A stretch of DNA of 64,000 bases from an uncultured Gammaproteobacteria bacterium (lineage in GTDB: Bacteria > Pseudomonadota > Gammaproteobacteria > UBA9214), in assembly GCA_963753755.1 (NCBI GenBank), contig CAVWDM010000005.1, forward strand, positions 138,559 to 202,558. Reading direction: 5' to 3'. Every line of letters starts with the position of its first letter. The first letter of the stretch is position 1. The position numbers were made by a program, and so were the translations under genes. Below are positions 1 through 64,000 of this stretch, one piece after another. The notes under the pieces were generated by a model. The model saw only the letters and a list, made by a program, of their open reading frames with translations, did not search any database and was not told the DNA's origin.

Positions 1-3000
1 TGGCCGAGAGCAGCAGCCAGCCATTGCCGATGAGTTCCTGCAACGGCGGCTGGCGCTGGTAAATTTTTGTCAGTACCTCGATGCTTGCCTCGACCACGAC
101 CTGCAGGCGCATCGCCTCGTGGATCTCGATCATCTGCTTCGGCAGCCCGATTCGCAGGTCGGAGCTGGTGCCGTCCATGACACCGAACAGGCCGGTTACA
201 TTGTGGGCGATCTTGGTGCCGCAGCCATAACGTTCGTTGTTGACCGTGGAAAAATAGTACTCGAGGTTGATGCCGGCGCCCACTGGACCTGCTGTCAGCA
301 GGATGGCCTCGAGTACCGTGCCCTCGGGATCCTGGTTCGGGTCATAGGAAATCAGGAACACACGCCGGTCGAAGAAGGCGCCCTGGGTCACTGCGCGCCG
401 ACCGATGAGGGCGGCCGCATTGGTGGCATGACCCAGCTCCGGGCGCACCTGGCTGAAGTCGGCGGCGCGTCCCATCATGTGCGTCAGCGCCCGCTGGCGG
501 GTCGGGTTCCGCGGCGCCGAGGCGAGCCGCCGTGCCCGCTCATGGGCGGAGCCCTGCACGGCAACGGCGAGGTCCTGCTGCAGCTGGCTGAAGGCCTGGG
601 TCAGCGACTGTGGCAGTTGATCGAGATCGTACCAGCTGATGTCTTCATTACAGGTATCGTGCTCGGCCCCCAGAAACCAGGTATCCGCGGGGATGTCGCA
701 GCCACGTGCCTTTAAGCGTGCACGCACCTCGGGCCGGTTGGCCATGGTGGCAAAGGCGCGCGCATTCGGGCCCCCGTGGCGGCCGCTGCAGGCGCCGCAG
801 TCATAGGCCGCCAGGTGCGGGTTGTTCTGGCTGCCGGAGCCGTGGCCCATCATCACCACCAGTGGTGCAAAGCCACGCTGCAGCCCAATGGTGCGCAGGA
901 AGCCCAGTACCCGCTGCGCTTGTTCCTCGTCGGTAAAGCCGAGGCGCGGTTGTTCGGGGGTGGCCGGCGAGTCATCCTTGCTGGTGACCCTTACCCGGGT
1001 CGGTATGACCCGGTCGACGGTAATGCGAAGACGCTCGGAGAGCCGTGCAAGTTGTAATGGTGCCAGCACCTTGCCGATCAGGACAGCCAGGGTTGCCGGT
1101 GCCGCCAGCAGGATCAGCAGCATTGTGCGTAGCAGGTTGCGGCGCGTCTCCTGGTGTAGCACATCCTTCAGCCTCAGGCGCTGTGCACGGCGCTGCACAT
1201 GGGTTGCCGCCAGTTGTTCCTGCCCGGCTTGCGGGGTTTCGTGCAGTTCGTGTGAGGGTGTGACCACCACCGGGCACAACGGCGTCAGGGTGCTGTCATC
1301 CAGGCCGCGCCAGTAGATGGGCACACCGAAGAATCCGGCGGCTCCGAGGGTCTCTATCTGGGGCTGGTGTTCCTCCAGATGGCGGCGGATGCCCTCCTCA
1401 CGGTCGTCCATGCAGAACACCAGCTGCGCCCGGGGCCGTGTGTTGCGCACCGGCCAGCGCCCGCGTCCGTGGTTGCTGACCAGGGCGTTGAACAGTTGCT
1501 CGCGGTAATGACGTTCATAGGCCTGCAGCCAGATGAAGCCGGCGCGTTCGGGTTCAAGAGTATCGATAGTCTCAAAGATGCACCTGACGCTGGCTGCATC
1601 CAGGTCGCGGATGTCGGTAGCGCCGATGCCAAGGTGCTGTGCCAGCCGGAACAGGCGCCAGCCATTGCGGTAGACACTGTAGCCGATCGGACGGTCGGAC
1701 GCCGGACTCTGGCGCCAGGTCCAGATCATATGTGCCAGGTGTTGCCATTGTGTTGCGTCGGTACCGCACAGGGTCGAGCAGTTCAGCAGCCGCTGAGCCA
1801 GCGTCACCAGGTATTCCGGCAGATGGCGGTTATAGACGTAGTAGCGCACCAGGAATTCGGCACGGTTGTGGCGGAAATACCAGCGGATGACATCGAAGCT
1901 GGCCTCGATCATCCAGTGCTCGCGGCACAGGCGCTGTGCAAAGAGGCGTTCCAGCACCAGGCGCACGGCCAGATAATCCGCCATGTTGACCTCGACCTGG
2001 TTCAGCCCCTCGTAGCCGGGATGATGATGGCGCCACAGGAACATCCCGGACCAGCCAGGCAGTTCCAGTGCCAGCCGCTCCAGGTAGGCCGACCACTGAT
2101 CGTCAGCCAGCCCCAGCCAGCGCAGTTCGATGTGAATGGTATCCAGCGGATCGTCCGGCAGGGCATTGATACTGTCGCGCCAGTCCGGCAGGTCATCGAA
2201 CACCCAGGCCATGTCCTGCAGGGCCGTGTTGCGCCACACGCGGTAGAAACCCTGTGAACGCTCCGGGGCATTCCAGGCGGCCAGGCCCTGATCCAGGAAG
2301 GAGCCGATATGGCTGATCAGCAACGGCCGCAGTGTCTCCATCAGGTCCTCGCCGGTGACGGCCTGCAGTAGTCCCGGCAGGGTGATGGTCGCGCCCAGCT
2401 GGGCGAACAGTGTGTCCATCAGTTCATCCGCCTCGCGGTTGCTGAGGCGATCCATCAGCAACTGCCCGGGCGGGCTGTGTTCCTCCTTGGACACCACCTC
2501 GGACAGCATCTTCTCTGCCTGTTCGGGGGACATATCGAGCAGTTCCTCGGGGTGCAGGATATAGTGGTCCAGCCCCAGTGCGTGCAGGCAGGCGCTCCAC
2601 AGGTCGCCGATGGCCGCAGCCTCGGTGTTGATGCCATGCCGCCGGGCGGTATCCAGCAGGCGCTTGCGGCTGGCCGCGTCCACGTCCGGCTGGAATGCGG
2701 ACAGCGCATTCTGTTCCTCGAGCTGCCAGTTGAGCTGGCAGGCGGTAACGCTCTGCAACGGGTGCACCAGTGCCGCCAGCAGGATGTCGTGGCGCGTGAC
2801 CGCGGTGCCCTGCGCCGTCAGCACGGTTTCATCAGCCGCCAGTTCCGGGTCATCGTTCAGGGCCTGTTGCAGGTCTTCGCGGTTGATGCGCCCCGCGTGG
2901 TAGTAATCACGGAACTGTGCTTGCGGGAGATAGCCATAGGCACCGGTGACGCGATGTGCCGCGACCAGTGCCTGCGGGAAGGGCAGATGCTGGAAGCCGT

Positions 3001-3097
3001 GCAGGGTATTGTGATGCACGAAGTCCCTGATGGCTGCCTGTGCCGGCAGCACGTGTTCGAAGTGTGCGATCAGCTGCTGTAGCAGCTCGCGTATGTC
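1..3097 (-). CDS. dabA: DUF2309 family protein (DabA/MpsB-like CO2-hydrating subunit), partial; runs off the left edge of the window
   Basis: The minus-strand frame opens with a GTG at 3097, 27 nt after the dabB2 stop. My translation reads ...LPAQAAIRDFVHHNTLHGFQHLPFPQ..., which matches what I recall as the FIHHNTLH N-terminal DUF2309 signature. The frame stays open to position 1, which explains why the ORF track (which needs an in-window stop) does not list it. The long plus-strand ORFs in 119-3082 are antisense artefacts. Confidence 0.7.
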
Positions 3098-3124
3098 CGT
3101 GGTTGCGACCGTTTCAGACACCTA

Positions 3125-4597
3125 TCAACCTCCCTGCGCGCCAGTGAATAGCGCACCCAGCTGCGACACCGAGCTGGCCATCAGTTTCAGTGCTGGCCAG
3201 GGTGCAATGCCCAGCAGGATGATGCCACAGGCGAGCACTCCGGCGGCGGTCAGTTCCAGTGGCCTGAGGTCCTGAATGTTGCGCATGCGGTTGTGTACCG
3301 GTCCCGTGAACAGTCGTCCGATGGTGCGTACCGAGTAGGCGGCGGTCACCATCATGCCGACACTGATCAGCAGGATTGTCCAGCCCCAGGCCTCGAAGCC
3401 ACCGATAATGGCGTGCAGTTCGGCGATGAACCCTGCCGTGCCCGGGATTGCCATACCAGCCAGTAGTGCCAGCGAGGTGAAAAACGCGAAGCGCGGCGTG
3501 ACCTGCACCAGCGAGCTGTAGTCATTGACGTCGCGGGTGTTGGTACGTTCGTAGAGCAGCCCGATGAGCAGGAACAGGGAGCCGGCCACCAGGCCATGGG
3601 CCAGCATCTGCATCAGGGCCCCGGTCAGGCCGGCGATATTGAGTGTGGCGATGCCGAGCAGCACGATACCCATGTGGCTCACCGAGGAGTAGGCGATCAT
3701 TGCCTTCAGGTCGGTCTGGCGCCACGCTAGCAGGCCGCCGTAGATGAGACTGAAGAATGCCAGCCCGGCGAGCAGCGGCTGCAGTGCGACCACAGCATCC
3801 GGCAGCATGGAGGCGGCGCGTATCAGTCCGTAGGAACCCATCTTCAGCAGGATACCGGAGAGCAGGATGGAGATCGGGCTGGGTGCCTCGACATGCGCCA
3901 GTGGCAACCAGCCATGGATCGGAAAGATCGGCATCTTCACCCCGAAGCCGACCAGGAAACCGAGGAAGATCATGACCTGTGCCTGTGGCGGCAGTGCCCG
4001 CGCGCCCTCGCTCATGGTCTCCATGGCAAAGGCATGTCCGGGGGTGATATCAAACAGCACCAGCAGGCTGATGAGCATGAACACCGAGCCGCCCATGGTG
4101 TAGAGCACGAAGTTGAGCGCCGCCTGGTGGCGACGTTTGCCGCCCCAGCCACCGATGAGGAAGAACAGCGGGATCAGCGTCAGTTCCCAGAGCAGGTAGA
4201 ACAGCGTCCAGTCCTGCGCCATGAAGACGCCGAGCATGGCGGCCTCCAGCAGCAGCAGCAGTACGAAATACCACTTCGCACGCTCGCGGATGCTGGCCGA
4301 GGCGAGGATGGCGATAAAGGTCAGCAGCGTCGCCAGCAGGATCATCGGGAAGGAGATGCCGTCGATGCCGAGGGAATAGGAGGTCCCGAGACGCGTATTC
4401 CAGGGGGTCTCCTCGGCAAACTGCATGGCAGCCGTTCCGGTCTCGAAGATCCACAGCAGGCCCCAGGAAAACAGCAGGGTTGCCGCCGCAGCGGTTAATG
4501 CTACCGTGCGGATGACTCGCAGCTGTTGTCCGGGCAGCATAGCGATCAGCGCGGCGCCAAGTGCAGGTAACAGCAATAGCGATGTCAGCAAGTGCAT
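3125..4597 (-). CDS. dabB: NuoM/NuoL-like proton-pumping antiporter subunit (PF00361 family); DabB-type partner of the DUF2309 gene
   Basis: 490-aa polytopic membrane protein with complex I subunit M/N-like motifs (e.g. ...FFLIGGWGG..., ...HGWLPLAHVEAPSP...). It lies immediately upstream of the DUF2309 gene on the same strand. Confidence 0.75.
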   Translation of the reverse strand: MHLLTSLLLLPALGAALIAMLPGQQLRVIRTVALTAAAATLLFSWGLLWIFETGTAAMQFAEETPWNTRLGTSYSLGIDGISFPMILLATLLTFIAILASASIRERAKWYFVLLLLLEAAMLGVFMAQDWTLFYLLWELTLIPLFFLIGGWGGKRRHQAALNFVLYTMGGSVFMLISLLVLFDITPGHAFAMETMSEGARALPPQAQVMIFLGFLVGFGVKMPIFPIHGWLPLAHVEAPSPISILLSGILLKMGSYGLIRAASMLPDAVVALQPLLAGLAFFSLIYGGLLAWRQTDLKAMIAYSSVSHMGIVLLGIATLNIAGLTGALMQMLAHGLVAGSLFLLIGLLYERTNTRDVNDYSSLVQVTPRFAFFTSLALLAGMAIPGTAGFIAELHAIIGGFEAWGWTILLISVGMMVTAAYSVRTIGRLFTGPVHNRMRNIQDLRPLELTAAGVLACGIILLGIAPWPALKLMASSVSQLGALFTGAQGG

Positions 4598-4791
4598 ACC
4601 AAGTCTTCTTTAAATTCCCGGGGAGGGGGATGATTACTGCCGGGATTACACGCTGCGCACCAGGCGGTGACAGGTCGGCGCGACCGGACCAGCGGTGCCG
4701 ACACAAGAGGCGAAAAATAGCATAATCGCCGTGCTGAGTCATCTGCGGCCGGTACTCGACCGGTCCATCTGATTACACGCAGATGCAGTCT

Positions 4792-5322
4792 TTATGCGGC
4801 TGAATCGCTGCTGCCACCCAGCCAGTCGACAATAAATGCGGCAATGGCGGCGCTGTCGTTTATATCCAGTGACGGCCGTTCGCGGCAGTCAGCCGGGTGA
4901 TCCGAGGCCACGGCGATGATGTTGCTATCTTCCGGGTACAGCAGTGTCTTGCCGAGTGCCTGGCGATGCAGTTCGATCTTCGGGAACGGCACCTGCTTGA
5001 AGCCTTCAACCAGTACCAGGTCGATATTGTCGAGATCGAGGCGGGTGATGAGTTCATCAAGACACGGTTCCCGCGGCGTGGCGTTTTCCGTCATTAATGC
5101 CTGGCGCTGACTGGACGCGATCAGCATTTGCCGTGCACCTGCCGTGCGCAGGCGATAACTATCCTTGCCCGGCTTGTCGATATCGAATTCATGGTGTGCG
5201 TGTTTAACCATGCCGATACGAATGCCCTGTGCTGTCAGTTGCGGAATCAGCTTCTCCAGCAGGGTGGTCTTGCCAGTGCCGCTGAACGCCGCAAAACCCA
5301 GAACCGGTCGGGTGCTTTTCAT
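4792..5322 (-). CDS. mobB: molybdopterin-guanine dinucleotide biosynthesis adapter protein MobB
   Basis: P-loop GFAAFSGTGKTTLLEKLI followed by MobB-like sequence. The listed ORF (4792..5409) has an N-terminal extension; the likely start is the ATG at 5322 (MKSTRPVLGF...). Confidence 0.75.
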   Translation of the reverse strand: MKSTRPVLGFAAFSGTGKTTLLEKLIPQLTAQGIRIGMVKHAHHEFDIDKPGKDSYRLRTAGARQMLIASSQRQALMTENATPREPCLDELITRLDLDNIDLVLVEGFKQVPFPKIELHRQALGKTLLYPEDSNIIAVASDHPADCRERPSLDINDSAAIAAFIVDWLGGSSDSAA

Positions 5323-5646
5323 GTGTGGATGCTTCCTGGAAAAAGTAGCCGGCCGGGCTGCCCCGGCCTGTTTCTGTGCTGGTCGGCCATGAGTGTGATG
5401 CCTGCGCACGCCTCAAGTCGCAGTATCATAGCGGAAACCGAGCGTGCTGGCAGCGAGCGCATCAATGATAGGGTCGGTACTTGCATACCAGGTCCGACCG
5501 GGCGGCAATAGATTTTATACTAGGCTGATGCAGTTCCACGAGACTCACAACAAGACGTCGTTACCCCGGCAAAGGCCGGGGTCGGAAATGCCCTGCAACT
5601 GTCTAGTCAGTGCATGTCCAGGAACCATGGCCGGCGGTTAAACATC

Positions 5647-6393
5647 ATGTGGCTGCTCGATCCCTCGATATCACCCTGGTTGCTGTTGCTGGTTGCCGCG
5701 ATGGCGATTCTTTATTCCTCGGTGGGGCATGGTGGCGCCTCCGGTTATCTCGCAGCAATGGCGCTGTTCGGGCTGGAGCCGGCAGTTATGAAACCGGCTG
5801 CCCTGACCATGAATATCTTCGTCACCGTGCTGGTGCTGTGGCGGCTCTCCCGGACCGGTCCTTTTAACTGGCGCCTGTTGCTGCCATTTGCCGTTGCCTC
5901 GGTTCCGATGGCCTTCATCGGCGGTGCATACACCATCAGTTCCAGCGTCTACCGGATCATGGTGGGGCTGGCCCTGCTGTTGGCGATGTGGCGCTTGCTC
6001 TGGGAGGACAAGGACAGTGACAGTATCCACGCGCCTGCGCTGTGGGTCGCGCTGCCGGTTGGCGCGATTCTCGGGCTGGTGTCAGGCCTGACCGGTGTAG
6101 GGGGCGGAATCTTTCTCAGCCCGTTGTTGCTGTTGTTTCACTGGACCAACATGCGCGGCTGCGTGGCGGTCGCCGCCGCCTTCATCCTGCTGAATTCCAT
6201 TGCCGGACTGGTCGGCTACGCCAGTACGGCTACACTTTGGCCTGCCGGGATTCCAGTGCTGGTGGTAGCGGCGCTGCTGGGCGGCCTGGTCGGTGCGGAA
6301 CTGGGTGCACGTCGCCTGGCACCCGCGCACCTGCGCATGGTGCTGGCCGTGGTACTGGCGGTGGCCGGCGCAAAGATGATTGCCACGGCCTGA
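5647..6393 (+). CDS. TauE/SafE family sulfite/anion exporter (membrane protein)
   Basis: 4+4 TM architecture with the GGxxG-type motifs of the TauE/SafE (DUF81) family. The start is probably at MWLLDP (5647) inside the ORF listed from 5614. Confidence 0.65.
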   Translation: MWLLDPSISPWLLLLVAAMAILYSSVGHGGASGYLAAMALFGLEPAVMKPAALTMNIFVTVLVLWRLSRTGPFNWRLLLPFAVASVPMAFIGGAYTISSSVYRIMVGLALLLAMWRLLWEDKDSDSIHAPALWVALPVGAILGLVSGLTGVGGGIFLSPLLLLFHWTNMRGCVAVAAAFILLNSIAGLVGYASTATLWPAGIPVLVVAALLGGLVGAELGARRLAPAHLRMVLAVVLAVAGAKMIATA

Positions 6394-6418
6394 ACGTATT
6401 TCCCTGTGGGTGTCAGGC

Positions 6419-6991
6419 TTATCCGATGCTCAGGGCATTCACCGGGCAGGCGCTCACACACATACCGCAGCCGGTACAGCGCTCGCTGTTGATCCGGGCA
6501 CGGCGCTGGTACTCGGTGCTGATGGCCTGGTAGTCACAGCGGCCCTGGCAGGACATGCAGATCACATCGTTCCAGGCGATGCAGCGGTCCCGGTTCAGGT
6601 GCGCCATGCCGATGCGGGGAGTGCTGGCTTCAATGACCTCGATCTGCAGCGGGCAGGCAGTGACGCAGGCCTTGCAGAAGGTGCAGCCGGAGGTTGCAAA
6701 ATCAAGATAGGGTGTGCCGGCGCGCTCATGGTTGGCTGGGTGCAGCCGGATAATGCCCGGCTCGCAGGCGCTTACGCAGGGGTGCGTACAGCCCTGGCAG
6801 ACCTCATGCAGCGCCAGACCCTGGTGCCAGGGTGGAGGCGGACCCAGCGGCTGCTGCCGTTTTACTTCTGCCTTGCGTCCGCTGCGGGTCAGCAAGGTGC
6901 CACGCAGAAACGCCCTGCGCCCGCTGTCCACCTCGCTCAACGATAGGTGCTCTCGACCAGCGGCATGGCGTTCGACAGGGGTACGTGGCAT
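6419..6991 (-). CDS. napF: ferredoxin-type protein NapF (multi 4Fe-4S)
   Basis: Four CxxCxxCxxxCP-like clusters (CQGCTHPCVSAC, CTFCKACVTACP, CMSCQGRCDYQA, CTGCGMCVSACP). It is the last gene of the nap cluster. The annotated 5' end overlaps napB, so the true start is probably internal. Confidence 0.75.
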   Translation of the reverse strand: MPRTPVERHAAGREHLSLSEVDSGRRAFLRGTLLTRSGRKAEVKRQQPLGPPPPWHQGLALHEVCQGCTHPCVSACEPGIIRLHPANHERAGTPYLDFATSGCTFCKACVTACPLQIEVIEASTPRIGMAHLNRDRCIAWNDVICMSCQGRCDYQAISTEYQRRARINSERCTGCGMCVSACPVNALSIG

Positions 6992-7401
6992 TGCGTGCAG
7001 GTGAAGCGTGCACCGTCCACTTCATCAAGCTCGTCGCTGGCATAGTGAGCGGCTGACATCGGGCTCTTGCTTTTCACGGTCCTGTCCATGTTTTTGGGCT
7101 TGTCGATGTATTTAGGCACATCATGGCAGTCGAGGCACTGGTTATCCGCGGCAACGATCGGCAGGAATTCAACGACCTGGTGCGGGATCTGGGGGGGCGC
7201 CTGCTCCCAGGCTCGTGGCAGAGGGTCATTATAGCCAGGCTTGCCATCACTATAGGTGTAGGTGGTGTCCGGTGTGGGCGTATCAAACACGCTGGTCTTG
7301 CTCAGGCCCATGTTGAGTTCGTCGATGGCGCCACCGTTCGATGCACATGCGGCGAAGGTAAACACCAGGCCGAAAGTGGTGAAAAATGCTCGTGCTTTCA
7401 T
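6937..7401 (-). CDS. napB: periplasmic nitrate reductase dihaem cytochrome c subunit NapB
   Basis: Signal peptide, two CxxCH motifs (CLDCH, CTQCH), ~150 aa, located between napH and napF. Confidence 0.8.
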   Translation of the reverse strand: MKARAFFTTFGLVFTFAACASNGGAIDELNMGLSKTSVFDTPTPDTTYTYSDGKPGYNDPLPRAWEQAPPQIPHQVVEFLPIVAADNQCLDCHDVPKYIDKPKNMDRTVKSKSPMSAAHYASDELDEVDGARFTCTQCHVPLSNAMPLVESTYR

Positions 7402-8339
7402 ACTGCTCTCCTTTGTCGGGGTTCAGTGGTTTCAGCTTGTTGCGGACGCTTGATCAAGTGCCGCAGATTAAATTCCAGGGTACCTTCCGGGCAGACGCCG
7501 ATGCAGCGACCGCAGTTGCTGCATTCACCGGAGGTGATCATACCAGCCGCGGCGGCTTCCTTGAGGTTCAGTACCTGCGGTTCCGGGCACACCTTGGCGC
7601 ACTCGCAGCAGTGGGTACAGGTCGGTGTATCGAAGCGCAGGCGTAGCTGTGCCAGCCTGCCCACCAGGGCATAAAAGGCGCCCAGCGGGCAGAGGTGTCC
7701 ACACCAGCCATGGCGCAGGATAAACAGGTCAAACAGGAACACGCCCAGTACGGCGGTCCAGCCCAGTCCGATGCCATAGATCAGTTCACGGTGCAGCATA
7801 CTGATGGGGCTGATCCATTCGAATGCGGCGACACCGGTCAGCATCGACAGCAGCAGTGTCAACGCCAGCACGGTGTAACGGATATTGCGGCTCAGCCGCA
7901 ACAGGTCGTTGATGCCAAGGCGGCGCCGCAGCCAGGCGGCCAGGTCGGTCACCATGTTGACGGGACACACCCAGGCGCACCACACCCGGCCCCCAAGAAC
8001 GGTATACAGGGCGAGAATGAGGGCAGCACCCAGCAATACCTCCTGCAGCGGCCAGTGCCCGGTGAGCATGATTTGCAGCAACGCGAAGGGATCCGCCATG
8101 GGGACCAGCCCGAACAATTCCGAGCTGCTCAGATTACCGCTCAATACCGGTCTGCCAGCGGCTGTCCAGCCCCAGCGCACCGTCGCGAAGAACAGCAGCA
8201 GTACCCCGAGTTGCACGGCACGGCGCAGTAACAGCCAGCGCCATACCCGTAATTTGCCGCCGAAGGATGCCGGCATAACGAAGGGCCTGACCGGCTGGCC
8301 ATTGGGCCCCAGCTTTACCGGTTTACTCGCCTCGTTCAC
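7398..8339 (-). CDS. napH: quinol dehydrogenase membrane subunit NapH
   Basis: Polytopic membrane protein with C-terminal 4Fe-4S motifs (CTHCCECAKVCP, CSNCGRCIGVCP). It overlaps napG by 4 nt. Confidence 0.8.
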   Translation of the reverse strand: MNEASKPVKLGPNGQPVRPFVMPASFGGKLRVWRWLLLRRAVQLGVLLLFFATVRWGWTAAGRPVLSGNLSSSELFGLVPMADPFALLQIMLTGHWPLQEVLLGAALILALYTVLGGRVWCAWVCPVNMVTDLAAWLRRRLGINDLLRLSRNIRYTVLALTLLLSMLTGVAAFEWISPISMLHRELIYGIGLGWTAVLGVFLFDLFILRHGWCGHLCPLGAFYALVGRLAQLRLRFDTPTCTHCCECAKVCPEPQVLNLKEAAAAGMITSGECSNCGRCIGVCPEGTLEFNLRHLIKRPQQAETTEPRQRRAV

Positions 8340-9100
8340 GGCGAACCCTCGTTCAGGTAATCGATGCCGGTGGCCGGCTCAGCAGCGCCGGTGGCTTCAG
8401 CGCCGGCCTTGAATTCCTGGGTAATCGGGCTGTCGATGGTCCAGCCGAGGCGGTAGTGATCACCGATCTGGCCCTGCACCAGATCTGGCTGCAATACTCG
8501 AATGGCGGCCTTCTGGGTGGGGCACGCCTGCTCGCATATGCCACAGCCGGTACAGGCATCGCTGTGTACCAGCGGTACGAACATCGCATGCTTGCTGATG
8601 CGGCGCGGGTGATGCTCGATACTGATCGCCTCGCCTTGCACCGGGCACTCGCGGAAGCAGATTTCACAGCGCAGGCCTTGCCAGGACAGACAATTCTCGA
8701 TATCGATAACGGCCAGTCCCATGCGTGCATCGTCGATTTCTTGCAGTGCATGGTCGAGCGCGCCGGTCGGACAGACCGGTACGCACGGGATGTCCTCGCA
8801 CATGTAACAGGGTGTCGCGCGCGGGATGAAATAGGGTGTGCCGATGGGGATACCGGAAGCCGCCGTTGCCAGTTTCAGGGTGTCATAGGGGCAGGCATCC
8901 ACACACTGGCCGCACTTGATGCAGGTGGCATTGAAATCCGCTTCAGCCAGTGCGCCCGGTGGGCGGATGGCAAACGGTGTTGCCCGGGCCTGCTGCGTCA
9001 GCAGGTAGGACCAGACCAGGCCTCCGGTGGCCGCGAGGGCGGCTCCCTGTCCCATCCGGGTGAAAAAGTCACGCCGGGAAATCGCTGTTTTCCTGCCCAT
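8336..9100 (-). CDS. napG: quinol dehydrogenase periplasmic FeS subunit NapG
   Basis: Tat signal (SRRDFFTRMGQGAALAATG) and four ferredoxin-type Cys clusters. Confidence 0.8.
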   Translation of the reverse strand: MGRKTAISRRDFFTRMGQGAALAATGGLVWSYLLTQQARATPFAIRPPGALAEADFNATCIKCGQCVDACPYDTLKLATAASGIPIGTPYFIPRATPCYMCEDIPCVPVCPTGALDHALQEIDDARMGLAVIDIENCLSWQGLRCEICFRECPVQGEAISIEHHPRRISKHAMFVPLVHSDACTGCGICEQACPTQKAAIRVLQPDLVQGQIGDHYRLGWTIDSPITQEFKAGAEATGAAEPATGIDYLNEGSP

Positions 9101-9157
9101 CGGAGCGTGCCCCGGGAGTTGGCAAGGTGGCCGCCCTGCATTCCCGGGGCGTCATAC

Positions 9158-11902
9158 TCAGGCCTTGTAGACCTTGATGGCGGCCTTCTTGAAGTCGGTC
9201 TCCTTCGACATCGGGCAGGTCACATCAAGGCACAGTTTGTTGACAAACACGGCCTCGTCAAAGAACGGTACGAAGGTATAGCCCTTCGCTGGCCGGTTGC
9301 GTCCCTGGGTCTCCACCACGGCCTTGACCTTGCCGCGGCGTGATTCCAGCCAGGCGATATCATTGCGCTGCAGGCCACGTTTTTTGGCGTCGTCCGGGTG
9401 CATGAAGATCACGGCCGTCGGCACGGCACGGTGCAACTCTGGTACCCGGCGGGTCATGGTGCCGGTGTGCCAGTGTTCCAGCACGCGGCCGGTGTTCAGC
9501 CACAGGTCGTAATTGCTGTCCGGTTGCTCCGGTGGCGCCGCATAGGGACGGAAGAAGATCTTTGCCTTGCTGGCCAGGCTGGTCTTCTCCTGGTTGGTGA
9601 CCTTGTCCAGGTCGCCACTCGGCAAGGCCTTGAGCGCCTTGCCGTAGAAGTCGAAGCCGCTGCCTTTCGCGCAATAGGGGTCATACTCTTCGTTGAAGCG
9701 CCACTGGGTTTCCTTGCCGTCGACGACCGGCCATTTCAGACCGCGCACATCGTCACCGTAGTAGACATCGAATGCCGCCAGGTCATGGGCATGTCCGACG
9801 CCAAACTGGCGGTATTCGTCGAACAGTGCCTTTTCCGGAAACCAGCCATCGCCGAGTTTCTCGGCCACGTGGTTGTCGTGTCCCTTGGCCACCGATTCAT
9901 CGGGCCACTTGACCTTGCGGTTGTCCGCGTTGGCGAACAGTACCTCGTAGAGGGTGTCATCGGGTGAGTAACCCATCTTCTGCGCCTCGGCCAGCACGCT
10001 GGGCAGCTTGCCATTATCGAAACCCTCGGCCTCGAGCCCCGGCACATTCTGCTCGCCCCAGACCTCCTTGAGCGTGAAGCGCTTGGAAAACTCCAGGCCC
10101 TGCCAGACATCACCCATGGCCTCGCCGGGCGGTGCCACCTGCTGCCGCCAGGCCTGGGTACGTCGTTCTGCATTGCCGTACAGGCCCCACTTCTCAAAGA
10201 TCATGGCGGTTGGCAGTATCAGGTCCGCCACCTTCGCCGAGACGGTGGGATAGGGATCGGACACCACAATGAAATTATCCATGTCGCGGGCTGCCTTGAT
10301 CCAGTGGTTGGCATTTGCGGTTGCCTGGAAGGGGTTGTTGACCTGTACCCAGGCCCACTTGATCTGACCGTCCTCGAGGTCGCGCATGATCTTGGTAATG
10401 TGGCTGCCGACCTTGGGATTGAGGGTGCTGGGCGGCAGTTTCCAGAGCTTCTCGCTGAATGCCCGGTGTGCCGGGATGGTGACCACGAGGTCAGCCGGCA
10501 GTCGATGGGCGAAGGTACCCACCTCACGTGCGGTACCGCAGGCGGAGGGCTGGCCGGTGAGCGAGAAGGCACCGTTGCCCGGCATGCACTGCTTGCCGAG
10601 CAGCAGGTGTATCGCATAGTTCTGCTCGTTGACCCAGCTGCCGCGGTAGTGCTGGTTGAAACCCATGGTCCAGAAGCTGACCACCTTGCGGTTCGGATCG
10701 ACATACAGCTCGGCCAGTTGCTTGAGTTTGCCCTTGTAGGTCTCCGGATCCTCGTCCGGATCACCCTTCGACAGTTGTGCCACGAAGTCCAGAGTGTAGG
10801 GCTCCACGCCCTTCTTGAAGTCCTCGTAGCTGATCATCCAGTGTGCAACCGGTTTCCTGGTGTTGTTCTGTTCCACCACTTCGCCCGCCTTTCTGCGCTG
10901 GCCGATGGCCTCATCCTTGTCGAGCGTCACCCTGAGCTCCTTGACCTGGATATCCTTCTCGGCCTCGAAACAGTACTTGTCTGTCGGGCGCATGCCGTAA
11001 CCGATATCATAGGGGCCGGTAGCAAACACGCAATGCTTGTTGACGAAGTCCTGGTTGACGGCATCGCGCTTGATGATCTCGCGCAGCAGGTAGTTCTGGA
11101 TGGCGAGGTCAGTACCCGGTTTGAAGATGATCTCGGTATCGGCGATGTCGGAGGTCTGGTTGCTCATGGTGGTCAGGTTGATGAGCTTGACGTTGTCATC
11201 CGTCAGCCGTCTATCGGAGACGCGTGCCCACAGGATCGGGTGACACTCGGCCATGTTGGCGCCCCAGGTGACAACGGTATCGGTGTGCTCGATGTCGTCG
11301 TAGTTACCGGCCGGTTCGTCGATGCCGAAGGTCTGGATGAAGCCCACCACGGCCGAGGCCATGCAGTGGCGTGCGTTGGGATCGATGTTGTTGCTGCGGA
11401 AACCGGCCTTCATCAGCTTCGCCGAGACATAGCCTTCCGGGATGGTGTACTGGCCGGAGCCGAAGATGGCGATGCCGTGTGGCCCCATTTCCCGGTAGGT
11501 CTTCTTGAACTGTTTTTCCATTTCGTCGAAGGCGCGTTCCCAGCTCACCGCCTGGAACTTGCCCTGCTTGTCGAACTTGCCGTCCGTCATGCGCATCAGT
11601 GGCTGGGTGAGACGGTCCTTGCCGTAGATGATCTTGCCGTTGAAGTAGCCCTTGATGCAGTTCAGCCCCCTGTTCACCGGTGCATCCGGGTCACCCTTGG
11701 TGGCGACGATGCGGCCGTCGCGGGTACCGACCATAATGCCGCAGCCGGTACCACAGAAGCGGCAGACGCCCTTGTCCCACTGTACTCCGGCCTCGGCCTC
11801 TTTAGATTTCGCCAGTGCGGCGGCGGGAATGGTGATGCCGGCGGCAGTGGCGGTGGCCGCCGCGGCACTGGTCTTGAGAAATTCTCTGCGTGTGACGTCC
11901 AT
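9158..11902 (-). CDS. napA: periplasmic nitrate reductase catalytic subunit NapA (Mo-bisMGD)
   Basis: 914 aa; twin-arginine signal ([22 protein letters not shown]); N-terminal CxxCxxxC...C FeS motif (CRFCGTGCG); Nap-type molybdopterin motifs ([15 protein letters not shown]). Confidence 0.9.
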
Positions 11903-11950
11903 TGATCTCTCCTGAAATAGTGTGGGGTTCGGAAGTGAGCAGGGTGCGCG

Positions 11951-12328
11951 CTACTCTTTTAAAAATGCGGGTACGTTATCCGTGTCCTCAAGATCCGCCG
12001 GAATGCCCTGCAGCAGTTCGCTGTCATCTTCAAAATTGTGGTAGGACATTTCCGCAAGGATGATGCCGGGCAGTGCCTGGATACGCTTCAGGCCATCGAC
12101 CTCGTCGCTGATGGTAGCGGCTTCCTGGGTGATGACGATACGGCCAGTGGACGCATCGATATGATGCACGTCGATACCGTCCAGCCCCTGCAGCTGCTCA
12201 ACCATGGATTCAACCCGCTGTGGGGAAACGACCACGAGGATGCCTGATATATTCATGTGCGGTAACTGCCCCCAGTCACTGTAGCAAATGATGTCGTTTT
12301 TATACGGGGTCTGGATGGCCAGGTTCAC
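11951..12328 (-). CDS. napD: NapA maturation chaperone NapD
   Basis: ~125-aa acidic protein directly upstream of napA, the conserved napD position; sequence is NapD-like. Confidence 0.7.
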   Translation of the reverse strand: MNLAIQTPYKNDIICYSDWGQLPHMNISGILVVVSPQRVESMVEQLQGLDGIDVHHIDASTGRIVITQEAATISDEVDGLKRIQALPGIILAEMSYHNFEDDSELLQGIPADLEDTDNVPAFLKE

Positions 12329-12379
12329 TCTTCCCCAAACGCCCTGATAAACTTATACCAAGATAATCAGCGTCACGAC

Positions 12380-12393
12380 TTGATTCAGGTCAA
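12380..12393. promoter_or_regulatory. FNR/Dnr-type binding site TTGATTCAGGTCAA (TTGAT-N4-GTCAA)
   Basis: Near-consensus CRP/FNR-family half-sites spaced N4. It sits ~50-65 nt upstream of the napD start, in the divergent intergenic region shared with the oxidase operon. Confidence 0.5.
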
Positions 12394-12741
12394 GAGTGGG
12401 CAGCACCGCACCGGCAGGACCGGTGCTGCCGGTGGCGCTTGAAAACCGGGTATGCACTCATGTCAGCATGGCATGCCAGCAGCAGGCGGTATCGAGGCGT
12501 TCACGCAAGAGCTGGTACTTCCACTTGAAATTCAAAGGAAAATTGTGGATTATCGAGTGGCGATTGTCACGGGGACGCCGCGATGGATAGCATGCGCATG
12601 GCTGTCCCGATAATAACCTCAAAGAAAATGCTTACCGCACATCATTTGAATTTCTGTGCCTTTTATCTTCCTGAATCACCCCGGTGACGGGACGGTGTCT
12701 GCATGTCTGAGGGTCACGCAATTCTGTCTAGGAGAAAATGA

Positions 12742-12894
12742 ATGAGTCAACTAACACCTGAAGAGGAGCAGAAAATCCTCAACAGTTCACCGACCGGGAC
12801 CTTTGCACTGCTGTTGCTGATCGGTGTGCTGCTCTTCGCCGGCTGGGCCTATATGTTTTTATTCATGTTTCTTGAAAACGGACCGGTGAGCTAG
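12742..12894 (+). CDS. 50-aa single-TM peptide; candidate ba3-type oxidase subunit IIa (CbaD-like)
   Basis: My own translation: MSQLTPEEEQKILNSSPTGTFALLLLIGVLLFAGWAYMFLFMFLENGPVS. An AGGAG sits 8 nt upstream and the gene lies immediately 5' of the CuA subunit gene. It is below the 60-aa cutoff of the ORF track. Confidence 0.45.
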   Translation: MSQLTPEEEQKILNSSPTGTFALLLLIGVLLFAGWAYMFLFMFLENGPVS

Positions 12895-12905
12895 GAGGCG
12901 TGGCA

Positions 12906-13430
12906 ATGTTTGGTGATCCCCTGAAAAGCATCTGCGAAGATTCACTGGAAAGAAAGTGGATCTGGATATCCCTGTTGCTGGCGTTCTTTATGGCCGGTAT
13001 GCTGGGTTTTTATGCGGTGGCCAGCAACATCCACCCGCCGAGCAATGTTGAAACCATTGACTCCTCGCGACTGCACCTGACGGAAGAATTTGCAGAGGAC
13101 AAGCTGGGAGTAACCACCAATGCGGATGGCAGTCTCACCGTTACCCTGGTGGCGGCCCGCTATGGTTTCTATCCACCGGTCATCGAAGTGCCGGCCGACA
13201 CGCCGGTGACCTTCCGCATCGCCAGCGCCGATGTGCTGCACGGTGTGCATGTGCCCTTTACCAACATGACCACCATGATCGTGCCGGGCTATATATCCGA
13301 GGTAAGGACGAGCTTTCCGCGCACCGGGGAGTTCTCCCTGCTGTGTAATGAATACTGCGGCCTCGGGCATGATTCCATGTGGTCGCGCCTGGTGGTGGTT
13401 CCTAAATCCGTGGGGGGGGCTTCATCATGA
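12906..13430 (+). CDS. heme-copper oxidase subunit II (CuA cupredoxin; ba3/sNOR-type, no cytochrome c domain)
   Basis: One N-terminal TM helix plus a cupredoxin domain with the CuA motif HGVHV...CNEYCGLGHDSM. AGGAGG RBS 7 nt upstream of the ATG at 12906. ATGA overlap with the subunit I gene. Confidence 0.8.
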   Translation: MFGDPLKSICEDSLERKWIWISLLLAFFMAGMLGFYAVASNIHPPSNVETIDSSRLHLTEEFAEDKLGVTTNADGSLTVTLVAARYGFYPPVIEVPADTPVTFRIASADVLHGVHVPFTNMTTMIVPGYISEVRTSFPRTGEFSLLCNEYCGLGHDSMWSRLVVVPKSVGGASS

Positions 13431-15050
13431 GCCGGTCAAATGCTGCCGGTATCAGCCTGGCAAGTATGTGGGTGGGTTTTACGGCCTTTGCCGTCGCGGC
13501 CCTGCTGGGTGTTTACCAGGTCATTGAAAGGATCGATCTGATCCCCGCGCTGCAATCGCCGGAACTGTATTTCGGCTCGGTGTCGACCCACGGGGTGCTG
13601 ATGGCGTTCGTGCTGACCACCTTCCTGGTGATGGGATATGGCTATTACACGGCGACCACCAGCCTTGATCAGGCGTTGTGGAACAAGCCACTGGCCTGGT
13701 TCGGTTTCTGGCTGGCCGTGATCGGTGTGCTGCTGGCGGCCGGGCCGCTGCTCACCGGTAATGCCTCGGTGCTGTATACCTTCTACCCGCCACTGCAAGC
13801 GCATCCGGCATTCTACCTCGGTGCCACGCTGCTGGTGGTGGGTTCCTGGGTGTGGTGCCTGGAGATGGTCATGATGATGACCATCTGGAAGAAGGCGCAC
13901 CCGGGTGAAACCGTGCCGCTGGCGATGTACGGCACCACGGCGAATGCCATTCTCTGGTTTATTACCAGTCTCGGGGTTGCCGCGGAAGTGCTGTTTCAAC
14001 TGCTTCCCTGGTCACTGGGGATTATCGAGACCGTCGACGTCGGCCTGGCGCGAACCCTGTTCTCCTGGACCCTGCACGCGATTGTGTACTTCTGGCTGTT
14101 CCCGGCCTACATCGCGCTGTACACCCTGTTGCCGAGTGCAGCGGGTGGCCGCTTGTTCAGTGACCAGATGGGGCGGCTGGCGTTTATCATGTTGCTGGTG
14201 TTTTCGGTGCCTATCGGTTTTCACCACCTGTACATGGATCCGTTTCAGGCGGCCGGCTGGAAGTTCCTGCACATGATGGGCACCTTCATGGTGGCCGTGC
14301 CAACCCTGATTACCGGTTTTACCATCATTGCCTCGCTGGAGATTGCCGGCAAGTTGCGTGGTGGCAAGGGGCTGTTTGGCTGGATTGGCGCGCTGCCCTG
14401 GGGTAATCCCATGGTGCTGGCGAGCCATACTGGCGATGCTGATGCTCACCTTCGGTGGCTTCGGCGGCATGATCAATGCCAGTTATGCCATGAACACCAT
14501 GGTGCATAACACCCAGTGGGTCACCGGCCACTTTCACCTCATCTTTGCAGGGACCACGGTGATCATGTACTTCGCGATTGCCTATACTCTGTGGCCGAAG
14601 ATGACGGGGCGAGCGCTGTATTCAACGCGCATGGCGTTGCATCAACTGTGGTTGTGGTTTGTCGGCATGTTGATCCTGACACTGCCCTGGCACCAGCTTG
14701 GACTGGCCGGCCAGCCACGGCGTATCTCGTCGACACCGTATGACGAATCCTTCGTGCAGGCATGGCTACCGGCCGGATCCGCCATGATCGTCGGTGGTGT
14801 CATCCTGTTTATCTCGGCGCTGATGCTGGTCTACAACCTGTTCAGGACGCATGGCAACGCCCGGGCGGAAGACAATCTTGAGGTCGAGTATGCCGAACCG
14901 CTGCATGCGATACAGCGCATGCCGCAGCTGATGAACAGCTTCGGTTTCTGGGTGCTGCTGGTGGTGGTGTACATGGTAGCCAGCTACGGTTATCCCATAG
15001 CACAGTTTTTCCTCATGGATACCTACGGTACTGTCCCATGGAGCATATGA
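13427..15050 (+). pseudogene. heme-copper oxidase subunit I (B-family / NOR-like), interrupted by a frameshift near 14410-14420
   Basis: Two overlapping ORFs in different frames (13427..14509 and 14328..15050) together give a ~540-aa subunit I (...HHLYMDPF..., ...WVTGHFHLIF..., ...GYPIAQFF...). Continuity is ...GNPMVLA|ILAMLMLTFGG..., implying a single 1-nt indel. Confidence 0.7.
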
Positions 15051-15718
15051 TCATGATGCGTTTATTTGCTGTATTTATCGGCGTGGTGGTGCTGATCCCG
15101 GCTGCCGGTGCCGAACCCTCTTCACAAGTGGCCTTTGACGTGGCCACGGTGCAGCTGTTGCGAACGGCGGACCCGGCACGTGGTGAGGCACTGGCAGCGG
15201 AGAGCAAGTGTTCCAAGTGTCATGGCGATAACGGTGTCTCGAATGATCCTGATGACGTCAACATTGCCGGGCTGCGTCCCAGCTATATCTACAAGCAGCT
15301 CAGCGATTACCGGGACGAAAATCGCGATGACCGCGACATGTTCAAACAGACACGTAACCTTGATAATCAGCAGCTGGCTGATCTGGCCGTCTGGTTTGCC
15401 GCGCAGCAACCGCTAGCGCCTGCCGCCGACCGCAATAGTGATCCCGCTATCTTGCGCCTCGTCTACCAGGGCGATCCTGAACGGCTGATCAAGGCCTGTG
15501 CCTCCTGTCACGGCCGCGATGGCCGCGGTGGCCAGTTCGATCACCCGGCACTGGCCGGCCAGTACCCGGAATACCTCATCTACACACTGACCGAGTTCAA
15601 GGAAGGTGACCGCAGCAATGATATCTATGCGCGCATGCGCAGTATCGCCGAGGTGCTCACCGAGGAGGAGATCGAGGGTCTGGCCGCCTACTACGGTGCC
15701 GCCGTGCCGGCGGAATAA
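15038..15718 (+). CDS. dihaem cytochrome c (c4-like), probable electron donor to the oxidase
   Basis: Signal peptide and two CxxCH motifs (CSKCH, CASCH). Overlaps the end of the subunit I gene. Confidence 0.7.
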   Translation: MEHMIMMRLFAVFIGVVVLIPAAGAEPSSQVAFDVATVQLLRTADPARGEALAAESKCSKCHGDNGVSNDPDDVNIAGLRPSYIYKQLSDYRDENRDDRDMFKQTRNLDNQQLADLAVWFAAQQPLAPAADRNSDPAILRLVYQGDPERLIKACASCHGRDGRGGQFDHPALAGQYPEYLIYTLTEFKEGDRSNDIYARMRSIAEVLTEEEIEGLAAYYGAAVPAE

Positions 15719-15799
15719 CGCCCGATCATTGATACCTTGAATACTGTCGCAGCGGACCGGGGCGGACGCGGTCCGCTGCGACAGTTTAGATTGTAAAGC

Positions 15800-18256
15800 A
15801 TGTCGACGGATGACGCGGAATCGCGCTGTTTTCATTGTGGCCTGCCGCTACCGGCTGCCGCACCGACACCGCGGCTGGAGGTGCTGGGCGAACCGCGTGC
15901 ATTCTGCTGTTATGGTTGCCATGCCGTGTGCAAGGCCATCTCTGATGCCGGCCTGGACGACTACTACCGGCATCGCACCGACCCTGCCGTATCCGCCAAC
16001 CGCGAGTTCGTGCCGGACTTCCTCAAGCAGGTGGAGCTGTTCGATCGCCCGGAGATCCAGCAGGATTTCGTCGTGCACGTCGGTGACAGCCGGGAAGCGG
16101 CCCTGTTGCTCGACAACATCCGCTGCCCTGCCTGCCTGTGGCTGAATGAACGGCACTTGCGCAGCCTCCCCGGGGTGCTCGACGTGCACATCGATGACAC
16201 CACGCAGCGTGCCCGCGTGCGCTGGGACCCGCAGACCATCCGGCTAAGCGAGATCCTGCGCGCCATTACCGACATTGGTTACATTGCCCATCCCTATGAC
16301 GCCACGCGCAGCGAACAACTCAACAGGCTGCGGCGCCGGCGCAGTACCGAGCGCCTGATATTCGCCGCTGCCATCGGCATGCTGGTGATGAATTTTTCAC
16401 TGGCCACCTATGTTATGGGTGAAACCGACGACGCGGGTGCGCTGCCGCTGTGGATTACGCTGGGACGCTGGACCAGCGTACTGCTGTCCGTGCTGCTGCT
16501 GGCCTATCCGGGCCAGGAGTTTTTCGCCGCGGCCTGGAATGATCTCAGGCATCGACGTCTGGGCATGGATATCCCCGTGGTGCTGGGTCTGTGTGCCGCG
16601 TTCATCGGCAGCCTGCAGGCCACGGTGACCGGGCACGGCGAGGTGTACTTTGATTCCATCGCCATGTTCATCTTCTTTCTGCTGCTGGCGCGGCGCTGGG
16701 AACTGCGCGGCAAGCTCAGTGCGGCCGACCGCCTGGAGCGACTGGCACGCATCACACCGCGCACGGCATCGCGACTGGATACGCAGGGTGCGGTGACCGA
16801 CGTTGCGGTTGATGAACTGGCCGTGGGCGACCTTATCCGGCTGCTGCCCGGGGAAACCCTGCCTGTGGACGGGACCGTGGTGACCGGCAGCAGCAGTTTT
16901 GATGAATCGCTGCTGACGGGCGAGGCGCAGCCGATCGTCAAGCAACCGGGTGACGCGCTGATTGCCGGCTCGGTGAACAGTGAACAACCGCTGACGATCC
17001 GGGTGACCCATACGCTGCAACATTCCGCCGTCAGTGAGATTCGGCAGCTGGTGGAACGGGGGCTGGAGCTACGCCCACGCTACGCGCTGCTGGCGGAACA
17101 GGTGGCGAGCGGGTTTGTCATAGTGCTGCTGCTGATCGCATCGGCAACCGCCGCCTACTGGCTGCTGACGGACCCGGGCAACTGGTTACCCAGTACCATT
17201 GCCGTGCTGATCGTAACCTGTCCCTGTGCGCTGGCACTGGCGACACCGGTGGCGCTGGCGGTCAGTGCCGGCCGCTTTATCGACATCGGTGTGTTACCTC
17301 TGCGGATGCGGGCACTGGATGCGCTGGCGTGCAGCGATCTGTTTGTATTTGACAAAACCGGTACCCTCACCACGGGGCAGCCGGCCATTGCCGCCGTGGT
17401 GCCGACCGCCGGCCTGGATGAAGACACCTGCCTGCGCCATGCGGCTGCGCTTGCCACCGAGTCGGCACACCCGGTGGCGCATGCCCTGCATCACGTCGTC
17501 GTGCCGCCGCAGATGGTCACCACGGCAGTGGTTAATGTACCGGGCGCCGGCATCCAGGCATCGATCGAGGGGCGTGAGTGGCGCTTCGGCAAACCCGATT
17601 TTGCAGCACACGGTGCTGACTATGACGAGCGCACCCGTGCGATCATTGCTGATGGGCGGGCGCGTGGACAGCTGGTCTCCGTACTGGCCAGTCCCGAGGG
17701 GGTGCAGGCTGTGATGACCTTTGCAGATCCGCTGCGGCCGGGTATCGAGGTGCTGTTAGCCGGCCTGAAAGACAGCGGCGTACAGCAGCTGGCAATACTC
17801 AGTGGTGATGCTCCTGACACGGTACTGAGACTGGCCAGGCAGCTGGGTATTGAAGAGGCACACGGCGGACTGTCACCGGCCGGCAAACTCGACTGGACGC
17901 GGGCGCAGCAGGGACAGGGGCGGCAACTGGCGATGATGGGTGACGGAATCAATGATGCCCCCACGCTGGCCGCCGCCGATGTGTCGATTTCATTTGCTGA
18001 TGCGACCGACCTGGCGAATGCCAGCAGTGATTTTCTCATACTGGGAGATGATGCCGGCGTGCTGGTGACGGCACGACAGCTTGCACGGCGTACGCGCCGC
18101 AATATCATGCAGAATTTTGCCTGGGCAGGCGCTTATAACCTGATTGCCGTGCCGTTTGCCGCTGCCGGCTGGATTCCACCCTGGGGCGCGGCACTGGGTA
18201 TGTCCTTCAGTTCCCTGTTCATTGTCATGAATGCGCTGCGATTAAGGCAAGGATAA
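15800..18256 (+). CDS. ccoI: copper-translocating P1B-type ATPase, CcoI/FixI-type
   Basis: N-terminal CxxC...CCxGC metal-binding region (CFHCGLP...CCYGCHAVC), TM CPC motif (TCPCALALATP), phosphorylation motif FDKTGTLT, GDGINDAP hinge. Confidence 0.85.
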   Translation: MSTDDAESRCFHCGLPLPAAAPTPRLEVLGEPRAFCCYGCHAVCKAISDAGLDDYYRHRTDPAVSANREFVPDFLKQVELFDRPEIQQDFVVHVGDSREAALLLDNIRCPACLWLNERHLRSLPGVLDVHIDDTTQRARVRWDPQTIRLSEILRAITDIGYIAHPYDATRSEQLNRLRRRRSTERLIFAAAIGMLVMNFSLATYVMGETDDAGALPLWITLGRWTSVLLSVLLLAYPGQEFFAAAWNDLRHRRLGMDIPVVLGLCAAFIGSLQATVTGHGEVYFDSIAMFIFFLLLARRWELRGKLSAADRLERLARITPRTASRLDTQGAVTDVAVDELAVGDLIRLLPGETLPVDGTVVTGSSSFDESLLTGEAQPIVKQPGDALIAGSVNSEQPLTIRVTHTLQHSAVSEIRQLVERGLELRPRYALLAEQVASGFVIVLLLIASATAAYWLLTDPGNWLPSTIAVLIVTCPCALALATPVALAVSAGRFIDIGVLPLRMRALDALACSDLFVFDKTGTLTTGQPAIAAVVPTAGLDEDTCLRHAAALATESAHPVAHALHHVVVPPQMVTTAVVNVPGAGIQASIEGREWRFGKPDFAAHGADYDERTRAIIADGRARGQLVSVLASPEGVQAVMTFADPLRPGIEVLLAGLKDSGVQQLAILSGDAPDTVLRLARQLGIEEAHGGLSPAGKLDWTRAQQGQGRQLAMMGDGINDAPTLAAADVSISFADATDLANASSDFLILGDDAGVLVTARQLARRTRRNIMQNFAWAGAYNLIAVPFAAAGWIPPWGAALGMSFSSLFIVMNALRLRQG

Positions 18257-18551
18257 TCATTACTCGTCAAGCCGGCGATGATACTGACAAAACAGACAGG
18301 TTCCACTCGACATTATAGTGGGGTAGGATGCAGTATCGCCCTTGATAAAGGCGTGAATACGGACTATAGCCATTGTACGCGACCGTCAGCAAGCCTGACC
18401 CTCAATAAGGGGGCGAGCCGGCTGGCATGCGAATATGCGGGTTTGGACTCGCAGCAGAATTCCGCCGGGGGGCAGGGAGAAGTGGCCCTGACATCCCGTT
18501 TGAAGTCTTCTGTTTGGTTGCCACGAAATCAATAAGAGAGGAGTCACACTT

Positions 18552-19130
18552 ATGTCTGCAAGAAAAACACTCGCAGTGCTATTGGGGTCCGGTCTGTTGC
18601 TGGGTGCCGCCCACGTGTCAGCGGCACCGACCGCCACCATGCTGGCTGATACATGTGCCGGTTGTCATGGCACCGATGGTGCCAGCACGGGGCCAGCCAC
18701 ACCCTCGCTCGCCGGAATGTCGGAGACCTACATGGTCGATTCCATGAAGGCCTTCAAGAGCGGTGAACGTCACAGCACGGTCATGGGCCGTATCGCCAAG
18801 GGCTACAGTGACGAAGAGTTTCAGCTCATGGCCTCGGTGTTCGCCAAACAGCCGATTCCAGTAACCAGCCAGACAACGGATGCCGCCAAGGTGGCAGCCG
18901 GTGAGAAGTTATACGGCGATAACTGTGAAAAATGCCACGATGAAAAAGGTGGCCTGGCCGATGACGATGCCGGCATCCTCTACAGTCAATGGCTTCCCTA
19001 CCTGCAGTATTCCATGCAGGACTTCAAGGGTGATGCAAGAGAGATGCCCAAGAAGATGAAAAAGAAGGTCGACGCGCTTAGCGATGCCGAGATTGAAGCA
19101 TTGTTGCAGTTCTTCGCCAGTCAACAGTAG
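18552..19130 (+). CDS. fccA: flavocytochrome c sulfide dehydrogenase, dihaem cytochrome subunit
   Basis: Signal peptide and two CxxCH motifs (CAGCH, CEKCH). Immediately upstream of the FccB flavoprotein gene. Confidence 0.75.
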   Translation: MSARKTLAVLLGSGLLLGAAHVSAAPTATMLADTCAGCHGTDGASTGPATPSLAGMSETYMVDSMKAFKSGERHSTVMGRIAKGYSDEEFQLMASVFAKQPIPVTSQTTDAAKVAAGEKLYGDNCEKCHDEKGGLADDDAGILYSQWLPYLQYSMQDFKGDAREMPKKMKKKVDALSDAEIEALLQFFASQQ

Positions 19131-19145
19131 GGGAGATAAAGAATC

Positions 19146-20423
19146 ATGAACAAGATTAATCGCAGAAGTTTCATCAAGATCGCGGGTGGTGCCACGGCTG
19201 CCAGCGCGATCGGTTTCCCCATGATCGCCGCAGCAGCTGGCAAGAAGCAGGTCGTTATCGTCGGTGGCGGTACCGCGGGCGCGACCGCCGCCAAGTACAT
19301 CCGCCGGGCTGATGCCACGGTCGAGGTGACACTGATCGAGCCGAACAAGGATTACTATACCTGTTACCTGAGTAACGAGGTCATTGGTGGCGGTCGCAAG
19401 CTGGATAGCCTCAAGTTCGGCTACGACGGTCTGCGCAAGCACGGCGTCACGGTGGTACACGATACCGTCACCGCGATCGATGCCAAGGGACAGAAGGTGA
19501 CGACCCAGGGTGGCAAGAGCTTCAGCTATGACCGCTGTATTGTCGCCCCCGGTATTTCCTTTGTTGACAATATCGAAGGCTATGACGCGGCCGCCATGGA
19601 GAAGATGCCGCATGCCTGGAAGGCGGGTGCACAGACTGCACTGCTGCGCAAGCAGCTGGAAGCCATGGCTGACGGTGGCACGGTGTTGATTGCACCGCCA
19701 CCGAATCCCTTCCGCTGTCCGCCCGGCCCATACGAACGTGCCTGCCAGATCGCCAGCTACCTGAAGAGCCACAAGCCGAAATCAAAGGTCCTCATCATTG
19801 ATAAAAAGGACTCGTTCTCCAAGCAGGGCTTGTTCACACAGGCCTGGGACCGGCACTACAAGGGCATGATTGAATGGGTCAAGGCAGTTGATACCGGCGG
19901 CGGCGTACAGAGCGTCGATGCCAAGACCGGCACGGTCTCCACGGAGTTCGAGGAGTACAAGCCGGCCGTTGCCAATATTATCCCGGCACAGGTCGCCGGT
20001 AGTATTGCCAAGACAGCCGGTTTGACCGATGACAGCGGCTGGTGCCCGGTTACCGGCAAGACCTTCGAGTCGACCATCCACAAGGGTATTCACGTGATCG
20101 GCGATGCAGCCATCCAGGCACCGTTGCCGAAGTCCGGCTATGCTGCCAACTCCGAGGCCAAGGTTGTCGCTGCCGCGGTCGTGGATCTCGTCAACGGTCG
20201 CGAACCGGGTACGCCGTCCTGGGTCAATACCTGTTACAGCATCGTGGCCCCGAATGACGGTATATCGGTCGCCATGGTCTACAACCTGGTAGACGGCAAG
20301 GTCGCGAAGGTCGAGGGTTCCGGTGGCCTGACGCCGATGGACAGCTCGCCGGAAGAGCGTGCCCGTGAGGTGCAGTATGCCTACAGCTGGTTCAATAACA
20401 TCACCAGCGATATTTTTGACTGA
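19146..20423 (+). CDS. fccB: flavocytochrome c sulfide dehydrogenase flavoprotein subunit (FCSD/SQR-family FAD protein)
   Basis: Tat signal ([17 protein letters not shown]), FAD-binding [16 protein letters not shown], and FCSD-like sequence throughout. Confidence 0.8.
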
Positions 20424-20453
20424 TAGCGGTTGCTGACTGGCACAAAGTAAACG

Positions 20454-20484
20454 GGGTCCGCAGCTGCGGGCCCCGTCGTTTAAG
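20454..20484 (+). terminator. GC-rich hairpin (GGGGTCCGCAG/CTGCGGGCCCC) between fccB and soxY; possible terminator or attenuator
   Basis: Approximately 10-bp imperfect inverted repeat followed by a weak T tract (GTCGTTT). Confidence 0.4.
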
Positions 20485-20495
20485 GAGTCGAATGG

Positions 20496-20969
20496 ATGAA
20501 TACAAACATGAAGCGTCGGCTGTTCCTGAAGGCCTCTGTGGCGGCCGGGACGGTCGGGATGGCTGCTGGTGCCGGTCTGTTGATGCCCAGGACCGTGCTG
20601 GCCGCCTGGAACGAGGCCGCATTCAAGGCCGATTCCATGGGCGCTGCCCTGAAGGCAGGCCTGGGCAGCGATGCCGCGACGGAGTCCGCCGAGGTGAAGC
20701 TGGATGTGCCTTCTAATCCGGAGAATGGTGCCGTGGTACCGGTTGCAGTGAACACCACGCTGGCCGGCGTACAATCGATCGCGATACTGGTGGAAAAAAA
20801 TCCCAGCCCGCTGTGCGGCGTCTTTAATCTCGGCAAGCGCATGAAGCCGCAGGTCTCCATTCGTGTGAAGGTGAGCGAGTCGGCCGATATCATTGCCGTG
20901 GTGAAAGCGGGGGACGCGCTCTACAGCGCGCGGACATCCGTCACGGTCACAGTCGGCGGCTGTGGGTGA
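20496..20969 (+). CDS. soxY: thiosulfate-oxidation carrier protein SoxY
   Basis: Tat signal (MKRRLFLKASVAAGTVGMAAGAG) and a C-terminal ...VTVGGCG swinging-arm cysteine motif. Confidence 0.85.
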   Translation: MNTNMKRRLFLKASVAAGTVGMAAGAGLLMPRTVLAAWNEAAFKADSMGAALKAGLGSDAATESAEVKLDVPSNPENGAVVPVAVNTTLAGVQSIAILVEKNPSPLCGVFNLGKRMKPQVSIRVKVSESADIIAVVKAGDALYSARTSVTVTVGGCG

Positions 20970-21024
20970 TGAGCGGCGTCGTGTAACGAATTCAGAGATA
21001 CAATATTTCGAGGTATAGCACACC

Positions 21025-21342
21025 ATGGCCAGCAAGAGCATAAAGTTGAAAGCCAAAGCGGAGAATGGAGAAACCACCGTCAAGGCACTGATCAAACACC
21101 CGATGGAGACCGGTCGACGCAAAGACAAGGACAGTGGCAAGCTGGTATCGAGTCACTACATTCAGGAGGTCAGCTGCAGTTACCAGGGCGAACCGGTGAT
21201 GACGGCCGAGTGGGGGCCGACTATCGCAAAGAATCCGTTCCTGTCTTTCACGTTCTCGGGTGGCGCCGCGGGTGAGGAAATCGAGATGAGCTGGAAGGAC
21301 AACACGGGCGACAGCGACTCGGCCAGCGCGACTATCACTTAG
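21025..21342 (+). CDS. soxZ: thiosulfate-oxidation carrier protein SoxZ
   Basis: ~105-aa SoxZ-like sequence immediately after soxY. Confidence 0.8.
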   Translation: MASKSIKLKAKAENGETTVKALIKHPMETGRRKDKDSGKLVSSHYIQEVSCSYQGEPVMTAEWGPTIAKNPFLSFTFSGGAAGEEIEMSWKDNTGDSDSASATIT

Positions 21343-21549
21343 CTGGCAGGGCCTGGTTTGATAGTGTCGGCGGGCAAACCGCCGTCACGGTTCTGCAACC
21401 TGGCTGTCAAACACAGCCGGGAAATTGATTTCCGCAATCCCGCCTATCAGCAGATAAATATTAAAAAATTGATTCATGTTAAGGCATGAGTTGCGGGCGT
21501 GTTTAAAATCCTCTGTTTGTGACTACCCGTCGTGTGACGAATCATTTTT

Positions 21550-21565
21550 ATGACAGATTTGTCAT
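21550..21565. promoter_or_regulatory. 16-bp palindrome ATGACAGATTTGTCAT in an AT-rich promoter region upstream of the octahaem cytochrome gene
   Basis: Near-perfect inverted repeat (ATGACA-N4-TGTCAT) ~120 nt upstream of the start codon, inside an unusually AT-rich intergenic stretch (21343-21685). Confidence 0.4.
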
Positions 21566-21685
21566 CTTGTAACGCACAGTTTATTGCCTACACTGGTACT
21601 AGTGTGGGTACAAGAAATTAATAATCAATACACGTTCACGGCGGTGTGCGCACTGCCGGATCAACTAACGTAAACATACAGGGGG

Positions 21686-23116
21686 ATGAATCCAATGGAT
21701 AAGAAAAAGTGGTTATGGGGCCTCGGTTTTCTCTGTCTCGTATTTCAGTCGGTGGCCATGGCTGCCCTCAGCAACCAGACACTTCCGATCAAGGAACTAT
21801 CGGAGGAAAGCAAGGAATGTATGAGCTGTCATCAGAAGTACAATCCCGGCATCACGCAGGAGTGGGGCAGGAGCAAGCACTATGGTGCCAACGTCGGCTG
21901 CTACGAATGTCACGCCGCTGAAAAAGGTGATGTGGATGCCTACATACATGATGACAAAAAGGTCAAGAAATCGATTTCCATCCTGGTGACACCAAAGGAC
22001 TGCGGCGTCTGCCACGAAAAGGCTGCGAAGGAAATGACCAGTTCCCGTCATGCCAAGGCTGGACATATCCTGGATTCACTGGATAACCTCCTCGCTGAAG
22101 TCGTCGAGGGTAATAACGCCATGATCACCCCCGGATTCCCGGGTGGCAACTCGGCCGCCGCGGTCAATGGCTGCTGGCAATGTCATGGTTCAAAGGTCAA
22201 GGTGCTGGAAGACGGTCAGCTGGATCCGGCCACCTACCCAAATACCGGTATCGGACGTATCAACCCGGACGGGTCTGAAGGCTCATGCTCGGCCTGCCAC
22301 AGTCGCCATCAATTCTCCACTGCACTGGCGCGCGAACCCGATAACTGCGGCAAGTGTCACCTCGGTCCTGATCATCCGCAGAAGGAGATCTACGAGGAAT
22401 CCAAGCACGGAATTGCCTTCAAGGCTTACAGGGACGAGATGAACCTGGACAGTTCCAAGTGGGTCGTCGGCGTGGATTACACGGCCGCACCTACCTGTGC
22501 GACCTGCCACATGGGCGCCACCAGGAAACAGCCGTCCAGCCACAATGTCGGTGATCGCATCAGCTGGACGAACCGTCCGCCGATATCGGTACGCCCCGAG
22601 GTGATGGATGCCAAGATGGGCCTGGAAAGTGCCAACCTCAAATGGGACACGCGTCGGGCAAACATGAAGGACGTGTGTAATGCGTGTCACAGCGAGGATC
22701 ATACGGAGGACTTCTACGTCCAGTACGATGCGCTGATCGAACTCTACAACGAGAAATTCGCCAAGCCCGGCAAGGCACTCATGGAGACAGCCAAGCCTCT
22801 GCTGAAACCGGCCAAGTTCAGCAACAAGGTTGACTGGACCTGGTTCGAACTCTGGCATCACGAGGGTCGCCGTGCGCGCATGGCTGCTTCCATGCAGGCA
22901 CCGGATTACACCCACTGGCATGGTACCTATGACCTGGCCAAGCACTTCTATACCAAGATGGTTCCGGAGCTGGAGGACCTGGTCAACGAGAACCTTGATT
23001 CCAAGGATCCAGTTAAGGCCAAGGCGGCCAAGGATCTGCAGGCCCAGATGATCGAGCTCTTTAACACCGATAACCACAAGTGGTATATCGGCAAGCGGGA
23101 CAAGGCAAAGAAATAG
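21686..23116 (+). CDS. octahaem c-type cytochrome, HAO/Otr (hydroxylamine oxidoreductase / octahaem tetrathionate reductase) family
   Basis: Signal peptide and eight CxxCH motifs (CMSCH, CYECH, CGVCH, CWQCH, CSACH, CGKCH, CATCH, CNACH) in 476 aa. Confidence 0.7.
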   Translation: MNPMDKKKWLWGLGFLCLVFQSVAMAALSNQTLPIKELSEESKECMSCHQKYNPGITQEWGRSKHYGANVGCYECHAAEKGDVDAYIHDDKKVKKSISILVTPKDCGVCHEKAAKEMTSSRHAKAGHILDSLDNLLAEVVEGNNAMITPGFPGGNSAAAVNGCWQCHGSKVKVLEDGQLDPATYPNTGIGRINPDGSEGSCSACHSRHQFSTALAREPDNCGKCHLGPDHPQKEIYEESKHGIAFKAYRDEMNLDSSKWVVGVDYTAAPTCATCHMGATRKQPSSHNVGDRISWTNRPPISVRPEVMDAKMGLESANLKWDTRRANMKDVCNACHSEDHTEDFYVQYDALIELYNEKFAKPGKALMETAKPLLKPAKFSNKVDWTWFELWHHEGRRARMAASMQAPDYTHWHGTYDLAKHFYTKMVPELEDLVNENLDSKDPVKAKAAKDLQAQMIELFNTDNHKWYIGKRDKAKK

Positions 23117-23160
23117 TTCTGCGCCAGTCGATTGATGTTGTAATGCGGAACTGACGTACG

Positions 23161-23200
23161 GTCACTCCCCCCGCATCCTGCGGGGGAGTGACTGGATCGT
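23161..23200 (+). terminator. Rho-independent terminator after the octahaem cytochrome gene
   Basis: ~14-bp near-perfect stem GTCACTCCCCCCGCA-TCC-TGCGGGGGAGTGAC followed by a T-rich stretch. Confidence 0.6.
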
Positions 23201-23283
23201 TTACTCTTCTGACTTTTTCACTTGTGGCTTTTCCTGCATGAATAGATTGCGTTATTGAGCTATTCGGACAAGTCACCAGAGCA

Positions 23284-23832
23284 ATGATTCAAGAGAGGCA
23301 CAGGTTGCTGATGAATAAATTCCTGTACGTTGTATTGATGTGTTGTCTGATTGTCGCCCCGGCCGGAGCGGCGGATGTCGAGAGCCTGGTCGAGTCGGGT
23401 AATCAATACTGGTCTGAAGGCAAGCTGGAGCTGGCGGAGTCGACCTTCAGGGAAGCGATCAAGAGTGATCCCGATGCCGCATTGCCACATGCGCGTCTTG
23501 CCGGGCTGCTGCTGAGTCAGCACCGCAACGAGGAGGCGCGCGCTGAATACCAGAATGCCATCATGAACGACCCGGAAGATCCCAACCTGTTTCTGGCACT
23601 GGCCATCGTCTACCTGCATGAAAAAGCCTACAGCAATGCCCAGGCCATGGTTGATATGGTCCTTGAACTTGAACCGGACAGTGAAAATGCATTAAAGCTG
23701 CAGCAATATGTTACCTCAAGGATGGACACGCTGGATGCCACTGCAGGCGACGGTGCTGATGTTCCGGTTGCCATACCGCAGGACGCGATTCACGGCAGCG
23801 CAGGTGATAATGCAATGGAAGGCGCGCACTGA
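23284..23832 (+). CDS. secreted TPR-repeat protein
   Basis: Signal peptide (MNKFLYVVLMCCLIVAPAGAAD) and tetratricopeptide-like repeats. Confidence 0.55.
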   Translation: MIQERHRLLMNKFLYVVLMCCLIVAPAGAADVESLVESGNQYWSEGKLELAESTFREAIKSDPDAALPHARLAGLLLSQHRNEEARAEYQNAIMNDPEDPNLFLALAIVYLHEKAYSNAQAMVDMVLELEPDSENALKLQQYVTSRMDTLDATAGDGADVPVAIPQDAIHGSAGDNAMEGAH

Positions 23833-23940
23833 TCGAGACAGTTCCCTGAAGATCCAGCCGCCGCTTCATCGGTTTGCGTAGGGGCGAGGTCCTGCCGTCT
23901 TGCTGCCCCGGGCCATGGGTAAACAGTTGTTAAACTGAAT

Positions 23941-24306
23941 TCATGTAATGAAGTTTCCTGGGAACAACAGGCGACTCGGGTAACCGGGTTGCAGCAGGAA
24001 ACCCTCGACATAATGGGCATAGTCCTCGCGTACACCACGTACCAGGATAATCCAGGAAATGTAGACACCCGGGAGTAGCAACACCAGTATCAGCGGTAAA
24101 TAAGTGACCTTCAATGACCACGCTGCCACCGGCAGCAGGTACAGGGGCCAGCTGAACAATGTGCCGCGCAGTCCGTGTTTCAGGCCGAGTACCACGCGTG
24201 CGATGTGTCGACGCAGACGCTGCGTGCGCGAATTGTAGACACTCAGGAACACCCCGCGCTCGAAGTCATTGTGTATATCCGAGAGGCGTTTCGATGATTG
24301 CTGCAT
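23941..24306 (-). CDS. small membrane-flanked (bacterial PH-like) domain protein
   Basis: ATG 10 nt after the stop of the FeS-membrane-anchor gene; ~120 aa with two TM segments. The listed ORF has an N-terminal extension that overlaps the upstream gene. Confidence 0.4.
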   Translation of the reverse strand: MQQSSKRLSDIHNDFERGVFLSVYNSRTQRLRRHIARVVLGLKHGLRGTLFSWPLYLLPVAAWSLKVTYLPLILVLLLPGVYISWIILVRGVREDYAHYVEGFLLQPGYPSRLLFPGNFIT

Positions 24307-24316
24307 GATCTTCAGG

Positions 24317-26158
24317 TCAGTGGCAATCCGGTAATACACCCACCTGCGGCATGTTGGCGAGGCCGGTCTCGCGGGCATGTTCTTCAAAACCCCTGTTACG
24401 CCAGAAAAAGGCACCGGGCAGGGTGGTTGGAATGACCAGGGCGTAAAACAGGGCGCGGCCAATCAGTGCGCTGCCGACAATACTGATTGCAGTGACTAGC
24501 CACATGAACAGCGCGGTGTTGCCGTCGGGGTTTAGCAGGCTGATTAGCCCCAGCATCAGCATGGACAGTCCAATACCGGTGTTGCGCAGCAGGTAGGTGT
24601 TTCCGAATTTCGTTCTTTGATCATAGTGCGAGGCCGCGCCTTCACCGCCACCACACCGCAGGTCGCGCGCATGGTAGTACAAACCAACGGCTTCCAGCGC
24701 CAGGCCGCACAGCATAAGCCCGGCCAACCCATGCACGGTGCTTGACCAGGGCAGACCCTGCAACAGTTGAGCGGCCATGTATACCAGCACCACCAGCAGT
24801 GGCCCCAGTGCCAGCATGCTGCCATAGAATGAGGTCAGTACCTGCCAGTGGTTCCAGTAGGGCCGGGCGGGTATGCGGTAGATGCTGTGCATGAAATACA
24901 GTGCCGCGATCCCCGCGATGACCGCACCCCAGCCGCATAGCTGTGCCAGCGCGTTGCTCAACCCGGCTGGCAGCCATGTAAACAGCATGGGCAGGCCGCT
25001 TAACAGCGTATAGGCACCGAGGAAGTTGTAGAACACGGCGATGCCGGCGACCTCGCGGCTCACCGGTGAATGACGCAGATTATTAAATGCACGGTAGAAA
25101 CGATGCGGGCGACCCAGGTGCAGGGTCGACATCACCAGTGCCAGTGTCTGTATGCTGATTAATCCAAACAGCAATAACGGCCGGGCGACCGGGTGGTTGG
25201 CCATGCTCAGCATTTCAACGCCCACTAGTGGGCCGATAAACAGAGTAATAAAGGCACCAATGACCGCCTGTGAAACCAGTGTGAAGATCACCAGCGGGTC
25301 TTCGCGGGTACGCAGTTTTATCAGGTTCCATGCACGGCCGGCTCCTGATTCGTCGACCTTGGGTTTGTAGGCGCCGCCCGGTCGCTGTTCGTCACGTTCG
25401 TAGCGCAGGGGCATGCTGTCGGTGCGTTTCATTTCACGAGGCAGACTGCGGGTTTGCTGAAAACGGATATTCGGATGGGTGATCTCCGGCGTTGGAAACC
25501 CCGGTATCTGTGTTTCCAGTTGATCGCGGTTCTCCGGCGTGGTCTCGATGATGCCGAAGTCCAGTGCACCGGCGAGGCAGGCCGATGCGCAGGCCGGTTT
25601 CAGGCCGACCTCGAGCCGGTCAACGCACATGTTGCACTTCGACACGTGACCGGCGGCGCTGTCCAGTTGTGGTGCATTGTAGGGGCACACCCAGGTGCAG
25701 TAGCCGCAACCGAAACAGATATCCGGATCCTGCAGTACGGCGCCGTACTCGGCGAACTTGGTGTAGGCCCGTGTCGGGCAGCCCTTCAGGCACACCGGGT
25801 CGTCGCAATGGTTGCAGGCCATGGAGATATTCATGCGCTGGTAAGCGGGGTAGGAACCCCCTTCCACGTAGCCGACGGCACGGAAGGCAATATGCGCCGG
25901 CAGGTCGTTCTTCTCGGAACAGGCCGCCTCGCAGGCATGGCAGGCAATGCAGTTGTCGGCATTGAAATAAAAACCGTGCTGCTTGTAGCGGTTCGGGTTG
26001 TCCGACACGCTACTGTCGCCGTTGATGTTCAGTGACTGGCCGCGTAGCGGGTCACCTGGCGGTACGGTTTCGGTGGATCTGCCGTAGCGATTGGTCTGCG
26101 GTGCTTCCACGTCAGGCACAAAGGCGTAGGCGGGTTCCTTGGGACGTGCTTCAAACAT
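24317..26158 (-). CDS. fusion of a DmsB-like 4x[4Fe-4S] ferredoxin subunit with a DmsC/NrfD-like integral membrane anchor
   Basis: N-terminal half has four ferredoxin Cys clusters (CIACHACEAAC, CNHCDDPVCLKGCP, CFGCGYCTWVCP, CNMCVDR...CASAC). C-terminal half has ~8 TM helices typical of DMSO-reductase anchor subunits. It lies directly downstream of the molybdoenzyme gene. Confidence 0.7.
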   Translation of the reverse strand: MFEARPKEPAYAFVPDVEAPQTNRYGRSTETVPPGDPLRGQSLNINGDSSVSDNPNRYKQHGFYFNADNCIACHACEAACSEKNDLPAHIAFRAVGYVEGGSYPAYQRMNISMACNHCDDPVCLKGCPTRAYTKFAEYGAVLQDPDICFGCGYCTWVCPYNAPQLDSAAGHVSKCNMCVDRLEVGLKPACASACLAGALDFGIIETTPENRDQLETQIPGFPTPEITHPNIRFQQTRSLPREMKRTDSMPLRYERDEQRPGGAYKPKVDESGAGRAWNLIKLRTREDPLVIFTLVSQAVIGAFITLFIGPLVGVEMLSMANHPVARPLLLFGLISIQTLALVMSTLHLGRPHRFYRAFNNLRHSPVSREVAGIAVFYNFLGAYTLLSGLPMLFTWLPAGLSNALAQLCGWGAVIAGIAALYFMHSIYRIPARPYWNHWQVLTSFYGSMLALGPLLVVLVYMAAQLLQGLPWSSTVHGLAGLMLCGLALEAVGLYYHARDLRCGGGEGAASHYDQRTKFGNTYLLRNTGIGLSMLMLGLISLLNPDGNTALFMWLVTAISIVGSALIGRALFYALVIPTTLPGAFFWRNRGFEEHARETGLANMPQVGVLPDCH

Positions 26159-26267
26159 GACGGCTAATTTCTGTTAAATATCCGCAGCAGCGCAACGCAT
26201 GCGCGATTGCACGGCAACAATAAACGCGCTTGCGATGGGCTGCTGTATGTGGGTGTATAAATCTTCA

Positions 26268-28481
26268 TCAGAACGCCCGGGCAGCCAGATTGCGCACGGC
26301 GGCGGCTTCCTGGTCGGCGATCGGTTCGACGCGAACGGCACATTGCTTGTAGGCCGGCTGGCGCGAATGCGGATCGAGCAGGCCGAGCGACAGGCGATTC
26401 ACACACTCATGGTAATGAAACGGGATAAATACCATGTCGCGCGAGACGCGCTGTGTGCACTGCACCATCACCACGGCATCACCGCGGCGCGAGGTCAGGC
26501 GGGCATAAGAGCCATGCTCGATGCCGAGTTCGCTCGCTGCATCCGGGTTCATCTCCATGTAAGGGGTGGGGCTGAATTTGTTGCCGTTACCGATCTTGCC
26601 GGTACGGGTGCGGGTATGAAAGTGTTCCACCACGCGACCGGAGTTCAGCCAGAACGGGTATTCCTCGTCGGGGTGTTCGTTGTTGTCAATAAATGGCAGT
26701 GCGATCAGTTTTGCCTGGCCGCTGGCAAACTGGAATTTTCCATCGGTGTACAGGCGCTGCGATCCCCCGGGTGCCGTGTCCTCGTTACAGGGCCACTGGA
26801 TGCCGCGACTGGCCTCGATCTTGTCGTAACTCATGCCCGAGTAATCCAGCAGGCGGCCCTTTGACAGCGTTTTCAGTTCCTCGAACACGCCTTCGGCCGT
26901 TTCAGGGAAATTGATCTTGCGGCCCTGTTCGAAGCGACGGGCAACCTGGTTGAAGATCCATAAATCGGTTTTCGAATTACCGTACGGTGCACAGACATTG
27001 CGTATCAGGTTGACGCGTCGCTCGGTGTTGGTGAAGCAGCCTTCCTTTTCGGCCCATATGGCTGCGGGCAGGAACACGTGGCTGTACTCGTTGGTCTCGA
27101 CATCGCGGTAGGCGTCCTGTACTACCAGGAACTCCAGTTTTTCCAGCGTCTTGCGGATGCGTGCCGTATTGGCCATGGAGGTCATCGGGTTGGTGGCGAT
27201 CAGCCACAGTCCCTTGATCTGGCCGGATTCGATCGCGGGCAGGATGTCGGTCATGAACAGGCCGCGCTTTTCCGGGAAAAATCGCCTCATCGACGCCCCA
27301 GAACGCCGCGATGTCCTTGCGGTCCTGCGCGTTTTCCAGTGCGCGGTAACCCGGCAGACCGGAGCAGGATGACCATTCACGTGTGCCCATGGCATTGCAC
27401 TGTCCGGTGATGGACAGGCTGGAGCCGCCGGGCTTGCCGATGTTGCCGGTGATCAGGTTGAGGTTGTTGATGGCGACCACGCCGTCGGAGCCGTGCGTGC
27501 TCTGGTTGATGCCCATGGTCCAGATGGTCATGGCGGTGCCGGCCTGGCCATAGACGCGTGCGACATTGCGAATGGTGTCTTCATCGATGCCGCAGATCCT
27601 TGATGCCGTGACCGGGTCGTATTGTTCGACCAGTTGTGCGAATTCCTCAAAGCCCTCGGTATGCGCCTTGATATAGCTGTCATCCTGCAGGCCTTCCTCG
27701 AGGATGACATGTGCCAGGGCATTCAGTAGCACCAGGTCGGTGCCCGGTGCGACCGGCAGATGTATGTCGGCATTCTGTGCAAACATCGTGACACGTGGGT
27801 CCACCACGATCAGCGGGAATTTGCGTTGTTCACGCATCTGCTGCAGGCGCCAGTAGATAATCGGGTGCTGCTCGGGCAGGTTGGAACCAAACGCCAGCAG
27901 GCAATCGGTGTGCTCGAAGTCATCATAGCAGCCGGGTGGTCCGTCGGAGCCAAAGGAGCGCTTGTAGCCGGAAACTGCCGACGACATGCACAGCGTGGTG
28001 TTGCCATCGTAGTTGTTGGTGCCGATCACGCCACGGGCCAGCTTGCCGAGGGTATAGAATTCCTCGGTCATGATCTGTCCGGTGGAGACAATCGAAAGGC
28101 ATCGCGTCCGTAGGTTTCCTGGATACGCTTGATCTCGCCGCTGGTCCTGTCCAGTGCCGTATTCCAGCTGGTGGGTATGAAATCCTCCCAGCGGTTGTTG
28201 CGCATCAGCGGTTGTTCACCGCGCCCGGCCGTCTTGCGGAACAGCTCGTGTTCAAACATGCCCTTGATGCAGAGTTTGCCGCGATTGACATCGGCATCGG
28301 CGACGCCCCGCGAGGCCACCGGTGCATTGTCGGCGTTCAGGCCGACTTCTATGGAACAGCCGGTTGAGCAGTAACCACAGGTCGCGTAGCGCCATTCCCT
28401 GACGTCCTTGTCAGCAATCCTGATGGGGTTCTTTTTTTTTCGTCCGAACAGCATGACCAGGTTCCGTATTTTGAACAACAA
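26268..28481 (-). pseudogene. nasA: cytoplasmic Nas/NarB-type molybdopterin oxidoreductase (assimilatory nitrate reductase-like catalytic subunit), split into three ORFs by two frameshifts
   Basis: ORFs 28068..28481 (N-terminal CGYCSTGCS FeS domain, no Tat signal), 26977..28071 (MTEEFYTLGKLARGVIGTNNYDGNTTLCMSSAV..., Nap/Nas/Fdh-type) and 26268..27395 (C-terminal MGD-binding domain). They lie in frames 2/0/2, so there are two frame changes, near 28100 and 27300. The 5' end contains an A9 tract encoding KKK. Confidence 0.75.
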
Positions 28482-28561
28482 ATCGCGGACGCGTTCCGCT
28501 CCTGCAGGTGCATCGGTTTATACAGGAGCGCATCGCATGCGCGTTATGTTGGTAAATAAAA

Positions 28562-28891
28562 TTATGCAGCAGCCTCGTTGCTCGACAGGGCCAGGAATAC
28601 CCGGCCGTTCTCGACGCGGGTGGCGTAGGTGTTGGTGCATCCCTCGTCCGGGCCAAGTGCCTCGCCACTGGCGAGATCGATCTTCCAGTTATGCAGCGGG
28701 CAGGTCACGGAGGTGCCGTGCACGATGCCCTGCGACAGCGGGCCCTTCTGATGCGGGCATTCATCCTTGATGGCGAATACCTCGTCGCCAGAAGTGCGAA
28801 ACAGGGCAATGTTGACAGTGTCTGTTTTCAGTACCCGTGCACCCAGCCTCGGGATGTCCTCCAGTTTTGCAATTTCAGTCCAGTCGTTCAT
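28562..28891 (-). CDS. nirD: nitrite reductase small subunit NirD (Rieske-type)
   Basis: 109 aa with the Rieske motif CPH...CPLH (ECPHQKG...CPLHNW). Confidence 0.85.
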   Translation of the reverse strand: MNDWTEIAKLEDIPRLGARVLKTDTVNIALFRTSGDEVFAIKDECPHQKGPLSQGIVHGTSVTCPLHNWKIDLASGEALGPDEGCTNTYATRVENGRVFLALSSNEAAA

Positions 28892-29157
28892 TGGTTATAC
28901 CCCGGGTAAATATCTGTCGCAGACGACGCAGAGAACACGGCGATTATGAGTGCAGGTTCTTTTTCGGCCGGCGGGTAAACCCGGGTTGCCCGGTTTCCGA
29001 AAAACGCTGGATAGCCGCCATCGCGGTGATGACGTGTTGTGCAGAATCCGGGTGCCCGGATGTCATGAAGTCGTATTCCTGCAAGCGCAGTTGCAGTTGC
29101 TCATCGTATTCTTTATCCATCGTTATTACCTCTGTGTTGTCTGTGGCGTAAACTCGT

Positions 29158-31592
29158 TTATGCAATCTTGAGTGGTGTGAATTCATGTGCCTCGCTGCCC
29201 TCGGCGCGCGCTTTCCACGGATCGATCTGAGCGAACTGCTGTGAATACAGGAAACGTTCATGCAGGGCCTTGCGATTGGCCTCGTTGTTGAGGATCTTTT
29301 CCTTTACATGGCTCAGGCCAACGCGTTCCACCCAGGGTGCCGTGCGTTCCAGGTAGTGTGCTTCCTCACGATACAGCTGGATGAAGGCGCCGCAGTATTC
29401 CAGCACCTGTTCCTCGGTATCGACCTTGGTCAACAGGTCGGTGACACGGACCTTGATGCCGCCATTGCCACCGATGTGCAGTTCGTAGCCGGAATCCACA
29501 CACACCACGCCAAAGTCCTTGATGGTGGCCTCGGCACAGTTGCGCGGGCAGCCGGAGACGGCCAGCTTGAACTTGTGCGGCATCCATGAGCCCCAGGTGA
29601 GTTCTTCAAGCTGTACGCCGAGACCGGTCGAGTTCTGGGTGCCGAAACGGCACCAGGTCTTGCCGGCACAGGTCTTCACGGTGCGCATGGCCTTGCCGTA
29701 GGCATGACCGGAGACAAAGCCGGCCGTGGACAGGTCATTCCACATGAACGGCAGGTCTTCCTTCCTGACGCCGAACAGGTCGATGCGTTGACCGCCGGTT
29801 ACTTTCATCTCCGGCACATTGAACTTGTCGCAGACATCGGCAATGGCGCGCAGTTCGTCCGGCTTGACCAGGCCGCCGAACATGCGCGGAACCACGGAGT
29901 AGGTGCCGTCTTTCTGGATGTTGCCGTGCGCGCGTTCGTTGATGAAGCGTGACTGCGCATCATCCTGGTATTCGTCCGGCCAGTGGGCACAGCAGGTAGT
30001 AATTCAATGCCGGCCGGCAGGCGGCACAACCGTCGGGCGATTTCCATTCGAAGAATTCGCGCACCGCCGGCATGGACTTCAGTCCTGTTTCTTGATCCCG
30101 GCGATCACCTCGTCATGGCTGTACTCGGTGCACTTGCACATCGGTTTTTTATTCGGCGAGGCGTCATAGCCTTCACCCACGGTGCTGGCCAGCAGTGCCT
30201 CGACCAGCCCGGTGCAGGAACCGCAGGAACTGGAGGCCTTGGTATGGGCACGCACATCTTCCAGTGTAAACAGGCCGTTCTTTGGCGATGGCATTGACGA
30301 TGTCGCCCTTGCAAACACCGTTACAACCGCAGATCTCGGCCTCGTCGGAGAGCGGCATGACGCGTGTCTCGTCGCCATGACCGGCATCGCCGAGGTCATG
30401 CTGGCCGAACAGGATGGTCTTGCGAAAATCGGCAACGCTGCTGCCTTCGCGCATCAACTGGAAGTACCAGGTGCCGTCGATGGTATCGCCGTAGAGCACC
30501 GCACCCTTGATGCGGTTGTCCTTGATGACCAGCTTCTTGTAGGTGCCCGCGGCCGGGTCCTGCAGGCTGATGACCTCATCGCCTTCCGCTTCGTTGAAAT
30601 CACCGGCGGAGAACAGGTCAATGCCGGTGACCTTCAGCTTGGTGGAGGTCACCGAGCCCTTGTAGCTGGCATAGCCGAGGTCGGCGAGCTGATTGGCAGC
30701 CACCTTGGCCTGTTCGAACAGCGGCGCCACCAGCCCGTAGGCAATGCCGCGGTGCTGTGCACACTCACCCACGGCGTAGATGGCCGGGTCAAAGGTCTGC
30801 ATGGCGTCATTGACGACGATGCCGCGTTCGCAGTGCAGCCCGGCCTCTTTGGCAAGTCGTGCAATTCGGCAGGATACCGACACCCATAACCACGAGGTCG
30901 GCCTCGACGACACTGCCATCCTTGAAGCGCACGCCCTGCACGCGGCCGTTACCGATTATTTCCTCGGTGGCTGCCTCCATCAGGAAGTTCATGCCGCGCT
31001 GTTCCAGCGAGGCCTTCAGCAGGGCCGATGCCGGCTTGTCGAGCTGGCGTTCCATGAGGCTGTCCAGAAGGTGTACGACCGTGACATCCATGCCCTGTTT
31101 CATCAGGCCGTTGGCGGCTTCCAGTCCCAGCAGACCGCCGCCGATGACAACCGCCTTTTGGTAATCCTTTGCTGCCTGCAGCATGGTGTCGACATCGTGA
31201 ATATCGCGGAAGGCGATGACGCCATCCTTGTCCTTGCCCGGCACCGGAATCATGAACGGGTTGGAGCCGGTGGCCAGCAACAGGCGGTCGTACTCGGCCG
31301 TGGTGCCGTCATCGGCAATGACCTTCTTGTTCAGGCGATCAATGTCGGTCACTGATTTGCCTTTATGGAGGGTAATGCCATTGTCGCTGTACCACTGTTC
31401 GTCATTGAGCATGATGTCATCGACGGTCTTCTCACCAGCGAGTACCGGTGACAGCATGATGCGGTTGTAGTTACCGTAGGGCTCGGCGCCGAACACTGTG
31501 ATGTCGTATTTATCCGGAGCGATTTTCAGCAACTCTTCCAGGGTGCGTACCCCGGCCATGCCGTTGCCTACCAGTACCAGTTTTTCTTTCAT
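29158..31592 (-). pseudogene. nirB: NAD(P)H-nitrite reductase large subunit NirB, broken by at least three frameshifts
   Basis: N-terminal FAD/NAD domain (MKEKLVLVGNGMAGVRTLEEL...) in ORF 30807..31592; middle in 30173..30919 and 30079..30435; C-terminal sirohaem/FeS domain in 29158..29895. The pieces lie in three different frames across a ~2.4-kb span that matches an ~810-aa NirB. Confidence 0.8.
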
Positions 31593-31796
31593 GGGGTTGA
31601 TGCACCTGCTTACTTAAGTGATGCTGTTCCTCTAGCAAGGTTTGTACCAGCAGGGCAGGAGATCAGGGTGCATGTTATTAACTCGCTGATTTAGATAGTC
31701 AGTTTTGGTGCGCTTCTGCCGGGCTCCAGGACGGCGACTGCACAGGTCCGATGATGTTGTGCACTAGGATGGCGCAGCGGTACGCAGGTCGCACCT

Positions 31797-31816
31797 TATA
31801 TAACCCTATATAACCC
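31797..31816. repeat. perfect tandem duplication TATATAACCC x2 in the nirB-nasT divergent intergenic region
   Basis: Two adjacent 10-bp copies in a region that is otherwise >60% GC. Confidence 0.6.
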
Positions 31817-32016
31817 TGGTTTTCATGATGGGCCATGCAGCTCTGTTGTTGTGTGGACATGACGCCTGCCACACCGCCGGGCACCTGCTTGATGCATGCG
31901 CCACGCGCATGCGTCATCCTGGCGCACGGCGCGAGGTGACAGCGGCAGGGGTGATGCCTCTCAACGGTTGCAATGGACTGATTTAATTAATAAACCCCGA
32001 AGTAGCGAGTGCTGGC

Positions 32017-32634
32017 ATGAAAATTGACTTGTTTTTTTGCAGATCAAATCATATGGGGTCGCTGGTGAACTTGCTGGTCGTTGCGGAACAAGCGGGACAA
32101 AGTGCTCCCTATATCAAGGCGGCCAGTAAGGCCGGCTGGCACATCGCGTCTGAGCTGAGCTATGACCGTTTGCCGGTGGCGTTGACAGATATCCAGGTGG
32201 ATGCCGCCGTGTTGATCGCACAGTGTATCGACGACAACGTTCTCAAGGCTGTGCGCCTGTTTAACAGCCGCTGGCCCTTGCCGGTGGTGTTGTACACCGA
32301 CGATTCACATCAGCGTTCTATTCGTGCAGCGGTAATGGCCGGTGTTTCCGTATATGCCGTTGATTGTCAGAACGTCAATCGCATTGCCGCGCTACTCGAT
32401 GTAGCGATGGTTCGTTTTAGTGAATCGCAGCAACTGAAAAAGGCTTTGCACAAGGCCAAAACTTCACTGACAGAGCGCAATACCGTGGAGAAGGCCAAGG
32501 GGATCATCATGCGTCAGCGCCAGCTCAACGAGGATGCCGCCTACAGGTTGTTGCGCAAGCTCGCCATGGATCGTAACCGGCGTATCGGCGAAGTGGCCGG
32601 AGAAGTCATTGCCGCTGCCGAGGTGTTGATCTGA
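32017..32634 (+). CDS. nasT: ANTAR-domain response regulator NasT (nitrate-responsive antiterminator)
   Basis: REC-like N-terminus and C-terminal ANTAR motif (EKAKGIIMRQRQLNEDAAYRLLRKLAMDRNRRIGEVA). Divergent from nirB. Confidence 0.8.
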   Translation: MKIDLFFCRSNHMGSLVNLLVVAEQAGQSAPYIKAASKAGWHIASELSYDRLPVALTDIQVDAAVLIAQCIDDNVLKAVRLFNSRWPLPVVLYTDDSHQRSIRAAVMAGVSVYAVDCQNVNRIAALLDVAMVRFSESQQLKKALHKAKTSLTERNTVEKAKGIIMRQRQLNEDAAYRLLRKLAMDRNRRIGEVAGEVIAAAEVLI

Positions 32635-32869
32635 ACAAACGGCCTGTCGCACGCACTGTCACGGTGCAACAGATGCATGCATCCGGTGAACATGGCTGAC
32701 GGTCAATGCTGATGACGGGGTGTAAGTCACTGTATTTCTCTCAGCGACTGTATTGGCACGGTTAATGCTATACACATTGTAGAATTAAACGGCAGCAGGC
32801 CAGTGACGGTGTGCTGCAAATCGCCGGTAATGTTGCCGGCAGCGAACAAAGGCGTTCTCCCTGACCGGT

Positions 32870-32905
32870 CATCAGACCCGTCGGGGTGAGCGTTTTTTTT
32901 TGGGT
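32870..32905 (+). promoter_or_regulatory. GC-rich stem followed by a T9 tract immediately 5' of the downstream operon; terminator-like leader element, a candidate for NasT (ANTAR) antitermination
   Basis: ...GACCCGTCGGGGTGAGCG-TTTTTTTTT at 32875-32901, only ~10 nt upstream of the ATG at 32912. Intrinsic-terminator architecture downstream of an ANTAR regulator gene. Confidence 0.4.
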
Positions 32906-32911
32906 TAAATC

Positions 32912-34882
32912 ATGAGCCAGGCAGACAACATTGCAGTTGCAGAACGTCACTACGCGGCGGAATGGCAGCAACCACCGACAGTGATCGTCGGGGTCGGGCC
33001 GGTCGGGCAGCGACTTGCGGCTGAATTAAGACAACACGATGCTGAACGTGAAATCGTTATGTTCGGTGATGAACCCTGGGCACCGTACGACCGGGTGCAA
33101 CTGTCATCCTGGCTTGCCGGAGAGAAGCGCGCTGGCGCTACGATGAGCGAAGATGCCCATCTACGGGTGCATCTCGGTATGTCGATAACCCGTATTGACA
33201 GGGCGAACCGCGAGGTCGTCGATGCGCGTGGCATTGCCTGTCCCTATGAAACCCTGATACTGGCAACCGGATCGCGTGCCAGTATCCCGCCGTTGCCGGG
33301 TATCCGTTTGCCGGGCGTGTTCACGTTCAGGAACCTGTCGGATGCCCAGGCACTCATGGCACGCAGTGTGCGCAGTCGCAGCGTGGTCGTCATTGGCGGT
33401 GGTCTGCTGGGTCTGGAAACAGCACGTGCACTGCGTCGCTTCCAGACCCATGTCACCATCATCGAGCAATCCGAACGCCTCATGTACCAGCAACTCGATG
33501 CTGACTGTGCGGCTCTGTTGCAGCAGCATGTCGAGGGACTCGGCATCGACGTCGTCACCCGTGCACGGGTCAAACGCATACTGGGAGAAACCCGCCTGCA
33601 GGGAGTGCTGTTGTCGGACAGCCGCTTTATAGAATGTGACACCGTGGTGATGGCCGTGGGCATTACGCCCAATATCCAGCTGGCGCGCGCTAGCGGGTTG
33701 CATATCGCACGGGGTGTGCTGGTGAATGACCACATGCAGACCAGTGATAGCCATATCTATGCTGTGGGTGAATGTGCCGAACACCGGCACACCGTTTACG
33801 GGCTGGTGGCCCCGGGTTTTGAGCAGGCGGCCGTGGCGGCACACGTCCTCTCCGGGCGCGCTGCGGAATACAGTGGCTCGATGACCGCGACACGCCTCAA
33901 GGTGCTCGGTTACCCGGTGATGAGTGTCGGTACCGCCGAGAGTGAATGGCCACGCCGTCCACTGGTCTATCGTGAGCGTGGAACGGGTACGTTACGCAAG
34001 GTGTTTCTCGATGGTAACCGCCTCGATGCGGCCATGGCGCTCGGTAGCTGGGACGAGTTCAGCCGGGTTCAGGAGGGCGTGCGTATGCGGCGGCGAATTC
34101 GGCCATGGCGCGCACTGCGTTTTCGTCTTACCGGCACACTCTGGTCGGCAGAAGGCGAGGGCGGCGTGGCTGGTTGGCCCGCTGCAGCGACGGTCTGCAA
34201 CTGTATGGGGGTGAGCCGTGGTGCCCTGACCCGGGCCGTGGATCAGGGCTGCGCCGATGTGGCCTGTCTTGCCAGTTACACCGGTGCCTCCAGCGTGTGC
34301 GGTTCCTGCAAGCCCTTGCTGGTGCAGTTGCTGGGCGCAACGGAAATAACGCCGGTTGTTGCAGCGCGCGCATTGACAGCCACAGCGTTTGTGGTCGCGG
34401 TTGCCACGCTGCTGTGGCTGTTGCCGCTTAGTCTCCCCTATGCGCACAGCGTGCAGTTGTCGCCACATATCGATGCGTTGTGGCGCAATGGCCTGTACAA
34501 GCAGATCAGCGGCTTCGGCCTGCTGGGATTGTCGCTGATATTGGCTCTGGTGTCGGTGCGCAAGCGCGTGCGTCGGCTGCGCTGGGGCAGCTTTGACGGC
34601 TGGCGCGTGCTGCATGTAATGGTCGGGCTGCTGACGGTCGCCGTGCTGGTGGCACATACCGGTTTCCGCCTCGGTGACAATCTCAATTTCTACCTGATGT
34701 GTGTGTATGCAGGCCTGATGCTGGCCGGTGCGGCCGCCAGTGCCGTGGTCGGCCTGCAGCATGTATTACCGCTAACACTGGCGCGGCGCAGCCGTGAACT
34801 GTCACTCTGGTCACATGTGCTGCTGCTCTGGCCGCTGCCGGCACTGCTCGGTTTTCATATCCTGAAAACCTACTGGTACTAG
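32912..34882 (+). CDS. NirB-like FAD/NAD(P)H pyridine-nucleotide-disulfide oxidoreductase fused to BFD-like [2Fe-2S] Cys motifs and a C-terminal 4-5 TM membrane domain
   Basis: N-terminal ~400 aa resemble the NirB/NasC reductase domain (GxGxxG motifs VIVGVGPVGQRLA and VVIGGGLLGLETA). Then CNCMGV...CGSCKP Cys motifs. The final ~200 aa are hydrophobic with conserved His residues. Confidence 0.6.
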   Translation: MSQADNIAVAERHYAAEWQQPPTVIVGVGPVGQRLAAELRQHDAEREIVMFGDEPWAPYDRVQLSSWLAGEKRAGATMSEDAHLRVHLGMSITRIDRANREVVDARGIACPYETLILATGSRASIPPLPGIRLPGVFTFRNLSDAQALMARSVRSRSVVVIGGGLLGLETARALRRFQTHVTIIEQSERLMYQQLDADCAALLQQHVEGLGIDVVTRARVKRILGETRLQGVLLSDSRFIECDTVVMAVGITPNIQLARASGLHIARGVLVNDHMQTSDSHIYAVGECAEHRHTVYGLVAPGFEQAAVAAHVLSGRAAEYSGSMTATRLKVLGYPVMSVGTAESEWPRRPLVYRERGTGTLRKVFLDGNRLDAAMALGSWDEFSRVQEGVRMRRRIRPWRALRFRLTGTLWSAEGEGGVAGWPAAATVCNCMGVSRGALTRAVDQGCADVACLASYTGASSVCGSCKPLLVQLLGATEITPVVAARALTATAFVVAVATLLWLLPLSLPYAHSVQLSPHIDALWRNGLYKQISGFGLLGLSLILALVSVRKRVRRLRWGSFDGWRVLHVMVGLLTVAVLVAHTGFRLGDNLNFYLMCVYAGLMLAGAAASAVVGLQHVLPLTLARRSRELSLWSHVLLLWPLPALLGFHILKTYWY

Positions 34883-34884
34883 GA

Positions 34885-36318
34885 ATGAGTGATGCAATAA
34901 CGCGGCGCATACTCTGGGGTGTCTGGTTGCTGGCAACGATCGGCCTGCTGGCATGGCTGACAAACAGCATGTTGAACGAGGCCGCGGACAAGCACATCTT
35001 CATGCCCGGTGAGTTGTCAGCGGGTCATTACCAGTTGCAGCTGGCGTGCGTGTCCTGTCACAGTGATCCTCTTGGTGGTGCTGACGTGCTGCAGCAGGCC
35101 TGTGTCGACTGTCATGGAGACGAGCGCAAGAAGCCGTTTGATTCACACCCGCCAGGCAAGTTCAGGGACCCGCGCAATGCAGACCGTCTGGAAAATATAG
35201 ACGCACTGCATTGCGTCACTTGTCATTCGGAGCATCGCCCGGAGATCACGCGTAAAAACGGCGTCACCCAGCCTCGCGACCTGTGTATTCATTGCCACGA
35301 GGATATTGCCGGGGACCGTCCCAGTCACAGCGGTATGGCGTTCACCCGTTGTGCGGACAGCGGGTGCCATAATTTTCACAACAACCGTTCACTGTACACG
35401 AAATTCCTTATCAAGCACCTGGACGAACCGGCATTGCTGCAAGAGCCACTGCTGCCGCAACGTGAATTCGCACAGCTGCTCGATCAGATCGTTGAGTACC
35501 CGCTGCAGCAGTACCCGCAGCAAGCGCTGTTACTGCAGGATGCGGATGGTGATTCCGAATTTGTGGACCTGCAGGGTGAGACGCCGCATGCGGACTGGGC
35601 GGCGACTGCCCATGCAAAGTCGGGAGTGAACTGCTCTGCCTGTCATCAACCAAAGGCTCAGGACGGCACGCAAGCTGCCTGGACTGATTATCCGGATGAA
35701 CAGGTTTGCTCGATTTGCCACAGCCTCGAGGTGGAACGCTTTGCCAGGGGCAAGCATGGCATGCGACTCGCCGCCGGGTTACCCGCGCTGAGTGTCAGTG
35801 ATGCACGTTTACCGATGCGCACGGAGGCAGCACACGAGTCACTGACCTGTCACAGCTGCCATTTGGCGCACCGATATGATGTCCGTCAGGCCGCCGCCGA
35901 GGCCTGTGTGGCTTGCCACGAGGATACGCACACGCTGGCGTACGAGGGTTCACCGCACCACATGCTGTGGCAACAGGAACTGAGCGGTGAGTTGCCTGCG
36001 GGCAGCGGTGTGTCCTGTGCAAGCTGCCACATGCCGCGTATTGAGTTTGACGTCAGCGACTGGCTGACACGCGTCATGGTTGACCACAACCAGAGTGCCA
36101 ACCTGTCACCGAATTCCAAGATGATACGCAGTGCCTGCCTGAACTGTCACGGGCTTGGGTTTTCCATCGATGCGCTGGCGGATCAACGCCTGATCGACAA
36201 CAACTTCCGCGGCAGCCCGTCATTGCACATCGATACCATGGATCTGGCTGCCGCGGAAAAGGAGCGCCGTGATAGTGAGGCGGGTGCGGATGATGACACG
36301 AGTATGTTCGGGTTCTGA
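34885..36318 (+). CDS. membrane-anchored multihaem c-type cytochrome (~11 haem-binding motifs)
   Basis: N-terminal TM helix. Ten CxxCH motifs (CVSCH, CVDCH, CVTCH, CIHCH, CSACH, CSICH, CHSCH, CVACH, CASCH, CLNCH) plus one CxxxxCH (CADSGCH). Only a 3-nt gap from the upstream gene. Confidence 0.7.
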   Translation: MSDAITRRILWGVWLLATIGLLAWLTNSMLNEAADKHIFMPGELSAGHYQLQLACVSCHSDPLGGADVLQQACVDCHGDERKKPFDSHPPGKFRDPRNADRLENIDALHCVTCHSEHRPEITRKNGVTQPRDLCIHCHEDIAGDRPSHSGMAFTRCADSGCHNFHNNRSLYTKFLIKHLDEPALLQEPLLPQREFAQLLDQIVEYPLQQYPQQALLLQDADGDSEFVDLQGETPHADWAATAHAKSGVNCSACHQPKAQDGTQAAWTDYPDEQVCSICHSLEVERFARGKHGMRLAAGLPALSVSDARLPMRTEAAHESLTCHSCHLAHRYDVRQAAAEACVACHEDTHTLAYEGSPHHMLWQQELSGELPAGSGVSCASCHMPRIEFDVSDWLTRVMVDHNQSANLSPNSKMIRSACLNCHGLGFSIDALADQRLIDNNFRGSPSLHIDTMDLAAAEKERRDSEAGADDDTSMFGF

Positions 36319-36361
36319 TTTTTTTATTCACACACTTCCATAGTGAAACAGGAGAGAGTCG

Positions 36362-36952
36362 ATGAGTATCAAGCTGAAAAGCAGTATCGGTGTAGCTGTC
36401 TGTCTGTGTATCGGTGTTGCCGTGGCGGCAGAACCGGGTTCTGAAACGGTGTCCGTAAAGGCGATGGCCGATGCGCTGCACATGGTCATGGATTCCGATC
36501 GCACCGTGTACACGAAGACTATCGTCAACCGGCTGGTGAAGAAAGACAAGGTCATCAAGGCCTCCGAGCACTTCGAGGATGACCAGGCGCTGGCCCTGCC
36601 GGCTCAGATGTTTCGCTTTGGCGCCGAGATGGTGTCTGAGCGTTCTGCTGATAATCCGGACGTGAACTTCAGCTATTCACTGCAATCGCTGTGGCCGGTG
36701 AACAAGCAGAATGCGCCGCAGACCGACGCCGAGAAGGAAGGGCTTGAGTTTGTCGCTGAAAACATTGGCAAAAACTACTACACCACCGAGACACTCGGAG
36801 ACCAGGAATACTTTACCGCTGTTTACGCCGATACCGGCGTCGCCCCGGTCTGTGTCTCATGTCATAACGCCCACCCGGATTCACCGCGAACGGATTTCAA
36901 GCTGGGTGATGTCATGGGCGGTGTGGTGATTCGCATCCCGGTTGAAGGCTAG
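36362..36952 (+). CDS. DUF3365 / Tll0287-like periplasmic c-type haem protein
   Basis: Signal peptide, PAS-like DUF3365 sequence, and a single C-terminal CxxCH (PVCVSCHNAHP). Confidence 0.55.
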   Translation: MSIKLKSSIGVAVCLCIGVAVAAEPGSETVSVKAMADALHMVMDSDRTVYTKTIVNRLVKKDKVIKASEHFEDDQALALPAQMFRFGAEMVSERSADNPDVNFSYSLQSLWPVNKQNAPQTDAEKEGLEFVAENIGKNYYTTETLGDQEYFTAVYADTGVAPVCVSCHNAHPDSPRTDFKLGDVMGGVVIRIPVEG

Positions 36953-36990
36953 AACGTCGGCATTACTTTTTAACAGACAGGAGAGCAGAT

Positions 36991-37407
36991 ATGCTTACAA
37001 CGGAACAAATCAAAATGGTGCAGTATTCCTGGGCGCAGGTGGTACCGATAGCTGACAAGGCAGCAGAGCTGTTTTACGGCAGGTTGTTTGAACTGGACCC
37101 CACGCTGAAACCCATGTTCAAGGGCGATATGGTCGAGCAGGGACAGAAGCTCATGCGCATGATCCACATTGCCGTCGATAATCTCGACAAGCTCGATGAC
37201 ATCGTACCGGCGGTACAGGACCTTGGCGTGAAGCACCTCGAGTACGGCGTGAAAAACTCCCACTATGACACGGTGGGCGCGGCCTTGCTGTGGACGCTGG
37301 GACAGGGACTCGGCGATGCGTTTACAACAGAGGTCAGGTCTGCCTGGACCGAAGTCTACGGACTGCTGGCCAGCACCATGAAGGATGCGGCCAGGGAAGC
37401 GGCCTGA
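36991..37407 (+). CDS. single-domain globin (bacterial haemoglobin-like)
   Basis: 138-aa globin fold sequence (…QYSWAQVVPIADKAAELFYGRLFELDPTLKPMFKG…VKHLEYGVKNSHYDTVGAALLWTL…). Confidence 0.7.
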   Translation: MLTTEQIKMVQYSWAQVVPIADKAAELFYGRLFELDPTLKPMFKGDMVEQGQKLMRMIHIAVDNLDKLDDIVPAVQDLGVKHLEYGVKNSHYDTVGAALLWTLGQGLGDAFTTEVRSAWTEVYGLLASTMKDAAREAA

Positions 37408-37426
37408 TTTTAAGTAAGCGGTCTCT

Positions 37427-37596
37427 GCAGCAGACACGATCCGTCTTTCCACTGTAAACAGGACAACAGCGCAAGATGCGTTGAACACTCAAAGGACGGC
37501 CACAGGGGAAGGGCAGCCAGTCATCCAGCCGCCTGGATCCCGGTCTTTGCCGGGGTGATGAATCAGCGCGTGTGTTGACATGATCGTGTCTGCTGC
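37427..37596. repeat. pair of 16-bp perfect inverted repeats (GCAGCAGACACGATC / GATCGTGTCTGCTGC) separated by ~140 bp
   Basis: Left arm 37427-37441 and right arm 37582-37596, inside the 470-bp globin-nrtA intergenic region. Either MITE-like or a long-range leader RNA stem. Confidence 0.55.
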
Positions 37597-37882
37597 AAGG
37601 CCTGGTCTTCATTTACCGCGCCTGGCGTCATTCAGCACCTGAAGTTCCCGGGGAGCTTTCCGGTATCGCCCTGGACGGTGTTGCTAATGATGCACCGCGC
37701 TGGTTGCATGTTGCACCATATGGGTGCGAGTTGCCGTTGGCTTTTCCATTCTCTCATTTTGTCTCCAGCCAGATCAGTCACATACGTCGTTGGCACGGAA
37801 CCTGCTAATAACCTTGTAGACAGGCTGCAATGAGGCAGTGGAGTGTACAGATGGTGCACTCATTAATTAACTGGGGAAGGAG

Positions 37883-39292
37883 ATGTACATGAAGATCAAG
37901 CTGGACTGGACATCGCTGGCTAACGTGGGCCAGCGCATGCAGCGATCACTGTCGGCTGTTGCCGTTATGGGCCTTATGGTGGTTGCCCAGCACCCTGTCA
38001 TGGCAGGTGAGCTGGAAAAGGAAGATCTGAAATTCGGCTTTATCAAGCTGACTGATATGGCGCCCCTGGCGATTGCCTACGAGAAGGGGTATTTCGAGGA
38101 TGAGGGTCTGTACGTCATGCTGGAAGCGCAGGCCAACTGGAAGGTGCTGCTGGATCGTGTCATCGATGGTGAACTGGATGGTGCCCACATGCTGGCCGGT
38201 CAGCCACTGGGCGCAACCATCGGTTTTGGTACCAAGTCGGATATCATTACCGCGTTCAGCATGGACCTGAACGGTAACGGTATTACGGTCTCCAACAGTA
38301 TCTGGGAGCAGATGAAGGAGCACGTCCCGCACCAGGACGGTAAGCCCGTTCACCCGATCAAGGCGGATTACCTGAAGCCGGTGGTGGATAAGTATATCAA
38401 GGAAGGCAAGCCCTTCAAGATGGGCATGGTGTTCCCGGTCTCCACGCATAATTACGAGCTGCGCTACTGGCTGGCGGCTGGCGGTATCCACCCCGGCTTT
38501 TATGCCCCCGAAAGCGGTGATATCACCGGCCAGATCGATGCCGAGGCGTTGCTGTCCGTGACACCACCACCCCAGATGCCATCGACAATGGAGGCCGGCA
38601 CGATCTATGGCTACTGCGTCGGTGAGCCCTGGAACCAGCAGGCCGTATTCAAGGGCATTGGCGTACCGGTGATTACCGATTATGAGATCTGGAAGGACAA
38701 TCCCGAGAAGGTCTTCGGTGTTTCAAAAGAATGGGCTGAGGAGAATCCGAATACCCACAAGGCGGTACTGAAGGCGCTGATCCGGGCCGCGATGTGGCTG
38801 GATTCCGGTGGTCTGGAAAACCGCAAGGAAGCGGCGAAGATCATGTCGCGCCCGGAGTATGTTGGTGCTGACTACGAAGTGATTGCCAACAGCATGACCG
38901 GTACCTTCGAGTACGAAAAGGGCGACAAGCGCTCGGTACCTGATTTCAACGTGTTCTTCCGTTACAACGCCACCTATCCGTATTACTCGGATGCTGTCTG
39001 GTACCTGAGCCAGATGCGCCGCTGGGGACAGATCGGCGAGTACAAACCGGATAGCTGGTATATGGACACGGCGAAGCAGGTGTACCGCCCGGATCTGTAT
39101 GCCGAGGCCGCTGAGGAACTGATTGCCGAGGGCAAGGCGAAGGCGGAAGACTTTCCTGATTTTGCCAGCGAGACCGGGTTCCGTGCGCCGCAAACAGAGT
39201 TTATCGATGGCATCACCTACGATGGCACCAAGCCAAATGCCTACCTTGCACAGTTCCCGATAGGCCTGAAAGGCGAGGACAAGGTGAACTGA
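37883..39292 (+). CDS. nrtA: nitrate/nitrite ABC transporter periplasmic substrate-binding protein (NrtA/CmpA family)
   Basis: Signal peptide plus NrtA-family sequence, followed by permease and ATPase genes. Confidence 0.75.
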
Positions 39293-39370
39293 TCAGTACA
39301 TGCCGTTGGCCATTGGCCCGCACGCCACCCCGTGTGCGGGCCTTTTTTAAATGAGCGAGTAGAGGGTGAT

Positions 39371-40337
39371 ATGTGTACGGAAACGATGAAGATATTTCAG
39401 CTGCAGGACTACCAGGAGGCCGCCAGGGCATTCTTATTGCCACTGATCGCCTTTCTCCTGTTTCTCGGCTTGTGGAGTTTTGCAGCATCACGCATCGAGA
39501 CGTCACTGGGGCAGTTGCCCGGACCTGCAGCGGTCTGGGAGCAGGCGAGTAATCTGGTCGCTGAACACCGTGCAGGAACGCGACAAGGCGCTTGCCTTTA
39601 TCGAGCGTCAGGAAGTGCGCAACCAGGCAAAGCTGGCGAAAGACCCGAGCGCAGAGGTACGCATCCGTCCCTATACGGGCAAACCGACCTTCTTTGACCA
39701 GATCGGCACCAGTCTGCTGACCGTGTTTACCGGCTTTCTGCTGGCAACGGTCATCGCGGTGCCGCTGGGTGTATTCACCGGCTTGAGCAGTAATGTTTAC
39801 CGGGCAATCAATCCGATTGTGCAGATCTTCAAGCCGGTGTCGCCGCTGGCGTGGCTGCCGATTGTCACCATTATCGTCAGTGCCGTTTATGTCACCGATG
39901 ACCCTATGTTTTCCAAATCCTACGTGACCTCCGCCATCACCGTCACCCTGTGTTGCCTGTGGCCGACCCTGATCAACACGGCGGTCGGTGTGTCATCCAT
40001 GGATCGGGACCTGGTGAATGTCGGCAAGGTGCTGCGCCTTGGCTGGTTCACCACGGTATGGAAGATTGCGTTGCCCTCGGCTGTTCCGATGATCTTTACC
40101 GGTCTGCGCCTGAGCCTGAGTATTGGCTGGATGGTGCTGATTGCAGCGGAGATGCTGGCACAAAATCCGGGGTTGGGTAAATTCGTCTGGGATGAATTCC
40201 AGAATGGCAGCTCCAATTCGCTGGGCCGCATTATGGTGGCCGTGTTTACCATCGGACTGATCGGATTCTTGCTGGATCGCATGATGCTGCTGCTGCAACG
40301 TCGTGTGTCCTGGGACAAGGACGCTGTATTGCGCTAG
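39371..40337 (+). pseudogene. nrtB: nitrate ABC transporter permease NrtB, N-terminus frameshifted
   Basis: The N-terminal TM segment is in ORF 39332..39697 and the rest in 39480..40337 in another frame; junction at about 39540-39560 (...GPAAVWEQA... then ...[19 protein letters not shown]...). The downstream part is a typical ABC permease (EAA-like region). Confidence 0.7.
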
Positions 40338-40381
40338 TGCCGAAGCGGCGTGCCACAGAATCAGATTTATTAAGGGAGTGA

Positions 40382-41263
40382 GTGATGAGTGATAAATATC
40401 TGAATATTGATCACGTGTCGATGGTGTTCGACACACCTGCCGGACCGTTCAAGGCGCTAGATAACGTCGACCTGGTGATCGCAAGGGGTGAGTATGTCTC
40501 GCTGATCGGTCATTCGGGTTGCGGCAAGTCGACGGTACTGAATGTCGTTGCTGGTTTGTTGCAGGCCACCACAGGCGGTGTGGTGCTCGATGGTACCGAG
40601 GTCGATGAACCCGGCCCCGAGCGAGCAGTTGTATTCCAGCACCATTCGCTGATGCCATGGCTGACGGCCTATGAAAATGTTGAACTGGCCGTTCAGCAGG
40701 TATTCAAGGGAAAAAAGAGCAAGCCCGAGATGCGCGAATGGATTGAATACAATCTGAAGCTGGTGCATATGGAACATGCCATGGATAAATTACCCGGTGA
40801 AATCTCCGGCGGCATGAAACAGCGTGTCGGCATTGCACGCGCACTCGCGATGCAACCCAAGGTGTTGTTGATGGATGAGCCGTTCGGTGCACTGGATGCG
40901 CTGACGCGTGCACACATGCAGGATTCACTGATGGAAATTCAGAACGAACTCGGCAATACCGTGATCATGATTACGCATGATGTTGATGAAGCGGTACTGT
41001 TGTCTGATCGAATTGTCATGATGACCAATGGTCCGGCAGCCACCATCGGGCAGATTCTTGACATCAAGCTGGAGCGACCGCGTAACCGCGTTGCCCTGGC
41101 GGATAGCGCCGAGTACAACCATTACAGGGCGGAAGTGCTGAAGTTCCTCTATGAACGCCAGCGCAACCCCGAGTCGGGAGATAGCAATAGCAGGAAGGAT
41201 AATGTGCAGGGAAGCGCGGAGGACAAACCGTTACAGGTGGTTGCCGGTATTGCCGCCGCCTGA
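40382..41263 (+). CDS. nrtD: nitrate/sulfonate/bicarbonate ABC transporter ATP-binding protein (NrtC/NrtD-like)
   Basis: Walker A GHSGCGKST, ABC signature LSGGMKQRVGIARAL, Walker B LLMDEPFGALD. Confidence 0.8.
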   Translation: MMSDKYLNIDHVSMVFDTPAGPFKALDNVDLVIARGEYVSLIGHSGCGKSTVLNVVAGLLQATTGGVVLDGTEVDEPGPERAVVFQHHSLMPWLTAYENVELAVQQVFKGKKSKPEMREWIEYNLKLVHMEHAMDKLPGEISGGMKQRVGIARALAMQPKVLLMDEPFGALDALTRAHMQDSLMEIQNELGNTVIMITHDVDEAVLLSDRIVMMTNGPAATIGQILDIKLERPRNRVALADSAEYNHYRAEVLKFLYERQRNPESGDSNSRKDNVQGSAEDKPLQVVAGIAAA

Positions 41264-41432
41264 GGGCGGTAATAGTCACTTTTTAATGTTCGTAGCTGTT
41301 CACAATGTTCTAGTAACATTGTATATGTAGCATAAATCGATCGCACTTGTTCATGACCATTTTGGCAGCAAGTTCGTACAGCGTCCGTACGAGCAATTCC
41401 TGCCCATTCCGATTTTTGTAGGAGAACGAGTC

Positions 41433-41880
41433 ATGAAGATCGATACACCGAGCGCACGCAGCAAACTGTCTCCCCGTCGAGAGCCATTTGGTGTGCCCTG
41501 GGAAAGGGCAAGTCCATCGGTTACCGTGCCGCTTCCGGCCCTTGGATCGTACGCTGACGGTATCAGGCAAGCCCGGCACCCACGACATGGTGCTGTCCAA
41601 CGAGGCCAAGACATTCTTTAACACACAGGCACAGGACAAACTCCCGAAGGCGTTGCTATTAAAACCTGATGGAGGTTTCAGTGGAATCGTAATCACGTGG
41701 GGAGGTGCTGCAAAGAGGCTGAACAGACGGAGTATCACAACACACCCGAGTAATTCCTCACCCAACCCCCTGCTTGACGAGCTGGGGAATATTATTATAC
41801 CTGTCCAGTTACCCCCCCACCCGATGTTGGACTCAATTATCCCCTGTAGATTGATGAACGTGGAAGTTCACAAATCGTTA
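41433..41880 (+). mobile_element. decayed tyrosine-recombinase (phage-type integrase) N-terminal remnant, marking the left border of an acquired low-GC region
   Basis: Spread over two frames: MKIDTPSARSKLSPRREPF | WCALGKGKSIGYRAASGPW..., matching the lambda-like integrase N-terminal pattern (LTPREKDYFVWD..LKGFGVRV.PSG.K.Y..QYR). No catalytic domain follows. GC content drops sharply after 41290. Confidence 0.45.
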
Positions 41881-41891
41881 AGTGACAGGAG

Positions 41892-42077
41892 ATGAGCATG
41901 AAAGGCATGCAGCCACAAATGACCGAGTTCGGTGACTGCCTCAGCGAGTTGACTGATGTGGGTCCGTTGGGTGGTGCTGTACTGACTAATGAAGTCAAAA
42001 AAGGAAATCTGAGAGCCAAGAAGTATGGCTCGAAGGTGATCGTTCTGCCCTACGACTACAGGGTTTTCCTTGAGTGA
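41892..42077 (+). CDS. excisionase/AlpA-like HTH DNA-binding protein
   Basis: 61 aa; ...LSELTDVGPLGGAVLTNEVKKGNLRAKKYGSKVIVLPYDYRVFLE resembles Xis/MerR-type excisionase domains (…G.L.A.K.G.KWRI…FLE). Confidence 0.45.
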   Translation: MSMKGMQPQMTEFGDCLSELTDVGPLGGAVLTNEVKKGNLRAKKYGSKVIVLPYDYRVFLE

Positions 42078-42316
42078 CTGCCTGATGCACAGGTGGAAGC
42101 CGTGCCAGACACACGGGCGGAAGCACTGTCAGCTACGCGGGCAAGAGGCGGAGGGAAGAGAAGTCGCTTCAGTGAATATTTCATTGTTGTTTCTTCTTCA
42201 TTGTCCATATGAAAAATTAGAAACATGACAATGCAAGCACATGAATTGGATGTTGTTTTCCTGTTCTTTATCCGCTTCGCGCTCATCATGGATGCGCTGA
42301 TTAGTGTTAACAGGCC

Positions 42317-42922
42317 CTAAGGCACTGCAAGCTGTACTGTGCAATTACGTTGCTGGGCTTCTTGGTATAATTCTTTACCAAGTCGAACGACTAGCTGTTC
42401 GTCCAATGCTGGAATGTCTACGGTATTATGAATAGGAATAAATCCTCCACTTCGAAAAAAAATAACATCCCTTGAGCGTTGCCGCTGCTCGCTGTATCGT
42501 CCTGGCGCAAGGCGACTAAAGCGAAGTAAGGTTCTTCCAATATAAACACATTCTGCTTCTGCAGGAACAGTGAACCTGATATTTGCAGGAATTGTTATAC
42601 GGCCTTGGTCCAGTTCCGATGCCATAATCTCAACTGAATCGACTAGATATTCCCCTGGTGGCAAAGAAATGGTGAAATTAAAATGTCCCTCACGCTTATC
42701 TTTCTCCCGAGAGGCTGACTCAAAACCGCTCCAGCCACGCTGTAAGTCATTGACAAGCTGTTGTCGGTACTGGTGGTCGGTGTCACGCGATACAATTACC
42801 AGGGTGACCTCCATCGAGGTTGGTGGCAGCACTGCGCGCTCTTCCGCAAGGTAGAACATGAAGGCCATGGTACCAAGTACGTGTTTCGATCTTCTCGCCT
42901 GTCGTTGCTGCTCATCAAGCAT
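42317..42922 (-). CDS. hypothetical protein within the acquired region
   Basis: 201-aa ORF with protein-like composition; I could not recognise any domain. Confidence 0.3.
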   Translation of the reverse strand: MLDEQQRQARRSKHVLGTMAFMFYLAEERAVLPPTSMEVTLVIVSRDTDHQYRQQLVNDLQRGWSGFESASREKDKREGHFNFTISLPPGEYLVDSVEIMASELDQGRITIPANIRFTVPAEAECVYIGRTLLRFSRLAPGRYSEQRQRSRDVIFFRSGGFIPIHNTVDIPALDEQLVVRLGKELYQEAQQRNCTVQLAVP

Positions 42923-43702
42923 CTTTTGCTTTTGTATGTCATCAGTTTTTTGTATCGACTCAAGCCATTTCTTCTCTCCAGGTCTCAGAGCAGTTGACGA
43001 TTCTTGGTCCTTCGAAATAGGCGGAGGCGAAATCTCTACAGTTTCAGTATCAGTGCCGCATGGCTGGTCACTGAAAAATACTTCTCCTGCAGGACCTGTA
43101 CACTTGTAGACCGTAGCATTAGTTACGAGAGGGAAGCTAACGAGAATCGAAAAACCAATCGTTTAATGAAGCCGAAGACCCAGAAGAATTGCTGGGTAAT
43201 ATACTGATTAAAATAACATCTCACTCGCAACTGAACGTTAGCCTCATCAATCACCGCCCCCGGCACCATCCCTTTTGTATTCGTTGCTGTATTCATCATT
43301 AGAGGCCTGCATTTTTTAAATTTCCAGTTCAACGCCTCTAGTAAAGAGTAAACCGCATTTCCTGTAACTACCTATTCTAAATGGCCGTCATTGATAACGC
43401 CTAGGAGCTGGCCTGGGTTGGCCGGGGTTGACCGTACGCAACAAAGCCAATAGCTTGCTCTGATAGTTCAGCGAACAGCCAGTACCGGTCTATTAAGGAA
43501 GTTCCTGCGGTACGTGCAAGTGATTTCTGCTGAGTGGGAAAGTCGACCCATATATGGCAATTAGTGGCAAATGGCTAGAGCTAGTCTACGCTTATGTTTA
43601 AAGGCAGGAGACGACCTACCCAGATGCACGGCATTTATTGATATATACCTACCGGGTGTATGCTTCCGAAGCCATTCAAATATATTGAAGGAGGAATCAC
43701 TG

Positions 43703-44308
43703 ATGAAAGGAATACCAGTAAAAACTACCAGACTTTCTAGTTTTTCATTGTTCGCTGCTGCTGCGTTTGCCTGCTCTTCGCTACCCGGACATGCTTCCAA
43801 GCTCACGGCCACAGCCGACATCAAAGGTTGTACCGACTTCAGTATTTCAGGGAGGGCTACACTCGGGGAAGAAGTGACGGACGAAGGTATAAAGGAAGTC
43901 ACTGTCCATCTCAAGGTAGAGGGTATGTCCGATGGCAAGCATGCGGTGCACATTCATGAAACGGCCGCCTGCGAGCCCTGCAGCGCTGCCAATGGCCACC
44001 ACGACCCAGGACCTTTCGGGCAGACGCGTCCGGACAGTGCGGGTGACACTGTTCCGGCAACAGACATCAATCACCCTTATCATATGGGTGATCTCATCAA
44101 CATCGAGGTGAAGAATGGCAGGGGCACCATGAAGCATACGAGCAACCGGGTGACCTTGTCGGCGGGCCGTCTCAGCCTGTTTGATGCTGACGGCAGCAGT
44201 ATCATCATTCATACCAATGAAGATACCTACTGCGACGAGGAAAGTGATCTCAAGAAAGGCTGTGCAGGTGGTTCGCGCGATGCCTGCGGAATAATAGTGG
44301 CTGATTGA
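43703..44308 (+). CDS. sodC: periplasmic Cu/Zn superoxide dismutase (SodC family)
   Basis: GGAGGA RBS and signal peptide (MKGIPVKTTRLSSFSLFAAAAFACSS). Cu/Zn ligand pattern HAVHIHE...GHHDP...HMGDL...IIIHT...GGSRDACGII. Confidence 0.7.
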   Translation: MKGIPVKTTRLSSFSLFAAAAFACSSLPGHASKLTATADIKGCTDFSISGRATLGEEVTDEGIKEVTVHLKVEGMSDGKHAVHIHETAACEPCSAANGHHDPGPFGQTRPDSAGDTVPATDINHPYHMGDLINIEVKNGRGTMKHTSNRVTLSAGRLSLFDADGSSIIIHTNEDTYCDEESDLKKGCAGGSRDACGIIVAD

Positions 44309-44594
44309 AATTGGCTGGTGAGGGTGGGTTTTAATCCTAATCCTTTTTGACCCTTTGACATTGGCCGGCAATATTTTTCATGGCGAGCCGATATGATTGC
44401 AGTATTGAGATGTCGTCAGTCATAACTCGTTATTGAACAGTACGACCCCGTATTTTTCAGCGCGATCACGGCCTTTATTATGGTGCTATATACCCGAAGC
44501 TGGCCGACAGTCGATAAACAGGGGCACTAAACTAGATTATATTCTGTGCGGACGTAATGTCTTACTTACCCCGAACTAAGACCTGTATACTGCC

Positions 44595-44966
44595 TCATAG
44601 ACCAGCTGGTTGAATGCAACGTTCGTCATTATTCTTTGGTGAATTCACCCAGGTGTTAACGGGGTAAGCGGTCAACTGGCTGGATGGGGCAGAGTTCAGG
44701 TACTGCATGATCTCTTGCTTGTCAGTGATTATTTCATCAAGCCAGTAGTCATAATGCGCGGGCGCAATAATTGCGGGCATCCGTTCATGGATCGGTTTCA
44801 TTGCCTCGTTGGATGGTGTGCTGATAATTACACAATTATTTAATGATTCACTCTCGTCTTCCCAATGATCCCAGAGGCCAGCCCCTGTCTGTGGTCTGGC
44901 CGAGGCGTGAGCTGGGAAGAGTTGGGAGAGGGGGTAAAAAGAACGGCGGCCCAAAGGGGGAAGCAT
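44595..44966 (-). pseudogene. truncated SOS-response-associated peptidase (SRAP/YedK, DUF159) C-terminal fragment
   Basis: ...NNCVIISTPSNEAMKPIHERMPAIIAPAHYDYWLD...AYPVNTWVNSPKNNDERCIQP matches the SRAP C-terminal half. The N-terminal catalytic Cys2 region is absent. Confidence 0.5.
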
Positions 44967-45190
44967 TAGGCCGCCGTGTATTACTAAAAGACCCGTGATG
45001 AGTCACACCTAGATGCTAGCCTGATGCTGGATCAGAGAAGCATATCGCATTAGTCAAAAATACGTCATAGGCCAGCGTCACTGTCTGCGATCTATCATAA
45101 AGAGGGAGAGTACGTTTCGTAATTTTCGGCCTCATTCCGCCCCTTACTTCATGTTCAGCGCTCGTTGACATGTGATTGGTGGTGTGGCAT

Positions 45191-45280
45191 CTGTACGGAC
45201 GTCCGTACAGGGTCCGGATGCCAGAATTTTTGTTAGAAAAACACCCAATAACAGAAAACGTCCGTACGGTGTCCGTACAG
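45191..45280. repeat. cluster of GTCCGTACRG sites, including a perfect 20-bp palindrome CTGTACGGACGTCCGTACAG
   Basis: Palindrome at 45191-45210; further copies CGTCCGTACGG (45259-45269) and TGTCCGTACAG (45270-45280). A related copy, CGTCCGTACGAG, lies ~40 nt upstream of the integrase remnant (41382-41393). Confidence 0.6.
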
Positions 45281-45428
45281 AACGCTCTAAAAAATGCAAC
45301 CTAATGAATTAAGGGCTTAATGTATGAGGGTGTGCGACTGTTCGCTGTCGCCTGAGGGCGGTACCTGGCGAATCAAAACAGCCGGCGTTGCCGGGAAGAA
45401 CTTGCGGGTGTCAACATGACACACCGCA

Positions 45429-45833
45429 TCAGTGTGCCAACTTGTCTTTTTCGCTGAGCTTGAGCTTGCAATTTGTGTTGGTAGAGATCGCCAGTATCGC
45501 GACATAGCCAATGACGGCCATGAAGCCTATATAGGCATAGATTGACATGGCATTCTTGTAAAAGACTGCAATATTGAGTGCGCTGATAAACAGCAGAAGT
45601 AATAGTATTTTCAGTGCACAGGCGATCGGACACCTTTTTGCGCGATGTGTGAGTTCGTTGATAAAGCCTGGCATATAGCCTCCATTTCCTCTTTCTGTGT
45701 TCATGTGATACGACTCCGTCAGCTTTGGAATGTAGGTCAGTGAAATCAGCCGGTCAGGCCGATCCAAAGCCAGTATAAAAACAGGGGCACCACGGTCACG
45801 ACTACAACCATTAATAGCGCTGCCAGCGAGCAC
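45429..45833 (-). CDS. possible small two-TM membrane protein
   Basis: The C-terminal ~80 aa are strongly hydrophobic. Low-GC context and no recognisable homology. Confidence 0.2.
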   Translation of the reverse strand: MLAGSAINGCSRDRGAPVFILALDRPDRLISLTYIPKLTESYHMNTERGNGGYMPGFINELTHRAKRCPIACALKILLLLLFISALNIAVFYKNAMSIYAYIGFMAVIGYVAILAISTNTNCKLKLSEKDKLAH

Positions 45834-46272
45834 CTCAATAAATCATCACAGGCCATGTTTCACCTCATAGGAATACTTAAATAATCATAAATTCATTATA
45901 TAACTGAATACTGATTAGTCAACTGAAACAAATCAATGTCGTCGATAACTGTGACGAGATTCGCTGTCAATATAATGTCGTCCAGAACCGTGCAACTGGC
46001 ACGGTTCGCATGCCATACAGCACAGGCAGGTATCGTGCCAGCCAGGCAAATTCCGATATGAAAAGCGTTAATTACAGCAAGCTGCAAGTCTGAAACGATT
46101 ATCAGCCACGAGAGAAATGCACCCGTGTGGTTCAATAAAGACTCACCCTGCCATATGAGGGTGCACGGTCGCTTACAAACCAGTGAGTAACTGATTGATT
46201 TTGCAGTGCGCCATGATTGGCACCATTCATGCCTGTCTTTTGTATATCAAAAAGAGAGTATGAGGACGTGTC

Positions 46273-47394
46273 ATGTCTACCAGAACCAGTCATGGTTACC
46301 TGCCTGCAGGACGTTATGTCGTTAATCATGACATCATGCATTGCACCGCCGAGGGTGTTGAGGGCAATGATCTTTATTCAGGTCGTGCACTCGGGCTTAG
46401 CGAACCGGAAGATTTCATCCAGCTGCACCCGGTGCTCAAGCCCCTGTGGAGACACATCGCGAGTCATTATCGCCGTATCGGACTGAGCCATAGTGAAAGC
46501 GTCATCTGGGACCTTAGCCGGGAGCAACTGTCTCGACATGCGGGATACGAGCCGTCCGTGTTTTATTTCGGGCCAAGTGAATGCAAGGCCTGGAACGATC
46601 CGCAATGGCTGGAGACTGTCGAGTTTATCAACTCGAAAAACAATTTCATGGCGCTTGCAGAACAGCTGGGTATCGATGTGCCGCACTCGCAATGTTTTGC
46701 CAGTGTCAATGACATCACCGAGATGGACATCATTGCGTTCAGTATGCCCTGCTACCTGAAAGCGGCGATATCTGTTTCCGGAGTCGGTATCTATCGTTGT
46801 GCCAACCGCGAGGAACTGCGTGATGCGATGAAAAATTTCGCAGCCGATATGCCGGTACAAATGCAGGAAGAAATCAGAACCGACGTGTTTCTCAACCTGC
46901 AGTATCGTGTCATTGACGGTCAGCTTGTACGCCTGGCCGCAAGCGAACAAATACTGCAGGGCTGCGCCCACCAGGGTAACCGTTTTCCGTCCAGCCATGA
47001 GCCATGGAGTGCCATCGAACCGATGGCACTCTGGCTCAAGGAGCGTGGTATGAAAGGTATCTTTGCCTTTGACCTGGCACTGGTTAGAACAGCAGAAGGT
47101 GGTATTCGTTTCCCCGCCATTGAATGCAACCCGAGGTTCAACGGTGCTACCTATCCAACCGTCATCGCGCAGAAACTGGATATTCCGGAATGGAGTGCAA
47201 TAACGTTCAAGACTCGCTACCGAAAACTGTCCGACCTGGATATCAGGGATGTCGAGTTTGATATGAGCACAGGGGAGGGCATGGTCATCGTTAATTGGGG
47301 CACCATACTGAAGGGCAAACTTGTGGTGTTGCTGGCGGGGTCACCCGACTACCAGGAGGCGCTGCGAAACGAGTTGCTGTACCGCCTGGGATAA
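46273..47394 (+). CDS. ATP-grasp family ligase (stand-alone, 373 aa)
   Basis: C-terminal ATP-grasp Mg/ATP motif ...AIECNPRFNGATY (E-x-N-x-R) and central-domain-like region. GC (~52%) is lower than the core genome. Confidence 0.5.
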   Translation: MSTRTSHGYLPAGRYVVNHDIMHCTAEGVEGNDLYSGRALGLSEPEDFIQLHPVLKPLWRHIASHYRRIGLSHSESVIWDLSREQLSRHAGYEPSVFYFGPSECKAWNDPQWLETVEFINSKNNFMALAEQLGIDVPHSQCFASVNDITEMDIIAFSMPCYLKAAISVSGVGIYRCANREELRDAMKNFAADMPVQMQEEIRTDVFLNLQYRVIDGQLVRLAASEQILQGCAHQGNRFPSSHEPWSAIEPMALWLKERGMKGIFAFDLALVRTAEGGIRFPAIECNPRFNGATYPTVIAQKLDIPEWSAITFKTRYRKLSDLDIRDVEFDMSTGEGMVIVNWGTILKGKLVVLLAGSPDYQEALRNELLYRLG

Positions 47395-47466
47395 TCATCT
47401 TTTCCGGGAATCCTGTGCGCTGATGTGTGACAATGCGCGAATGCAACATCACGAACGGGACAAGAC

Positions 47467-48408
47467 ATGAGTGGTACCGGCAGCTATTCCCTGATGGTTC
47501 ATGGCGGGGCGGGTGCGCTCGATAACGTCCGGGACGATAAAACCGCATTCCGTTACCTCGATAGTATTCGCAGAACACTCGAACATGGCCGTGATGTCAT
47601 GGAACTGGGTGGCTCGGCACTGCAGGCGGTGGAAGCCTGTGCGTCATTACTGGAGGACGACCCGGTGTTCAATGCCGGTTGCGGTTCGGTACTCAACGAA
47701 AACGGCAAGGTCGAGATGGACGCCGCCATTATGGATGGCCGTGACCTGTCGGCCGGCGCCGTTGCTGCCGTCGATAACATTGCCAACCCGGTACAACTCG
47801 CACGTCTGGTCATGACCGAAAGCGAGCACGTCATGCTCATTGCCGAGGGTGCCATGCGCTTTGCCGATCATTGTGGCATGCCGCGTGTACCCGAGGACTA
47901 TTTCTATACCACTGACCGCGTCGAACAGCTTCGCCAGGCACGCCTGCACCACAAGATCATGCTCGACCATGATGACACAGAGGAAGACACGGAAGACCAG
48001 AAATACGGCACCATTGGTGCCATTGCCCGTGACCCGCAAGGGAATCTGGCTGCTGCAACATCCACCGGCGGCATTGTCAACAAGCGGATGGGACGCGTTG
48101 GCGATTCCCCGATCATCGGTGCCGGTGTGTATGCCGACAATGAGACCTGCGCCGTCTCTGCAACGGGTTTTGGCGAGGACTTCATGCGTTCCGTCATTTC
48201 AAAAACGATAGCGGATTTCATGTTCATGAAAGGTATGGACGCAACACAGGCAACGGCAGCCGGCATCGAGTACCTGGTGCGCAAGGTCAAGGGACGCGGC
48301 GGCGTTATTGTCATCGATCATGAAGGCAACTGCAGCAGCGGTTTTACCACCAAGAAAATGATTCACGGCTGGATTGAAAAGGGTGGCGAGACCTGTTGCC
48401 GTTTCTAG
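47467..48408 (+). CDS. isoaspartyl peptidase / L-asparaginase (Ntn-hydrolase, asparaginase_2 family)
   Basis: N-terminal VHGGAGA, Ntn nucleophile region GTIGAIARD, and ...TSTGGIVNKRMGRVGDSPIIGAGVYA. Confidence 0.75.
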   Translation: MSGTGSYSLMVHGGAGALDNVRDDKTAFRYLDSIRRTLEHGRDVMELGGSALQAVEACASLLEDDPVFNAGCGSVLNENGKVEMDAAIMDGRDLSAGAVAAVDNIANPVQLARLVMTESEHVMLIAEGAMRFADHCGMPRVPEDYFYTTDRVEQLRQARLHHKIMLDHDDTEEDTEDQKYGTIGAIARDPQGNLAAATSTGGIVNKRMGRVGDSPIIGAGVYADNETCAVSATGFGEDFMRSVISKTIADFMFMKGMDATQATAAGIEYLVRKVKGRGGVIVIDHEGNCSSGFTTKKMIHGWIEKGGETCCRF

Positions 48409-48926
48409 GCCACTGACCGGGTTGTCGATGGCCGATCGATCCGGCTTTAGAGTCCCAGATTGGGGATCCGTGATTCCCCGCCTTTAGGTGGCGGGTCAGC
48501 GAGTATGTACGCATAAGATATTGAGTAGAAAAAAATATAAATAAAACGAAGAGTTCCTTCTCCCTCCATGAGAAGAATAGGAAGAGGGGGGTTAATTGGC
48601 CGAACGAACGTCGGTTTCCGGGGGCGGAGTGGTCGTTCGGCGAACGGCCTGCTTCTGCGGAATAATCGGCATCTTATATGAATATTGACACCCGCCACGT
48701 CCCGGGCTTTTTCATGTTTAACTCGGGAGTTCAGCATATGTGATCACGTTCAAGTCCCGGCTTGGGTTCGTCGCTGTTCAGGTAGCTGTGCCCCGCAAAG
48801 AGTTGCTGTCCCTGGCCCGCCTTTTCACCCAGCTATGGGCCTCTACCCCGTCCCTTTAAGAAGACAACGCCGAGGCCATGGCAGCCTACCAGAAGCCCAC
48901 GATGGGGCTCCACCTCGCGACGTGTC

Positions 48927-51443
48927 TCAGGCCCCAGGTGCGACTTCCCAGCCACCTTCCGGCAGACGGCGCAGCACCTCACCGTCGTCGCCGACACGAA
49001 AGAGGTGCAGCCACTCGTGAGCGATCAAGTCGTGGACCATGGTATTGCCAGCGATCACATCGTCAACGGCCTCTGCCGGGGCCCCGATGAAAACGGACAG
49101 GCGCAGGGGTTCGTGCACCCATCGCCGGCCATCGTGGAGCGACTGCAGCGCCAGCCCAATGCGCAGGTCGCCGCCATTGCCTTCCAGCACGCCGATGCGC
49201 CCTCCCACGACGTTGTGGAGAACCTTGTTGCCTGCCCCCAGATGGTCGTGATCCACGGTGGAACCGTAGTACTGGAGATTGATCCAATTGGCCACCACCA
49301 TGGGGGCACTTATGATGAGTTTGAGGACCTCGAAACCCGTGTCCTGCCGCCAGTCGTACTCGTGCAGGAAGGCCCGTCCCTGAAGGGACAAGTGGGCCGT
49401 GCGTGCCCGTGGCACGGCGAAGAAGGCTGCGTTGCCGGCGAGCCCCCACTCGGGGCGGACCTGGGACCAGTCTTGGCCGCGCTGGCGCACGGCACGCAGG
49501 GCACGGGCGGCGTCGGCCGGGGGCTGCTCGCAGAGGAGCTGAAGACGCTCGAGGCGCGCGATGTCGCCCGCCCGCTCGAGGGTACTGCGCAGGCGATCGA
49601 CCGCCGCACGCAGGGTCCGTGGTATGGACGCCGTGTCCAGCAGATGCACCTCGTCTGTAGTGGTGTCGTGCAGGGCCGGCACAAACCGGGTATCGTCGGG
49701 AATCGGCTGGCCGCGTTCGGCCAGGGTTGCGCGCACAGCGGGGTCGTTCAGGATGGTAGCTGCCATGCGCACGCTCGCTTCGCCAGTCTGACCGGCGCAC
49801 GCGCCGCAGTCCAGGGCAGCGCGCTGCGGGTTGTTGACGGTGGAGCTTCCATGGCCCGCGAGCAGCACGATGGGCGCGAGGCGCGACTTGAGACCCATGG
49901 CATTGAGGATGAAGGCTGCCACGTCGGCGCGTTCGTCGCGGGGGATGCCCCAGCTGCCGTCGTCCCCAGCATCCCCCGCGGGGGCCGCGTCCAGGTCGGG
50001 ACCCAGGACAGCAATGTCGCGGTGGCTGAGTCCCGCTGTATCCGGCCGTGGCACCGGGCGGGTCCAACCCAGGCTGTCGGTGACAAGCTTGAGCAGGTAG
50101 AGAAGCCCCGCGGATTCTACGAAGGAGAAACAGGAGGCGCTTGAGAGCTTGAACTGCTTCCAGGCCCTGGACAAACCGAGGGACAGCTTGCGCCGCGCCA
50201 GCAGCGCCTCGTTGCGGGCGCCGCCGCCGTCACCAGCAGTCTCGCACACCCGGTAACGCGGTGGCAGCAGCACCGGCAGGTGAGGCCGCGAATGGCCGGC
50301 GCCCAGCGGACGGTACTCGGCCATGATGCCGAAGAATCCCGCGAAGCCCTGGGTTTCGATGGCTCTGTCGGCCGTCTCGAGGGCGCGCCTGAACACCTCG
50401 GAGCGCACATCGATGCAGAAAGCTGCCTGGATGGCCGGCCTGGGCATCTCTGCCACGGGCCGCTCTTTGCTTGCCCGACGCAGACCCGCTATCAGGCCGC
50501 GCTGGTAGCCGATCTCCAGGGCCCGTTGAAGGATCAGGTTCACCTCCAGGGCGCGCGCCTGGGCCGGGCGCAGCCGGCGTGGCCAGCAGTGGAGAGACTG
50601 CAGCCATTGCGCGCGGTGGGCAGGACGCTCACAGGTGGCCACCAACAGGGCTTCCCAAACTACGCGGATGGCCAGCAGGTCCACGATGTCATCGTTACGC
50701 CCGCCCTCCATCTCGGCCACCCAGCGCAGGTGGCGGGTATAGCTGGCCCATCCGTCAACGGTGGACAGGGCCACGAAGAGGAAATCCTCCAGCCGGTCCT
50801 GCGGCACCTCCATGCGCTCGACGGCGGCCTGGATGGCGTCCCGCGGCGAGGTCGGCAAGGTGCGCAGCGCCGCAGGCACGTTGCGGATGTCCATGCCCCG
50901 GGGGCTGCGGTCCACGCAGGTGTAGTGCCACCACGATTCGTACAGGCCGTCGCCGAAGCGCGGAAGTGGCCAGATGGCCTGGCCGAGATCGTAGTAAGCG
51001 GCGCAGAACTGACTTATCTGCTGGACCACGTAGCTGGAATGACTAGGCCGGTATCGCCCGTCGCGCATGTGGGAGTACAGGAGCTGGGGTATCGCGACGG
51101 CCACGTGCTCGTCCACCGCGGCTCGGAGCCGAGCGAGATCCATCTCGGATCCGCTGCGGGCTAAAGACTCCTCGAGATCGGTATCGGTGATACGCCCGGC
51201 GGCAATCTGCTCGCGGAACCAGTCCCGGTTCATGGTCATGGGACGCCCGATGATGCGTCTGTGGTACTCGGCCGCCGCCGCGAAATGCTCATCCACAAAG
51301 CCCAGATACGGGTTCGTGGCCACCATGGCGTCGAGGGGCCAGAAGGGTGCGAACCGCGCGCAGACGGCGTCCACTGCCGGGTCGGTCCAGCGTTCAGTCT
51401 GTCCGGGGGCGACAGCCGCTTCTGGCGCAGTTTGGTCCGTCAT
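48927..51443 (-). CDS. dabA: DUF2309 protein DabA (putative CO2-hydrating subunit of DAB complex)
   Basis: 838-aa DUF2309-like protein; partner dabB immediately upstream with overlap. Confidence 0.75.
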   Translation of the reverse strand: MTDQTAPEAAVAPGQTERWTDPAVDAVCARFAPFWPLDAMVATNPYLGFVDEHFAAAAEYHRRIIGRPMTMNRDWFREQIAAGRITDTDLEESLARSGSEMDLARLRAAVDEHVAVAIPQLLYSHMRDGRYRPSHSSYVVQQISQFCAAYYDLGQAIWPLPRFGDGLYESWWHYTCVDRSPRGMDIRNVPAALRTLPTSPRDAIQAAVERMEVPQDRLEDFLFVALSTVDGWASYTRHLRWVAEMEGGRNDDIVDLLAIRVVWEALLVATCERPAHRAQWLQSLHCWPRRLRPAQARALEVNLILQRALEIGYQRGLIAGLRRASKERPVAEMPRPAIQAAFCIDVRSEVFRRALETADRAIETQGFAGFFGIMAEYRPLGAGHSRPHLPVLLPPRYRVCETAGDGGGARNEALLARRKLSLGLSRAWKQFKLSSASCFSFVESAGLLYLLKLVTDSLGWTRPVPRPDTAGLSHRDIAVLGPDLDAAPAGDAGDDGSWGIPRDERADVAAFILNAMGLKSRLAPIVLLAGHGSSTVNNPQRAALDCGACAGQTGEASVRMAATILNDPAVRATLAERGQPIPDDTRFVPALHDTTTDEVHLLDTASIPRTLRAAVDRLRSTLERAGDIARLERLQLLCEQPPADAARALRAVRQRGQDWSQVRPEWGLAGNAAFFAVPRARTAHLSLQGRAFLHEYDWRQDTGFEVLKLIISAPMVVANWINLQYYGSTVDHDHLGAGNKVLHNVVGGRIGVLEGNGGDLRIGLALQSLHDGRRWVHEPLRLSVFIGAPAEAVDDVIAGNTMVHDLIAHEWLHLFRVGDDGEVLRRLPEGGWEVAPGA

Positions 51444-51471
51444 CTCGCCTCAACCCGTGTTTGTGGCAGGG

Positions 51472-53103
51472 TCATGAGCGCAGCCCCCCGCGACGGCCGG
51501 GCAGGTCCCTAAACCGCGCCGGCCACACCCGATAGACCATGCGCTCCACGGGCAGATCGGTATACAGTCCGTTGTAGAGGTGCACATAGAGCCGCCGTAG
51601 CCAGGGCGCGTGTGTCCCGCTGGTGAGCACGGACTGGAAGTAGGACAAGCCCAGGAATACCACCGCCACCAGTCCGAGCAGGAGATAATAACCGGCCGTC
51701 ACCTCATGCGGAATGGGGTTCAGCACGCCCGTATAGACGGTGGCGAAAACTGTATGAAGACCGAAGTAGGCGGCCGTGACCAGCGCCGACACCGCAAGCA
51801 GACGTACTGACAGGGCGGCACCCGCCGAACCAGCGAGGAGCAGCTGAGCCACAGCCACCGCGACAATGGTGCCGATGGCAACCAAAGCAGGCTCATTGGC
51901 CGGAGTGATACCCCATGCGGCGGCCATGGCAAAAGTTACGGCCGCGCTCAGGCTCACGGCGACGCCCCATGCCAGCGGCGTCACACGCTTCCTGGATTTG
52001 GAACCGGGAGCCCGCAGCAAGTCCACCATGCTGCCGGATGACAGGAAGGCATGCGCCTTGTACAGCGAGTGAGTGATGAGGTGGAGCACGGCGAGGACGA
52101 ACAGACCGAGGCCGAGCTCGAGCAGCATAAAGCCGAGCTGGCCAGCGGTGGACCAAGCCAGAGAGCTTTTGATCGCAGTCTGGGTGAGCATTGCGAGTGA
52201 CGCGAGCACGGCGGTCATCAATCCTACGAGAGCGAGTGCCACTAGGGCATTGCCGTCCGCCAGGAGCAGCTCGTGGGTGCGCAGCACGATGATGGCCCCG
52301 CTGTAAACGATGCCGGCGTGGAGCAGGGCCGATACCGGGGTGGGGGCCTCCATCACCTGCAGCAGCCACCCGTGGAACGGGAACTGGCCGCTCTTCAGGA
52401 CGGCGAAAGCGACGATCAGCCAGGCCGCGAGATGCAGCTGCCAGCTCGGGTCCCCCTCCGCCGCCGTGGCCGCGATGACCTCGAACGACAGGGAGCGCTC
52501 GCTGGCGGCGATGAGCAGCGCGGCCGATAGCAGGCAGATATCCGCCATCCGGCTGAACAGGAGCTTCTTGTGCGCCACCATCTGGGCCGGCAGCCGGTCG
52601 CGGTAATGGGTCAGCAGCTGATTCAGCGCGGTGCTAGTGAGGATGATAGCGAGACCGAACATAAGCAAGTTGCCGGCGACCACGACCAGCATGAAGGCAC
52701 TGACGGTCAGCGCCAGCGACCGGAAGAAACGACCCTGCGTCGGCTCTCCGGCCAGATAGTTGGTGCTGTAGCGTGCGATAATCGCGGCGAGCAGGCACAC
52801 CATGGCCAGTACGGTGAAGGTCAGGTTATCTGCGAGCACCGACAGCGCCACGGGGATGCGACCTGTGTCGCTGCCGAGCACGACAAGGGTGGCTGGCGTC
52901 GTGGCTTCGTACAAATTGGCCGCGAGGGCCGCCACGAGGGTGCAAAGGAGACCTGCCAGCGCGGCGATCTGAATCAGCTGACCCATGGCCAGCGGATGCC
53001 GGCCAGCAAAGGCTGCTGGCGCGGCGGCAACCAGCAGCATCAGCCCGGGGCCGAGAAGCAGCAATGCTGCAGTAGAACTGACTAGACTCTCAATCACGTG
53101 CAA
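51472..53103 (-). CDS. dabB: NuoL/MnhA-like proton-pumping membrane subunit DabB
   Basis: 543-aa PF00361-type antiporter-like membrane protein upstream of the DUF2309 gene. Confidence 0.75.
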   Translation of the reverse strand: MHVIESLVSSTAALLLLGPGLMLLVAAAPAAFAGRHPLAMGQLIQIAALAGLLCTLVAALAANLYEATTPATLVVLGSDTGRIPVALSVLADNLTFTVLAMVCLLAAIIARYSTNYLAGEPTQGRFFRSLALTVSAFMLVVVAGNLLMFGLAIILTSTALNQLLTHYRDRLPAQMVAHKKLLFSRMADICLLSAALLIAASERSLSFEVIAATAAEGDPSWQLHLAAWLIVAFAVLKSGQFPFHGWLLQVMEAPTPVSALLHAGIVYSGAIIVLRTHELLLADGNALVALALVGLMTAVLASLAMLTQTAIKSSLAWSTAGQLGFMLLELGLGLFVLAVLHLITHSLYKAHAFLSSGSMVDLLRAPGSKSRKRVTPLAWGVAVSLSAAVTFAMAAAWGITPANEPALVAIGTIVAVAVAQLLLAGSAGAALSVRLLAVSALVTAAYFGLHTVFATVYTGVLNPIPHEVTAGYYLLLGLVAVVFLGLSYFQSVLTSGTHAPWLRRLYVHLYNGLYTDLPVERMVYRVWPARFRDLPGRRGGLRS

Positions 53104-53271
53104 CCCCGCCGTCGCTGGGACAGTATGGCATGTCGCTGTCGGATACTTTGACTTAACTCTAGGCGGCTGATCCCATCAATAACAATAGATAATTTCTATA
53201 TTTTTTATCGTTTATCGACTATGGAACAGACAGCTGGGCTGTCACGATGCCATGCGTCCCCCCTCGCGGGT

Positions 53272-54168
53272 AGCGTAAGGCTTACATCCGCAAGCTCTTC
53301 GCCCGACTCGCCCGTTGGTTTGTGCGTCGGCTGTGGTCCCAGCGTTACAAGCGCTGGCGTAACTACGGTTGGCGGTATCTTCCGGAGCGTCGGCTCTATG
53401 GCGAGTACGGGCTTGTGAATCTTATTGCGCAGATTCCTTCCTTGAATCTTCGGGCGACATCTCTATAGGGAAGGCGGGATTCCAGGACACGCATTGGCAA
53501 GTGTTCTGGAGTGCTTCCGGGGTTCGTACCGTCGGCATGCAGTCGAGGGATTTCATGTGAACAAGGGAGGTCCATCAGGTTCAAGCGGAGCTTGTAGGCT
53601 CGGACAAGCTGACAAAGCGAGGAAGATCCGATGGCCTGACGGAAGTCAGACTGGCTGATAGTACTCCGAGGTCGGGAGAGCCGATCACATGCGCAAGCGA
53701 CTGGGGAAGTTTGGACTGGGACTGGAACCAACGAAGACAAAACGCGTGAAATCTGGCCGCTTTGGTAAACGGCATGCAAGCAAACGAGGGAGAAGACGCC
53801 CGGAGACGATCTACTTTCTGGGTTTTACTCTCTATTGCATGCAAAACCGAAAGGGCAACTTCAAGGTGGGGTTGCGTACCGAGGAGTCTCAGCTTCAGCG
53901 TAGCTTGTCCCGCCTGCGCGACCTGATGCGGCGAATGCGTCATCTGAAGCTTCAGAAACAGGTCATCAATATGAACCGGGTCTTGCATGGTCTCTATGCC
54001 TAGTATGGCATTGCCGGTAACCTTCGTGCCTTGCAGAAAGTGTATCGGTTCGTAGGAAGGTACTGGCGAAAGATGCTTTGCAATCGGAGTCGTAAAGGTA
54101 ATGTCCCGTGGGAGGTTTTCCAGCGGTGGCAAATCAACGCTACTGGGTATCAGCAAACGCGGTGACGT
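53272..54168 (+). pseudogene. 5'-truncated, frameshifted group-II-intron-like (G2L/YkfC-type) reverse transcriptase remnant with an in-frame stop
   Basis: 53689..54003 encodes ...RLGKFGLGLEPTKTKRVKSGRFGKRH...ETIYFLGFTLYCMQNRKGNFK...NRVLHGLYA*. After a TAG in place of Tyr it continues YGIAGNLRALQKVYRFVGRYWRKML.... Upstream frames hold ...RLARWFVRRLWSQRYKRW... and a degraded YADD-region (SYRRHAVEGFH). Motifs 0-3 are absent. Confidence 0.5.
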
Positions 54169-54355
54169 TTATTTGCGTTCGTTGCTGAGCCATGGGGCGA
54201 GGTCCGTGATACGGTATGCGGAACCCAAAGCGGCCCCGGATAGTTGGTTAAGGAAGCTGCTGGCAAGGCGGCACAGGAACGTGGCGACGGTTGCCCTGGC
54301 GAATAAGAATGCCCGGGTTATTTGGGCACTGCTTACGCGTGGGGAGGAATTTTAG
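54101..54355 (+). mobile_element. IS110-family transposase C-terminal fragment (remnant)
   Basis: ...SSGGKSTLLGISKRGDVYLRSLLSHGARSVIRY...NVATVALANKNARVIWALLTRGEEF matches the conserved IS110/IS902 transposase C-terminus. No DEDD N-terminal domain is present. Confidence 0.55.
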
Positions 54356-54747
54356 CCAGATTTCTGCATTGCCACGCAGGCCGCTGTAGTGTAACGATTT
54401 GGCAGATAAACCGGTTATATAGTGAGGTAAACCACCGATTGCTCAGGTGATCAAGAAATGATGGCGAGACAGGTCAGACCGGGGTTATGAGAACCTGACA
54501 CCGGCTATGCACGATCCAGTGCGGGGCTTTAGTAAGGACATAATCAGCAGATTCCATCAGGGACAGAAGCGATATGCTTGATAGAAGTCCGGATGTATAG
54601 CTGCAATCTTGAACTACTCGAAATCGTTGATTGAAAGCTTGGCATACAGTGGGCGTCCATGTACAGGCAGTGGTTGTTTGTCTGCCAAGTATTCATGACT
54701 CCCTTGATAGGCCACTCCCCGTTGGTCTTCACGAGTGTTGTTCCTTG

Positions 54748-55650
54748 CTACCTGCCCCCTGTTTCGGCTTCCGGCAGGCGCGTCATGTCCACCGACACTT
54801 GCGGTTTGTGCCCCGGATCGCCGCCGAAGATTACACCCTTGAGCGGCGTCACATCGGCGTAGTCCCGTCCCCAGGCCGTGGTGATGTGCTGGTCCAGTGG
54901 CACACTGTTGTTGGTAGGATCAAAGTCATGCCAGCCAACATCGGGCAGATACACCGAGAACCAGGCATGGGACTCGTCGGCCCCCCGTTGCTTGGCCTGA
55001 CCCGGTGGCGGGTGGGTTTCGAGATAGCCGCTGACGTAGCGCGCCGCCAGTCCGAGGCTGCGCAGGCTGGCAATCGCCAGGTGGGCAAAGTCCTGGCACA
55101 CACCCCGACGATTGGAGAGCACATCGGCCAGTGGAGTGGAGACGGTGGAAAAATGCGGGTCGTAGGTGAAATCATGGTGTACCCGCTCCATCAGTTCACG
55201 CACGGCCTCCAGCAGGGGCCGGGCAGGCGGGAACGACGTGGCTGCGTACTCGGCCAGCTGCGGTGACGTTGCGGCCAGCGGCGAGTCAAGCACGAATTGC
55301 AGGTTCTCACGATCGCTGTCGGTTTGTGCTTCCACCAGTCGCAGCCTCACCTGGTCCCAGGGCATGCCCCTGTCGAGCGCCAGCTGAGCGTTGCCGGTCT
55401 CCAGTTGTATCTCGCTGGTTGCCGTAACCGTAAGGGTCTGGTGCGGCTGCGTGATGGAAAAGTAGTTGACGTGGTTGCCGAAGAAATCCTCGTGCTCGGC
55501 AAGGTCCATAGGCAAGGGGTCGATCTGCAGGCGATAGCCCAGGCACTGCTGCGCGGCCAGGTTGCGGGGCCGCAGGTGGGCCAGGTTGTGACACTGGCTG
55601 ACGGTGATGCCGTAGAAGTACTCGGTCTTGTGCACAACGCGGTATTTCAT
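54748..55650 (-). CDS. transglutaminase-like cysteine protease family protein (Bact_transglu_N + TGc core)
   Basis: N-terminal MKYRVVHKTEYFY... and a TGc catalytic Cys region (GVCQDFAHLAIASLRSLGLAARYVSGY). ATGA overlap with the upstream gene. Confidence 0.75.
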   Translation of the reverse strand: MKYRVVHKTEYFYGITVSQCHNLAHLRPRNLAAQQCLGYRLQIDPLPMDLAEHEDFFGNHVNYFSITQPHQTLTVTATSEIQLETGNAQLALDRGMPWDQVRLRLVEAQTDSDRENLQFVLDSPLAATSPQLAEYAATSFPPARPLLEAVRELMERVHHDFTYDPHFSTVSTPLADVLSNRRGVCQDFAHLAIASLRSLGLAARYVSGYLETHPPPGQAKQRGADESHAWFSVYLPDVGWHDFDPTNNSVPLDQHITTAWGRDYADVTPLKGVIFGGDPGHKPQVSVDMTRLPEAETGGR

Positions 55651-58214
55651 GGCCGTTGCGTGTCTTTATCGACCAGCTGGTAGGGCCGCTGGGTATGGGT
55701 GAAATAGGTGGCCGAAAGGGCGATCGAGGTTTCGCTCAGGCTATGGCCCAATCCGGCGAGCAGGGTATCGAGCCGTGGCCGGGTACCGCCATCGGCGTCA
55801 GTCAGTTCCTCGGCATCTGCCAGATTGAGCAGGTTGGTGGCCTCAAGGATGAGGCGCATTTCCTTCTTGTAGGGACGTACACCCTGTCCAGGCAGTACTG
55901 CGAGGTGCTGACGGGCGGCATTTAACTGGTAAATGAGAGAACGGCTGTTGGTTTCATCCAGTAGCAGCAGGTCGAGCGTGGCCTCGAACTGCGGCCGATT
56001 CCGAAAACGGCGTCGATAGAGAGTCAGGCTCTCGGCAACAGCCAGCACCGACTCCAGCAACAGAACCTCAACCTCCGCGGTCTCGCGGGATGCCAGCACG
56101 GCACGCAGCAGCGCAATCAGCAACAGTGCGCGCTCGATGCGTCTGCCGAGGTTGAGAAAGTGCCAGCCGAGGTCGCGGCTCATGCTCTCGCTGGCGGCGC
56201 CGGCAATGGCCATCAGGGCGGTGATGATACGGTCCTGGGCACCCTGCAGGAACTGCAGGTCGCCAGGTTCTTGCTGCGACAGGCTGGCCAGTTCATCACC
56301 GATGTCATTGAATACCCGGCGCGTGTCCACTGAAAACAGGTTGCGTACGGCATAGGCCGCGTTCAGGCAGGCTGCCAGGTTGGCAGCCAGGGTTCCGGTG
56401 CGCTGCTTGTTGCATATCAAGCCGGTGATCTCTGCCGTTGGCTCGGCCAGCCGGGCTTCTGAGCCGGCCCCGGTGAAACCGGGGTAGGTCATGCTCATGT
56501 GCGTCAGTCCCCGCAGCAGCACGACGAGTGTTGCCTGGTTTACCGGGTCCTCCAGCTGCAGGATTTCATTGCGGCGCTTGTGAATATTGCGGATCAGCCG
56601 GATTATGTTTTCGGCACGCTCGGCATAGCGTGCCAGCCAGAACAGGTTCTCGGCGGCGACACCGGGCAGGGTTTCCTGCATCTGGTGGTAGGCGAGCTGG
56701 GTCTGTGGCAGCAGTGTATCGATCTGCTCGGGCTCAGAGGCCAGTACCCAGGTGTCCTTGCTGATGGCGCCGGCCTGGTTGGTGACAATGCGACTTTCCG
56801 GCTGCTCGCCGACGCGGGTCAGTCCGCCGGGCATCACCACGAAACTGTCCTGCGAGGCCGTCATGAAGGTCCGCAGTATGCTTTGACGCGGCTCCAGCAG
56901 GCCGTTGCGCAGTGTCGGTGCCGAGGAGGGCGGCAGTTGTTCCTGGCCGACATACAGATGTGGCTGTGCGCGGATCCGCTCGCGCCATGATGCCAGTGCT
57001 GCGTTGTCAAGCTGGTCGCCAAAGATCGTTTTGCTGCCGGCGGCGCGGTTGGTCGAGCGCAGTACCAGGCTGGGCAGGTTGGCGAGTACGTAGTCCAGCT
57101 CACGCGGCTGTCCGCACCACCAGGTGGCTACCGAGGGCAGGCGCAGCTCCTGTCCCAGTAAATGCCTTGCAAGTCGGGGGAGAAACGCCATCAGGCCGGG
57201 GTTCTCCAGGACGCCGGCACCGAGTGGATTGGCAACCGCGACACGCCCCCTGCGCACAACTTCTACCAGTCCCGGGATGCCAAGCAGCGAGTCCGGACGC
57301 AGTTCCAGTGGATCGCAGTAATGATCGTCGACGCGTCTCAGGATGACGTCCACCGGTTCCAGACCGCTGACGGACTTGAGCCAGATACGACCGTCGCGCA
57401 CGGTCAGGTTGGCACCCTCGATGAGAGTGTAATCAAGGTAGTTAGCCAGGTGCAGATGCTCGAAATAGGTTTCATTGTGCGCCCCGGGTGTCATGATCAC
57501 CACCCGTGGGGCATCGCGCCCGCCCTTCGGTGCCAGCGCTGCCAGTGATTCCCTCAATCGCCGGAAGAAGGGCGCCAGCCGGTGCGGGTGGGAGTCGCGA
57601 AACAGGCTCGGTATCAGCCTAGACATGACGGTGCGGTTTTCCAGGGCATAGCCCATACCCGAGGGGGACTGGCTGTGGTCTTTCAGGACCCTGAAGTGGC
57701 CATCCGTGCAGCGCACCAGGTCTGCAGCGCAGAGGGTCAGCCCCGGTGCACTGCTGGCAGGTGGGACCACGCAGGCGCGCAGGAAGCCGGGGTCGGCATA
57801 GACCAGATTCGCAGGGATCAGGCCTTTTCTGATGAGGCTGCGTGGTCCATAGAGATCGCGCAGGATCAGGTTGAGCAGCTCTGCCCGTTGTATAAGGCCG
57901 GCCTCGATGCCGGCCCACTCGCTGCTGCTTATCAGCAGCGGTACCGGGTCGAGTGGCCACGTCCGGTTGAGTCCGTCCAGGGCACCATAGATATTGTAAG
58001 TGGCGCCGTCACTGCGCAGCATCTGCACCGTGTCGCGCTGCCGCTGCTGCAGTGCCTCGGGGCCCATGGTATCCAGTGAATCGATCAGGTAGCGCCAGTG
58101 CTTGCGTACCTTGCCCTGCCCGGTGCACATCTCGTCATAGCCCGTCGACGACTGCCGGTAGGCCGGACAAACGGCGCTGCGCTGTGGTGTGTTGCTCACT
58201 TGTGAATCAGTCAC
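55647..58214 (-). CDS. circularly permuted type-2 ATP-grasp domain fused to an alpha-E domain (855 aa)
   Basis: N-terminal CP-ATP-grasp (DUF404/DUF407-like: ...YDEMCTGQGKVRKHWRYL...ATYNIYG...). C-terminal alpha-E-like region (...WHFLNLGRRIERALLLIALLRAVL...). Confidence 0.65.
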   Translation of the reverse strand: MTDSQVSNTPQRSAVCPAYRQSSTGYDEMCTGQGKVRKHWRYLIDSLDTMGPEALQQRQRDTVQMLRSDGATYNIYGALDGLNRTWPLDPVPLLISSSEWAGIEAGLIQRAELLNLILRDLYGPRSLIRKGLIPANLVYADPGFLRACVVPPASSAPGLTLCAADLVRCTDGHFRVLKDHSQSPSGMGYALENRTVMSRLIPSLFRDSHPHRLAPFFRRLRESLAALAPKGGRDAPRVVIMTPGAHNETYFEHLHLANYLDYTLIEGANLTVRDGRIWLKSVSGLEPVDVILRRVDDHYCDPLELRPDSLLGIPGLVEVVRRGRVAVANPLGAGVLENPGLMAFLPRLARHLLGQELRLPSVATWWCGQPRELDYVLANLPSLVLRSTNRAAGSKTIFGDQLDNAALASWRERIRAQPHLYVGQEQLPPSSAPTLRNGLLEPRQSILRTFMTASQDSFVVMPGGLTRVGEQPESRIVTNQAGAISKDTWVLASEPEQIDTLLPQTQLAYHQMQETLPGVAAENLFWLARYAERAENIIRLIRNIHKRRNEILQLEDPVNQATLVVLLRGLTHMSMTYPGFTGAGSEARLAEPTAEITGLICNKQRTGTLAANLAACLNAAYAVRNLFSVDTRRVFNDIGDELASLSQQEPGDLQFLQGAQDRIITALMAIAGAASESMSRDLGWHFLNLGRRIERALLLIALLRAVLASRETAEVEVLLLESVLAVAESLTLYRRRFRNRPQFEATLDLLLLDETNSRSLIYQLNAARQHLAVLPGQGVRPYKKEMRLILEATNLLNLADAEELTDADGGTRPRLDTLLAGLGHSLSETSIALSATYFTHTQRPYQLVDKDTQRP

Positions 58215-61200
58215 ATTTGTTACGGTATCTCAGATCCAGTGTGCCAGGGTACTCCGGATTGATTTCCTCCGCAGGGGGTGCCATGGGTCCGGGGACGTGA
58301 CCCTCGGGGAAAAATTTCGCCAGCTGCGCAGAATCCGGTGGTGGCCTAAGGGGGCCGGCATGGTGGCCATGACTCCAGAAACGGCTGAAGCGGCGCGTTT
58401 CGGCCTCGTAGGCATTCACCGGGAACACGTCATAGTGCCGCCCGCCCGGGTGCGCCACGTGGTAGGTGCAGCCGCCGATGGAACGGCCATTCCAGGTATC
58501 GATGATATCAAAGACCAGCGGTGAATGACTGCCGATGGTGGGGTGCAATGCCGAGGGCGGCTGCCAGGCACGGAAACGTACGCCTGCGACGTATTCGCCA
58601 TGGGTGCCGGTATTGCGTAACGGTACCCGGCGATCATTGCAGGTCACCACGAAACGTTCGTGTTTCAGCCCTGTGACCTTGACCTGCACGCGCTCCACCG
58701 AGGAGTCAACGAAACGCGCGGTCCCCTGGCTGCTCATCTCCTCGCCGAGTACGTGCCACGGCTCCAGCGCAGCATTCAGATCAAGGCGGATATCCTGCAC
58801 GCTGATCGCACCGTAGTGCGGAAAGCGGAACTCCAGGAACGGCGCCAGCCATTCCAGCTGGAACGGGTAACCGTCGCGCTGTAACTCGCACACCACGTCC
58901 TTCATATCCGACCACACGTAGTGGGGCAGCATGAAGCGGTCGTGCAGTTCGGTACCCCAGCGCACCAGCCGGTGCCGGTAGGGCCGCTTCCAGAAGCGCG
59001 CAATCAGGGTGCGCAGCAGCAGCATCTGCACCAGGCTCATGCGCGCATGGGGCGGCATCTCGAAGGCGCGGAATTCCACCAGTCCGAGGCGTCCGGTCGA
59101 CGAGTCCGGCGAGTACAGCTTGTCGATGCAGAACTCTGCCCGGTGCGTATTGCCGGTGATGTCAACCAGCAGGTTTCGCAGCAGGCGGTCTACCAGCCAG
59201 GGTTGCTGGACATCGCCCTCGGGCATTTGCTGAAAGGCGATCTCCAGTTCATAGAGATTTTCGTCGCGGGCCTCGTCGACCCGTGGTGCCTGGCTGGTGG
59301 GACCGATGAACATGCCGGAGAACAGTGTGGACAGGCCGGGGTGATGCTGCCAGTACGTCAGCAGGCTGCGCAACAGGTCGGGGCGCCGCAGAAACGGGCT
59401 GTCGGCCGGGGTGGCGCCACCTAGCGTGACATGGTTGCCGCCACCGGTGCCGGTATGACGACCGTCGAGCAGGAACTTCTCCGTCCCGAGCCGTGCCAGG
59501 CGTGCCTCGGCATAGAGGGTTTCGGTGCATTCGGCAAGCTCTTCCCAGTTATTCGCCGGGTGGATGTTGACCTCGATGACGCCCGGATCGGGGGTGACGG
59601 CCAGTTTGCGAATGCGCCAGTCCCGCGGTGGTTCGTAACCTTCGATACGCACCGGTGTCTGCAGCTTTGCAGCGGTCAATTCGATGGCAGCGAGCAGTTC
59701 CAGGTAATGTTCAATGTGGGAGAGTGGCGGCATGAACACCCGCAACATGCCCTTGCGTGCCTCGACGCACAGGGCGGTGTGGATGACCTCGATGCGTTGC
59801 CGTGTGCGTTTGCCGTTGTCCGCTGCTTGCTGTTGCCTTATTTCCGGATGGGTGTCCACTGCCGCCTCGAAATGGCTGAAACGGCGCATCACCTCGCCAT
59901 AGTAATCCCCCAGTGGCGGGCGCGGTTCAAACAGGTCGCGTTGCGGCTCGATATCGCGCTCCTCCTCGGCGACCCAGGGCAGGGCATCGAGTGGCAGTCG
60001 CAGTCCCATGGGTGAATCACCGGGTGCCAGGAACATGTGGCCGCGACGAAAGCACCAGCTGCAGCTTTGCCAGCCGTTGTTGGCTTCGTCGCGGCGCAAC
60101 GGCAGCGCGAAGCCCGCAGGTTTGCCGAGATCGCCGGCAAGCAGTTCCACCAGTCGGCGGCGCTCGTCCGGTTTTTTCAGGTCAGTGCCGAGCAGGTCCA
60201 CATTGACGGGTTGTTCCCCTTCTTTCCACAGGTAGTAAAGGGTGTCCTCGTAGGCCGGCAACAGGTATTTTTCCGCCAGGCCCAGCCTGCGCGTCAGTGC
60301 TGCAGCAAACTGCTGTGCCTCGGCCGGTCCGCTGCCGTAATCGACACCGTCCTGCGCCATCAGTTTCGGGTCCTGCCATAGCGGTTCATTATCGACCCGC
60401 CAGAAGCAGTTCAGCGACCAGCGTGGTATCGGTTCGCCCGGATACCACTTGCCCTGGCCGTAGTGCAGCAGTCCGCCGGGTGCAAAGCGTTGCCACAGGC
60501 GCAGCAGCAGGTCACCCGCCAGTTCACGCTTGTGCTTGCCCAGCGCGGCGTCATTCCACTGCGTCGATTCCATGTCATCGATGGAGACGAAGGTCGGTTC
60601 GCCGCCGAGGGTAAGGCGTACATCGCTCGCGACCAGGTCGGCATCGACCTTGCGTCCCAGGGCCTGGATGGTTTGCCACTGGGATTCGGTATAGGGCTTG
60701 GTGACCCGTGGATCTTCATGGATGCGTTGCACGTGGTTGTGAAAGCTGAATTCCACTTCGCATTCATCGGTGGCACCGGTGATCGGTGCGGCGCTGACGG
60801 GGTGTGGTGTACAGGCCAGCGGGATATGACCCTCGCCGGCAAACAGGCCGGAGGTCGGATCCAGCCCCAGCCAGCCGGCGCCCGGTATATATACCTCGGC
60901 CCAGGCGTGCAGGTCGGTGAAATCATGATCGGTGCCAGAGGGGCCATCCAGCGATTTTTCGTCGGGTGTCAGTTGTAGCAGATAGCCGGAGACGAAGCGT
61001 GCCGCCAGCCCGAGGTGGCGCAGGATCTGTACCAGCAGCCAGCCGCTGTCGCGGCAGGAGCCGAGGGCTTTTTCAAGGGTGTACTCGCAGCGCTGGATAC
61101 CCGGTTCCATACGGATGGAGTAGTCGATATCCTGCTGCAGGCGCTTGTTGAGATCGACCAGGAAGTTATTGGTTTCCTGACGCGAACGGTCGACGGCCGC

Positions 61201-61593
61201 CAGCCATTTGTGCAAGCGCGGGCCGTCTTCGGTGATTTCCAGGTAGGGGGCCAGTTCCTTGCGCAAACCCGCGGTATATTCGAAAGGGTAATGCGTGGCA
61301 TATTTTTCCACGAAGAAATCGAACGGGTTGATGGTCACGATTTCTGCCACCAGGTCCACCTCGAAGGATATTTCCGTCACTGGCTCGGGGAACACCAGGC
61401 GTGCGAGGTAATTCCCGAAGGGATCCTGTTGCCAGTTGATAAAGTGTTCCTTCGGCAGCACCTTGAGTGAGTAGGACTCTATCGGGGTACGGGTATGCGG
61501 TGCCGGGCGCAGTCGCACCACATGGGGTGACGCCTTGACCGGCCGGTCGAAGCGGTATTCGGTCTTGTGATTGATTGCGACTCTGATTGCCAT
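58207..61593 (-). CDS. large transglutaminase-like superfamily protein (Bact_transglu_N + TGc + DUF2126), 1128 aa
   Basis: MAIRVAINHKTEYRFDRPV... N-terminus, TGc Cys region (LGSCRDSGWLLVQILRHLGLAARFVSGYL), and a long DUF2126-like C-terminus. First gene of a three-gene operon with overlapping junctions. Confidence 0.65.
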   Translation of the reverse strand: MAIRVAINHKTEYRFDRPVKASPHVVRLRPAPHTRTPIESYSLKVLPKEHFINWQQDPFGNYLARLVFPEPVTEISFEVDLVAEIVTINPFDFFVEKYATHYPFEYTAGLRKELAPYLEITEDGPRLHKWLAAVDRSRQETNNFLVDLNKRLQQDIDYSIRMEPGIQRCEYTLEKALGSCRDSGWLLVQILRHLGLAARFVSGYLLQLTPDEKSLDGPSGTDHDFTDLHAWAEVYIPGAGWLGLDPTSGLFAGEGHIPLACTPHPVSAAPITGATDECEVEFSFHNHVQRIHEDPRVTKPYTESQWQTIQALGRKVDADLVASDVRLTLGGEPTFVSIDDMESTQWNDAALGKHKRELAGDLLLRLWQRFAPGGLLHYGQGKWYPGEPIPRWSLNCFWRVDNEPLWQDPKLMAQDGVDYGSGPAEAQQFAAALTRRLGLAEKYLLPAYEDTLYYLWKEGEQPVNVDLLGTDLKKPDERRRLVELLAGDLGKPAGFALPLRRDEANNGWQSCSWCFRRGHMFLAPGDSPMGLRLPLDALPWVAEEERDIEPQRDLFEPRPPLGDYYGEVMRRFSHFEAAVDTHPEIRQQQAADNGKRTRQRIEVIHTALCVEARKGMLRVFMPPLSHIEHYLELLAAIELTAAKLQTPVRIEGYEPPRDWRIRKLAVTPDPGVIEVNIHPANNWEELAECTETLYAEARLARLGTEKFLLDGRHTGTGGGNHVTLGGATPADSPFLRRPDLLRSLLTYWQHHPGLSTLFSGMFIGPTSQAPRVDEARDENLYELEIAFQQMPEGDVQQPWLVDRLLRNLLVDITGNTHRAEFCIDKLYSPDSSTGRLGLVEFRAFEMPPHARMSLVQMLLLRTLIARFWKRPYRHRLVRWGTELHDRFMLPHYVWSDMKDVVCELQRDGYPFQLEWLAPFLEFRFPHYGAISVQDIRLDLNAALEPWHVLGEEMSSQGTARFVDSSVERVQVKVTGLKHERFVVTCNDRRVPLRNTGTHGEYVAGVRFRAWQPPSALHPTIGSHSPLVFDIIDTWNGRSIGGCTYHVAHPGGRHYDVFPVNAYEAETRRFSRFWSHGHHAGPLRPPPDSAQLAKFFPEGHVPGPMAPPAEEINPEYPGTLDLRYRNKCD

Positions 61594-61759
61594 TCCACAG
61601 CTGCCTCGTTCGTTTAATTATTCATTACTATGCACTATTTCGGGCACATAGGGGTGCCCGGCGTTTACATGGCCGTGGAAAGTTTATCTACAGCCGCTGC
61701 CGCGGCAATCATCACTGTTGACGGTTTACTGTAAAGTGCTGTGCCAACCGTCCATCCCG

Positions 61760-62062
61760 TTACACGACTACGACGGAATTCTCGCTGTCACCGATGCTGC
61801 TTGGCAGATACTTGTCGGCCTGCCAGTCATTTTCCCAGCAGTCGTCATCGATCAGATACTTGAACTGGTATTCCCGGTTGGCAGGCAGGTCGAGCGTAAT
61901 GCTGTAGGAACCATCCTTGCGCCGCCTCAACAGGGTGCTGGCGGTATCCCAACTATTGAATTCTCCCACCAGTGCCACCGTGCGAGCGTTCCTGGTGACC
62001 TCCTGTGGCAACTCGAACGTTACCTTGCAGACCGGTTTTGTTTTCAGAAATCGCTTTTTCAT
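61760..62062 (-). CDS. E-set / CBM48-like (AMPK-beta glycogen-binding-type) domain protein
   Basis: ~100 aa with ...VALVGEFNSWD...YQFKYLIDDDCWEND..., the characteristic CBM48 pattern. Confidence 0.55.
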   Translation of the reverse strand: MKKRFLKTKPVCKVTFELPQEVTRNARTVALVGEFNSWDTASTLLRRRKDGSYSITLDLPANREYQFKYLIDDDCWENDWQADKYLPSSIGDSENSVVVV

Positions 62063-62110
62063 CTTCTTTAACCTCCTTCTGTCTGTGTATGAAAACGCGT
62101 GACACAGCTG

Positions 62111-63388
62111 CTAGCGTGTCCTGTCATGCCACCGCTGTGATTGTGACTGTAGCTCCAGCAGTTCCTCATCAACCCCCGCGGCATGCGTAAGCTCGGCGAC
62201 ATTCTCCTTGGTGAAGAAGCCCTGGAAATCACCGAAACGCTGTACATACTCGATGATGAGTGAGGAATGTTCCGAGGCGCTGGAGAATATCTGTTTCAGT
62301 CCCTGGTCGCGGGAGCCAATGACATCAAGCAGGAAGTTTCGTCCCTGTGCGGCGATCTGGCTGACGACATGTTCAATGTTTTCCTTACCGTCCGTCTCGC
62401 CGTCGCGTACCGCCAGCGCAAGGTGATGCAGCCGCGGACCGTAGTTGCGTGCAAAGGTCTCGGTAGGCGATGGCAGCCCGTCAAGGTGGTTGACGAAGTA
62501 GGGTGTGTTGTTGGCTGTGAATACCTTCGCCGGACTGTGGATCTCGCTGTTGTGGTGCACACTCTTGGTGACGTTGGTTGAGGAGTTCTGGTCACTGATG
62601 TCGTAGGAACCCCAGTAGTAATAACTCGACAGGGACAGCCATTCGAGAATGGCAACCTCCCGGTTCTGGCTGTAGATACGCGTCGCGAGATGGTCGATGG
62701 GCAGAATCAGATCGTCGATGCGCAGTTCCTTCTGCAGTTCCTTGGCAGCCAGGTAGACCTCCTGTACCTCGCTGTTGATGCTGCTGTTGCCAAGGGCATA
62801 GACGCGCAGCTGGTCAAGCGGACGTTCCATGTAACTGAGAATGTTGTGGGTGTAGGGTGACGGCTTGACGATGGCGAGGTTGCCGGGCAGTTCCAGCTTG
62901 CGGACCTCGTCCTGGGAGAAGAAGCGGAATTCCCGGCCCTGCTGGCATTCGACCACGCCGTGCAGGTCCTGCACGCGCAGTATTTCTCCCATGTAGCGGC
63001 TGTTGGGCTTGCGCGCGCCGATGGGGTAGACCTCGTTGAGGCTGCGAAAGATGCCGCGGGTGCGACGGTCCTTGACCTCGCGTATCAGGAAGTCCGGCGA
63101 GTTCATGTCGACGCGCAGGATATGCGTCCAGTGACTCTTGCTTTCCAGTGTCACCAGATAGTTGTAGGGCGTCATCAGCGCCAGTTCGCCAATGTAGCGA
63201 ATCGACTGGCCAGGATCGACGGTGATCATGATGGCCTCGATCTGGTCGATCAGGTCGGTGAGGCCGCTGCGGTCGCGCTCCTCCAGCAGACGCACCAGGT
63301 ATTCCTCGAAAAATGGCGAGTTCTGTTTGTCTCCGTTACGTGGGAATGTGATTGAGGGGGTCATGTCGAAGTTGCACCTGTTAATCAA
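62111..63388 (-). CDS. hypothetical protein with C-terminal VOC (glyoxalase/dioxygenase-like) region
   Basis: 425-aa ORF. The C-terminus contains ...GPRLHHLALAVRDGETDGKENIEHV..., reminiscent of VOC-family metal-binding modules; the N-terminal 250 aa are unrecognised. Confidence 0.35.
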   Translation of the reverse strand: MINRCNFDMTPSITFPRNGDKQNSPFFEEYLVRLLEERDRSGLTDLIDQIEAIMITVDPGQSIRYIGELALMTPYNYLVTLESKSHWTHILRVDMNSPDFLIREVKDRRTRGIFRSLNEVYPIGARKPNSRYMGEILRVQDLHGVVECQQGREFRFFSQDEVRKLELPGNLAIVKPSPYTHNILSYMERPLDQLRVYALGNSSINSEVQEVYLAAKELQKELRIDDLILPIDHLATRIYSQNREVAILEWLSLSSYYYWGSYDISDQNSSTNVTKSVHHNSEIHSPAKVFTANNTPYFVNHLDGLPSPTETFARNYGPRLHHLALAVRDGETDGKENIEHVVSQIAAQGRNFLLDVIGSRDQGLKQIFSSASEHSSLIIEYVQRFGDFQGFFTKENVAELTHAAGVDEELLELQSQSQRWHDRTR

Positions 63389-63408
63389 ATACTGTTTGCT
63401 AGCCCTGC

Positions 63409-64000
63409 TTATGCGAACCAGGTCTTGACGATCTGTTTATGTATGGCCGAGATGCCGATCTGCAATCGGTCAACCTCTGTGTGCAGCGAAACGGCATCAA
63501 GTTTTTCCGGCTTGATGCGGCTGACACGGTAGCGTGTCTCGCGCACAGGTTTGAGTGTCTCCTGGTGGCGTGGCAGGTCGCCGATGCACTCCTCGATCTG
63601 GTCGAGGCAATGCGCAACGGAGCGTGGCAGATAGTCATTTTGCAGCAGGTAGCTGACAACATCAGCACAGTGAACACCCAGCTGTATATCCTTGCGGTAC
63701 ATCTGGTAGGCGTTCAGGGCGCGCAACATGCTGGTCCAGACATGCACATCCAGACTGCCGACATCATCGGGCTTTTGCATGCTCATGGCACCGATATCGA
63801 CGACCCTCGTGGTCATGTCGGCGCGTTCGAGGTTGCGTCCGATGCGCACAAAATCATAGGCATGGTCATGGCTCATGGTACCGGCCAGCAGTCCGGTCAG
63901 CTGCTGGCAGTGGTGGATGATCTCGGTGAGGAATTCGAAGCGGCCACGGCGTGGCAGCGCATTGCCAATGTGGGCGCTTGCGTACAGCTGCAGTTCGTTG
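63409..64000 (-). CDS. alpha-E domain (DUF403) protein, partial; continues beyond the right edge
   Basis: ...RIGRNLERADMTTRVVD... alpha-E signature. The frame stays open upstream through position 64000 (…LTGLLAGTMSHDHAYDF…). Confidence 0.6.
   Translation of the reverse strand, partial: NELQLYASAHIGNALPRRGRFEFLTEIIHHCQQLTGLLAGTMSHDHAYDFVRIGRNLERADMTTRVVDIGAMSMQKPDDVGSLDVHVWTSMLRALNAYQMYRKDIQLGVHCADVVSYLLQNDYLPRSVAHCLDQIEECIGDLPRHQETLKPVRETRYRVSRIKPEKLDAVSLHTEVDRLQIGISAIHKQIVKTWFA

Follow-up and report, generated by a model that had tools for sequence, protein, structure and literature searches.

A decayed integrative islet beside a native ATP-grasp ligase/isoaspartyl peptidase operon with sigma-54/NtrC-type signals in a gammaproteobacterium

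Features of the locus

The window, i.e. the whole stretch of 64,000 nucleotides that was analysed, carries to the right of nrtD a low-GC islet, a small membrane ORF and, divergent from it, a gene pair for an ATP-grasp ligase and an isoaspartyl peptidase. The features are listed below; loci of other genomes are numbered with the prefix L.

41252-41271, no strand: left direct repeat (attL-like), GCCGCCGCCTGAGGGCGGTA; repeat search and junction alignment with L008 and L004
41433-41700, + strand: possible N-terminal remnant of a tyrosine integrase; three-frame translation and weak tblastn match
41892-42077, + strand: 61-aa orphan ORF without family match
42317-42922, - strand: 201-aa orphan ORF without family match, islet cargo
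43703-44308, + strand: Cu/Zn superoxide dismutase SodC; PF00080, 82.5 bits
44595-44966, - strand: 3' fragment (pseudogene) of an SRAP/YedK-type gene; PF02586 positions 125-214 of 214 only
45344-45363, no strand: right direct repeat (attR-like), GCTGTCGCCTGAGGGCGGTA; repeat search and junction alignment
45429-45833, - strand: backbone small membrane ORF, conserved in L004, L006, L008, L009 and L071
46025-46040, - strand: sigma-54-type -24/-12 promoter facing the small ORF, TGGCACGATACCTGCC; window pattern scan
46118-46134, no strand: NtrC-like upstream activator site between the two divergent sigma-54 promoters, TGCACCCGTGTGGTTCA
46218-46233, + strand: sigma-54-type -24/-12 promoter that begins 55 bp before the start codon (ATG) of the ATP-grasp gene, TGGCACCATTCATGCC
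46273-47394, + strand: ATP-grasp carboxylate-amine ligase of an uncharacterised family, 373 aa; fold and homologues
47396-47432, no strand: 37 bp between the ligase and peptidase genes; blastn overlaps in L004, L005, L008, L011 and L071
47467-48408, + strand: IaaA/EcAIII-type isoaspartyl (β-aspartyl) peptidase/L-asparaginase, an Ntn hydrolase of 313 aa; PF01112, 350.9 bits

A 4.1-kb islet at the 3' end of nrtD

The islet (41272-45363, 4092 bp, GC 0.485) is a decayed integrative element of 4.1 kb bounded by 20-nt direct repeats. The right repeat agrees with the left one in 18 of 20 nucleotides, 15 of them in an unbroken core, and the two copies start 4092 bp apart. The left copy overlaps the nrtD stop codon (41261-41263). 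Junction alignment directly supports both borders: in L008 and L004 the repeat occurs once, at an empty site. That of the close relative L008 is exact, with blastn breakpoints at window positions 41269 and 45349. Site-specific recombination would have placed the islet in the last codons and the stop codon of nrtD, and by now it has probably lost its mobility. An acquired low-GC element at this place had been proposed in the original prediction, and that part holds, given the repeats and the empty site; the inclusion of the ATP-grasp/peptidase pair in the element does not. The border search suggested along with it returned the repeat pair at 41252-41271 and 45344-45363, and no tRNA or tmRNA gene in the 64-kb window.

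The cargo comprises orphan ORFs, sodC as a mosaic piece and an SRAP gene that is truncated; of the recombinase there is debris at most. The candidate integrase remnant is spread over three reading frames. It has one marginal tblastn match (E = 6e-3): the matched ORF, on a Sphingomonas plasmid, is the N-terminal one of a split integrase and is followed directly by a truncated 'site-specific integrase'. Pfam, PHROGs and a 5.8-billion-protein search gave no match, and this single marginal hit is the sole support for the predicted integrase remnant. The 61-aa ORF had been called an Xis-like HTH protein, or excisionase, a name that Pfam and PHROGs do not support; neither it nor the 201-aa ORF matches any family in Pfam, NCBIfam, PHROGs or PADLOC. 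The 201-aa ORF has the lowest GC3 of the region (0.416), and its 90% cluster has two members only. The superoxide dismutase assignment is borne out by the PF00080 score, and SodC bears an N-terminal signal or lipoprotein-like leader. The segment 43652-44472 is 82% identical at the nucleotide level to the chromosomal sodC of relatives, which sits near PPIase, apaG, apaH and ksgA genes; the islet copy is a mosaic piece. The SRAP gene is truncated, as predicted: its N-terminal part is absent from every frame further right of the fragment.

Composition and borders

A GC trough after nrtD was correctly noticed. It is seen in the 500-bp profile, where GC drops to 0.43-0.50 from about 41.7 to 46.3 kb while the window averages 0.584. 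Of all 4.1-kb segments of the 64 kb (mean GC 0.583, sd 0.038), those beginning at 41.9-42.3 kb have the lowest values (0.474-0.478). However, the borders proposed for the acquired region, 41290 and 48926 (next to the dabA stop), are not those of the inserted element, which the direct repeats and the L008 empty site place at 41272-45363. The trough reaches 46.27 kb because the backbone small ORF and the divergent promoter region to the right of the islet are AT-rich (GC 0.458), and the apparent recovery at dabA reflects the unusually high GC (0.64-0.68) of the dabAB block, which relatives lack. The original prediction merges three separate things: the islet, a native operon and the dabAB block absent from relatives.

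That the ligase/peptidase pair travelled as cargo of one acquired region from nrtD to the dabA stop is hardly credible. The overall GC of 41290-48926 (0.503 versus 0.584 for the window) speaks for it, but the islet stops at 45363, and the empty-site comparison refutes the pair as islet cargo. The GC of the two genes (0.545; GC3 0.59-0.64) is close to that of the adjacent nrtABD genes (0.557; GC3 0.63-0.73), and the pair is therefore not compositionally anomalous. Moreover, L004, L006, L008 and L071 keep the small ORF, the ATP-grasp gene and iaaA at this locus but lack the islet, and L009 shows the islet-free order nrtA, nrtB, nrtD, small ORF, ATP-grasp, iaaA; it follows that the pair lies outside the acquired region, and on this point the original prediction fails by the refuting condition that it had set itself. 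Among sulfur-oxidising Gammaproteobacteria the pair is widespread by vertical descent.

A native two-gene operon

The ligase was confirmed as an ATP-grasp enzyme by its fold. Its AF2 model has a pLDDT of 76.9, and in Foldseek it comes closest to ATP-grasp ligases of peptides and amino acids (8ynd, 7r8p (LdmS), 8yi6 (BesA) and 3wvq (PGM1); TM 0.60-0.68); PurK and biotin carboxylase folds also rank high. At the sequence level its profile has its best PDB matches in the ATP-grasp domains of carbamoyl-phosphate synthetase (E = 1.5e-5), with weak RimK-like matches besides. All matches in Pfam and NCBIfam are below cut-off, neither database having a model for the family, and the scores for housekeeping RimK, GshB and Ddl are so far below theirs that the gene is not one of these, in agreement with the original prediction. 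The homologues form 1247 clusters at 90% identity; at 50% identity there are 344 representatives, down to about 25-30% identity. K163, E284-x-N286-x-R288 and a Gly-rich loop are invariant in the alignment. Distant members are fused to a Mur-ligase-like module with the domain order of CphA; these resemble MurF, not CphA, and have no IaaA neighbour.

The isoaspartyl peptidase assignment is likewise upheld, by the PF01112 (Asparaginase_2) score. Among solved structures E. coli EcAIII (2zak, E = 3e-73) is the closest, and the protein aligns directly with the EcAIII G|T182 autocleavage site and nucleophile and with the GRVGDSP Asp-binding motif.

The linkage of the two genes holds in both directions, as predicted for a tight module. 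Among 82 distinct loci or genomes picked by the ligase (52-89% identity), the peptidase gene is adjacent in about 79, and in about 77 it lies directly downstream on the same strand (IaaA identity 74-96%), with a modal gap of 61-67 bp. It is adjacent and inverted in L016 and L046, and missing only in L053, where the ligase motifs are degenerate; in L080 the contig stops at the ligase gene. When loci were picked by IaaA, the ligase gene was found in about 30 of 30 at 67% identity or more, in 5 of 13 at 55-65% and in 0 of about 24 at 50% or less. A ligase at 45% identity (L092) is still paired with a peptidase; relatives at 50%, 42% and 40%, and the MurF-like fusions, are unpaired. No ligase-peptidase fusion occurs among the 344 family representatives. 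The flanks vary: no third family recurs in more than 10 of the 82 loci, and these hold no conserved transporter/uptake, regulator, acceptor-protein, target or precursor gene near the pair. In L004, L005, L008 and L011 a 265-aa transglutaminase-like gene (Pfam Transglut_core and Bact_transglu_N) is inserted between the two genes, with the 37-bp intergenic sequence duplicated on either side. The conserved part of the divergent small membrane ORF is about 81 aa, starting near 45674; in L004 the upstream frame is interrupted. The original prediction did not recognise the pair as a described system, and we found no description of it in the literature that could be searched. The pair is a native, widely conserved, uncharacterised bicistronic operon of sulfur-oxidising Gammaproteobacteria.

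Regulatory signals are directly visible upstream of the operon. Of 81 loci, 69 have a sigma-54-type promoter with at least 10/11 matching positions at -50 to -98 (shuffles: 0.9%), and an independent set of loci reproduced this in 28 of 31; the window's own copy matches at 9/11 only, with GG-N10-GC intact. Six matches to the sigma-54 pattern were found in the window versus 1.47 expected, and the copy facing the small ORF is also present in L009 and L071. The NtrC-like site matches 11 of 12 positions of TGCACC-N5-GGTGCA, a consensus of enteric bacteria, so a different enhancer-binding protein may act here. Sites with at least 10/12 matches at -110 to -162 occur in 39 of 81 orthologous loci (0.8 expected) and in 13 of 31 independent ones. 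The same two motifs precede nrtA (sigma-54 promoter 37791-37806, NtrC-like site 37712-37728), and a sigma-54 promoter (32754-32769) precedes a nirB-like gene. Transcription of the operon would start from the sigma-54 promoter with its NtrC-type upstream site, and from these motifs the operon should be induced by nitrogen limitation alongside the nitrate and nitrite assimilation genes of the window.

A possible make-and-break cycle

We propose that the locus combines a decayed islet with a native, nitrogen-regulated operon whose enzymes make and break a β-aspartyl amide, and we give this whole explanation slightly better than even odds (about 0.55). The ligase would phosphorylate a carboxylate, most likely a carboxyl of L-aspartate, and join it to an amino compound, the product being a small β-aspartyl amide, either an N4-substituted asparagine or a dipeptide of the β-Asp-X type. 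The pocket of the peptidase is canonical for the free α-amino and α-carboxylate groups of L-Asp and a scissile β-amide, and the enzyme would therefore hydrolyse the same linkage. This would give a make-and-break cycle under nitrogen control, equivalent for β-aspartyl bonds to the pairs GshB/γ-glutamyltransferase, cyanophycin synthetase/IaaA or LdmS/HmrA. We infer the substrate, the β linkage and the action of both enzymes on one molecule from the EcAIII nucleophile and Asp-binding residues retained in the peptidase and from the amino-acid and peptide ligases nearest in fold to the ligase model, among them LdmS. ATP-grasp enzymes can form β-aspartyl amides, as does the D-aspartate ligase Aslfm of Enterococcus. 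Several objections can be raised. The α-carboxylate is what characterised L-amino-acid ligases usually activate, and IaaA would not accept a product with an α linkage; a co-transcribed synthetase and hydrolase for one bond looks futile unless regulated post-transcriptionally; and a nitrogen-consuming ligase induced under nitrogen limitation is paradoxical. The 9/11 score of the window's own promoter copy and the lack of a conserved transporter, regulator or acceptor-protein gene near the pair also count against the proposal.

The pair could instead serve sequential nitrogen salvage, the peptidase freeing L-Asp and an amino acid or ammonia from asparagine, isoaspartyl or cyanophycin-derived β-Asp dipeptides, and the ligase taking one of these products to build another compound, α-linked or non-aspartyl. 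Scavenging operons of Ntr regulons typically have sigma-54/NtrC control, and the peptidase pocket is generic and EcAIII-like. Characterised L-amino-acid ligases also make α-dipeptides (PMC9486568). We nevertheless hold salvage to be rather unlikely, since it leaves unexplained why a dedicated IaaA clade is linked to the ligase in both directions while IaaA proteins at 50% identity or less never are, and no uptake system is conserved near the pair.

The carbamoyl-phosphate synthetase matches, together with the high rank of PurK and biotin carboxylase folds, would suit an asparagine-dependent amidotransferase-like pair. Here the asparaginase would pass ammonia from Asn to an ATP-grasp enzyme that amidates or carbamoylates an acyl- or carboxy-phosphate, like the glutaminase and synthetase subunits of carbamoyl-phosphate synthetase. 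The unusual conservation of the peptidase (74-96% versus 52-89% for the ligase) may reflect a protein-protein interface. However, the closest folds are peptide ligases and not carbamoyl-phosphate synthetase, the family representatives include no fusion, asparagine would be scarce under nitrogen limitation, and no Thr-Ntn asparaginase is known to us as a subunit of an amidotransferase; this arrangement is quite improbable. Protein or peptide tagging is very unlikely too. A ligase adding amino acids like RimK or tubulin-tyrosine-ligase-like enzymes, an IaaA-type hydrolase trimming or removing the tag and, in some relatives, help from the inserted transglutaminase-like enzyme would fit the weak RimK-like matches and the position of that insert in four loci, and ligase-plus-peptidase logic is reportedly common among the predicted peptide-tagging systems of the 2009 survey by Iyer and Aravind. 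Yet no target or precursor gene is conserved near the pair, and the nearest folds of the ligase are small-molecule ligases. EcAIII/IaaA-type enzymes require the α-amino and α-carboxylate of the aspartyl moiety to be free, a demand that fits small molecules or N-terminal isoAsp rather than internal tags.

Comparison with known systems

The islet resembles integrase islets that duplicate the 3' end of their target: the repeats rebuild that end, relatives have the empty site, the composition deviates, and possible recombinase debris, with marginal support, lies next to the left repeat. It differs in its target, the protein-coding nrtD instead of a tRNA or tmRNA gene, in its presumed integrase and excisionase, which no profile supports, and in its very small size (4.1 kb) and mostly decayed cargo.

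The peptidase shares with EcAIII (IaaA/YbiK) and human ASRGL1 the fold, the autoproteolytic Gly-Thr, the Thr nucleophile and the Arg/Asp aspartate-binding motif, and aligns with both over the full length (E = 3e-73 and 6e-68). In contrast to them, it scores below the NCBIfam beta-aspartyl-peptidase equivalog cut-off (273 versus 567 bits), belongs to a distinct clade (at least about 60-67% mutual identity) linked to the ATP-grasp gene, and has sigma-54/NtrC promoter signals.

The glutathione/γ-glutamyl cycle is a conceptual likeness, in which an ATP-grasp ligase (GshB) builds a small peptide with an ω-carboxyl amide and an autoprocessed Thr-Ntn hydrolase, γ-glutamyltransferase, cleaves the bond. 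Its chemistry is γ-glutamyl, whereas a β-aspartyl one is proposed here; there is no sequence-level relation beyond the superfamily, and γ-glutamyltransferase is periplasmic, whereas the peptidase has no signal peptide. Cyanophycin metabolism (CphA1/CphA2, cyanophycinase, IaaA/IadA) likewise joins an ATP-grasp-containing synthetase, an IaaA-type enzyme and nitrogen economy, and its β-aspartyl isopeptide bond and IaaA-type hydrolysis of β-Asp dipeptides would have their counterparts here. CphA1 forms the β-aspartyl bond in its Mur-like domain and not in its ATP-grasp domain. Small-scale chemistry of a cyanophycin type, as suggested in the original prediction, is a hypothesis for the pair. Membership of the ligase in the cyanophycin synthetase family was considered and rejected: the 373-aa protein has no Mur-ligase (M) domain or CphA model match, and no cyanophycinase is linked in the 82 loci.

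Staphylococcus hmrA/ldmS likewise pairs an ATP-grasp amino-acid ligase with a peptidase in a conserved operon of two genes under nutrient-limitation regulators, in which LdmS ligates L-Asp to L-Met (PMC9486568). It differs in its hydrolase, an M20 metallopeptidase instead of a Thr-Ntn β-aspartyl peptidase, in its α-linked product, in its regulators (CodY, CymR or S-box versus sigma-54/NtrC-type signals) and in its hosts, Firmicutes versus Gammaproteobacteria. The authors of that study point out the same paradox of a ligase that consumes the limiting nutrient (PMC9486568). Although LdmS (7r8p, 7r8q) is only about 13% identical to the present ligase, it is among the closest folds and uses L-Asp, and R288-x-N290-G291 of the ligase resembles the LdmS Asp pocket R305-x-N307-G308, which may serve as a motif-level lead to the substrate.

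Linkage of the ligase and peptidase genes

The two genes that the original prediction had singled out as a module are:

46273-47394, forward strand, ATP-grasp ligase, 373 aa
47467-48408, forward strand, peptidase (IaaA, Asparaginase_2 family), 313 aa

Their co-occurrence, which was proposed from this stretch of DNA alone, proved to be tight in both directions. We collected 82 distinct loci on the basis of the ligase (52–89% identity). Their hosts are sulfur-oxidising Gammaproteobacteria (Ectothiorhodospiraceae, Thiogranum, Thiodiazotropha, Sedimenticolaceae, Thiothrix, Chromatiales, Thiohalomonadales and Arenicellales) together with single SAR324 and Hahella MAGs. In about 77 of the 82 loci, an IaaA homologue (74–96% identity) follows the ligase gene immediately at its 3' side in the same orientation, with a modal gap of 61–67 bp. 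The peptidase gene is adjacent but inverted in two loci (L016 and L046), and truncated or interrupted by a contig end in a few others. If L080 is set aside, since its contig ends right after the ligase gene, IaaA is absent only from L053 (249-1487), the one locus where a full-length ligase gene has no peptidase gene beside it. The L053 ligase departs from the family at residues that are invariant elsewhere (NG to NW, HQGNR to HLGNR, QEE to QKE), which would fit decay after loss of the partner. Genes flanking the pair vary from locus to locus, and all-against-all ORF clustering revealed no third conserved gene or precursor peptide, no family being present in more than 10 of the 82 loci.

The reverse comparison started from the peptidase only and covered 80 metagenome loci.

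Table. Presence of the ligase gene according to IaaA identity to the window protein
At least 67%, with enough upstream DNA: ligase in about 30 of 30 loci
55–65%: ligase in 5 of 13 loci, three divergent
At most 50%: ligase in 0 of about 24 loci

In L134, where IaaA is unpaired, the 342-aa ORF that precedes it was considered as a cryptic member of the ligase family and rejected (hhalign probability 0.2%). Seen from the ligase, a homologue at 45% identity (L092) is still paired with IaaA, and homologues at 50%, 42% and 40% are not. Distant homologues (P0121, P0122, P0130, P0133, P0151 and P0170) have neither an Asparaginase_2 gene nor an informative common partner nearby, the contig of P0122 containing that gene alone. 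The linkage is therefore specific and bidirectional and survives rearrangement, which argues for functional coupling. Judged from gene context, the ligase is tied to a dedicated IaaA clade in sulfur oxidisers. In the literature open to our searches, no account of such a pair came to light.

Genomic context of the pair

The original prediction had included the pair in a single acquired low-GC region (41290-48926). At L009 the order nrtA, nrtB, nrtD, small ORF, ATP-grasp, iaaA is undisturbed and both genes are present at the locus without any inserted element, so the pair is backbone and not cargo. The foreign DNA is shorter. In L008, the match to window positions 41085-41269 is fused directly to the match from 45349 onward, with an overlap of about 12 bp. 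The direct repeats sought at the borders were indeed found at these junction points as a 20-nt pair, and the empty site in both L008 and L004 is a single repeat copy. The repeats, the L008 junction and the single-copy empty site together define the insertion:

41252-41271, left repeat copy, GCCGCCGCCTGAGGGCGGTA, containing the nrtD stop codon
41272-45363, inserted element (islet), 4092 bp, GC 0.485
45344-45363, right repeat copy, GCTGTCGCCTGAGGGCGGTA

The 3' end of nrtD was the insertion target, with no tRNA involved; the tRNA or tmRNA 3' end considered as another possible border is missing, as the window contains no tRNA or tmRNA gene.

The sharp drop in GC was borne out (0.43–0.50 across about 41.7 to 46.3 kb versus a window average of 0.584), and the 4.1-kb windows of lowest GC in the entire 64 kb start at 41.9–42.3 kb. 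Gene by gene, GC is 0.54–0.57 for nrtA, nrtB and nrtD, 0.47–0.50 for the 61-aa ORF, orf201, the SRAP fragment and the small ORF, 0.53 for both sodC and the ATP-grasp gene, 0.57 for the peptidase gene and 0.64–0.68, the window maximum, for dabA and dabB. On these values the composition of the ATP-grasp and peptidase genes is unremarkable. That GC rises again at the dabA stop, previously read as the border of an island, reflects the unusually GC-rich dab block.

Profile searches with Pfam and NCBIfam confirmed the nitrate ABC transporter ATPase (TIGR01184, 339 bits) and, within the islet, SodC (PF00080). The SRAP gene is truncated as described, spanning only profile positions 125–214 of 214. For the 61-aa ORF the label Xis-like is unsupported: no HTH or Xis match was obtained, Pfam, NCBIfam, PHROGs and PADLOC all being empty. 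The same four collections gave zero matches for orf201 (42317-42922, reverse strand, 201 aa) and for the small ORF (45429-45833, reverse strand). As to the decayed integrase, the reading across frames holds, with three frames and not two. A peptide stitched from the three frames had no match in Pfam (E ≤ 10), PHROGs or a search of 5.8 billion proteins. An integrase identity is faintly suggested by its one tblastn match (E = 6e-3), to a Sphingomonas plasmid: the ORF matched directly precedes a 'site-specific integrase' that is truncated, and is the N-terminal ORF of a split integrase. The three-frame remnant would resemble the N-terminus of some tyrosine integrases, and this putative recombinase debris adjoins the left repeat. 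The sodC segment (43652-44472) has 82% nucleotide identity to the chromosomal sodC of related Gammaproteobacteria (L173, 7947-8778), which lies near PPIase, apaG, apaH and ksgA genes. The remainder of the islet outside sodC and its short flanks has no match at the L173 locus. Since only the sodC segment matches the chromosome of relatives, the islet is a mosaic; it is an ordinary decayed insertion.

Other gains and losses surround the pair. When the ATP-grasp alignment was run against GTDB species genomes, it matched 308 species and returned 80 loci, the nearest having 78–91% DNA identity to the window. In L004, L006 and L071, sequence matching window 54.7–61.5 kb begins about 100–230 bp after iaaA, and the dabAB block (about 6 kb, approximately 48656-54686) is absent. 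Either a further insertion, independent of the first, or a loss in these three loci would seem to account for this. The block encodes an inorganic-carbon pump:

48927-51443, reverse strand, dabA
51472-53103, reverse strand, dabB

The whole segment for nitrate and nitrite assimilation (window 23473-41085) is missing from L008 (about 23.5–41.1 kb of the window) and L004 (about 20.5–41.2 kb), both retaining only a 3' stub of nrtD (110–185 bp). In L004, L005, L008 and L011, a 265-aa transglutaminase-like gene (in L008 at 9222-10019, with Bact_transglu_N and Transglut_core domains) is inserted between ligase and peptidase; it is frameshifted in L071. The inserted gene is bordered by a duplicated 37-bp sequence present as a single copy in the window (47396-47432), which either never had this gene or has lost it. 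Genes have thus been gained and lost at this locus unusually often.

Two neighbouring clusters may be mentioned in their own right. The first is a three-gene cluster (54748-61593, reverse strand), a predicted peptide-ligation system:

within 54748-61593, reverse strand, transglutaminase-like protein, 300 aa
within 54748-61593, reverse strand, circularly permuted ATP-grasp with Alpha-E domain, 855 aa
within 54748-61593, reverse strand, transglutaminase with DUF2126 'putative amidoligase', 1128 aa

It lies directly beside iaaA in relatives without the dab block and adjoins the pair in merely about 7 of the 82 loci. The second, at 34885-36952 between the nirB-like gene and nrtA, comprises a multihaem cytochrome c (c3/c7-type motifs, 477 aa) and a Tll0287-like gene, unusual neighbours for an assimilatory nitrate cluster.

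Sequence and fold of the two enzymes

The ligase family comprises 1247 homologous clusters at 90% identity and 344 representatives at 50% identity, extending down to about 25–30% identity over the full length. No curated threshold of Pfam or NCBIfam is reached. A common housekeeping ligase, the alternative raised with the original prediction, is not what the scores indicate: RimK gave 19 bits for a cut-off of 21, Dala_Dala_lig_C 16.6 for 24, and all NCBIfam Ddl and CPS-like models 15–30 bits for cut-offs of 218–1027. At the sequence level the only relatives detected were carbamoyl-phosphate synthetase (E = 1.5e-5) and Ddl (E = 0.01). The ATP-grasp assignment itself is upheld by the fold. An AF2 model (pLDDT 76.9) gave Foldseek probabilities of 1.00, E-values down to 9e-16 and TM-scores of 0.6–0.68, the top neighbours being a Streptomyces peptide ligase (8ynd/8ynq), LdmS (7r8p/7r8q), BesA (8yi6) and PGM1 (3wvq). 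PurK and biotin carboxylase rank after these amino-acid and peptide ligases.

K163, S167-G172, E284/N286 and R288 are invariant in 26 aligned sequences; by analogy, they are assigned as the putative ATP-binding Lys, Gly-rich loop, Mg-binding E-x-N and catalytic Arg, respectively. These motifs are retained across about 100 distant representatives, and the invariant signature of the family reads P-x-Y-L-K, Q-x-Q-E-E, F-A-F-D and E-C-N-P-R-x-N-G. R288-x-N290-G291 and the N-terminal Arg38 are also invariant. In LdmS, which produces L-Asp-L-Met, the Asp pocket is formed by R305-x-N307-G308 and the acceptor site by Arg47; its gene shares a conserved operon with that of the peptidase HmrA, controlled by CodY, CymR or an S-box (PMC9486568). 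The likeness of the two sets of motifs may offer a lead.

The peptidase is, as called, a full-length Asparaginase_2 protein (PF01112, 350.9 bits for a cut-off of 27, residues 8-306). Its alignments to E. coli EcAIII (2zak, E = 3e-73) and human ASRGL1 (E = 6e-68) span the whole protein. The EcAIII alignment shows conservation of KYG/T182IGAIA, with the Gly/Thr182 autocleavage site and Thr nucleophile, and of GRVGDSPIIGAG. The aspartate-binding motif GRVGDSP, with the Arg/Asp pair for the aspartyl α-carboxylate and α-amino groups, is kept, and no signal peptide was found. From these alignments, the conserved residues and the lack of a signal peptide, the protein is predicted to be a canonical cytoplasmic β-aspartyl amide hydrolase. 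It scores 273 bits with the IaaA equivalog model NF007589, below the cut-off of 567, and on sequence grounds is a subfamily separate from the E. coli IaaA equivalogs.

Regulatory signals

A predicted sigma-54 promoter, TGGCAY-N5-YTGCW with invariant GG and GC, is present 50–98 bp 5' of the ligase start codon. At least 10 of its 11 positions match in 69 of 81 loci (0.9% in shuffled controls), and this result was replicated in 28 of 31 independent loci picked by the peptidase. About 60–100 bp farther 5' is an NtrC-type palindrome, TGCACC-N5-GGTGCA. Scored with the consensus of enteric bacteria, which may not suit the activator of these hosts, at least 10 of its 12 positions match in 39 of 81 loci, for 0.8 expected, and in 13 of 31 replicate loci. 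The window serves as an internal control: the sigma-54 pattern occurs just six times in 64 kb, with 1.47 expected. The candidate sites discussed here are:

46218-46233, candidate sigma-54 promoter of the ligase (pattern match), TGGCACCATTCATGCC
46118-46134, candidate NtrC-like site (palindrome match), TGCACCCGTGTGGTTCA
46025-46040, reverse strand, candidate sigma-54 promoter facing the small ORF, with the central upstream site in common with the ligase promoter
37791-37806, candidate sigma-54 promoter, 77 bp upstream of nrtA
37712-37728, NtrC-like site 5' of nrtA
32754-32769, candidate sigma-54 promoter, 143 bp upstream of the nirB-like reductase gene (32912-34882)

The small ORF encodes a membrane protein found only in the closest relatives, and its conserved coding part is probably about 81 aa, starting near 45674. 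On the operon strand, a simple scan for sigma-70 promoters and terminators gave nothing above shuffle expectation, and an Rfam scan of the window for riboswitches and leaders gave no match. As the same motif architecture is found at the ligase, at nrtA and at the nirB-like gene, we infer that the operon may belong to a nitrogen-limitation regulon with nitrate and nitrite assimilation.

Proposed function and comparison with known systems

The analysis establishes the linkage of the two genes, the regulatory motifs, the fold class and the catalytic residues. In the best-supported reading, ligase and hydrolase would be regulated by nitrogen and would act on one and the same small β-aspartyl amide, which the ligase would form via an acyl-phosphate and the Ntn hydrolase would split again. 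Aspartate would then be the substrate, the β-carboxyl group the one activated, and a single metabolite common to both enzymes. Several other readings were weighed. The pair could serve sequential nitrogen salvage. It could form an Asn-dependent amidotransferase-like complex, or carry out peptide tagging with trimming. We retain these three as rivals of lesser support. A role in defence was rejected, PADLOC giving no match.

The cyanophycin-like chemistry evoked in the original prediction survives for the pair as an analogy only. CphA1 and CphA2 are proteins of about 600–900 aa with N, ATP-grasp G and M domains, whereas the ligase has 373 aa and no Mur_ligase domain. No CphA was among the NCBIfam matches, in a PDB profile search (E ≤ 10) or among the best 50 Foldseek matches, and the 82 loci hold no third conserved family, hence no cyanophycinase. 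As a separate observation, distant ligase relatives fused to a MurF-like Mur ligase (843–853 aa) were found in L085 (6137-11575) and L089 (1186-7900). They are flanked by conserved unknown proteins of about 625 and 340 aa, with a Ser/Thr kinase adjacent in one lineage, and are unpaired with IaaA. These fusions share a CphA-like domain order and constitute a system separate from the ligase/peptidase pair.

A more specific proposal, which we consider unlikely, is that the operon makes and recycles an undescribed small β-aspartyl compound (a β-Asp-X dipeptide or short oligomer). Such a compound would stand as a 'minimal' cyanophycin counterpart made without a Mur domain, serving as a buffer or signal controlled by nitrogen status in sulfur-oxidising Gammaproteobacteria, chemosynthetic symbionts (Thiodiazotropha, Sedimenticola, Thiothrix) among them. 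If true, it would reveal a new functional family of ATP-grasp ligases activating the aspartate β-carboxylate.

The operon is a ligase-plus-hydrolase pair whose members come from an ATP-grasp family not yet characterised and from a dedicated clade of IaaA, and for its regulation there is a clear hypothesis. The ligase family, of more than 1200 clusters at 90% identity, has neither a curated family model nor an assigned function, and its carriers include ecologically important bacteria such as lucinid symbionts and wastewater Thiothrix. The large family, the locked partner and the nitrogen-starvation promoter architecture that the operon has in common with nitrate assimilation offer a concrete, testable handle on a piece of nitrogen metabolism. 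Why a ligase should be combined with a hydrolase has so far no physiological explanation, not even for the characterised pair LdmS/HmrA. The pair described here would add a β-aspartyl example to this recurring motif of 'ligase plus hydrolase under nutrient limitation', and its counterparts would be the pairs GshB/γ-glutamyltransferase, CphA/IaaA and LdmS/HmrA.
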